Below are positions 1-64,000 of a stretch of 64,000 nt of DNA, in pieces (within the stretch, counting starts at the first letter, position 1; each line of letters begins with the position of its first letter). The position numbers and the translations under genes were made by a program. Below the pieces are notes generated by a model, which searched no databases, was not told the DNA's origin, and saw nothing but the letters and a program-made list of their open reading frames with translations. This DNA is from Lingula anatina (Eukaryota > Animalia > Brachiopoda), in the NCBI GenBank assembly GCA_051362555.1, contig CM120645.1:1-64000 (forward strand). The letters run 5' to 3'.

Positions 1-12112: not shown

Positions 12113-13851
12113 TCAGAAATAACAAATTGTCAAAAATTCTAAACAACTTAAAAAACAATTTTAGAAGACAAGCAATACAAGTACAATACAAAAAAATTAT
12201 AAACATGTTTGTTAAATTCTTTTTTTTTTTTTTTTTGAGACATACATATCAAAATAGCTCTACTAACAGAGGCTCATTATCATTAAAAATTAAACCTCGT
12301 GTTACATGTTTTGTTTGTGGACAGCTGATATTGTGTAAAATGTTATACAAACCCCAAGGCTTTTTTCTTTAAAAATAGTTAATAGAATGATCAATTCCAG
12401 TGCCTAGGTGTGAAGTACAGATGTACCCATCTTTTGTTTTTTTGAAGTAATGACAGTTATGAAAATTTTTTATTTATTTTTTAAATTTTTTTTCCATCTA
12501 AACTTACCTATATTTTCCTTTTCTTTACATGAGATTGAGTAACAACAAATTTCCCTATCTTGGATGGCTGACAAATTCCTGAAATTAAAGAAAATATCAC
12601 AGGAGAGAAACCAAATAATGTTAGTATATAGAGATGCAATTCTTCTGTTTGACAAACTGAACGCTGGTGACTGGCAGGCAATTTAAATATGGTGAAAAAT
12701 TTATGTCCACATTCATTACTACCAACTTTTTTTCAAATCTAAAGTCACTGTGAAGTGTCTGGCACATCAGAAGAAGTGGTCACAGTTCCTCCAAGCCTCC
12801 CTCACTTACATTCTTTCTATCAATTGTTTCTCATCCAGAGCACCTGGCAGGTCCCTCTTGTTGCCCAGAACTAGGACAGGAATACCCTGGAGCTGAGGCT
12901 TGTCCAGCAAATTATGAAGCTCATTTCTTGAGGCTTCCACTTTATCCTGGTCTGCAGCATCTACCATATACCTGGAAATATCAACAGACTATTTCAACAT
13001 TCTACTTCTTTATCTATACAACACTACACCATATACCTGGAAATATCAACAGACTATTTCAACATTCTACTTCTTTATCTATACAACACTACACCATATA
13101 CCTGGAAATATCAACAGACTATTTCAACATTCTACTTCTTTATCTATACAACACTACACCATATACCTGGAAATATCAACAGACTATTTCAACATTCTAC
13201 TTCTTTATCTATACAACACTACACCATATACCTGGAAATATCAACAGACTATTTCAACATTCTACTTCTTTATCTATACAACACTACACCATATACCTGG
13301 AAATATCAACAGACTATTTCAACATTCTACTTCTTTATCTACACAACACTACACCATATACCTGGAAATATCAACAGACTATTTCAACATTCTACTTCTT
13401 TATCTACACAACACTACACCATATACCTGGAAATATCAACAGACTATTTCAACATTCTACTTCTTTATCTATACAACACTACACCATATACCTGGAAATA
13501 TCAACAGACTATTTCAACATTCTACTTCTTTATCTATACAACACTACACCATATACCTGGAAATATCAACAGACTATTTCAACATTCTACTTCTTTATCT
13601 ATACAACACTACACCATATACCTGGAAATATCAACAGACTATTTCAACATTCTACTTCTTTATCTACACAACACTACACCGACAACAGCACCGGGCTCAC
13701 TATAACTAGACTTTTCTCAGACAAACCATTCCATTCAACAAGATCAGTGACATCTGACAAAAAACTGGTATTCTACATTTTAAAGCAAACATCATTTGGC
13801 TTATGAGAAATATGTGAGCATTCATTTCCAGGAAAAGTGTGTGTGTGTGTG

Positions 13852-13905
<54 letters not shown>

Positions 13906-14617
13906 TGAATGAGAGAGAGAGAGGTGAATTAAGTGTAAATCTATACACATACTGAACATCTTCTGTATTTCCAGACAAATTAATCAATACCACTGAGTAC
14001 AATAGTGGTTATACCACACAGATGAAGATATTAGTGAAATGAAGGCCCCTGTCAGTCCATTATAATGCATTAGAAATTCACTTTTCACACTGGGATTGTC
14101 CTATACAAAGCACATGGTTTATTGTGCAGATGGGAACAGGTTGTAAATCTGTCTTTGATGAATATTAAAAACTGAACATTTTTATTTCCAGGACATTTTT
14201 TATAAATTTTGTAAGTTATATGTAGTCTCTAATTCCTATTGTTAAGTTATATGTAGTCTACGAATAGCATCATATAAACATCTCCAATTCCTATTGTTAA
14301 GTTATATGTAGGCTACGAATAGCATCATATAAACATCTCCAATTCCTATTGTTAAGTTTTATGTAGTCTATGAATAGCATCATATAAACATATCTAATTC
14401 CTATTGTTAAGTTATATGTAGTCTATGAATAGCATCATATAAACATATCTAATTCCTATTGTTCAGCTATTCCATGGCCGGGTAATGAACTGTGATCCTG
14501 TTACTCACACAATGGCATTCACTCCCCTGCAGTACCTCTCCCACATACTTCTAAACCTTGGCTGGCCTCCAATATCCCACAGCTGAAATATAATAATTAA
14601 CAGACAATGAATACAGC

Positions 14618-14663
<46 letters not shown>

Positions 14664-17600
14664 TGAGTGTGTTAAAATAGAGATAATGCTAATTTAACCA
14701 AATTTGAGGATTTAAAGCCCTAACTGACGGTTGGTAAAGCAAATATTATATTACCGTTTTATTGATTTCTGTCAGTTGCATTTTGGCAGAGGAAAAAATT
14801 TTAATTTTTCTGCTAATTTTCTTTTCAAAAAATTTTTTATAACATAGGGTCACCGTGTCACTTCCCTGTATTATATAACACAGGGTCACAGTGTCACTTC
14901 CCTGTATTATATAACACAGGGTAACAGTGTCACTTCCCCATATTGTATAACACAGGATCACAGTGTCACTTCCCCTATTGTATAATATAGGGTCACAGTG
15001 TCACTTCCCCGTATTATATAACACAGGATCACAGTGTCACTTCCCCGTATTGTATAACACAGGGTCACAGTGTCACATCTCCATATTATATAACATAGGG
15101 TCACAGTGTCACATCCCTGTATTGTATAACACAGGGTCACAGTGTCACTTCCCTGTATTGTATAACACAGGATCACAGTGTCACTAGGGTCACAGTGTCA
15201 CTTCCCTGTATTATATAACACAGCGTCACAGTGTCACTTCCCCGTATTATATAACACAGGGTCACAGTGTCATTTCCCCGTATTATATAACACAGGGTCA
15301 CAGTGTCACTTCCCTGTATTATATAACATAGGGTCAGAGTGTCACTTCCCTATATTATATAACACAGGGTCACTTCCCTGTATTACATAACATAGCGCCA
15401 CAGTGTCACTTCCCCGTATTGTATAACACAGGGTCACAGTGTCACTTCCCTGTATTATATAACACAGGGTCACAGTGTCACTTCCGTATTATATAACATA
15501 GGGTCACAGTGTCACTTCCCTGTATTATATAACATAGGGTCACAGTGTCACTTCCCTGTATTATATAACATAGGATCAGTGTCACTTCCCTGTATTATAT
15601 AACATAGGATCAGTGTCACTTCCCTGTATTATATAACATAGGATCAGTGTCACTTCCCTGTATTATATAACATAGGATCAGTGTCACTTCCCTGTATTAT
15701 ATAACATAGGATCAGTGTCACTTCCCCGTATTATATAACACAGGGTCACAGTGTCACTTCCCCGTATTATATAACACAGGGTCACAGTGTCATTTCCCCG
15801 TATTATATAACACAGGGTCACAGTGTCACTTCCCTGTATTATATAACACAGGGTTACAGTGTCACTTCCCTGTATTGTATAACACAGGGTCACAGTGTCA
15901 CTTCCCTGTATTGTATAACACAGGGTCACAGTGTCACTTCCCTGTATTATATAACACAGGATCACAGTGTCACTTCCCTGTATTATATAACACAGGATCA
16001 CAGTGTCACTTCCCTGTATTATATAACACAGGATCACAGTGTCACTAGGGTCACAGTGTCACTTCCCCGTATTATATAACACAGCGTCACAGTGTCACTT
16101 CCCCGTATTATATAACACAGGGTCACAGTGTCACTTCCCTGTATTATATAACACAGGGTCACAGTGTCACTTCCCTGTATTGTATAACACAGGGTCACAG
16201 TGTCACTTCCCTGTATTATATAACACAGGGTCACAGTGTCACTTCCGTATTATATAACATAGGGTCACAGTGTCACTTCCCTGTATTATATAACATAGGA
16301 TCAGTGTCACTTCCCTGTATTATATAACATAGGGTCACAGTGTCACTTCCCTGTATTATATAACATAGGGTCACAGTGTCACTTCCCTGTATTATATAAC
16401 ATAGGGTCACAGTGTCACTTCCCTGTATTATATAACACAGGATCACAGTGTCACTTCTCTGTATTATATAACACAGGGTCACAGTGTCACTTCCCTGTAT
16501 TATATAACACAGGGTCACAGTGTCACTTCCCTGTATTATATAACACAGGGTCACAGTGTCACTTCCCTGTATTATATAACACAGGGTCACAGTGTCACTT
16601 CCCTGTATTATATAACATAGGGTCACAGTGTCACTTCCCTGTATTATATAACATAGGGTCACAGTGTCACTTCCCTGTATTATATAACATAGGGTCACAG
16701 TGTCACTTCCCTGTATTATATAACACAGGGTCACTTCCCTGTATTATATAACACAGGGTCACCGTGTCACTTCCCTGTATTATATAACACAGGGTCACTT
16801 CCCTGTATTATATAACATAGGGTCACAGTGTCACTTCCCTGTATTATATAACACAGGATCACAGTGTCAATTATGGGCGGCCAAAAGGGCCAAAATTCAT
16901 GTCGTCGATTCAGTTTTGTTTCGTCGATTCACTGCCTTCCCATCGATTCAGTTTCAAGTTTAAACGATCCTGTCATAAATTCAACAACTACTTTCGTCAA
17001 TTCAATTGTCAAACATTTCTCATCTACGGTGTATTATAACCAATGCTGTCACTATTTTCGTCGATCGTGTAACTATTCTCTTTGATCATCAAACTATTTT
17101 CGTCGATCGTGTAATTATTCTCGTGGATCGTCAAACTATTCTCGTCGATCGTCTAACTGTTCTCGTCGATCCTGTAACGTCACCTCATCATTCATCGATC
17201 GATCGCCAGAGGGCGCTGCGGTAGCACATTGGCCTATCACATGACGATCAAAATGGCAGACAACAAAATGATTGCTAGTGAAATAAGAACATTTTCTCAA
17301 CAATTTCAATTTTAATTGTTCATAATTAAAATCTATTTGGTTGTAGGGACATTATTTTCTAGTTGTTTTCAACTCTGACTCTTAAAAATTACCGCGTGAT
17401 TGACAGACAGAAGCACGTGTTGCTACCGCAGCACCCCCTGGCGATCGATCAATGAGGTGATCGACGAGAATACGGTAATGTGCCATGAATTTCGAACAGT
17501 AAAAAATAATTAAATTTGGGAAAAGATCGTTCTGGCCGAAATTCATGAAAAGGAGGTGCTCAAAACTCCTGAAAGTTCGAATTTCATGGAATTCTGTCAA

Positions 17601-20600
17601 TTTTGACCGGAAGTTGTCTGTTCGTCGCTAGGCCTTCTGTTATCTTCTCCCGACGATCTATTTAGAGTTACCATAATGTATGATGTGTGAGTGTCGGTAA
17701 TTGCGACCAAAGGTATACACGTACTTTCACCCGATCACTGTGTATGGCCCATAGATAGAGCGGTACTCTTGTCTAGGGCCGCAAAACAGCATCGTTATCA
17801 GTAGTGTCGTTTTTCAAAAGCGATTCTGACAGCCAGAAACTAGTGTCGTTTTTCAAAAACGATCCTGGCGCTCAGAACGGGAGTGGACGGAGGGAGAGAC
17901 GGCCGACGATTAGCGTCTGCCACGGCCAGATAACCTTTACTATGGAAGCTTAGTGTTACCGACACCGTTGCTCCTTTCCGTGCACTGAAACGGAGACGAC
18001 AGCCGATCCGTGTCATATGGCGCACGTGCAGGTAGCCTTCATCTGCGATAAGTGTCTTCCGCGACCAGGTTCGTTGCCTTTACCGTTAAAGTCGGGCGGA
18101 GCTTTACGCGCGAATGCGTCCTCATCTCGCCGTTCGCGGGTCGGTGTCTCCGACGCATACGTAGCCTTCGCTGCAGAAGCCGGCCTCGGCACTACGGCCT
18201 CTCCTCCGTGCGGGGAGGCCACTACGACCGCAGATCGGTATGTGCGGCGCACAGGTAACCTTCGCCACGGCAGCCGAACTGTGTATTACGGTCTCTCTCC
18301 GTCGTGCGCTGCGACCAAGATGACCGCTGATTGTTGTCTGCGATCAAATATACTAGGTTTGGGGGGGGGGGGGGGGGGTACAGGGCCGTTTTTTTTTCGC
18401 TCAGGCAACCCAATCTTAACCAGCAGCAGCAACTGATTTCCTGGCGCATAGTTGCGTCAATGTACGCATTTGAAAAGCGTGTACGTTTTGTCATCTTCAA
18501 ACAAACGCGAGAGATAGGTAATCTAGAGTAAACCGAAAAGGCAGTTTTTATATTCGTTCAAGGGACTGGAAGATCGTCAATGGGAGATAGTGAGCGATCT
18601 GAGCGCGATAATAAGCCAATTTCCACACTAGTTCAAGGGACTTCGTTACTATATTCGTCAGCAAGAGATCGTCAGCGATCCGAGCAAGCATAGAAGCTTG
18701 GACTTTTTGTCCATGCTAGAAGGCAATTTTCATGTAGTCAGCAGGATATGGTTTGCTGGTTTGCGACAGGGGCGTGACCAGGCATACGCACGGATACACT
18801 GTGCGTATATAATTTTTTGGCCAACCATGATATTATTCTCTATAAATCTAGTGTACTTTTCAAGGAATATTATCGAAAATCCCCTTAGATTATAAGTTAA
18901 TGTCACCTGAATGTACAAATTCTCTGTATAATTTATATATATATGCACCATTGTTCTGACACCCTTCTCGTTAGCTTTCACAGAACTGAGGTAAACAATA
19001 CTAGTTACCATCTGAAGTCCGATCTTAATCGTCCATCTAGCTGGAACTTGCTTTACCTCTTAATTAAAGGGTAAAGTGCCCTTCAGCTCACAGGTACAAT
19101 GTAGCTTTTGTCTTGAGTGTATCGAACGCGATATTTATCTCAGATAAAAATCTACCTGTGTATTATTTCAAAGAGCTGCTCCAGCAGACCTGGGGGCACT
19201 AGATTAATCTGATCATCGGGATAAACAAGGAGCCAGAGAAAAAAAGGAAGATTGATTTTTCCTGCAAAGTTTCAAAGAATTTTGACACGGACTTGATCCA
19301 GCTTAACCCTCCAAACTAACGGGGTGGCATGGGCAATTTTTACAAAATTTACAAACAATTAAACTTAGATATATTACAATTTTATCCTTTAATATAATTT
19401 TGGGAGGCATGCACCCGCATGTAAGTTGGGTGATGTCAGTAAGCCCCTAGTTAAATAAATATACCCTTATGAGCAAGGCTTTTCCCAGCGAACCGTCCAG
19501 CCGTCATTTGGACGGCCGCTGACATCACCGGACGGCCTATATTTTCAAAGACGGCTAGACGGCTTGCGACTTTTTTTAATGACGTCTTGGCTTGTCGGGA
19601 CAGCCGTGGACGTTGTAAGAAATTTTCTTAGAGTAATTTGACGTACCTAGCTTTTATGATGCGTCACAGATGAATGGTACTACTTTGTAGTGTACGCTGA
19701 TATTCAGTCACGACGAAACTACTTCCTAAAGCTTACAAAACACAATAAAATGTTTCTATGAACCTTAAGATACACATTCCACGCCGTATGCAGCAGTGAC
19801 AAGAGTGACCTTCATGCGGTACAAAACACTAAGCAAAATACAGGCCAATTTGTGAAAGGGGACACCTTCCGGACCTTCATACGCACGGCAACTGACAAAG
19901 CTGATTGACAAAAAGGAAAATTTCAAATTTTCAGCGAGAGATCGTTCGCAATCCGAGAGAGACCAGGTGGCAATTTTCATATTTGTTAAAGAGACTTCGT
20001 AAGCCAAAGGGCGAGACGAGAACGCAATTTTCGTATCATCAGCGTCGCAATCCGAGTGAAACGAGAAAGCTCATACTCGTTCAGTGGCTTTCGTTTGCGG
20101 CAGATCGTCAGCCGGAGATCGTTCTCGATTGTTTTTAACCCTCTATCCCTCCCCATTGGAATTTATAATTTTTAAAAATATTTTTCATTTCATTTGTACA
20201 TTTCAAGGGACCTCATTAGCGGAAGATCGTCAGCGGGAGATCGTGAACGATCTGAGCGAGACAAGAAAGCAATAATGGTAATCTTTATTGCAGCTCTTAA
20301 TATTGCTCTTTTGTTCTGTTACTGAAGTCTCTACTGTTAACAATGCTATTGTGCGCCTCAGCAAAACTACCGATCGCTATCTCACACCGAATACTGCGGT
20401 AAAGAAACAACAGCCCGACAGTACAACTCTTAATAGATTCTCCTGTTATCTGAATGAATGGATATGACGATGTTGTTTAGCGTCCTAAACTAACTGTACT
20501 GATCGTTATCTTGCACCTTGGGCCGCACACGTAGTACTCAGGTAAAGGTACGCTAGGGCAACATTGCCGACTGTTAGATCTTTACAAGCGCGAGAATAGC

Positions 20601-23600
20601 CCGGTGGCCGATTTTAAGGTGTACGAAATTCACGAAATCAAGATCGCGCAAAATTGCTGACTGGCCGAAATTCATGGTCCAGAAAAAACTCCAGACGGCC
20701 GATTTTAAGATCGTTCGAAATTCAAGAGCCGTTCGAAATTCATGGCACTTTACCGTAGTTACACGATTGATGAGATTAGTTACACGATCGACGAGATAAG
20801 ACGATCGACGAGAATAGTTACATGATCGACAAAAATAGTGACAGCATTGGTTTTAATACACCGTAGATGAGAAATGTTTGATAATTGAATTGACGAAAGT
20901 AGATGTTGAATTTATGACAGGATCGTTTAAACTTGAAACTGAATGGATGGGAAGGCAGTGAATTGACAAAACATAACTGAATTGACGACATGTATTTTTG
21001 CCCTTTTGGCCGCCCATAGTCAATTCCCTGTATTATATAACATAGGATCACGGTGTCTGGAAGTCATCATAACAACAGGAAAGATTTAAGGAAATAGAAG
21101 CAGAGAAAGACACAGAGAACATACAGATATTGTACATCATAATGGAACAAAGGCAGTCAATGAAAACCCTAGAATTACTACAGACAGAAAAAATGGAGGC
21201 TCACGGCTGCTGATGCCTATCTGTATGGCATTACTTGATGATGAGAGAGATAGTCTTTTACTTTCATTGTAATATCACAGTGTCATTTACTTTTATCGTA
21301 ATTTCAGTGTCATTTACTTTCATTGTAATATCACAGTGTCATTTACTTTTATCGTAATTTCAGTGTTATTTACTTTCATTGTAATGTCAGTGTCATTTAC
21401 TTTTATCGTAATGTCATAGTGTCATTTACTTTCATTGTAATGTCACAGTGTCATTTACTTTTATCATAATGTCATAGTGTCATTTACTTTCATTGTAATG
21501 TCACAGTGTCATTTACTTTTATCGTTATGTCACAGTTTCACTTACTTTTATCCTAATGTCACAGTGTCACTTTTATTGTAATGTCATAGTGTCATTTACT
21601 TTCATTGTAATGTCACAGTGTCACTTACTTTTATCGTTATGTCACAGTGTCACTTACTTTTATTGTAATGTCATAGTGTCATTTACTTTCATTGTAATGT
21701 CACAGTGTCACTTACTTTTATCATAATGTCATAGTGTCCTTTACTTTTATCGGATGTCATAGTGTCATTTACTTTCATTGTAATATCATACACCCCATTT
21801 CCATAGATGCTAGATCGATCTATCCCTGTGGGCAGTCTCACTAGATTACTGTCAGCTTGGCCGGCTTAAGCGTCTGTCCCACTTACTAAAAGCTGTAAGG
21901 GGGTAATTAACTATGGTGCCCACTCGGCTGACTGCAATTTAGCGTGAACCCCCAGGGAGTTAGGGCGATCTAAATCTTAATCTTTAGATCGAACTTTATC
22001 TCTGGGAAAGCACCCATAGTGTCACTTAATTTCATTGTAATATCATAGTATCATTCTTTCATTTTAATGTCACAGTGTCACTTTTATTGTAATTTCACAG
22101 TGTCAATTACTTTTATTATAATGTCAGTGTCATTTACCTTTATTGTAATGTCACAGTGTCACTTTCTTTTATTGTAATGTCAAAATGTCACTTACCTTTA
22201 TTGTAACATTGCCTTTTGATATTTTTCTCATATTGAACCCCACTGTGGGAATCATATCTTCACTAAATTGACCAGACTGAAAAGAGAATAAGAAATTAAT
22301 CAGATATTACAGTGGTAACTAAGGTAATCAATGGACTGGATACTATGACAACCATAGCCGTGTTCAGATCAGTGGTAACTATGGCAATCAATGGACTGGA
22401 TACTATGGCAACCATAGCTGTGTTCAGATCCGTGGTGTCTTAAACATACTGGGAACCCGATTAATTTGAGCCTCCAATATCTGAGTGGCTGCATCCCTAA
22501 ATGCTGCAAAGAACCATATTTAATCTACATATTTTTGGGAAGGTAATGCTAAGTATGCAATATTTCCCAAATATTGATTTAGCAGACAATTTCTGGACTA
22601 CATATCTAACAATTTTAATACAGCCAAGTCAATACTCCTCAAGTACTTTAAACTGATGACACCTAACAATACAATTAGAAGTTATCAATCTAAAAACTTT
22701 CAATGTCTGTGCTAACTGAATACCATCCTCTATAAACTAACTATGATCAATACAGCCTAAATCAAAGCATAATTTATCTATATAGGTTCATACATCTGGG
22801 TACAATAAAATAAGCATGGCAGAAAATACAGGGTATGTTCAGATGTCTGTAAACATTTGTATTAACCTTTTTCATCTTTTGCGGAAATACGCAGTGCGCA
22901 TGACAGGAACCGCGCTCTACAGGGGTCATGGTGGTCCTCTGCTGTTTCCAGCATGGCAATGCTAGGTGTAGATGATGTACAAGGTGCGCATAAAAAAAAG
23001 GTCGTATGAAGCGTGCATTGCTTTCTGTCAAACTAAAAAGGTGGCTGAAGCACAGAAATGCGTAAACTGTAGGCAAGAAACAGCTATTTGGACGGAGAAT
23101 CAAGCAATTAAATATTTTCTTTCTCAGTTTAAATACGATGCGCTTTACAACTAGACTTCACCTAAGCGTCCGAGCCTTGGCTGCACTTTCAATAGTGATG
23201 ACGAACTAAAGCTACGGAGTTCTTTTAAATGCTTCCGATAATAAAGATATGCGAAAGAGACTCGTTATTTTTTTATATATAAAATCAAAATAGCCAGTAG
23301 ACTCGTACACAGCTTTCAAGAGTGTGGACAGGTGCGCAGGCCTACGTCTTCACAATTTTGTACATGTTGTATGCAAGCTGTGGCGATATCACCTCATGTA
23401 CCGGCAGTGTCAATTCATTACGATTTTTATGTCTTGTTTGAAGGATATCTTAAGAGATTTTTAAAGTGATAATATGAAAAGATTTCCTGCATTGTTTGAC
23501 TCGTAACTACTGTGTATACAGGTAAAACTGACACGCAGATCGTTCGTCGGTGAACTGATTAAATCGTTTGGTACCTGATAAGGCATCAGGTGTTACTTGT

Positions 23601-26600
23601 TCAATTGTTCGGTAAGGCGGGCGGCCACAACTACGACCTTTCCTCTGTAATTAAAACCTTTTAAGTGTTAAATACTAGTAGGTGAGACAGGAATTCTCGA
23701 CTCTTTCCCAGACGATAATTAAAGTTTACCGTGTCTTACTCAAGTATATGTACAAAATTTATGACAGGTAAAAAATGTCAGCCTTTCGGTCTGACAGGTA
23801 TGAAAATTTTGTCAATCTGAAACCAAAACAAAAGTATAGCAAGAGCCCAAATTATTTGATTTTTAAACGTTTTTATGCGTATTTTCATCGTTTTCAATCA
23901 CAGACAATTAAATCATTCAAATAAAGTGTTTCCCACACATTTCATACTTTTCAACTATCTAAGACAGTTAAATATACGTAGGCCTACTTCAATACTAAGC
24001 ATATTTGTATTACTTTACAAATACGTTGTTGGATTATGTTTATTATCCATTTTGTCTTTACCATACATGTATTATGTACGTGTAGCTTACAGAAAGGCTT
24101 TTCTGCATTTTTTGTAAAAATATGCCCATTGAATTTTCCAATTCTCTTGTCATTGAGTTCAGAAATAAATAACTTTTTATTTCGCCGATAACGCGTTCAA
24201 CAAGAGCCGATGTACTTTCTTCTTCGTATGTCTCTGTTGATCTTGATAATATGAGCCCCGTTAGTACAAATCAGTAATACGTATACGGGACTGAATACAT
24301 AATAATAAAAATTTTATTAACGTCTCACGTTAAAAAAAATAGAACCCACCCTGCTAAGGGTTATTAGAGACTAAAACCTGTGATGGGCCTACAACATTTA
24401 AAATGATCACTTATCAATAAAACACACACAAAAAGGATATTACATACAAAAGTTTTCAAACCTTCTCTTTGTTGTTACATAAAAAGTCGTGAAAGTCGTG
24501 AAATTTTTTGTAAGTAGAATCCCCGTGTAAAACTTCAAAGCTTTTACTTTCTTTTTCCATAATCTCATGCTTGAAGTCTTTTCTTAATTTTTAGGCCCCG
24601 GCCTATTCTTCAATTTTTTCTTCAAATCTTTATAATGTTTTTTTTTCTCGCATTTTTTACCCACGAGTTCTATTTGCCGATAGTTCGTTATATCCGTTGT
24701 TTAACTAAGCATTTCTGTTTTTTATTAAAGCACCGTTGATCTCCTAATATTATAGTTTTTCTTCCCGCCTTCGAAATGTTCAGCGCAAACGCGGTGCCCT
24801 GCTTTTGATCCAAACTTGCTATATTTTCCTTTCTTTCTACCATATTTTTCATTCTAACGGGTTTGTTGGGAACTTATTAAACCTCATGTGTCGATCTCGC
24901 TTACTGTTATTGTAGTAGCGGGACAAAAAGCACGTAAACCCAGCCATGGTTTTAAGCACCGCTGTAAGTGTTTCGACGTAGCAGGGCTCCCCTACCCACA
25001 ATGCAATTTCCATTTCCGGAAAAGATGAAAAAGGCTAATACAGGATGAGATAATCCCACCAATTGCTGTTTTGTATCCTTGTGAGACTAAACTACAGACC
25101 AGCCTAGTGTTGATGAGATAATCCCACCAATTGCTGTTTTGTATCCTTGTGAGACTAAACTACAGACCAGCCTAGTGTTGATGAGATAATCCTACCAATT
25201 GCTGTTTTGTATCCTTGTGAGACTAAACTACAGACCAGCCTAGTGTTGATGAGATAATCCTACCCATTGCTGTTTTGTATCCTTGTGAGACTAAACTACA
25301 GACCAGCCTAGTGTTGATAAGATAATCCCACCAATTGCTGTTCTGTATCCTTGTGAGATTAAACTACAGACCAGCCTAGTGTTGATGAGATAATCCTACC
25401 CATTGCTGTTTTGTATCCTTGTGAGACTAAACTACAGACCAGCCTAGTATTGATGAGATAATCCTACCAATTGCTGTTTTGTATCCTTGTCAGACTAAAC
25501 TACAGACTAGCCTAGTATTGACTGGACTCCAGTCAAGGCAGTTCATACTACATTTAGTAGACTTAGCACAATGTCACCCCCCACCCCCACTGTTAGTAGA
25601 TCTTAGAACAATGTCACCACACACCCCACTAACAGTAAATCTTAGAACAATGTCACCACCCACCCCACTGATAGTAGATCTTAGAACAATGTCATCACAC
25701 ACCCCCACTGACAGTAGATCTAAGAACAATGTCACCACCCACCCCACTGATAGTAGATCTTAGAACAATGTCACCACCCACCCCACTGATAGTAGATCTT
25801 AGAACAGTGTCACCACCCACCCCACTGATAGTAGATCTTAGAACAATGTCATCACCCACCCCCATTGGTAGTAGATCTTAGAACAGTGTCACCACCCACC
25901 CCACTAACAGTAGATCTTAGAACAATGTCACCACCCACCCCACTGATAGTAGATCTTAGAACAATGTCACCACCCACCCCACTGATAGTAGATCTTAGAA
26001 CAATGTCATCACCCACCCCCATTGGTAGTAGATCTTAGAACAGTATCATCACCCACCCCACTAACAGTAGATCTTAGAACAATGTCATCACCCACCCCCA
26101 TTGGTAGTAGATCTTAGAACAGTGTCATCACCCACCCCACTAACAGTAGATCTTAGAACAATATCATCACCCACCCCCATTGGTAGTAGATCTTAGAACA
26201 ATGTCATCACCCACCGCCATTGGTAGTAGATCTTAGAACAGTGTCATCACCCACCCCACTAACAGTAGATCTTAGAACAATGTCATCACCCACCCCCATT
26301 GGTAGTAGATCTTAGAACAGTGTCATCACCCACCCCACTTACAGTAGATCTTAGAACAATGTCATCACCCACCCCAAAAACAGTAGATCTTAGAACAGTG
26401 TCATCACCCACCCCACTTACAGTAGATCTTAGAACAATGTCATCACCCACCCCCATTGGTAGTAGATCTTAGAACAATGTCATCACCCACCCCCATTGGT
26501 AGTAGATCTTAGAACAATGTCATCACCCACCCCCATTGGTAGTAGATCTTAGAACAGTGTCATCACCCACCCCACTAACAGTAGATCTTAGAACAATCTC

Positions 26601-29600
26601 ATCACCCACCCCCACTGATAGTAGATCTTAATACAATGTCATCACCCACCCCCACTGATAGTAGATCTTAGAACAATGTCACCACTCACCCCACTGATAG
26701 TAGATCTTAGAACAATGTCATCACCCACCCCCATTGGTAGTAGATCTTAGAACAATGTCATCACCCACCCCCAATGGTAGTAGATCTTAAAACAATGTCA
26801 TCACCCACCCCCACTGACAGTAGATCTTAGAACAATGTCATCACCCACCCCCATTGGTAGTAGATCTTAGAACAATGTCATCACCCACCCCCACTGATAG
26901 TAGATCTTAGAACAATGACATCACCCACCCCACTGATAGTAGATCTTAGAACAATGTAACCATCGACCCCCATTGATAGTTGATCTTAGACCAATGTCAC
27001 CACCCACCCCCACTGACAGTAGATCTTAGAACAATGTCATCACCCACCCCACTGATAGTAGATCTTAGAACAATGTAACCACCGACCCCCATTCATAGTA
27101 GATCTTAGAACAATGTCACCACCCACCCCCACTGACAGTAGATCTTAGAACAATGTCACCACCCACCCCACTGATAGTAGATCTTAGAACAGTGTCACCA
27201 CCCACCCCCATTGGTAGTAGATCTTAGAACAATGTCACCGCCCACCCCACTGATAGTAGATCTTAGAACAGTGTCACCACACCACCCCCATTGGTAGTAG
27301 ATCTTAGAACAATGTCACCACCCACCCCCATTGATAGCAGACCTTAGAACAGTGTCACCACCCACCCCCACTGACAGCAGACCTTAGAACAATGCCACCA
27401 CCCACCCTCACTGACAGCAGACCTTAGAACAATGTCAACACCCACCCTCATTGGTAGTAGATCTTAGAACAATGTCACCACCCACCCCCATTGGTAGTAG
27501 ATCTTAGAACAATGTCACCACCCACCCCCATTGATAGTAGATCTTAGAACAATGTCACCACCCACCCCCATTGATAGTAGATCTTAGAACAATGTCACCA
27601 CCCACCCCACTGATAGTAGATCTTAGAACAACGTCACCACCCACCCCCATTGATAGTAGATCTTAGAACAATGTCACCACCCACCCCCATTGATAGTAGA
27701 TCTTAGAACAATGTCACCACCCACCCCCACTGATAGTAGATCTTAAGACAATGTCACCACCGACCCCCATTGATAGTAGATCTTAGAAGAATGTCACCAC
27801 CCACCCCCATTGATAGTAGATCTTAGAACAATGTCACCACTGACTCACTGATAGTAGATCTTAGAACAATGTTACCACCCACCCCCATTGGTAGTAGATC
27901 TTAGAACAATGTCACCACCCACCCCCACTGACAGTAGATCTTAGAACAATGTCACCACCCACCCCACTGATAGTAGATCTTAGAACAGTGTCACCACCCA
28001 CCCCCATTGGTAGTAGATCTTAGAACAATGTCACCACCCACCCCACTGATAGTAGATCTTAGAACAGTGTCACCATACCACCCCCATTGGTAGTAGATCT
28101 TAGAACAATGCCACCACCCACCCCCACTGATAGTTGACCTTAGAACAGTGTCACCACCCACCCCCACTGACAGCAGACCTTAGAACAATGCCACCACCCA
28201 CCCTCACTGACAGCAGACCTTAGAACAATGTCAACACCCACCCCCATTGGTAGTAGACCTTAGAACAATGTCACCACCCACCGTCACTGACAGCAGACCT
28301 TAGAACCTTAGAATGGGGGTGGGTGGTGACACTGTTCTAAGATCTACTATCAGTGGGGTGGGTGGTGACATTGTTCTAAGATCTACTGTCAGTGGGGGTG
28401 GGTGGTGACATTGTTCTAAGATCTACTATGAATGGGGGTCGGTGGTTACATTGTTCTAAGATCTACTATCAGTGGGGTGGGTGATGACATTGATAGAACA
28501 GTGTCACCACCCACCCCCATTGGTAGTAGATCTTAGAACAATGTCACCACCCACCCCCATTGTTAGTAGATCTTAGAACAATGTCACCACCCACCCCCAT
28601 TGATAGTAGATCTTAGAACAATGTCACCACCCACCCCCATTGATAGTAGATCTTAGAACAATGTCACCACTGACTCACTGATAGTAGATCTTAGAACAAT
28701 GTTACCACCCACCCCCATTGGTAGTAGATCTTAGAACAATGTCACCACCCACCCCCACTGATAGTAGATCTTAGAACAATGTCACCACCCACCCCCATTG
28801 ATAGTAGATCTTAGAACAATGTCACCACCCACCCCCATTGGTAGTAGATCTTAGAACAATGTCAACACCCACCTCCATTGGTAGTAGATCTTAGAACAAT
28901 GTCACCACCCACCCCCATTGGTAGTAGATCTTAGAACAATGTCAACACCCACCTCCATTGGTAGTAGATCTTAGAACAATGTCACCACCCACCCCCACTG
29001 ATAGTAGATCTTATAACAGTGTCACCACCCACCCTCACTGACAGCAGACCTTAGAACAGTGTCACCACCCACCCCCATTGGTAGTAGGTCTTAGAACAAT
29101 GTCACCACCCACCCCCATTGGTAGCAGATCTTTGAACAGTGTCACCACCCACCCTCACTGACAGCAGACCTTAGAACAGTGTCACCACCCACCCCCATTG
29201 GTAGTAGATCTTAGAACAATGTCACCACCCACCCCCATTGGTAGTAGAACTAAGAAGAATGTCACCACACACCCACTGATAGTAGATCTTAGAAGTGTCA
29301 CCACCCACCCCCACTGATAGCAGATCTTAGAACAATGTCACCACCCACCCCACTGATAGTAGATCTTAGAACAATGTCACCACCCACCCCACTGATAGTA
29401 GATCTTAGAACAATGTCACCACCCACCCCCATTGGTAGTAGAACTAAGAAGAATGTCATCACCCACCCCCACTAACAGTAGATCTTAGAACAATGTCACC
29501 ACCCACCCCCACTGATAGTAGATCTTAGAACAGCGTCACCACCCACCCCCACTGATAGTAGATCTTAGAACAATGTCACCACCCACCCCCACTGATAGTA

Positions 29601-30937
29601 GATCTTAGAACAGTGTCACCCCCCACACCCACTGATAGTAGATCTTAGAACAATGTCACCACCCACCCCCACTGATAGTAGATCTTAGAACAATGTCACC
29701 ACACACCCCACTGATAGTAGATCTTAGAACAGTGTCACCACCGACCCACTGATAGTAGATCTTAGAACAGTGTCACCACACACCCCACTGATAGTAGATC
29801 TTAGAACAATGTCACCCCCCACCCCACTGATAGTAGATCTTAGAACAGTGTCACCACCGACCCACTGATAGTAGATCTTAGAACAGTGTCACCACCCACC
29901 CCACTGATAGTAGATCTTAGAAAAATGTCACCACCGACCCACTGTCAGTAGATCTTAGAACTTCGTCACCTCCACTGACAGTAGAAGTAGTTTTAAGGCA
30001 GAAGACATTGCTTTACCTCATCACATAATTTAATCTAGAAAAAAAACTGACATTTAAAACTGACAGTGTGGTTGGGTAGATGGAGACTGCGAAGGTGCCA
30101 GGTATGTTTAACATTGTCTGTGTTCCAAATGCCCAGTATTTCCCCCTTAATACCAGTTGTGTTCCAAATGCCCAGTATTTCCCCCTTAATACCAGTTGTG
30201 TTCCAAATGCCCAGTATTTACCCCTTAACACCAGTTGTGTTCCAAATGCCCAGTATTTCCCCCTTAACACCAGTTGTGTTCCAAATGCCCAGTATTTCCC
30301 CCTTAATACCAGTTGTGTTCCAAATGCCCAGTATTTCCCCCTTAATACCAGTTGTGTTCCAAATGCCCAGTATTTCCCCCTTAACACCAGTTGTGTTCCA
30401 AATGCCCAGTATTTCCCCCTTAACACCAGTTGTGTTCCAAATGCAAAGTATTTCCCCCTTAACACCAGTTGTGTTCCAAATGCCCAGTATTTTACCCTTA
30501 ACACCAGTTGTGTTCCAAATGCCCGGTATTTTACCCTTAACACCAGTTGTGTTCCAAATACCCAGTATTTAGGGTGCAGTATTTGCCCTTTAAGTACAGT
30601 GAATGTGGAAGATCTGAACACCATTGCTTGGAGACAGACTGACTCAGAGCCTGCATCATGTGCCTGATCACTTAGTCATTTGATCCACAATCAACCATTA
30701 TTATAAACGTGTCGTAGTTATAAAATACTTTTGTAATTGTGGCGAAAAATGTAGTTATCGGCCTCAGTTGACAAATCATATGATATAAAGTGGAATGACA
30801 GCGAGCCTACTTACTGCTATAACATTTACAAACGTCGTTTTTCCTGAGTATTGAAGCCCGACCAATGTTAGCTCCATCTCCTCTTTCCAGAAGAGACTCT
30901 TTATCCAGTCTAATATCCTCGAGAAAAACGCTATCAT
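12058..30937 (-). CDS. ARL8: ADP-ribosylation factor-like GTPase 8 (ARL8A/B homologue), 185 aa, 6 coding exons
   Basis: Exons 30937-30815, 22276-22196, 14582-14509, 12971-12810, 12578-12508 and 12104-12058 sum to 558 nt with GT-AG junctions in consistent phase. Protein [35 protein letters not shown]...[16 protein letters not shown]...GNKRD...[15 protein letters not shown]. Confidence 0.97.
12508..12578 (-). CDS. ARL8: ARL8 coding exon 5
   Basis: [23 protein letters not shown]; tttcag acceptor, gtaagt donor. Confidence 0.95.
12810..12971 (-). CDS. ARL8: ARL8 coding exon 4
   Basis: [53 protein letters not shown]; ttccag acceptor, gtaagt donor. Confidence 0.95.
12964..13680 (-). repeat. 65-bp tandem repeat x11 containing the ARL8 exon-4 acceptor and the first 9 exon nt
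   Basis: Each unit on - reads ...gtctgttgatatttccag|GTATATGGT. Confidence 0.97.
13838..13922. repeat. (GT)n(GA)n compound microsatellite
   Basis: Read directly from the sequence. Confidence 0.95.
14213..14465. repeat. 55-bp minisatellite, ~4.5 copies
   Basis: Unit aattcctattgttaagttatatgtagtctatgaatagcatcatataaacat(c/a)tc(c/t). Confidence 0.9.
14509..14582 (-). CDS. ARL8: ARL8 coding exon 3
   Basis: [25 protein letters not shown]; tttcag acceptor, gtgagt donor. Confidence 0.95.
14621..14660. repeat. (GA)n microsatellite
   Basis: Read directly from the sequence. Confidence 0.95.
14838..16871. repeat. 36-bp minisatellite, ~55 copies; the last unit resumes at 21019-21057 after the transposon
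   Basis: Unit cagggtcacagtgtcacttccctgtattatataaca. Confidence 0.97.
16872..21018. mobile_element. Non-autonomous long-TIR DNA transposon, IS3EU-like, carrying a nested element
   Basis: Inverted repeats of >200 bp begin TATGGGCGGCCAAAAGGGC at both ends; 6-bp target duplication GTCAAT at 16866-16871 and 21019-21024. TAY...RTA ends with a 6-bp TSD fit IS3EU; the family call is from recalled repeat-class properties. Confidence 0.85.
17473..20755. mobile_element. Nested ~3.3-kb non-autonomous Tc1/mariner(pogo)-type element
   Basis: ~25-bp TIRs CGGTAA(t/a)GTGCCATGAATTTCGAAC flanked by TA. Removing it restores the host subterminal motif gatcgacgagaaTAgttacacgat. No transposase recognised. Confidence 0.8.
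21256..22205 (-). repeat. Degenerate ~27-29-bp tandem repeat derived from the ARL8 exon-2 donor junction
   Basis: Units on - read (tg)acattacaat(a/g)aaagtaa(g/a)tgacac, versus the true junction TTACAATAAAG|gtaagtgaca. Interrupted by a MITE. Confidence 0.85.
21792..22015. mobile_element. Foldback MITE, family A (copy 2), inserted in the donor-derived array
   Basis: Reverse-complement similarity to 9170-9362. Confidence 0.8.
22196..22276 (-). CDS. ARL8: ARL8 coding exon 2
   Basis: [27 protein letters not shown]; tttcag acceptor, gtaagt donor. Confidence 0.95.
24725..24947 (-). pseudogene. Decayed THAP zinc-finger domain, probably transposon-derived
   Basis: MAGFTC...[24 protein letters not shown] and, after a frameshift, [14 protein letters not shown]. 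The pattern C...FP...W...CxxHF is typical of THAP; the second Cys is lost and stops are present. Confidence 0.65.
25043..25521. repeat. 68-bp minisatellite, ~7 copies
   Basis: Unit gatgagataatcc(c/t)accaattgctgttttgtatccttgtgagactaaactacagaccagcctagtgtt. Confidence 0.95.
25555..29985. repeat. 39/40-bp minisatellite, ~110 copies, with an internal 181-bp inverted block
   Basis: Unit agtagatcttagaacaatgtcaccacccacccccactgat; orientation is reversed at 28312-28492. Confidence 0.97.
30119..30570. repeat. 39-bp minisatellite, ~11.5 copies
   Basis: Unit tgtgttccaaatgcccagtatttcccccttaacaccagt. Confidence 0.95.
30815..30937 (-). CDS. ARL8: ARL8 coding exon 1
   Basis: [41 protein letters not shown] (P-loop); gtaagt donor. 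Confidence 0.96.
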
Positions 30938-31073
30938 TGTGCTTATCTCTACAGACTTTCTCTGGATAGGAAGTAAAGTCACAGTGTTTTCTTCTGCATG
31001 CGACGCACAGACAGATGTCAGTCATGTGATGAGTGAAATCGTCATCGTCATGTGACTTTGTACGCCGTTCAAA
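30938..31073. promoter_or_regulatory. Compact bidirectional ARL8/CTSC promoter with two M-box/CLEAR-like motifs
   Basis: Divergent ATGs at 30937 (-) and 31074 (+). GTCATGTGAT at 31021-31030 and GTCATGTGAC at 31047-31056 match the MiT/TFE TCAYGTGA consensus. Confidence 0.75.
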
Positions 31074-31269
31074 ATGGTGGCACTCTACCGACGTCAACAG
31101 CAAGCAGCGCATTTTGTGATTATTTGTGTCCTTTTGTTACATGGTGGAAGTATCGTGAGCGCTGACACCCCCGCTAATTGTACATACGAAGATGTAGTTG
31201 GGCAGTGGACGTTTTACACCACCGCAATGGGCTACGATAACACTTTAAATTGCTCAGCGATGCCGCAAA
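31074..31269 (+). CDS. CTSC: CTSC exon 1
   Basis: Hydrophobic signal peptide followed by [17 protein letters not shown]; gtaagt donor. Confidence 0.93.
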
Positions 31270-34200
31270 GTAAGTGTTTTGCTTGCCTCGGTGTTTTTGG
31301 CCGTATAAGTAGATCAGGTGACCAGTCCATCCAGGATATTACCTGGACAAAAGTCTCAGGTTGAGACCGCAATGTCGGTCAGTTGCTGGTCAGTTTGTTG
31401 TGTAAGTTTTAGATTCAGAGTTCTTCTAGTTCGACTGGATGACTAAAAATTGGAAATGTACAAGACAGTTACTGCATGGTAAATCGGAAAAGACATCGGT
31501 ATCTTTGAGATGAAATATTTTATAAGCTAGTGAGATTTATCAATTCGTACAGCCTTGGAGAGATTGTCTTGTACTGCAAGTTCTGCAACGACCTACACTA
31601 CACTATATATGTGGTAGACATCAATGAATATATGAAACTGTTAAGGTAAAGTGGGCGTAAGTTTTGTTTGATTATTTCCAAAAAAAAAAAAAAAAATTAT
31701 ATTTAAACAGATATCTCTGCTCACTTTATGTGCTTTATATACTGTGAAGGGTCAGTACAAACCCCTTACCCACCCACCCACCCCAAACACTGAGTGTGTC
31801 ATTTGATTATTTTTGAATATATATTCCAGGCATGTTCAAAGGTAATTATGGTTTGAAGTTATACTTCCCCAGCAAAGCTGTGGACCAACATGGCAACCAG
31901 GGGTTTTGGACACTTATCTATAATCAGGTATGATCATTATTTGTATTGACAATAGGAAGGTTCAGCATATGAGGAAAAGAATTAGAAATAAGTTCGGTCT
32001 TTTTACACCTTTCAAAAGTGAAACAAGTTTTCATATGTGTTCTTTTTATGTACAGACACAGATGTGTCTGTACATATAGCCGTCACCTGCGTCTGTCGTC
32101 GCCGTTGCCGTTGGCGTGCACTTTTACCGTAAACACGATAAGTGGAAAACGGTTTTACGTTTTGACTTGAAACTTACAGAACTGATGAATATTCATAGTA
32201 TTCAGGTCAAGTTCGAAAATCAGCATGATCGGGCCATTTTTAGGGAAGTTATGCTGTTTTTTCACTTTTTTCAGCATATATGCAACACCGTAAACACGAT
32301 AAGTGGAAAACCGTTTTACCTTTTGGTTTGAAACTTACAGAACTGATGAATTTGTATAATACGCAGGTCAAGTTCGAAAATCAGCATGATCGGGTCATTT
32401 TTATGGAAGTTTTGCTTTTTTTTCACTTTTTTCAGCATATATGCAACACCGTAAACACGATAAGTGGAAAACCGTTTTACCTTTTGGTTTGAAACTTACA
32501 GAACTGATGAATATTTATAATACGCAGGCCAAGTTCGAAAATCAGCATGATTGGGTCATTTTTAGGGAAGTTATGCTTTTTTTTCACATTTTCTCTGATT
32601 CAATTCTTAGGCATGTTAATAGTCTCATTATTGAACTAATAAGATATGTAAAAGTGTTTTTTTGACATTTCCTGCATCTTTACAACATTGTTAGTTGATT
32701 ATGTAAAAATGATGGTAAACTTGTTATCGTGTATTGTGTAATGAAGTGTCAAAAATGGAAATAAACACATATCATTGCAGTTTGTCAGATTCAATCATCC
32801 ACTACGTTCAGAATCTCAGAATGGAGGAAATTGGACATTTAATACTGTTCTATTAATATTTTTCCCATCTCATCAATTTTCTTAGTTGGTCATATAAAAA
32901 TGGCAGTAAACTGTTAATTTTGTTTTATGTTAAAAAGTGTTAAAAATGGAAATAAACCCATTTCAGAAAAGTGCTGTCTTGTTTACATTTTGGCATTTTC
33001 AAGATGTGACTTTGAAGTTCCATGGGCCTGAAGACCTTTGCTAGTCACATTTTCTGAATATCCATGATACTAATATTTTATTATTAAAAATTGATGGTCA
33101 TTATGCTGTTAAACATTATGTAATATTGCATCAAAATTTGAAGAAACCCCTATTTTGGGCACTGCTCCCATGATGACCATTTAAGGAAAATCATGTCACT
33201 TACTGTTCTCAAACTTACAGGAAAGAAACATGGGACTAAAATACAGCTTCAGTAGGCAATGCAGTCTGTTTGGTAATTTTTTCTGGCAGTTAAACAGTTT
33301 TTTGTGAAAATTTAATTTTTTCACATATTGGCATTTTCAAGGTGTGACTTTGAAGTTCTATGATCCTGAAGACCTTTGCTTGTCACATTTTCTGAATGTC
33401 CATGTTACTAATATTCTATTATTAAAAATTGATGGTCATTATGCTGTTAAACATTATGTAATGTTACATTAAAATTTGAAGAAACCCCTATTTTGGGCAC
33501 TGCTCCCATGATGAGCACTTAAGGAAAATCATGTCACTTACTGTTCTCAAACTTACAGGAAAGAAACATGGGACTAAAATACAGCTTCAGTAGGAAATGT
33601 AGTCTGTTTGGTAAATTTTTCTGGCAGTTAAACTGTTTTTTGTGAAAATTTCATTTTTCACGTATTGGCATTTTCAAGGTGTGACTTAGAACCTCCACGG
33701 GCTTGAAGACCCATGCTAGTCACATTTTCTGAAAATCCATGATACGTATATATTATTATTAAAAATTGATGGTCATTATGCTGTTTAGCATTATGTAATG
33801 TTGCATCAAAATAGAAGAAAACACAATTTTTGGTGCTGCTGCCATGATGACCATTATGGGAAAACCGTGTTACTTATGACTGTCAAACTTTCAAAAAAGA
33901 AACACAGGACTAAAATGCAGCCTGAGTTGGAAAAGCAGTCTAATTGGCTTCTTTTTCTGGAAGTTATACATTTTAGTGAAAAATTCAATATTATCGTGTT
34001 GGCATATTCATTGTGGGACTCGGAGCTCCCATGGACATGAAGCCAAATAGTAATCAAATTTTCTAAATGCCCATGCTATTTATAGTCAATAATCAAAAAT
34101 TGGTGATAATTATTATATAGTTTATTATGTAATGTTACATCAAAATTGACAAAAATCTTTTTGCACTGCTACTGCAAACATTATGAAAAGAAAACTGTGT

Positions 34201-34756
34201 TACTTATTATTATTTTTAACTTACAAGTATGATTTTTAGGATTGGCATGCAGTTCAAATTAGAAAGCCAGCTCAATTGGGTTATCTTTTATCATTGAATT
34301 CATGCAATTTTGTGTGAAATTTTCATTTTTCTCATTCTGGCACTTTCAAAGTATAAACTTGAACTCTGATGGGCCTGAATCCTTACGCTTTTACTTTCGT
34401 TGGTGTTACCTGTTGTGCATAATTAAAATTTGATGTTGACTGTGCAGTTAAACATAATGTATTATTGCATCAGAATTGGTAGTCTCCTATTTTGTGCATT
34501 TTTGTTATGTGCTTTTCTTAAGATGTGACTTATGGGCCTGAAAGATCTTTGAGAGGGTCAGTCTGTAAATTTCCCTTGGGTATCACTTAGCTAAGTTCAG
34601 AGTTATAAAGTCATTAATAGGCCATTAAATGAGATTACATAAAGCACACTTGTTGATATTTCCCTGTAAACTCCCAAAGGTTAAGCTCTCTGCTAGATTA
34701 ATAGTAAGTAAGCAGTGATAATTATGCAGGTAAATTTTGTTTAATATTGCAAATAA

Positions 34757-34837
<81 letters not shown>

Positions 34838-37800
34838 AAAAAGATTAAAAGTTTGAATGGCAGCATCATTGGAATTATATTTACCTCTGCCAAGGAGGTT
34901 ATGTTTTCACCCTTGTTTGTCTGTCATCAACATAACTCAAAAAGTTACGGACCGATTTTGATGAAATTTTCAGGAACTGTCAGAAGTGGGCAAGGAGGAC
35001 AATGATTAGTTTTTGGTGGTGGTCCGGATCAATAATCAATCAATAATAATCAACAATTGCTGTCTTGGCAGAGGTCTGCGCTTTTGGAGTGCTTTTCTAG
35101 TTTTGTTATGTTTTCCTTTTTAATTTTTTCTCAAACACTGGCATTTGTGACTTTTAACTCTCATCTGCCTGAGGCTCTGCACATTTTCTATATTTCCACA
35201 TAAGCAGTTGTATTGTTTTTTATGTCTTTAAACATTATGTAATATTATTTTATGCACTGTCATCATTTTTTCAAATATTGAGACTTTCATCATGAGAATT
35301 TGAACTCTCATGGTCCTGAAACTGTAATCTTACTGAAGGGGTGGATTGAGACCATCTTCTGGGTCTTCCGGAAGACGGTCAGGTTATTAAGTTTATATTG
35401 ACTGGTATCCATTATTTTTTCTTTTGGAAGACCATCAAAATAGAGAATGGATCAACATAGATACTTTGGAATACTGTCAGAAAATATCTCAGGGTCCGCT
35501 CCTGTTATTGACCATGTTACCTGTTGTGCATGATTAAAATTCAGTGTTGACTGACAGTGCTATTATAAGCATCATTTATTATTGCATCAAAATTGACAAA
35601 ATTACCTTTTTTGCATCTTTATTTTCTGTTTTTTGTCTGTACATTTGACAGCTTTGCTGCCTTGTTTGATAGTGAATTCAGTACCATACTTGATACATTT
35701 CACAAAGATTTCTCAAAATCTTTGTGAGTTGTAATCATAAACTATAAATATGAAACAATGTTCTTGCAATGTACTTGGTCTTTAGCTAAACATCCACAAT
35801 AAAGTGATGTCATACATAGCTCTCAGTACTTGGTACCTAGACCTTATTCCCATATCTAGATTGATCTGTCAGGATCGACCCATCTCCAAGGGGTTTCTAA
35901 CTTAATTGCTTTCAGTTTAAGCGGCTTAGATGTCTGGCATACCTACTAAGCTGCTCAACGATAGCTAACTACCCCCAAACAGCTTCAGTAGGCATGCCAG
36001 ACATCAGAGCTGGTTACACAAAAAGCAATTTAGCAAGAAACCCCTTGGAGATGATTTTATCCTGCTTGATCGATCTAGGTACATGTATTAGTATGGGTAC
36101 GGGGTCTTTATCTTTAGCTTAACCTCCACAATAAAGGAGGCAGGAAAATGCTATGATTAATATGAGATATTGATTTAATATGAAACTACAGTCACTGTGG
36201 TTAATAAAAATAACTGAGTACACAGCTCAATGTCTGGTGATGTTTTAATATTAAACTACAGTCAGTGTGGTTAATAAAAATAACTGAGTACACAGCTCAA
36301 TGTCTGGTGATGTTTTATAATTGCTTTAATATTAAAGGGATAATAACTCTTCATTTTGGCCAAAAAATGAATTTTCCTGGAGTAAACAACACTTTTTCCA
36401 TACTTACCAATGGTTAATGAATCCATTTTTACATTCAAAGTTAGTCCCTGTTTTTTTTTCTAAAAAGTTAAGCTTTTTGTTAAAATCTCTTAAGAGATTT
36501 TAACAGAGTATAGCCATCAATAGAGGTCACGTGGTCTAAAGACAAGCTCAGATATCAGAAAAAATAGCTATAACTGCTGTTTTGTGATAAAACTGAATAT
36601 ATTATATTTTTATGAGTTATTCACAATGTTTTTATTGTGAAATATAGATCTCATACAAAGAGTTATTATCACTTTAAACTACAGTCAGTGTGGTTAATAA
36701 AAATAACTGAGTACACAGCTCAATGTCTGGTGATGTTTTATAATCAATTTGTTGAATTTCCAGGGATTTGAAGTTGTTATCCAAGGAAGAAAATTCTTTG
36801 CCTTCTCAAGATATGAAGGGAAAGAGCCTAATACGACAAGTGTATGTTCAGAGACAATGAGGGGGATGTCGCATAATGTGGTGGGCCGAAGCTGGGCTTG
36901 TTTCTATGGGATGAAACAAAAGAAAACAAATCCAAAGAAACTGAACACTTCAGCACCTAAGTCAAAGTAAAAATCTATAAGAATAAAACCTTTTATAATG
37001 AATGTTTCTAATGATCAGAGATTGTTGTAATGCTAAAAAACAGTTATTAACTAAAGCACATTGCTTAACAATTGTTATAAATGTCATTAAACATTAGAAT
37101 GAAGTGCAGGGACTGGTCAAGCAATGGTTTGTGAGTAAGAGAAAATTTCTTCTTTTTTGTGGAAAATTTGATTTGGCAGGAAACCCTGATAGAATAACTT
37201 TAAATTAAAAATTTGACATCAAAACTGATTTATGTGCTTCACGTTATTAATAGTTTTTCTTTTAAATAAATGTTTTATAAGTTATATGTTTATATATGAA
37301 AAATTAACTGAGACTTAAATTTTATGAGAAATAACTCCATTATCCCTTCAGGGTACTGACATCTAAGATGCTATATAACTCCATTATCCCTTCAGGTTAT
37401 TGACATCTGAGATGCTATATAACTCCAGTATCCCTCCAGGTTATTGACATCTAAGATGCTATATAACTCCATTATCCCTTCAGGTTATTGACATCTAAGA
37501 TGCTATATAACTCCATTATCCCTCCAGGTTATTGACATCTGAGATGCTATATAACTCCATTATCCCTCCAGGTTATTGACATCTAAGATGCTATATATAA
37601 CTCCATTATCCCTTTAGGTTATTGACATCTAAGATGCTATATAACTCCATTATCCCTTTAGGTTATTGACATCTAAGATGCTATATAACTCTATTATCCC
37701 TTTAGGTTATTGACATCTAAGATGCTATATAACTCCATTATCCCTCCAGGTTATTGACATCTAAGATGCTATATAACTCTATTATCACTCCAGGTTATTG

Positions 37801-40800
37801 ATATCTAAGATGCTATATAACTCCATTATCACTCCAGGTTACTGACATCTAAGATGCTATATAACTCCATTATCCCTCCAGGTTATTGACATCTAAGATG
37901 CTACATAACTCCATTATCCCTCCAGGTTATTGACATCTAAGATGCTATATAACTCCATTATCCCTCCAGGTTATTGACATCTAAGATGCTATATAACTCC
38001 ATTATCCCTCCAGGTTACTGACATCTAAGATGCTATATAACTCCATTATCCCTCCAGGTTATTGACATCTAAGATGCTATATAACTCCATTATCCCTCCA
38101 GGTTACTGACATCTAAGATGCTATATAACTCCATTATCCCTTTAGGTTATTGATATCTAAGATGCTATATAACTCCATTATCCCTCCAGGTTACTGACAT
38201 CTAAGATGCTATATAACTCCATTATCCCTCCAGGTTATTGATATCTAAGATGCTATATAACTCCATTATCCCTCCAGGTTATTGATATCTAAGATGCTAT
38301 ATAACTCCATTATCCCTTTAGGTTATTGATATCTAAGATGCTATATAACTCCATTATCCCTCCAGGTTACTGACATCTAAGATGCTATATAACTCCATTA
38401 TCCCTTTAGGTTATTGATATCTAAGATGCTATATAACTCCATTATCACTCCAGGTTACTGACATCTAAGATGCTATATAACTCCATTATCCCTCCAGGTT
38501 ATTGACATCTAAGATGCTATATAACTCCATTATCACTCCAGGTTATTGATATCTAAGATGCTATATAACTCCATTATCCCTCCAGGTTACTGACATCTAA
38601 GATGCTATATAACTCTATTATCCCTCCAGGTTACTGACATCTAAGATGCTATATAACTCCATTATCCCTCCAGGTTATTGACATCTAAGATGCTATATAA
38701 CTCCATTATCCCTCCAGGTTATTGACATCTAAGATGCTATATAACTCCATTATCCCTCCAGGTTATTGACATCTAAGATGCTATATAACTCCATTATCCC
38801 TCCAGGTTATTGATATCTAAGATGCTATATAACTCCATTATCCCTCCAGGTTATTGATATCTAAGATGCTATATAACTCCATTATCCCTCCAGGTTATTG
38901 ATATCTAAGATGCTATATAACTCCATTATCCCTTTAGGTTATTGATATCTAAGATGCTATATAACTCCATTATCCCTTTAGGTTATTGATATCTAAGATG
39001 CTATATAACTCCATTATCCCTTTAGGTTATTGATATCTAAGATGCTATATAACTCCATTATCCCTCCAGGTTATTGATATCTAAGATGCTATATAACTCC
39101 ATTATCCCTCCAGGTTATTGACATCTAAGATGCTATATAACTCCATTATCCCTCCAGGTTACTGACATCTAAGATGCTATATAACTCCATTATCCCTTCA
39201 GGTTATTGATATCTAAGATGCTATATAACTCCATTATCCCTCCAGGTTACTGACATCTAAGATGCTATATAACTCCATTATCCCTTCAGGTTATTGACAT
39301 CTAAGATGCTATATAACTCTATTATCCCTTTAGGTTATTGACATCTAAGATGCTATATAACTCCATTATCCCTCCAGGTTATTGACATCTAAGATGCTAT
39401 ATAACTCTATTATCACTCCAGGTTATTGATATCTAAGATGCTATATAACTCCATTATCACTCCAGGTTACTGACATCTAAGATGCTATATAACTCCATTA
39501 TCCCTCCAGGTTATTGATATCTAAGATGCTATATAACTCCATTATCCCTCCAGGTTACTGACATCTAAGATGCTATATAACTCCATTATCCCTCCAGGTT
39601 ACTGACATCTAAGATGCTATATAACTCCATTATCCCTTTAGGTTATTGACATCTAAGATGCTATATAACTCTATTATCCCTTTAGGTTATTGACATCTAA
39701 GATGCTATATAACTCCATTATCCCTCCAGGTTATTGACATCTAAGATGCTATATAACTCTATTATCACTCCAGGTTATTGATATCTAAGATGCTATATAA
39801 CTCCATTATCACTCCAGGTTACTGACATCTAAGATGCTATATAACTCCATTATCCCTCCAGGTTATTGACATCTAAGATGCTATATAACTCCATTATCCC
39901 TCCAGGTTATTGACATCTAAGATGCTATATAACTCCATTATCCCTCCAGGTTATTGACATCTAAGATGCTATATAACTCCATTATCCCTCCAGGTTACTG
40001 ACATCTAAGATGCTATATAACTCCATTATCCCTCCAGGTTATTGACATCTAAGATGCTATATAACTCCATTATCCCTCCAGGTTACTGACATCTAAGATG
40101 CTATATAACTCCATTATCCCTTTAGGTTATTGATATCTAAGATGCTATATAACTCCATTATCCCTCCAGGTTACTGACATCTAAGATGCTATATAACTCC
40201 ATTATCCCTCCAGGTTATTGATATCTAAGATGCTATATAACTCCATTATCCCTCCAGGTTATTGATATCTAAGATGCTATATAACTCCATTATCCCTTTA
40301 GGTTATTGATATCTAAGATGCTATATAACTCCATTATCCCTCCAGGTTACTGACATCTAAGATGCTATATAACTCCATTATCCCTTTAGGTTATTGATAT
40401 CTAAGATGCTATATAACTCCATTATCACTCCAGGTTACTGACATCTAAGATGCTATATAACTCCATTATCCCTCCAGGTTATTGACATCTAAGATGCTAT
40501 ATAACTCCATTATCCCTCCAGGTTATTGACATCTAAGATGCTATATAACTCCATTATCCCTCCAGGTTATTGACATCTAAGATGCTATATAACTCCATTA
40601 TCCCTCCAGGTTATTGATATCTAAGATGCTATATAACTCCATTATCCCTCCAGGTTATTGATATCTAAGATGCTATATAACTCCATTATCCCTCCAGGTT
40701 ATTGATATCTAAGATGCTATATAACTCCATTATCCCTTTAGGTTATTGATATCTAAGATGCTATATAACTCCATTATCCCTTTAGGTTATTGATATCTAA

Positions 40801-43800
40801 GATGCTATATAACTCCATTATCCCTTTAGGTTATTGATATCTAAGATGCTATATAACTCCATTATCCCTCCAGGTTATTGATATCTAAGATGCTATATAA
40901 CTCCATTATCCCTCCAGGTTATTGACATCTAAGATGCTATATAACTCCATTATCCCTCCAGGTTACTGACATCTAAGATGCTATATAACTCCATTATCCC
41001 TTCAGGTTATTGATATCTAAGATGCTATATAACTCCATTATCCCTCCAGGTTACTGACATCTAAGATGCTATATAACTCCATTATCCCTTCAGGTTATTG
41101 ACATCTAAGATGCTATATAACTCTATTATCCCTCCAGGTTACTGACATCTAAGATGCTATATAACTCCATTATCCCTCCAGGTTATTGATATCTAAGATG
41201 CTATATAACTCTATTATCCCTCCAGGTTACTGACATCTAAGATGCTATATAACTCTATTATCCCTCCAGGTTACTGACATCTAAGATGCTATATAACTCC
41301 ATTATCCCTTTAGGTTATTGACATCTAAGATGCTATATAACTCCATTATCCCTCCAGGTTACTGACATCTAAGATGCTATATAACTCCATTATCCCTCCA
41401 GGTTATTGATATCTAAGATGCTATAAAACTCCATTATCCCTCCAGGTTACTGACATCTAAGATGCTATATAACTCCATTATCCCTCCAGGTTACTGACAT
41501 CTAAGATGCTATATAACTCCATTATCACTCCAGGTTACTGACATCTAAGATGCTATATAAGCGTGACCCTGAATTCATCAATAGAATCAACTCTGTGCAA
41601 ACATCTTGGAAGGCAGGACTCTATAAGGAGTATGAAGGTGTCACCATAGAGGACATGATCCGGAGAGCAGGGGGAAGGAAATCTAAAATCCATGGGTAAT
41701 TGTCTCAGCATGGGGGCAACAGTTGACCCAAAATTGTTTTGTACTTTTTAATTATTTATGTTAACTTAGTAATGATCATAATAATACTTAACAGTAACTA
41801 CTCACATACATACATATACTTACATAGAACTCACCACAGAGGACGTTAGTGACACCTAGTGAATTAGTGACACCTAGTGAATTCTAGTACAGATAAAGAA
41901 ATGTGCACAGTGTTAGAGGACATTAGTGACACCTAGTGAATTAGTGACACCTAGTGAATTCTAGTACAGATAAAGAAATGTGCACAGTGTTAGAGGACAT
42001 TAGTGACACCTAGTGAATTAGTGACACCTAGTGAATTCTAGGACAGATAAAGAAATGTGCACAGTGTTAGAGGACATTAAGTGACACCTAGTGAATTAGT
42101 GACACCTAGTGAATTCTAGTACAGATAAAGAAATGTGCACAGTGTTAGAGGACATTATAGTGACACCTAGTGAATTAGTGACACCTAGTGAATTCTAGTA
42201 CAGATAAAGAAATGTGTACAGTGTTAGAGGACATTATAGTGACACCTAGTGAATTAGTCTAGTACAGAAAGTAGTCAATGTTCCCAAAGGACAGATGGCT
42301 CCCATTTTTTTCATTTCTGTAATATTACTTGAAATATTAAAATAGATTTATCCTTTTCTCATCTGATAACAATATTTGATGCACAGATATCTCTTTTCCT
42401 TCCTCATCCAGTTTTTGATTTGTTTCCACAAGTTTCCAGGACATCACAATTGAGTAAATGCTAAATTGCTTTCATTTTTGTTTCACATAAGTCATATTCT
42501 GGATTGTCAGAAATTTTATATTTGAACAATAATTGCTTTGTGTTGTAGAATGCTATGAATACATCTTATGTTGGACCACTTAAGATTTGACTCTTTTTAT
42601 TGGTCAGGAGCTAAGTGCTTATAGCTGCAATGTCATGTTATTGCTTGATTTAAGGACTCTTCTATTTCATTTCATTTCTTTAAGTTTTATATATAATTTT
42701 AGATAATAATTTAATAAATTTCCCTATGGCCTCTTTTGTTTTTCCGTATAACCATAAATGATTTTTTTATATAACTGAGTTTCTGGCCCCATATTTTAAT
42801 CAGTCACCTTAGCTATTATATCTGCATGATATGCATATAATTTGATATAAACATACCTAGGGATGATACATGCATGTGACTGTAGCAATATGTTTTTTTT
42901 TCTCGTGTGTGTGTTTGTGTGTGTGAAATGGGAGTAATTTCTCTTGGTATGTATGTCAAATAATACACTGCCACCCTCTTGCAGTACATGCCTAGAACAC
43001 CACTTGAAGTGTTTAGAAAAGAAAAAAATATGTCATTCTGGTAATGGTGCATGATCTCACACTTAACATGTGCCCTGCCTGAACAAACAGTATCTCATGA
43101 CTTGCTTCACCTTGATTCTGGTTGAAAGTAATCATGGTATGAAGGTTATTTAATTCTCTGAAATTAATTCTAAGAAAAATCTTTGTTAAAATTAAGCAGT
43201 GCAATACATTCATTATTTCTTCAGGAGACCCAAGCCAGCCCCTGTTACCATGGAGATGGAAAAGTTGGCCAATGAGCTGCCTTTGGAATTTGACTGGCGA
43301 AACCTTCAAGGAGTGAATTATGTTTCCCCAGTTAGGAATCAGGGTATGTCTTTATGGAATAACAAAATTGTTGGACCCATTCCACACTGTTGAATAACAA
43401 AATTGTAGAGCCCATTCCACACTACTGTATAACAATATTGCAGTGTCCATTTCACAACAATGAAGTACAAAAATATAGTAGTAGAGCCCATTCCATAGAA
43501 TGGAATGACAACATGTGTAGGGTCCATTACACTGTACTGTAAGACTAGATACAATAAACTGGATGAAAAATGCAGTCTCCATGAAAGCCTTGTGTATGTT
43601 TTGCTGAAGAAAATAGCTGATTCATTTTTTAAACTTTATTTTAGGGTCTTGTGGAAGCTGCTATGCATTTTCTTCCATGGCAATGCATGAAGCCAGAATT
43701 CGTATAATGACCAACAACTCGGACCAGGTCATCCTTTCCCCTCAAGATGTGGTAGAGTGCAGTTCTTACGCACAAGGTACATTTCTGTTTTTCAATACTT

Positions 43801-46113
43801 TAAGACAGACCACCTCCATTAGACCTTATTACTTACCCCCATTAAAAAAAAAAACCTGGAAACAATTTTCCTATGATCACCAAGGGATACCCTATCTGAA
43901 ACTGGTGAACTTTGCTTTTTTAGACCTAAAACAAACTGCATTCCTTTTAAAAACATTTATGTTATATGCATGCAAACACATAATGGTGAAAGTTTTTAAA
44001 ACATATTCATTAGAGACTAATATTTTGATCTTAATGAGCTCTATACTTTATTCTGATATCAGGTAAGTTTTGACATGCCATTATGTACTGTTTGTTTTAA
44101 AATGTCTTATAGGCTTTATTTGTTGCCTAGTTTGAATGGATATTTGTGTAAAGAATCAAAAAATACCCTGAAACACAAATATTATCAAACTTTTGCTTAA
44201 AACCTACCCAAAACAAAAGATTAATCATGTTGAAGTATTCATTCATAATACAGTTTATATTCACCCAAAAACAAAATGTTATACCTTGATATGAGCACGG
44301 GATCATCCAGAGGATTTTGGTGTGTTTTAGCCTTTAATTTCTACAGTATATCAGTTAAGCTAATGAATAGGCCAGACAGAATGATATCCTTATTACATGT
44401 TATTATATATTGTATTTAAATCATAAGATTCCAAAAATATAAAAGAAGTATTTTGATTGAGTGCTTGTTACAGATTTCATAACAAAATTCAATTTTTGTA
44501 AGGAATTCAAATTGTCTCCCATGTGTTTTGTTGCCTCTCTTTTGAGGAAATAGAACTGTCAGTCAAAACATGGAAGTTAAAGTTTAAAATGTAATGTAGG
44601 CCAATTTTGCCCAGTCAGAAGGGTTTTTCTCATGCATTAACTTCCTACCATTTGAAATGCATTTTGCAATAACATTTTTTGGGGGAGATTCCCTTGGAGC
44701 AACATTTATCACAAAAAATACAAAAAATACAACAAAAAATACACAAAATAAATGTTGTTTTAAGCGAAGTCCGATGGATTTTCCTTATAATGCATACAGT
44801 CAATGAAACATATCCAGTGAATTTTCTCAAACACCACCAGAAAGCAAATCAAATCAAATCAACCAAATGGTAAACACTGAAAGGCATTGTCAATTTCACC
44901 ATTAATTTTTAATGCACTTTTCATGCACGTGCAGACATTTGACACTTGATTTTCTTTAATTCAAATAAGAGCTAATATCATGATTTAAAGACTGTAGTTT
45001 ATATCACTTTTGACATTTTTTTTCCATTATGCCCAATTCAACTTTTAATTAAATTCATAGTACTGTATTTTTTCCTTTTATTTAAGGATGCATATGAAGT
45101 TAACGTGGCATATTAAAACCACAGGTAATGATTATATATTAAACAACACACTATAATTTGAAACAAGCCTTCCCTTATGCCTTCCTGTATTCATGACAAA
45201 TAAAATAAAATGTCCAAATGAAACTAATGTGTTTCCCACCCCCAGGCTGTGAGGGTGGCTTCCCCTACCTGATAGCAGGCAAGTATGCAGAGGACTTTGG
45301 ACTGACTCCAGAAACTTGCAATCCTTACAAAGGGTTTGACCATGATTGCTCCACCAACAGAAGCCAATCTTGTGTCAGGAGATATGGCACACATTATCAG
45401 TATGTGGGAGGGTTTTATGGAGGGTAAGTTACTTTTTATTAATCCATAATTAAACCAAATGGAGCTATTCAAATTACTGTCTGTTTTGTTTGCGGAGATA
45501 CAGCACACATTATAAATATGTAAAAAGTCTTTATTTTGTTAATCCATGATTAAACAAGCAGCTGCATCACTTGTATGTAGAGATGGTGAAGCAATTACAG
45601 ATTTAGTGCTGTACCTACAAGTGCTTCCTGCAAGGGTATAGATACAGGCCCCATTCTTCTTCACTAATTTTGGTGTTCTTTTATTGATCACATATGTAAC
45701 AGACTAAAAGAAACTGTAAGCATGTGCACAATGTAAACTTATGGGGTACCTGTCTAAAATTGCATACCTGCTATTCCTTATTTCACAGGTGTAATGAAGC
45801 ATTGATGAAGATAGAGCTTGTCAAAAATGGCCCTATGTCTGTATCCTTTGAAGTCTACTCCGACTTCCAGCACTATCAAAGTGGTGTGTACCACCACACA
45901 GGACTCCAGAGCAGTTTTAACCCCTTTGAACTGACCAACCACGCTGTGCTGCTGGTGGGCTACGGCTATGACAAAGACTCTGGAGAAAAGTTCTGGTCCG
46001 TCAAGAACAGCTGGGGAACCAAGTGGGGGGAGGAGGGCTTCTTCCGCATACGCAGAGGCACGGATGAGTGCGCCATTGAGAGCATAGCAGTTGCAACATC
46101 ACCCATCTTTTGA
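31074..46113 (+). CDS. CTSC: Cathepsin C (dipeptidyl peptidase I), 470 aa, 8 exons
   Basis: Exons 31074-31269, 31830-31927, 36764-36966, 41534-41695, 43225-43343, 43645-43776, 45246-45423 and 45789-46113 sum to 1413 nt in consistent phase. Signal peptide, DTPANCTY exclusion-domain start, QGSCGSCY catalytic Cys, NHAV His and KNSWG Asn. Confidence 0.97.
31830..31927 (+). CDS. CTSC: CTSC exon 2
   Basis: [32 protein letters not shown]; ttccag acceptor, gtatga donor. Confidence 0.9.
34764..34835. repeat. (TA)n microsatellite
   Basis: Read directly from the sequence. Confidence 0.95.
34881..35102 (+). mobile_element. Short Helentron/HINE-like element nested in the larger one
   Basis: Starts tacctctgccaaggagg; near its end carries the inverted cttggcagagg followed by a short hairpin and tctagtt. 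Confidence 0.6.
35845..36082. mobile_element. Foldback (hairpin) MITE, distantly similar to family A
   Basis: Long inverted arms: catctccaaggggtttct / agaaaccccttggagatg and atgtctggcat.cctact / agtaggcatgccagacat. Confidence 0.7.
36183..36742. repeat. ~70-bp tandem repeat x3 just upstream of the CTSC exon-3 acceptor, split by a MITE
   Basis: Unit aaactacagtcagtgtggttaataaaaataactgagtacacagctcaatgtctggtgatgtttta near 36183, 36253 and 36676. Confidence 0.85.
36336..36673. mobile_element. TTAA-specific MITE (Kolobok-like)
   Basis: TTAA|AGGGATAATAACTCT...AGAGTTATTATCACT|TTAA. Excision restores taatattaaactacag of the host repeat. Confidence 0.8.
36764..36966 (+). CDS. CTSC: CTSC exon 3
   Basis: [17 protein letters not shown]...WACFYG; ttccag acceptor, gtaaaa donor. 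Confidence 0.9.
37331..41560 (+). repeat. 44-bp tandem repeat x~96: CTSC exon-4 acceptor (17 nt) plus the first 27 nt of the exon
   Basis: Unit ctccattatccctccag|GTTA(C/T)TGA(C/T)ATCTAAGATGCTATATAA; the last unit runs into the rest of exon 4. Confidence 0.98.
41534..41695 (+). CDS. CTSC: CTSC exon 4 (starts in the last unit of the 44-bp array)
   Basis: [47 protein letters not shown] (propeptide); phase 2 at both ends fits the neighbouring exons. Confidence 0.9.
41839..42268. repeat. ~77-bp minisatellite, ~5.5 copies
   Basis: Unit gaggacattagtgacacctagtgaattagtgacacctagtgaattctagtacagataaagaaatgtgcacagtgtta. Confidence 0.93.
43225..43343 (+). CDS. CTSC: CTSC exon 5
   Basis: RPKPAP...[22 protein letters not shown]. 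Confidence 0.95.
43645..43776 (+). CDS. CTSC: CTSC exon 6
   Basis: [43 protein letters not shown]. Confidence 0.95.
45246..45423 (+). CDS. CTSC: CTSC exon 7
   Basis: [18 protein letters not shown]...YVGGFYG. Confidence 0.95.
45789..46113 (+). CDS. CTSC: CTSC exon 8
   Basis: [23 protein letters not shown]...[10 protein letters not shown]...KNSWG...[15 protein letters not shown]. Confidence 0.96.
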
Positions 46114-46291
46114 GAGAGGAAATGTCAACTTAGTCTACAACAGCACATTGGAATGAATCCACTTATATTTGATTACAAATATTTTTTTATGGAGCCCAAC
46201 TGCCTCAACTTAATTGAATTAGATCAAAACTGATTTTCATTGTTTCATTAAAACCACACAATTTCAGAATTTTCATTTTGATGTCATGAAC

Positions 46292-47008
46292 GTGTTAGGT
46301 GAGATCTATTAGCATCCATCCTTGTGAGGTTACAGTTATGATTGTGTTAGGTGAGATCTATTTGCATCCATCCTTGTGAGGTAACTGTTATGATTGTGTT
46401 AGGTGAGATCTAGTAGCATCCATCCTTGTGAGGTTACTGTTATGGTTGTGTTAGGTGAGATCGATTAGCATCCATCCTTGTGAGGTTACTGTTATGATTG
46501 TGTGAGGTGAGATCGATTAGTAGCCATCCTTGTGAGGTTACTGTTATGATTGTGTGAGGTGAGATCGATTAGTAGCCATCCTTGTGAGGTTACTGTTATG
46601 ATTGTGTGAGGTGAGATCGATTAGTAGCCATCCTTGTGAGGTTACTGTTATGATTGTGTGAGATGAGATCAATTAGTAGCCATCCTTGTGAGGTTACTGT
46701 TATGATTGTGTTAGGTGAGATCGATTAGCATCCATCCTTGTGAGGTTTCTGTTATGATTGTGTTAGGTGAGATCGATTAGCAGCCATCCTTGTGAGGTTT
46801 CTGTTATGATTGTGTGAGGTGAGATCGATTAGTAGCCATCCTTGTGAGGTTTCTGTTATGATTGTGTGAGGTGAGATCGATTAGTAGCCATCCTTGTGAG
46901 GTTACTGTTATGATTGTGTGAGGTGAGATTGATTAGTAGCCAGCCTTGTGAGGTTACTGTTATGATGGTGTGAGGTGAGATTGATTAGTATTCATCTTTG
47001 TGAGGTTA
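46292..47008. repeat. 52-bp minisatellite, ~14 copies (probably in the CTSC 3' UTR)
   Basis: Unit gtg(t/g)aggtgagatcgattagtagccatccttgtgaggttactgttatgatt with variants. Confidence 0.95.
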
Positions 47009-47896
47009 TTATTTATTAAGCTACCTCAAGTCAGTCTAAGTGAACAAGTCCTTCCAATTTATACATATTTTACTAAAGACATTCTACTAGTGTTTTTGTT
47101 ATTATAAATAATTGACCAAGATATGCACATTCTGAAATTCACCAAATATGTGTTCTTCTGAATTTTTGTTATATGTTTAAAATATTTGTCAGGACAAATT
47201 CACCACCTTCAAGACATTGAATGGAATAGTTCTTGGGGTTTTGTTACATAAGGTTTGGTATTTGTGTGTCAGATTATAAATATTTTTGGACAAACATGAT
47301 ATAACAGGACTAAAAAAGGCATTTGTTTTCACATTTAGGATACTTGGATTATTTAATCAGCAAGCTCCATCCACAGTTTTGTATCCAGTATATTTTTTCT
47401 TTTGGCAAAATCAGACCTTCTTCCCGTTTTCAGTGCAATGTCATCTAGTCGGTGCACACAATACAAAGTATGTAATCTGATATTATTTAAAATACTTGGT
47501 AGCTGCTAAAAGATCTAATGAAAATTTTTGATGTATTTCAATTTTAATAATTTTAATACATTTTTCAGGTAGTATCAAGATTTGACAATTTGAATGCACT
47601 AGCTTTTTGTTGTAATTTAATTGATTTGATGCTAACACGCTTCTTTAATTCATGCAAAGTTGACAAATGGTCCATTTTTTGTCATAAAAACTATAAACAA
47701 CTTGTATGTAATCAAAAGAATAAATAAGAATAATTGATAAAAAACGATTGAACTTATTTATATCATTTATTCTTATATATTTTTATATTCTGTATTCAAC
47801 AAAAAGTACTATGTAAATATCCCCATGATCATAGCCAAGCACCATCCCAATGTGAGAGTGGACTTGATGCAGCATTCTTTTACAACTTCATCCTGG

Positions 47897-48361
47897 GATG
47901 TGTGGCTCTCACTGCCAACTTTGCCTAGAATTAAGACCATGGTCATGTCACTACTGGTGTTGCTCTCACTGCCAACTTTGCCTAGAACTAAGACCATGGT
48001 CATGTCGTCACTGGTGTTGCTCTCACTGCCAACTTTGCCTAGAACTAAGACCATGGTCATGTCGTCACTGGTGTTGCTCTCACTGCCAACTTTGCCTAGA
48101 ACTAAGACCATGGCCATGTCACCACTGGTGTTGCTCTCACTGCCAACTTTGCCTAGAACTAAGACCATGGCCATGTCACCACTGGTGTTGCTCTCACTGC
48201 CAACTTTGCCTAGAACTAAGACCATGGTCATGTCACCACTGGTGTTGCTCTCACTGCCAACTTTGCCTAGAACTAAGACCATGGTCATGTCACCACTGGT
48301 GTTGCTCTCACTGCCAACTTTGCCTAGAACCAAGACCATGGCCATGTCACCACTGGTGTTG
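47897..48361. repeat. 60-bp minisatellite, ~8 copies (probably in the RBM17 3' UTR)
   Basis: Unit gctctcactgccaactttgcctagaactaagaccatggtcatgtcaccactggtgtt with variants. Confidence 0.95.
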
Positions 48362-48980
48362 AGAAGTGGCGCAGGAATGAGGTTGCACACTTATTGATAC
48401 TACTTATAGACAGGCACACACATGCAGGACGAGAGAGAGGAATAGAAAATATAACATTATTTTCTTGTTAAAAGAAGTAGATTAGTATCCACCAGAAAGA
48501 CATCAGTTCTGAGTAAAAGTGTTCCTTCACGTGACTATTTCTTGTTAAATTGGCAGCCGTGTGTCCATGTAAGCAGCTGGCAATTCCAGACCTCTGTGGT
48601 ATGGAGTCCATGTTGGCACCAGTGAACCCTGGCACTGTGGCAGTAGTCATGTGCTGAGGAGCCATCTGATACTTAAGGCTGTCCAGTAGTTCTAAAAGTG
48701 AATTCTGGTCATTTTCATGACATTTTAGTTTCATTTTTGTCTCTGACCAGGGATGTTCTCATGTTCCCTGATCTTAGCATCATGGGTGGTCTCTTAGGGA
48801 CTTAAGTACTCACTACGCCAAGGTGCCCCCACATAAGCCATGCCATACAAACTCAATGTACTGGATCACAGGATAGTATTCTGTTGGGAGTCATGTAATA
48901 CAATCTAATGGGTCTCCACGCCACATACTGAGATGAACACAGACAATCGTTTAACCTCTAATACTGGGTCCACTTTCTAT

Positions 48981-49096
48981 TCAGTTTGGTAGATTGAGGT
49001 CATCAGCCAAGTCTAACCTGCGGAATTTGTCCACATTGTAAAATCCACCTTTAACGATCCTTCCTCCAAAGTAGCGCCCATTCAGGTCAACCACAG
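48981..49096 (-). CDS. RBM17: RBM17 coding exon 12
   Basis: VVDLNGRYFGGRIVKGGFYNVDKFRRLDLADDLNLPN*. Confidence 0.93.
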
Positions 49097-52000
49097 CTAA
49101 AACAGAGAGAAGACTTTCACTGTACTGAAAGCTACAGTACTGTAACATCTATACCAATTATTTATTACCAGGCAAACTACTTCACTGAACAGAAAGCTAC
49201 AGATATAACAATTACTTAGTACCAGGCAGGCACATTGATTTGTTGTATTTCTAAAATGTGGAACATCAGCTGTAAGAGATAATCATGGATTAAAGCAAAA
49301 TAAAACTGGTTTATATAAACACACACACACACACACACACACACATTCTATATTTCCACCTTTAAATCAGTACCTTTAATGGCAGACTCCATCCTCTCAA
49401 ACTCTACAAATATTCTAACTGCCTCATCCTCTGATGCTCCAGGCATCTAAAACAGAAAGAAATTCAAAAAATATTTTCATGCTACTAAATAATTAAGATA
49501 ATAATAAAAAAAACTACTGAAACCAAGTGTAAAACTAAATTGACTTTGCCATAAAAAAGAAGCATTTAGGTAAGAAACTGGTTTTTAGCCCAAGGAAAGT
49601 GTGAATTTAATAAATTATTGTTGCTTTGTTGCCATGAGCCCAAAAACTAGTACCTCAAAGATGACACATTTGATCACTTTCCCATACTTCCCACACTCGT
49701 CTGCAGTCTCAGGCTCCAGCTCCTCGTCTACCTCTCCTGGGCCCACCATGTTCTGCAACAACAAAAACAACAGTCACTTCTCCATGTACACCTACCATGA
49801 CACTTCTCCATGAACAACTACCATGACACTTCTCCATGAACAGTTACCATGACACTTCTCCATGTACAACTACCATGACACTTCTCCATGAACAGTTACC
49901 ATGACACTTCTCCATGTACAACTACCATGACACTTCTCTGACACTTACCATTCACCTAACAGTTACCATGACACTTCTCCATGAACAGTTACCATGACAT
50001 TTCCATTCCCGTGGCCACCACTTTGACAGAGACTGTCACAACTACAAATGTTTATTACTGACCTGTGTTACTCTTCACTACCATAAACTTTGACAGAGAC
50101 TGTCACAAGTACAAATGTTTATTACTGACCTGTGTTACTCTTCACTACCATAAACTTTGACAGAGACTGTCACAAGTACAAATGTTTATTACTGGCCTGT
50201 GTTACTCTTCACTACCATAAACTTTGACAGAGACTGTCACAACTACAAATGTTTATTACTGGCCTGTGTTACTCTTCACTACCATAAACTTTGACAGAGA
50301 CTGTCACAAGTACAAATGTTTATTACTGGCCTGTGCTGGCTCTTCACTACCATAAGGTGTCTACCAACTGATAGTTTAATAAAGCATTGAAATGCCAGAG
50401 ATTTATCACTTCTTTTTAAATAGAGTATTGCTCCCATTCATGACTCACCCGCAAGCAGATAACTTTGGAAGGATTTTTCAACAAATCTGTGGTAGTGACT
50501 CCAGGAATTTCAGCTCTGGCAGTTTCTGAGAGGGAAATAAGGAAAAAAGTTGAACTTGCATACGCATTTGGCAGGCTTTCTACAATATGTATTTATAGTA
50601 AACATGTAACTGAAAGATCTGAAGATTTGAAATTTGTCAGTATTTGAGGAAATAAAGTGAAAACAAGCAATTGTAACTGACCATGTATTATACTACCAGT
50701 ACAGCTACCTTTTGCAATGTCCTTTTCATGAATAATTTTCCCGCCTCTTTTGCTCGTCTTCTCCACCTGAAGAGCCATGCTCATTCCCTGCTCCGACTTG
50801 CCAAGACCAGAGCCTTCCTTGTAGCCCATCCTAGCCATGATCTTACTGGCTACAGAACCCCTGAAATCACAACAATAATACACTGACTCTTTAATGAACC
50901 TTTCTTAAGTATTCTATAAAAATAAACATTTAAAACAACTCTTACTGTAGTCTACAAATAAGCAGAAAAGATGGGTAGTGTGTGTACTTACGCCAAGCCA
51001 AAACTAAACCCTGGGGTTGGTCTGGGAGGTGTGCCTGACCCTGGGGAGTCAATAAAAACAAAATTAATCATTGTATCACTTCAATCTCCTTTGACAATTA
51101 AGAATGCTTTAACGACAATAAAAAATGCGGGGTTGAACTTATCCCTTTTGTCTATTCTACATTTTAAGTAGGGAACAAAACAGAAACTACACAATTTATG
51201 AACAATGTTAAAGTTTGTACCCTAAACTAAACAAAAACAATTGTATTAAAAATAATAATAATTTAACTAATTTTAAAGATTGTGCATCCCAATTTAATAT
51301 GATTTAATATGATTTTAAAACTTCTTGTTCAACAACCATAAAAGATTTGATATACCATAAGCACATTGATGGTCATTAATCAAGAGTGCTTTATTTTGCT
51401 AAAGAAATCATCACATCCTTTCATAAAAGAGGAAAAATGTGGCCTACAGAAAAGTGAAGGCTGAAAGTTGAGAACAAATGTTATTTGATCATCAGTAGAG
51501 CTCAGGTAGACCTTCAAATTTATTAAACATATTTCATAACAAATGTTATTTCATCATCAGTAGAGCTGAGGTAGACCTTCAAATTTATTAAACATATTTT
51601 ATAACAAAGTAAGCAAGGTGACGCAAGAAAACAGGAAACCCCTGTAATACCTACATAAGCACCAGTAATACCACATTTTCAAAGAAAGTAAATGTGTACC
51701 TTGTTCTTCCTGCAGAGGTGGCGCCACGTCCTCTTCAATCAATGCCTGGGGAGGGGCGATAGCTGCACCCATGCCTAGAATCATAAAATAACACTTAACA
51801 TACTATATACACTACCAACTAGCTAGCATATGAACACCATTCTTTGATGCCAGATCAAGTATTTAACCCCTGCTTCAACCCCTAAGTTCCAAGCAGAGAG
51901 AGAGAGAGAGAGAGAGACAGAGACAGCAGGTGCTCTTTATGAAGGACTAGTATAAAGGGAGCATTGACATGGCTATAAATACCTGTTCTCTTAGGTCTGT

Positions 52001-55000
52001 CGTACTGGTCATCATCTCCACCTCCTGCCCCGCCCCCTGCCCCGCCCCCTTCCATGTCGTCATCTCTCCTCCTGCGCCTCCTTTCTTCTTCCTCTTCCAC
52101 ATCATAACCCAGCTCTTTGTGTCGTTCTCTTCTCCTCCTTTACAAAAAATATAAGCCACAGGTTACTAACACTGTATGTGAATCAAAACAAACCACATGA
52201 TACATAAAAAAAAAGAAAAAAAAACATATCATGCAGAATACAGGGTAAAAAAGATGAATTTCCAAGATCTGAGATTGCATGACCAACTATGTGTAAAAAT
52301 GACCTATGTCATACATTTTATCAAACAAGCTGTTCTCTGCAGCTATTCCTTCAATATGAAAGCTACTGTGTTAGCTAGATTACCTGAGTGAAATTACAGG
52401 GTGGTCCATAAAAAAACCACCCATTTTACTTTCCTGTATAATAGTATTTACATATGTAGTCTTTTAAGGACCACCCTGTATATAAGGATCACATTACAAT
52501 ATAAACACTTTGATCTTCACTATTTTTTTCTACATAGTTTCCATGGTCTTTAAAGGAGAGTCTCTTTACTTTTAATTGAAAGCCATATGAACATTAACAG
52601 CCCATGAAAATATTTTTCAGCAACCTCTCTCTCTCCTCCATTTCTTTTTTCTTCTCATCGTCTCTTTCACGCTGTTTCTGTTGTTTTCTTTTCTTGACAT
52701 AGTCCTCATAGTCATTTGGTCTGCGAGGGTCATACTCATCCTGTACTCCAAGAAAAGAAGAGGTTGGCTCAGCACCAATGAAAGGTGCTGTTGCTGCAGG
52801 GGCTGATGGGATTGGGCCTGAAGCTCCGCCAGATTTTCTCTCACGCTGAAAACCAATAGTACAGCTATATCAATTCAAAAACACAATTTCAAAATAAATT
52901 TTAATCTTTCTTACAGCAGTAAATACATGCAAATCTCACACATAGTATAAAGGTTTTTACAACATGACTATATGTTTATCCATATGTTTATGTTTATCCA
53001 TATTGACACCAGGGAATTGACCCCAGGAGCTAACCCCAGGGAGTTGACCCCAGGGTGCTGACTCCAGGAAATTGACCCCAGGGAGTTGTCCCCAGGATTT
53101 GACCCCAGGGAGTTGACCCCTGGGAGTTGACCTCAGGGTGCAGACCCCAGGATTTGATACTCAGACCCTTACCTTTCCTGTCTGCATGTTGAAGTGCAGT
53201 TCCTCAGATGTAGCACTCCTCTTTGGTTTCAAGTCAATGACAGGAGCTAGTGAGGGCCCTGCTTGCCTTTTCTGGAGTGTATAAATAACAACCATCACAT
53301 ATATGTTAAAACAGTCTTAAAGAACTAGAATTCTGTCTTCATCCACAGGAGCTAGTGAGGGCCCTGCTTGTCTTTTCTGGAGTGTATAAATAACAACCAT
53401 CACATATATGTTAAAACAGTCTTAAAGAACTAGTATTCTGTCTTCATCCACAGGAGCTAGTGAGGGCCCTGCTTGCCTTTTCTGGAGTGTATAAATAACA
53501 ACCATCACATATATGTTAAAACAGTCTTAAAGAACTAGTATTAAGTCTTCATCCACAGGCGCTAGTGAGGGCCCTGCTTGCCTTTTCTGGAGTGTATAAA
53601 TAACAACCATCACATATATGTTAAAACAGTCTTAAAGAACTAGAATTCTGTCTTCATCCACAGGAGCTAGTGAGGGCCCTGTTTGTCTTTTCTGGAGTGT
53701 ATAAATAACAACCATCACATATATGTTAAAACAGTCTTAAAGAACTAGTATTCTGTCTTCATCCACAGGAGCTAGTGAGGGCCCTGCTTGCCTTTTCTGG
53801 AGTGTATAAATAACAACCATCACATATATGTTAAAACAGTCTTAAAGAACTAGTATTAAGTCTTCATCCACAGGCGCTAGTGAGGGCCCTGCTTGCCTTT
53901 TCTGGAGTGTATAAATAACAACCATCACATATATGTTAAAACAGTCTTAAAGAACTAGTATTCTGTCTTCATCCACAGGCGCTAGTGAAGGCCCTGCTTG
54001 CCTTTTCTGGAGTGTATAAATAACAACCAACACATATATGTTAAAACAGTCTTAAAGAACTAGTATTAAGTCTTCATCCACAGGAGCTAGTGAGGGCCCA
54101 GCTTGCCTTTTCTGGAGTGTATAAATAACAACCATCACATATATGTTAAAACAGTCTTAAAGAACTAGTATTAAGTCTTCATCCACAGGCGCTAGTGAGG
54201 GCCCTGCTTGCCTTTTCTGAAGTGTATAAATAACAACCATCACATATATGTTAAAACAGTCTTAAAGAACTAGTATTAAGTCTTCATCCACAGGAGCTAG
54301 TGAGGGCCCTGCTTGTCTTTTCTGGAGTATAACAACCATCACATATATGTTAAAACAGTCTTAAAGAACTAGTAGTCTGTTTACAATCACAGCGATTGCC
54401 AGCTTGTCTTTTCCAAATTTTAAGAGAGGGTAACAATACTCAAGTAATCAACAGTTTATCGATGTGTAAAAAGCTTTACCTTAGTCTGGAGCAGGTTAGC
54501 CTTTTTAGCCTGGAGTTGGGAATGTAGAAGTTTGAAACCAGAAGACCATCCAGCTGAAAGTTGAGCAACACTTATCAATATCAATGTTAAAGTCACTATT
54601 TGCTGCTCTCCAGAGTAAAAATATTTTCTTTGTCAATGTAATCTAGGTATTAGCAGCTTACTAGAATAAAATGCCTGCAAATGAGTATCAAGGCTTCATC
54701 TTGCTTGGAAACAAACATGGGAAAACTTTGGAGATACTGAAAGACTAAAGGATCTACACTACAAGAAATCTGCAGGTCCTCCCAATTTTGTGCTTGTCTG
54801 AACTAAGTATTTTATTTCCCTTAGTCTATGCCTAAATGTGATTTATCATTATGTATTGTATTTTCAAATAACCCTTGCTTGCCAGTCCAGACGACCTGCA
54901 ATATCAAATAACACGCAAATTATCTGGCATTTCAAGGAGTCAGTTTCTCCATCTCTGTAAAAGTGGAGAAACTGGCATGGGCTGAGACGTTTGGGACTCA

Positions 55001-55218
55001 AAGTCCAAGCTTATGCAGGCATAATACTTCAAAACAAAATCTGGTTTGGTTTATACATTGTTATCAAGACTCACCAATATCTGGTTTGGTTTATACATTG
55101 TTATCAAGACTCACCAATATCTGGTTTGGTTTATACATTGTTATCAAGACTCACCAATATCTGGTTTGGTCTCCTTTCCTCTCCCTGCATCAACATCCAA
55201 GTCATCATACAGGGACAT
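48981..55218 (-). CDS. RBM17: Splicing factor 45 (SPF45/RBM17; G-patch plus UHM), 417 aa, 12 coding exons
   Basis: Exons 55218-55155, 54553-54480, 53271-53173, 52845-52625, 52137-51983, 51774-51700, 51040-50992, 50860-50709, 50525-50449, 49752-49654, 49446-49374 and 49096-48981 sum to 1254 nt in consistent phase. Motifs MSLYDDL, LAPVIDLK, DEYDPRRPNDYE, GAAIAPP, G-patch KIMARMGYKEGSGLGKSEQG and UHM NMVGPGEVD...LNGRYFGGR. Confidence 0.96.
49374..49446 (-). CDS. RBM17: RBM17 coding exon 11
   Basis: MPGASEDEAVRIFVEFERMESAIK. Confidence 0.93.
49654..49752 (-). CDS. RBM17: RBM17 coding exon 10
   Basis: NMVGPGEVDEELEPETADECGKYGKVIKCVIFE. Confidence 0.93.
49773..50000. repeat. ~27-bp minisatellite, ~8 copies
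   Basis: Unit taccatgacacttctccatg(a/t)aca(g/a)(t/c). Confidence 0.9.
50020..50355. repeat. ~67-bp minisatellite x5
   Basis: Unit actttgacagagactgtcacaagtacaaatgtttattactg(a/g)cctgtgttactcttcactaccataa. Confidence 0.93.
50449..50525 (-). CDS. RBM17: RBM17 coding exon 9
   Basis: TARAEIPGVTTTDLLKNPSKVICLR. Confidence 0.9.
50709..50860 (-). CDS. RBM17: RBM17 coding exon 8 (G-patch)
   Basis: GSVASKIMARMGYKEGSGLGKSEQGMSMALQVEKTSKRGGKIIHEKD. Confidence 0.93.
50992..51040 (-). CDS. RBM17: RBM17 coding exon 7
   Basis: SGTPPRPTPGFSFGL; phases fit both neighbours. Confidence 0.8.
51700..51774 (-). CDS. RBM17: RBM17 coding exon 6
   Basis: MGAAIAPPQALIEEDVAPPLQEEQ. Confidence 0.9.
51983..52137 (-). 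CDS. RBM17: RBM17 coding exon 5
   Basis: RRRERHKELGYDVEEEEERRRRRRDDDMEGGG...RPKRT; acceptor is aag. Confidence 0.85.
52397..52478. mobile_element. 82-bp Tc1/mariner-type MITE
   Basis: TA|CAGGGTGGTCC...GGACCACCCTG|TA. Confidence 0.75.
52625..52845 (-). CDS. RBM17: RBM17 coding exon 4
   Basis: ...VQDEYDPRRPNDYEDYVKKRKQQKQRE... Confidence 0.92.
53173..53271 (-). CDS. RBM17: RBM17 coding exon 3 (starts in the last unit of the 105-bp array)
   Basis: KRQAGPSLAPVIDLKPKRSATSEELHFNMQTGK. Confidence 0.9.
53240..54380 (-). repeat. 105-bp tandem repeat x11: RBM17 exon-3 acceptor region plus the first 32 exon nt
   Basis: Units start every 105 bp from 53240 to 54290; on - each reads ...tatacactccag|AAAAGGCAAGCAGGGCCCTCACTAGCTCCTGT. 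Confidence 0.97.
54480..54553 (-). CDS. RBM17: RBM17 coding exon 2
   Basis: GWSSGFKLLHSQLQAKKANLLQTK. Confidence 0.92.
55039..55170 (-). repeat. 40-bp tandem repeat x3 spanning the donor of RBM17 coding exon 1
   Basis: On -: ACCAAACCAGATATTG|gtgagtcttgataacaatgtataa repeated three times. Confidence 0.93.
55155..55218 (-). CDS. RBM17: RBM17 coding exon 1
   Basis: MSLYDDLDVDAGRGKETKPDI; gtgagt donor. An acceptor at 55228-55230 implies an upstream non-coding exon. Confidence 0.92.
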
Positions 55219-55864
55219 ACTTTCAACCTGAAGACATGAATAAATTCAGTTTCAAAGGAGCATCATTTTAAAGTTATTTACACCTGTATGTTTCATGTGT
55301 TGGAAACAAAAGCACAAATATAATGTAAATAGTCATAACCCAAATGCCCTGGACCATGTGTACTGGACATTGATTGTGGCATGAACCCTGAGTTCAACCA
55401 CACTTGACAGGTCAATGAACCACAAGTCTACCAAAATGCCAAATAAAGTAAAAAAAAAATTAAACAATTAATCAAATTGCCATTTCATATTCATACACAC
55501 ATACTGTACAATTAAGCTTAGTTCAAAAATACACACACACACATTTATATATATATTATATTTGGCGATTTTATTAAAGTCGTAAAATTAAGTATATCTC
55601 ACTGATTTTTATCTTGTGTTTAGCAACATAGAAGACTGAAATAATTTCCTCTGTCTGTAGGGTTCAATGACCGATCAAGGTGACATCAGAATGAGTGTTC
55701 AACATAGAAACAGTCGGCCATATACATGTACACCATTCAACTTCAAGTTCAACTGCAATTTTGTCCACTTCCAACGCATTTTAATACTGGGTCTGCAAAG
55801 TGCATAATCCTGGGTGGTGTATCTACATATTCTAAAAGTAAGGCAACAGACACGTATTTCTTAC

Positions 55865-55952
55865 CTCGACCAAATACCTGGGTCAAACTGTCTCGTAAAC
55901 GATTGCTACTTTCACATGCCGGATACCGGAAGCATGTGCCTGCGCGCGCACT
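55865..55952 (-). promoter_or_regulatory. Putative RBM17 promoter and non-coding first exon
   Basis: Donor-like GAG|gtaaga at 55865/55864; ETS-like CCGGAAG and NRF1-like tgcgcgcgca just upstream. Inference only. Confidence 0.45.
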
Positions 55953-58112
55953 TTGTTCATCAAAGACTGGCCACTCTCTGTTACACTTCATACTCTTGAT
56001 ACTAACTTTCAATATAATGAATAGATATTACAATATAAAAAGTTGCTCCAAACACGTTTAATTATGTCAGTAATATTGCCATGTATTTGGTTTATTCAGC
56101 TGGGAGAAACTAACGATGGGCCTGTCTTGTATAGTGACTGCCCAACCTCAGAGATTCCCAGTTGTTAGAAGTATACTGTTATATATAACATGTTGAGTTA
56201 GTCAGAACTGGAAGGAACAAAAGGCAGAGGATAAATACAATCATTTTTCACTCCCTTCAACTCTGCCATTTGCCGAAAACATTTTTCACAGACGATGAAC
56301 ACAGCAAGAGCAATTTAAAAACTTGTAATTCAAATAAAAACTACACTCAAAAATGTTTTTGAGCTAATAATATGAAATGAACCTAGCAGATAAACTACAA
56401 TTTGTAAGATAAACAGTCATTTTTCTATTATCATATTGATAATAATTATAACGAAATAAATATAATATTAGGATCAAAACAACAAACTCTTTATCCTATA
56501 TTTACATAATTGTAATGCCAATTTTATTGCAAGAACAATAACCTGAATAACATCATTGAACATAATTACTTGAAATATTACAAGTTGGTAATGTTAATCC
56601 ATATGCAGTACTAAAATAGTTAAATTATATGAGGACAAAGAAGCAAACTTCTTTGGAAAAAAATTACACTACTTCAACCTACGGTTGGTATCATTTCATA
56701 ATAGAGAAATCACAAATAACCAATAAATAGAACATTAACATTATTCAACCTTCATACAAAATTTAACTATTTTCATATAATACAAAAATAGCCTTATAAT
56801 TTCCTTACTTAATACCACATCCTCTCTGCCATGCTTGATCTTGCCCTTAATTGTTGGCAATATTGGTCATCTTAATTCATAAATGACAAGCTAAATCTGG
56901 ACTATTGTCATGATGTCTGGCAGTGGTTCTGCTTTCTAGGACATAAACTATGGGTAAAGCAAGCTTGACCATTTCATAGAGTGCCATAGAACAGAAGTCA
57001 TCTGTCATGTCCAAGAAGCAGGACTTAGATAACATTTCATCCTCTATGCTCTGGGATGCCAGTGAAAATATTTTTGAAGTAACAGCATTTCTTCAAGGAA
57101 TCAACTTAAACAAAAAACAAAACAGCTGTTCCAAAATGGAACACAACAGTTTGATAAAACTCAGTAAATTTTGTAATGTAGTGTATTCAATCCAAAAGTA
57201 CTCTGCATACAATCAATAATAAACCTCAATGGAAAAATATAGCTGCCTTTTCAACAAGTATATTCCATTGGGGAAAACATGTATGATAATTTAAAATCAC
57301 ATGTGGACAAAACAGATGCAAAAGCAACTCATGCAATGCTTTCTCCATACAGTGATCTTTTTAAATCAGTCCTGAACATAGAAATATATCTTATACTGTA
57401 TTCTTTTCACTGCAAGGACCAGTCACATAGATATTTTGTACACTAACTGCTTCAGGTACATAAGTCATGTACTGCAGTGTAGCATTTAAAATGTTTTTCC
57501 TGCTAGCTAAACTCAAATTAAGTAAAATTCACAGCATAATGTCTGGTTTATAATACCTTGAGCTTCTGAGCTAACTTTAATCTAACATCACTGAGGCTCA
57601 GATATGACAAGTCTCATGCACCTGCCACTGGAGCAGCTAACTTTAATCTTACATCACTGAGACCCAAACAAGTCTGCAAATGTGAACCTGAAGCTGGCCA
57701 GTAATGTCTCAGAAACACAACCCAGGGTTATAAATAATACAAAAGAGCTAAAAACAATTGTCTATAATAATTTAAAAAATACAAATAATTGGGGCGTTAT
57801 AATTACTAATATGTACAATCTCAAAATACAGGATGAACAAAACAATGGAGCAATAAAAAGTATTTACATTTCTTATTAAATAATTATATATAATCACACA
57901 AAGAGCTTCAGACCACTTTCTTCAGGTACTCAAAGTATATGCTTCTATCTAAAGTTTTCTTCACAATCACCCCAGTATTAATGACAGCATCTCAGCAGGG
58001 ACATCAGATGCCACACAAATTCTGATAATACTATTTCCCCATCTGATCACTTTTAACGTCTGCAGGAACTTCACCACTTCGCTGTATGGCCCGTCTTGAA
58101 ATGGTGGTCCAC

Positions 58113-58236
58113 CTATACCTCTGCAGTACATTCACGGGCAAAGTGACCATAACCTTCACACTTGCGGCACTGGACATCCCTCTTGGCATCTGAGGCACCG
58201 GGACAGTCCCTGGAATAGTGACCGGCCTCTCCACAC
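58113..58236 (-). CDS. CNBP: CNBP-like coding exon 4
   Basis: [40 protein letters not shown]. Confidence 0.85.
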
Positions 58237-60526
58237 CTAGAAGGATGATTTTTGGTGATGAAAATACTTCAAAACATGGACTATCTACACCTAAGAGGAT
58301 GAAAAATGGCGATGAACATACTTCAGAATATGCATTCTCCACACCCAAGACAAGAGGGTGAATAATAGGGATGAAAATATCTAAAAAAAACTATTAGTTG
58401 CCTGCCATTGTATTGGCTCAATCAATGTAATACATTTAGAAATAAGCAGAAGATCTTACGTGTAACAGGTGTCACCACCACCCCCTCCACTGGGGCAGTC
58501 ACGGGCAAAGTGACCATTATTGCCACAGTTGTAACATTTGCTGCTCCTCCTTCCAGTGCTGCCTTCATACTGGGCCTCGGGGCAATCCCGTGCCATGTGG
58601 CCCTCTTGCTGACAGTTGTAGCATCGGGCCCCGCCAGTGTCGCTGTGGGCCTCGGGACAATCACGAGCAATGTGGCCCTCTTGCTGGCATTTATAGCAGG
58701 TCTTACTGCCCTCTGGTGGGGCGTCGGGGCAGTCTCGCTTCAGGTGACCACTTTTTCCACAAGTGTAGCAGGCACCTGTAAAGATACAATCCATGATTTT
58801 AACATAAACACACAATCATTTCTAAACTAATACGCTTTAAACTGTATCAAGAAGTAGAGTAGAATCTGTGTTCTTCATAAGCAAGACTGAGCTAAATGAC
58901 ATAAATTTCCTCATGGAGTATAAGCTGGGCAATCAGGCAGTTAATATGGGAGAAATTATCTATGTGTGCATAAGTGTATGTGTGCATGTGTGAAGTGTAT
59001 GTGTGCATGTGTGAAGTGTGTGTGTGCATGTGTGAAGTGTGTGTGTGCATGTGTGAAGTGTATGTGTGCATGTGTGAAGTGTGTGTGTGCATGTGTGAAG
59101 TGTGTGTGTGCATGTGTGAAGTGTGTGTGTGCATGTGTGAAGTGTATGTGTGCATGTGTGAAGTGTATGTGTGCATGTGTGAAGTGTGTGTATAAGTGTA
59201 TGTGTGCACGCGTGTTTGTGCAGTGAGTGTGTGTATAAATGTGTGTGTGCATATGTGTGTGTTTGTGCGAAGTGTGTGTGTGCATGTGTGTGTTTTTGCG
59301 AAGTGTGTGCGTGTGTGACACTGAAAGTGCAGTTGGACAAACACTTCTGCTGCATATACCCTTTGTTATCAATATCAATAATTTCCAAGATAAATAAGTC
59401 AATAGTTTCTAAAGAAAATAACTGGATGTGTAATTTCTTACATACATCTTCTACATCTTCAAGAGGATTTAATACCAACCATCACAACATAAATCAGTTA
59501 TGAGATCAAGACCCACTGTCAACACTACACCAGGGGCATCTCACAACTCATTTTATTAATATTTTCCTGATGTGCTAAAATCATCTGGATTAAGTTTAAA
59601 TACCAAAAAGAAGAAGATTATCATCAGTGGTCAAATAATTTATTTCATGTTAACAAGAGATCAACAAACCTGACTCAATTTCTTTGGGGCAGTCCTTAGC
59701 GATATGGCCTAGCTGGTTACACTTATAGCAGCGGTCCGACTCCTCTCTGCACTCGTAGGCATAATGACCATAGCTGTTACAGCGGTAACACTTCTCTAGA
59801 ACAGGTAGAGGGGGGAGGTTTACTTAACTGAGACAGTTTTCAGCTTGAAGATCCTTTTTAGAGTGGATTTAGAACAGATGATCTGCTGACTTACTGATCT
59901 GAGGAGTAAGTACGGCTGACCCCACATGAAAGGAAGCTGCTTAATCTACAATGGTCTCACTGCCTCCAAACATGCCATTAATGGATTAAATCTCAGCTCC
60001 ACGGTTTAATTGCCAGGCCCCTGCTGGGACGACGTGTGTGGAGGCGGGGAGACCATCAGGGGATATTATAAGCAGCTACTATAGTACCCTTTATGTGGGG
60101 TTGGCCATATTTAGTCTGCGGATCATCTATTCTGAATGCGGTCTAAGACTTAATCTTCTTTTAAAACCATTTCCAGAAACAAAGTAAAAAGTTGCCCTCT
60201 CATAATGGTGTGACTTAAAACAGTTGTATTTTTTTTTTTTTTTGTATTCCTACTTCATCATTTCCTACAGTCACAAAACTAGTAAAAGATTGACTTTTTT
60301 ACATGCATCTGAATGTCAATTTCAGCTTTTCATACAAATTATGGAAATGAATGTGAGTTAGTTGTGATCTGCTGGTCTTACCCCCACGTCGCCCTCCAAA
60401 GCCCCCTCTTCTACCACGTCCTCTCCCGCTAAAGGTACGACCACCACCTCCGCGCCCGCCACCTTCATTCCCACACTCCCTTGCAAAGTGGCCAGGTCGT
60501 CCACATTTGTAACATACATTTGACAT
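58113..60526 (-). CDS. CNBP: CNBP/ZNF9-like CCHC zinc-knuckle nucleic-acid-binding protein, 236 aa, 9 knuckles plus an RGG region
   Basis: Exons 60526-60382, 59795-59670, 58775-58460 and 58236-58113 sum to 711 nt in phase. [18 protein letters not shown], an RG-rich linker, then eight more CX2CX4HX4C motifs. Orthology is inferred from this architecture. Confidence 0.88.
58228..58350 (-). repeat. Degenerate ~54-bp repeat (~2.3 copies) spanning the CNBP last acceptor
   Basis: tcatccttctag|GTGTGGAGA (true site), tcatcctcttag|GTGTAGATA and ...cttgg GTGTGGAGA at ~54-bp spacing. Confidence 0.7.
58460..58775 (-). CDS. CNBP: CNBP-like coding exon 3
   Basis: Four complete knuckles, [15 protein letters not shown]...[14 protein letters not shown]. 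Confidence 0.92.
58962..59318. repeat. TG-rich 21-bp minisatellite / degenerate microsatellite
   Basis: Unit gtgcatgtgtgaagtgt(a/g)tgt. Confidence 0.93.
59670..59795 (-). CDS. CNBP: CNBP-like coding exon 2
   Basis: [41 protein letters not shown]. Confidence 0.92.
59859..60147. mobile_element. Palindromic MITE, family B (copy 2)
   Basis: Inverted arms ttagagtggatttagaacagatgatctgc.gact / agtctgcggatcatctattctgaatgcggtctaa; similar to 10014-10420. Confidence 0.7.
60382..60526 (-). CDS. CNBP: CNBP-like coding exon 1
   Basis: [48 protein letters not shown]. Confidence 0.92.
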
Positions 60527-60925
60527 CTTCACACCTCTGAAACAACAGCAAATACCTCACCTGTATTCCACCTGTAGACATATATATACTAGGACATGGT
60601 ACAAAACTGGCTAGATTTATGGCTCAATAACTTTTGGCATGAAGGGATTTTGGTCTTCATACCTTTTGCAATTATGTTGCTAACAAAATGCAGAACCTGG
60701 TGATATTGGAAGTGCACAGTTGAAATAGTGGTACAAGTAGATGGCAAATTCTGAATTCATGCTACATATGTATGCTTCCTATTTTCTAAATATTTATATT
60801 AACATCCAAGAACTTCATCATTCCCTCTTAGAACGTACATTTGAACCATTATTTTATGCCACCACAACTTGCACCACAATATATACTGGCAAAGTGCGGG
60901 AATCTACTGGTACATTGATGTGTAT

Positions 60926-60958
<33 letters not shown>

Positions 60959-61296
60959 CTGAGGTAGTAGCAAATTGACTTAATTTCTATTCCACATTAA
61001 AAAGCAAACAATCACAATATATAGCGGTACTGCCATTCAATGTCTTCAAACGTTTATGATATAATTTTATTCGGATTGTCATTCTTTCAAAGGGCCACAT
61101 CCCTGCTAAAACACAGCTGAAGCCTTAAGAGAGTAAACAAGCACGTGGTAATAACAGGAAGCGGCCATTTGCAAAGTGCTCCACACGTCCTGATCAGGTC
61201 ACGGGTTTACAGCTAGACAGGCTGGGAGGTCTACAATAGACGGTTCAGCAGCACACAAATGTTGTAGTATGTTTTTCACGCAATCTGTCAACTCAC

Positions 61297-61372
61297 CAAA
61301 ATCTTCCAATTTCCACCTCAGTCGTTTCCTCCTGCACTGCTCGTCTGTCAATGTCAACTGCGCATGCTCATT
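61297..61372 (-). promoter_or_regulatory. Putative CNBP non-coding first exon and promoter
   Basis: Donor-like TTG|gtgagt at 61297/61296, NRF1-like tgcgcatgctca at ~61359-61370 and YY1-like gccattt near 61165. An acceptor at 60537-60539 requires an upstream exon. Confidence 0.45.
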
Positions 61373-62360
61373 ATGAGAGGGGTTTACTTGAGGGGGGGGG
61401 GAGGGGTTGACCTGAGCCTTCCACAGCTAGGTCATTTAAAACGTAATTATGAATTCGATCTGCAATCATGAAGTATTTTCATATTTTATTAAATTTTAAA
61501 ACCAAGCTGCTTCTTTAAATCATTTCATTAACATAAAAGAATGCAATTATTAAAATATTAAATCAAAATTTATTGAATTTCTTTGAAATAGTTGGAAGCT
61601 AAAACATTATATTTTCTGAGGGCCCAGATGGAATAAATCTTTGCAGATTTAACAGTGTCCCAGGGAATGCGGATTTTCCTTTACTTTCTATAATAAATGG
61701 TGCAGTATTTGCTCCTCCATGTGCATACACTTTACGGCATAAATATTTGCACCTGCCTCAGGAGCGGATCCAGAATTTTCTGAAGGGGGGGGGGTCCTGC
61801 TTTTTTAGGGATTGACCGTTCTCGGTTTGTGAGGCCGACCCTCACCCCCTTGGCGTCAGGTTCAGGGCCCGCTCAAAAAAAAAAAAAAAAGTCAAATGAA
61901 TGCTAGCAGGTCATTTATACTGCCAAATAAAGGGAAAGTAAGACTTATAAACTGCAAGAAAGGTAACGGCTAATATTTTACAAAGATCTCCATAATTTCT
62001 TTCTCTCCACCCACACCCATTAACAGTCATTGAACCCGATTTATTTAACTCCCAAATACATTGATGATCAGCAGTAAGGATGCACACAAGAAATGACAAT
62101 GTACAAGTAAAATATATGGAAATGTTTTTATTGTTATAAAAAATCATCAGCACCCCTTCACTGCTACCTCAACTCTACGACATGCTGAACACACGAGTTC
62201 ACACAAGTGCTGCCCCCTACCACCAGCATGCTGTAGGCTTGCTACTTCAGAGATATACCTTCAAAAATATATTTTAACACAGGATTCAATTGAACTTTTC
62301 ACGAAATAGCAGTTTTCTAGTGATCTTCTCCAGCTCACAGCTAATAGGCTGCCTATAAAA

Positions 62361-62473
62361 CAGGTCTACAGTAAACCAAGTGACACCCTGCCCCAAGAGA
62401 CATCTGGTTTAAACTGCTGGCTTCCACGTGTACTTAGTGGGCCTGAAACCACAATCAGTTTACTGTAGACCTG
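62361..62473. mobile_element. Small MITE-like element
   Basis: Perfect 16-bp inverted repeats CAGGTCTACAGTAAAC / GTTTACTGTAGACCTG; no clear TSD. Confidence 0.5.
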
Positions 62474-64000
62474 TAGTAACATTACTGTCACCATGACAAC
62501 TCCAAACTCTTCTGCAACTGATAACTTTTTGATAACAGATACCACACAAACCCTCCTTGCAAATAATACAGCAAAATTTAAAATAGTACTCCACTCTAAC
62601 TCTCATTTTAATAGTACATATCATCTACGTCGCAGGGAGCTACAAAATGTATGGTACAAATTTATCAAAAAAAAAGCTATGCTATTACATAATACAATAT
62701 AGAATCAAAATCACCATCACTTATTTCTACAATTGTGTTTATGTATGGAAAATACACCCACTCCATATACCAGCCACTGATGCCACGGGTCATCATTATA
62801 TTGACAGCACTTTGTAGCCAAATGAGACAAGTTTGAACTTACAGATGAACACAAACTAACCCCTGTTGATGTTTAAATACCTCAAATTGCTGTATCATTG
62901 TTTTGCTTTACAGAGTCTGTGTGGCACCTATCTTTTGAACAAACTTCATTTTTCTAATACTTAAAATACTAGACATGAAAATGTGAAAAATAATAATTTA
63001 TCACTGCTGTCAATTAAGCCTTTAAATTGGACCCCCTTTTACATGAATAGTAGGTCACATTTCACACTGCCAAGACTATGAACAGATTCCTTATCAACAA
63101 TGACTAAAATTCTACAAATTTAGAAAATAAATCCCTGAACATTTCTTTGGTCTCATTCTGAAATTGTTGTAATTTTTGTAAATTGTCAAAATTCCAATAA
63201 CAACCAGACTTCCTTAACAACACAGGGGCCATCCCAAAACAACTGTACAGAAAGACAAGCCTGCACATTGTGTGAACAACAGCTCTGTACAACTTGTCTG
63301 AGGGAAGTCCCTATACTTTTGGAATGACCCCTCTCTTGGATAAAAATGAACAAAGAAAAGCAATAAATAAGTATACAATACGAAAACAATGAAAATTTAC
63401 TACAAAAAGCCCTCAAATCATTTTGACTGCATACAAAAATAGCTTTTATTTCCACTTCATCCCTTATGCTGAACTCTGACCTAGTGTGCTGCCTTGCCAC
63501 CAGGTGGCACTGGTATCACAGAGTTCATCACCCCAACATTTGCACTTTAGATATAACCACCCCAACATAACACTTTGCACTTTTAATTAAGACTAGAACA
63601 GTGCTTTTAAACCCAAATCCATTAAGTATTCCAGGAGTCCTAAACTGTAGAATAGGGTATGCATGTATCTCAACCATCGAGCGTTTTCTGTGGCAACACT
63701 GGCAGAGCAAATAAAGCAACTGGAATTGTATAAGTCAGTACTTCTCTCATAGCAAATGCTGCACAAGCTTAGAAAAAGTTACCCTTTAGTAACCTTATTT
63801 GCTGTAATGGGTAAGCCAACATATAAAACGTATATATTTTAAAATCTGTGCTATTTATGTACATTTTCGGCACTTGGTTGTTACACCCTGGAAATAACAC
63901 CTCTCAGTTTAACAGTTTGAGGCCAGTCCTATTAAACCCTCTTTCATTCAGCAGTTTTTGTATCAAGCCTAGTGATGGTTTGAGGGTTTAAAGGAAAGGA

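What the first reader, a model, noticed from the sequence alone, without database searches (positions are those of the whole stretch)
37331..41560. About 96 tandem copies of the CTSC exon-4 3' splice site; only the last gives cathepsin C
Seen: 4.2 kb of the 4.6-kb intron 3 consists of 44-bp units of 17 intronic and 27 exonic nt, joined at an ataa microhomology. Splicing to an earlier copy reads [15 protein letters not shown](Y)* because the next unit supplies TGA. The final unit's variant (cactccag GTTACTGACA) also occurs upstream, so it has no unique local sequence, and its branch point must lie in the exon-derived part of the previous unit. Nearly every junction is YAG|GT, a possible dual acceptor/donor. 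The downstream catalytic exons are intact, implying the gene works. This is the extreme case of the proposed system.
Basis: partly seen in the sequence, partly recalled or inferred. Interest (0 to 1): 0.85.

Follow-up and report, generated by a model that had tools for sequence, protein, structure and literature searches.

The report
Brachiopod cathepsin C splice-acceptor "mirage" repeat
A 44-base piece covering the end of an intron and the start of the next exon of a lamp-shell (Lingula) cathepsin C gene is repeated 96 times, yet the spliced RNA reads seen, from other animals, join only the last copy, so it is likely a harmless, large example of the "mirage" repeats already known from lancelets.

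Summary
The array is real: 96 copies of the CTSC exon-4 acceptor, each 17 intronic plus 27 exonic nt, filling 92% of intron 3. All 95 upstream copies lead to a premature stop. The exons match Lingula anatina proteins. In raw RNA reads, exon 3 joins the last copy: 40, 14 and 24 reads in three runs, with no depth on upstream units. A fourth, shallow run has 2 sense reads across the units and about 1 junction read. No run is the assembled haplotype and poly(A) RNA hides decay, so the bound is 7-14% decoy at steady state. The last acceptor is no stronger than the decoys, so downstream exon context likely selects it. This is a "mirage" minisatellite, described in amphioxus (PMC3087553, PMC3902484), with human donor analogues (PMC1557585). 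The scan noted the same thing on other DNA: 47 notes in at least 6 genomes, one with about 286 copies. I found no brachiopod report. The public annotation is split at this gene, one model ending in a decoy unit. No regulatory role is shown.

The parts
37331..41560 (+). 44-bp minisatellite, 96 copies of the intron-3/exon-4 boundary (17 intronic + 27 exonic nt); 22 unit types; internal 41-45-unit higher-order duplication
37350..37353 (+). First acceptor copy (AG|GG), preceded by unique intron; decoy, gives a premature stop
41532..41535 (+). Last (96th) acceptor, the one used in spliced reads
   Evidence: 40 reads in X1 at 41534; 14 in X7 and 24 in X9 (divergent allele, clipped at 41540)
31074..31269 (+). 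CTSC exon 1 (coding part)
   Evidence: tblastn of P0121
31830..31927 (+). CTSC exon 2
36764..36966 (+). CTSC exon 3 (exclusion domain); donor after 36966 confirmed by read loose ends
36967..41533 (+). CTSC intron 3, 4567 nt, 92% array
41534..41695 (+). CTSC exon 4 (propeptide), 162 nt; body 41561-41695 is purine-rich (61%, 7.4 GAR triplets per 100 nt)
43225..43343 (+). CTSC exon 5; joined to exon 4 in all four runs
43645..43776 (+). CTSC exon 6 (catalytic Cys motif)
45246..45423 (+). CTSC exon 7
45789..46113 (+). CTSC exon 8, coding part (catalytic His and Asn motifs, stop)

Best explanation
This is a 'mirage' minisatellite: a 44-bp stretch across the CTSC intron-3/exon-4 boundary stands in 96 tandem copies, spliced reads join exon 3 to the last copy, and the other copies are likely removed silently with the intron because only the last one is followed by the exon body and its donor. 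Shown: the array, the dead-end reading of all 95 upstream copies, and use of the last copy in RNA from other individuals. Inferred origin: one duplication at a 4-nt microhomology, then growth by unequal or intra-strand exchange in a repeat-rich subtelomere. Inferred choice of site: exon definition. Each decoy carries only 27 nt of exon with no GAR triplets and meets only a weak donor-like site 44 nt on; the last copy is nearest to the purine-rich exon body and the real donor. Inferred consequence: close to neutral, with any rare slip removed by nonsense-mediated decay.
For: Exon 3 joins the last acceptor in 40 (X1), 14 (X7) and 24 (X9) reads, with zero depth on 41428-41525 in those runs; exon 4 joins exon 5 in 28, 6, 9 and 14 reads. 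The last acceptor has 12 pyrimidines in -20..-4 against 13 in 84 of 96 copies, and is predicted less open (0.56 unpaired against an interior mean of 0.87), so its own strength does not explain the choice. The array has 0 GAR triplets in 4182 nt against 7.4 per 100 nt in the exon body. A block of units is duplicated at lags 41 and 45 (22 of 50 unit matches at lag 45; 0 of 2000 permutations reach this; 706-nt exact repeat), and private variants sit in the first units, as expected of minisatellite turnover. 29 arrays cover 35.5% of the non-telomeric window and four other splice sites are also multiplied. Amphioxus mirages are reported not to disturb splicing (PMC3087553 and PMC3902484, passages). 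An earlier public assembly also holds a decoy unit: RefSeq model P0121 ends in the decoy peptide.
Against: No run is the assembled haplotype: 41582 T>C is fixed in all four and 41606 T>C in 83 of 84 reads, so the 96-copy allele itself was not observed. X1, X7 and X9 have no array reads at all, although 7-14 would be expected in X1 at a 0.5-1% intron background with a 4.2-kb array; these animals may carry a shorter array or none. X4 shows 2 sense reads across the units against about 1 junction read (inferred from bin depth); these could be decoy-spliced. Zero of 40 reads only bounds decoy mRNA at 7.2% (13.9% if pairs count once), or 28-62% of splicing events if decay were 5-10-fold. Acceptors -1 and -2 would give exons of 206 and 250 nt, so size alone does not exclude them. 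The enhancer role of GAR triplets is recalled from other animals and untested here. Exon-4 skipping was not tested.
Confidence: 0.65

Rival explanations
1. Decoys near the 3' end are used often, and the products, which all carry a premature stop well upstream of four later junctions, are destroyed by nonsense-mediated decay; the array then lowers CTSC output.
For: All 95 decoys give a stop. Decoy acceptors look as strong as the real one. The read bound allows 28-62% of events under 5-10-fold decay. Human 6-16 and CBS donor arrays use their two nearest pseudo-sites (PMC1557585, introduction passage). X4 has 2 array reads.
Against: 0 of 40 junction reads in X1 and no depth on upstream units in three runs. 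Decay rarely removes every molecule (own knowledge). RT-PCR on amphioxus mirages showed regular splicing.
Confidence: 0.15
2. The clean splicing comes from haplotypes with few or no copies; the 96-copy allele is a rare expansion that may splice badly.
For: All runs differ from the assembly in exon 4. One X1 allele and the X7/X9 allele differ inside the 27-nt head from all 96 units. Three runs have no array reads.
Against: Decoy units also occur in an earlier public assembly (P0121) and in sense reads of X4 spanning at least 98 nt of units. The ORF on the assembled haplotype is intact, and 22 unit types with nested duplication take many generations to build.
Confidence: 0.12
3. The array is removed stepwise by recursive splicing, using each AG|GT as acceptor and then as donor, or as a second intron in the manner of intron gain by tandem duplication.
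For: 95 of 96 junctions are YAG|GT and match 6-7 of 9 consensus donor letters in the pre-mRNA. A duplicated AGGT made a spliceable intron in human cells, 6-16% spliced (PMC3265369, section 6). Mature reads cannot tell one step from several.
Against: After exon 3 joins, the regenerated donor matches only 5 of 9 and has T at +3, unlike all 7 CTSC donors. The correct junction regenerates the same site, so efficient re-use would delete exon 4. The first copy is AG|GG.
Confidence: 0.05
4. The copy number is inflated by the assembly, for example two haplotypes joined in tandem.
For: About half the array repeats at lags of 41-45 units. No DNA reads or genome could be checked.
Against: The two blocks differ by single variants and by a 4-unit insertion, and the flanks are single-copy. 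Even half the length leaves about 50 decoys.
Confidence: 0.03

Closest known systems
Amphioxus 'mirage' minisatellites: Adh3, globins BflGb6/BflGb9, troponin C, PGBD5 (PMC3087553 and PMC3902484, passages read; the Adh3 and troponin C papers known only through these)
   Same: Tandem copies of an intron 3' end plus exon 5' part, as in BflGb6; copies keep AG/GT signals; unit length within the 10-72 bp given for Adh3; regular splicing retained; homogenised interior with divergent edge units.
   Different: Brachiopod, not cephalochordate. 96 copies against 3-6 (globin) and 2-7 (PGBD5) in the passages read; Adh3 copy numbers not seen. All 96 keep the AG. Splicing checked here by raw read counts, not RT-PCR.
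Human splice-donor VNTRs: F7 IVS7 (37 bp x 5-9), 6-16 (25 pseudo-sites), CBS IVS13, LMNB2, PDGF (PMC1557585, abstract and passages read)
   Same: A minisatellite whose end unit spans the exon-intron boundary; identical pseudo-sites stay mostly silent; the copy next to the exon body wins.
   Different: Those repeat the donor, where the first copy wins and 5'-to-3' scanning explains it. Here the acceptor is repeated and the last of 96 wins, which 5'-to-3' scanning from the upstream donor would not give.
Intron gain by tandem genomic duplication of AGGT (Rogers model; PMC3443670 passages, PMC3265369 abstract and section 6)
   Same: Tandem duplication multiplies an AG|GT junction.
   Different: The duplicated piece spans an existing boundary and no new intron or retained unit appears in the reads; the array only lengthens intron 3.

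Membership tests
mirage minisatellite | Tandem repeats whose unit spans an exon-intron boundary | tested here: met
   boundary confirmed by reads
mirage minisatellite | Copies retain AG/GT splice signals that could act as cryptic sites | tested here: met
   96 of 96 AG, 95 of 96 AG|GT
mirage minisatellite | Regular mRNA splicing is not disturbed | tested here: met
   78 junction reads at the last copy and no upstream depth in three runs; other haplotypes, steady-state RNA only; fourth run too shallow
mirage minisatellite | Length differs between haplotypes or cells | not testable with these tools
   no genome held, only RNA runs listed; internal block duplication points to unequal exchange
mirage minisatellite | Concerted evolution inside the cluster, edge units set apart | tested here: met
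   six of the first seven unit types are singletons; interior built from a few shared types
recursive splice (ratchet) sites | YAG directly followed by GT inside an intron | tested here: met
   95 of 96
recursive splice (ratchet) sites | Strong donor regenerated after the first step (criterion recalled) | tested here: not met
   5 of 9 consensus letters, T at +3 against A in 7 of 7 CTSC donors
recursive splice (ratchet) sites | Saw-tooth nascent coverage or lariats starting at the site | not testable with these tools
   no nascent-RNA or lariat data listed
intron gain by tandem genomic duplication | A new intron between first-copy donor and last-copy acceptor, with exon sequence kept on both sides | tested here: not met
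   exon 3 joins the last copy directly, no unit retained
regulated unproductive splicing (AS-NMD) | Stop-bearing isoform made at a measurable level that rises when decay is blocked | tested here: inconclusive
   0 of 40 reads at steady state in X1, bound 7-14%; no decay-blocked data

The most novel reading that the evidence does not exclude
The array is a length-tunable dial on cathepsin C: decoy acceptors, or stepwise AG|GT re-splicing, divert a copy-number-dependent share of transcripts into decay, so that repeat expansion at splice sites in this subtelomere sets gene dose between individuals.
Probability: 0.08. Interest if true: 0.7.

Novelty: new member of a known kind. Interest (0 to 1): 0.27.

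Why it matters
It is a clean natural test of 3' splice-site choice. 95 near-identical acceptors are transcribed first and are passed over, which argues against first-come or simple 5'-to-3' scanning and for selection by the downstream exon; the published experimental work I read concerns repeated donors. It extends mirages to a brachiopod. It also has a practical cost: the public annotation of this gene is split into a 182-aa model ending in a decoy unit and a headless 254-aa model. It is not a new kind of element and no function is shown.

Tried and rejected
No whole genome is held, so the unit could not be sought elsewhere in the genome. The run search listed no RNA holder; nine raw-read RNA runs came by species label, of which 4 of 9 were laid. 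No reads were obtained on the exon-3 side, so exon-4 skipping (in frame, 162 nt) and the 5' end of the array are untested. The alternative exon-3 donor after 36960 was considered and rejected: listed loose ends all end at 36966. A folding explanation (decoys hidden, last acceptor open) was rejected: the last acceptor is predicted less open. A stronger last acceptor was rejected. In-frame use of every third unit was rejected: all 95 decoys stop. P0121 as proof of decoy mRNA was rejected: it is a RefSeq XP_ model and can arise from reads placed on a broken assembly (inference). The exon-type C at +5 is commoner in the last 11 units (7 of 11 against 22 of 85, p=0.016), but the window was chosen after looking and edge effects explain it; not used. 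No test of whether arrays are enriched at splice sites was done. The Adh3 paper (PMC117041) is not held. Paper searches: searches gave nothing on point by listing; two searches listed no Lingula report of such repeats (listings and abstract starts only). Scan notes near this place, by sequence, and for 'brachiopod Lingula' were empty. Supplements of the amphioxus papers were not read and may hold larger copy numbers.
Full report
Observation. The array is as described. Tandem Repeats Finder gives 37331-41560, period 44, 96.1 copies, 95% matches. There are 96 junctions, spaced 44 nt apart except once 46; all end in AG and 95 of 96 go on with GT. The unit is 17 nt of intron and 27 nt of exon, bounded by a 4-nt ATAA microhomology (read directly). 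It fills 92% of the 4567-nt intron 3. An eight-exon model from 31074 to 46113 gives an intact 471-aa cathepsin C, supported by Pfam and by the human DPP1 pro-region for exon 4. Joined to exon 3, all 95 upstream copies stop within 8-18 codons and only copy 96 is open.

Setting. The window begins with 6.3 kb of telomere repeat. 29 arrays of period 10 or more, merged from the TRF rows, cover 35.5% of the rest. Exon 8 is 100% identical to a protein named Lingula anatina DPP1-like (P0001), the next of the 120 listed hits being 81% or less, so the animal is a Lingula brachiopod. Four other splice sites in the window are multiplied too: an Arf-family (ARL8-like) acceptor x11 and donor (17 diverged copies at up to 4 mismatches in 21 nt), and a G-patch (SPF45-like) acceptor x10 and donor x3. 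Three other CTSC sites checked are single (the names ARL8 and SPF45 are recalled from the translations). Without a null model I cannot say that arrays favour splice sites.

History of the array. The 95 full units fall into 22 types. Six of the first seven types are singletons, and a block recurs at lags of 41 and 45 units (22 of 50 matches at lag 45, reached by 0 of 2000 permutations; longest exact repeat 706 nt). The two blocks differ by single variants and a 4-unit insertion. This fits growth by unequal exchange (inference) better than an assembly error, though no DNA reads or genome were available.

RNA. Nine raw-read runs were listed by species label and 4 of the 9 were laid on 41428-41830, which holds the last three acceptors and exon 4 (6-30% of each run was read). 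In X1, 40 reads join the end of exon 3 to 41534. In X7 and X9, 14 and 24 reads do the same on a divergent allele, clipped at 41540. Exon 4 joins exon 5 in 28, 6, 9 and 14 reads. Depth on 41428-41525 is zero in X1, X7 and X9; because the units are nearly identical, a read spliced to any decoy should have landed there (inference). So the gene is active and the last copy is used. Against a simple story: X4 (13 reads laid) has depth 2 across the upstream units, in the sense direction, and by bin arithmetic only one read that starts at 41534. Those 2 reads fit a 0.5-1% pre-mRNA background on a 4.2-kb array but could be decoy-spliced. No run is the assembled haplotype (41582 T>C fixed in all four), one X1 allele and the X7/X9 allele differ within the repeated 27 nt, and X1 lacks the 7-14 stray array reads expected at that background. 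These animals may carry fewer copies. Zero of 40 bounds decoy mRNA at 7.2%, or 13.9% if pairs count once, which would be 28-62% of splicing events under 5-10-fold decay. Exon-4 skipping was not tested.

A second assembly. A search with exon 3 found 1 hit among 5 candidates: P0121, XP_013384215.1, 182 aa. It is exons 1-3 followed by the peptide that 37 of the 95 decoys give. P0001 is the headless rest, starting at a short reading frame inside intron 4 (43030) and differing from the window at one residue of exon 5. An earlier public assembly therefore holds at least one decoy unit, and its annotation is split in two. These are predicted models and I do not count P0121 as evidence of decoy mRNA.

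Mechanism. The last acceptor has no intrinsic edge. It has 12 pyrimidines in -20..-4 where 84 of 96 copies have 13, it is predicted less open (0.56 against 0.87), and five upstream copies equal it over -35..+27. Branch candidates at -37 (YTRAY, exon-derived) and -18 recur unit after unit (consensus patterns recalled). What differs lies downstream: a 135-nt exon body with 61% purines and 7.4 GAR triplets per 100 nt, against none in 4182 nt of array, and a real donor 162 nt away. A decoy meets only a donor-like GTTAYT 44 nt on, with T at +3 where all 7 CTSC donors have A (two read-confirmed, five from my model). I infer exon definition with nearest-site preference. Size alone does not exclude copies -1 and -2 (206 and 250 nt), so that last step is open and decay may tidy up slips. 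Recursive splicing is unlikely: the donor regenerated after exon 3 joins matches 5 of 9 consensus letters, and the correct junction would regenerate the same site.

Known kinds. I recalled the amphioxus 'mirage' and found it in print. PMC3087553 (passages) describes tandem duplications of intron 3' end plus exon 5' part in BflGb6 (6 and 3 units), units of 10-72 bp at Adh3, retained AG/GT signals, regular splicing by RT-PCR, length instability and concerted evolution. PMC3902484 (passages) adds troponin C and PGBD5. PMC1557585 (abstract and passages) treats human donor arrays: F7, LMNB2 and PDGF use only the authentic site, 6-16 and CBS also the two nearest pseudo-sites. PMC3443670 (passages) and PMC3265369 (abstract and section 6) cover intron gain by duplicated AGGT, which does not apply since no new intron results. 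Four of five mirage features were met here and length variation could not be tested. Searches for a Lingula or brachiopod report listed none (listings only; subscription papers are not covered, the Adh3 paper was not held, and supplements were not read). The scan's own notes hold 47 similar findings in at least 6 genomes, among them worms, sea urchin, octopus and an elephant-shark case of about 286 copies (unchecked AI notes), so 96 is probably not the extreme.

Verdict. Real, correctly described, and a new member of a known kind. Its value is as a natural test bed for acceptor choice and as a warning for gene annotation. Interest 0.27. The most novel reading not excluded, a copy-number dial on gene output, has probability about 0.08.

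Noticed in passing
window 12963-13680 (-): 65-bp array holding 11 identical copies of an acceptor (AG|GT, 9 exonic nt) of an Arf-family, ARL8-like gene; use of copy -1 gives an immediate stop.
   Followed up: partly
window 21253-22206 (-): 29-bp array grown from a donor of the same ARL8-like gene (real donor at 22195; 17 copies at up to 4 mismatches, mostly AA|GT), split by an insertion at about 21790-22017.
   Followed up: partly
window 53240-54380 (-): 105-bp array holding 10 copies of an acceptor plus about 32 exonic nt of a G-patch, SPF45/RBM17-like gene. A splicing-factor gene with decoy acceptors, if the recalled name is right.
   Followed up: partly
window 55035-55170 (-): 40-bp array holding 3 identical copies of the first coding exon's donor in the same G-patch gene.
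   Followed up: partly
window 14838-16869 and 16870-21050: 36-bp array x57 that resembles the 29-bp donor unit; next to it a 4.1-kb stretch with long inverted ends (about 16875 and 21020) and 21-bp subterminal repeats, like a DNA transposon inserted into the array (read).
   Followed up: no
window 1-6296: (CCTAAC)n telomere, about 1060 copies; the genes lie within 60 kb of a chromosome end.
   Followed up: no
proteins P0121 and P0001; window 43030: The public CTSC annotation is split: a 182-aa model ending in a decoy unit and a 254-aa model that starts at a short frame inside intron 4.
   Followed up: yes
window 41534-41695: Runs X7 and X9 differ from the assembly at 6-9 listed sites in 162 nt plus the exon head, far more than X1 and X4: a divergent population or a cryptic species under the same label.
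   Followed up: no
window 58116-60556 (-): CCHC zinc-knuckle (CNBP-like, name recalled) gene in several exons.
   Followed up: no
window 25555-29961, 41838-42258, 46292-47008: Further arrays: 40 bp x111 upstream of CTSC, 77 bp x5.4 in intron 4, and 52 bp x14 just after the CTSC stop, probably in the 3' UTR.
   Followed up: no
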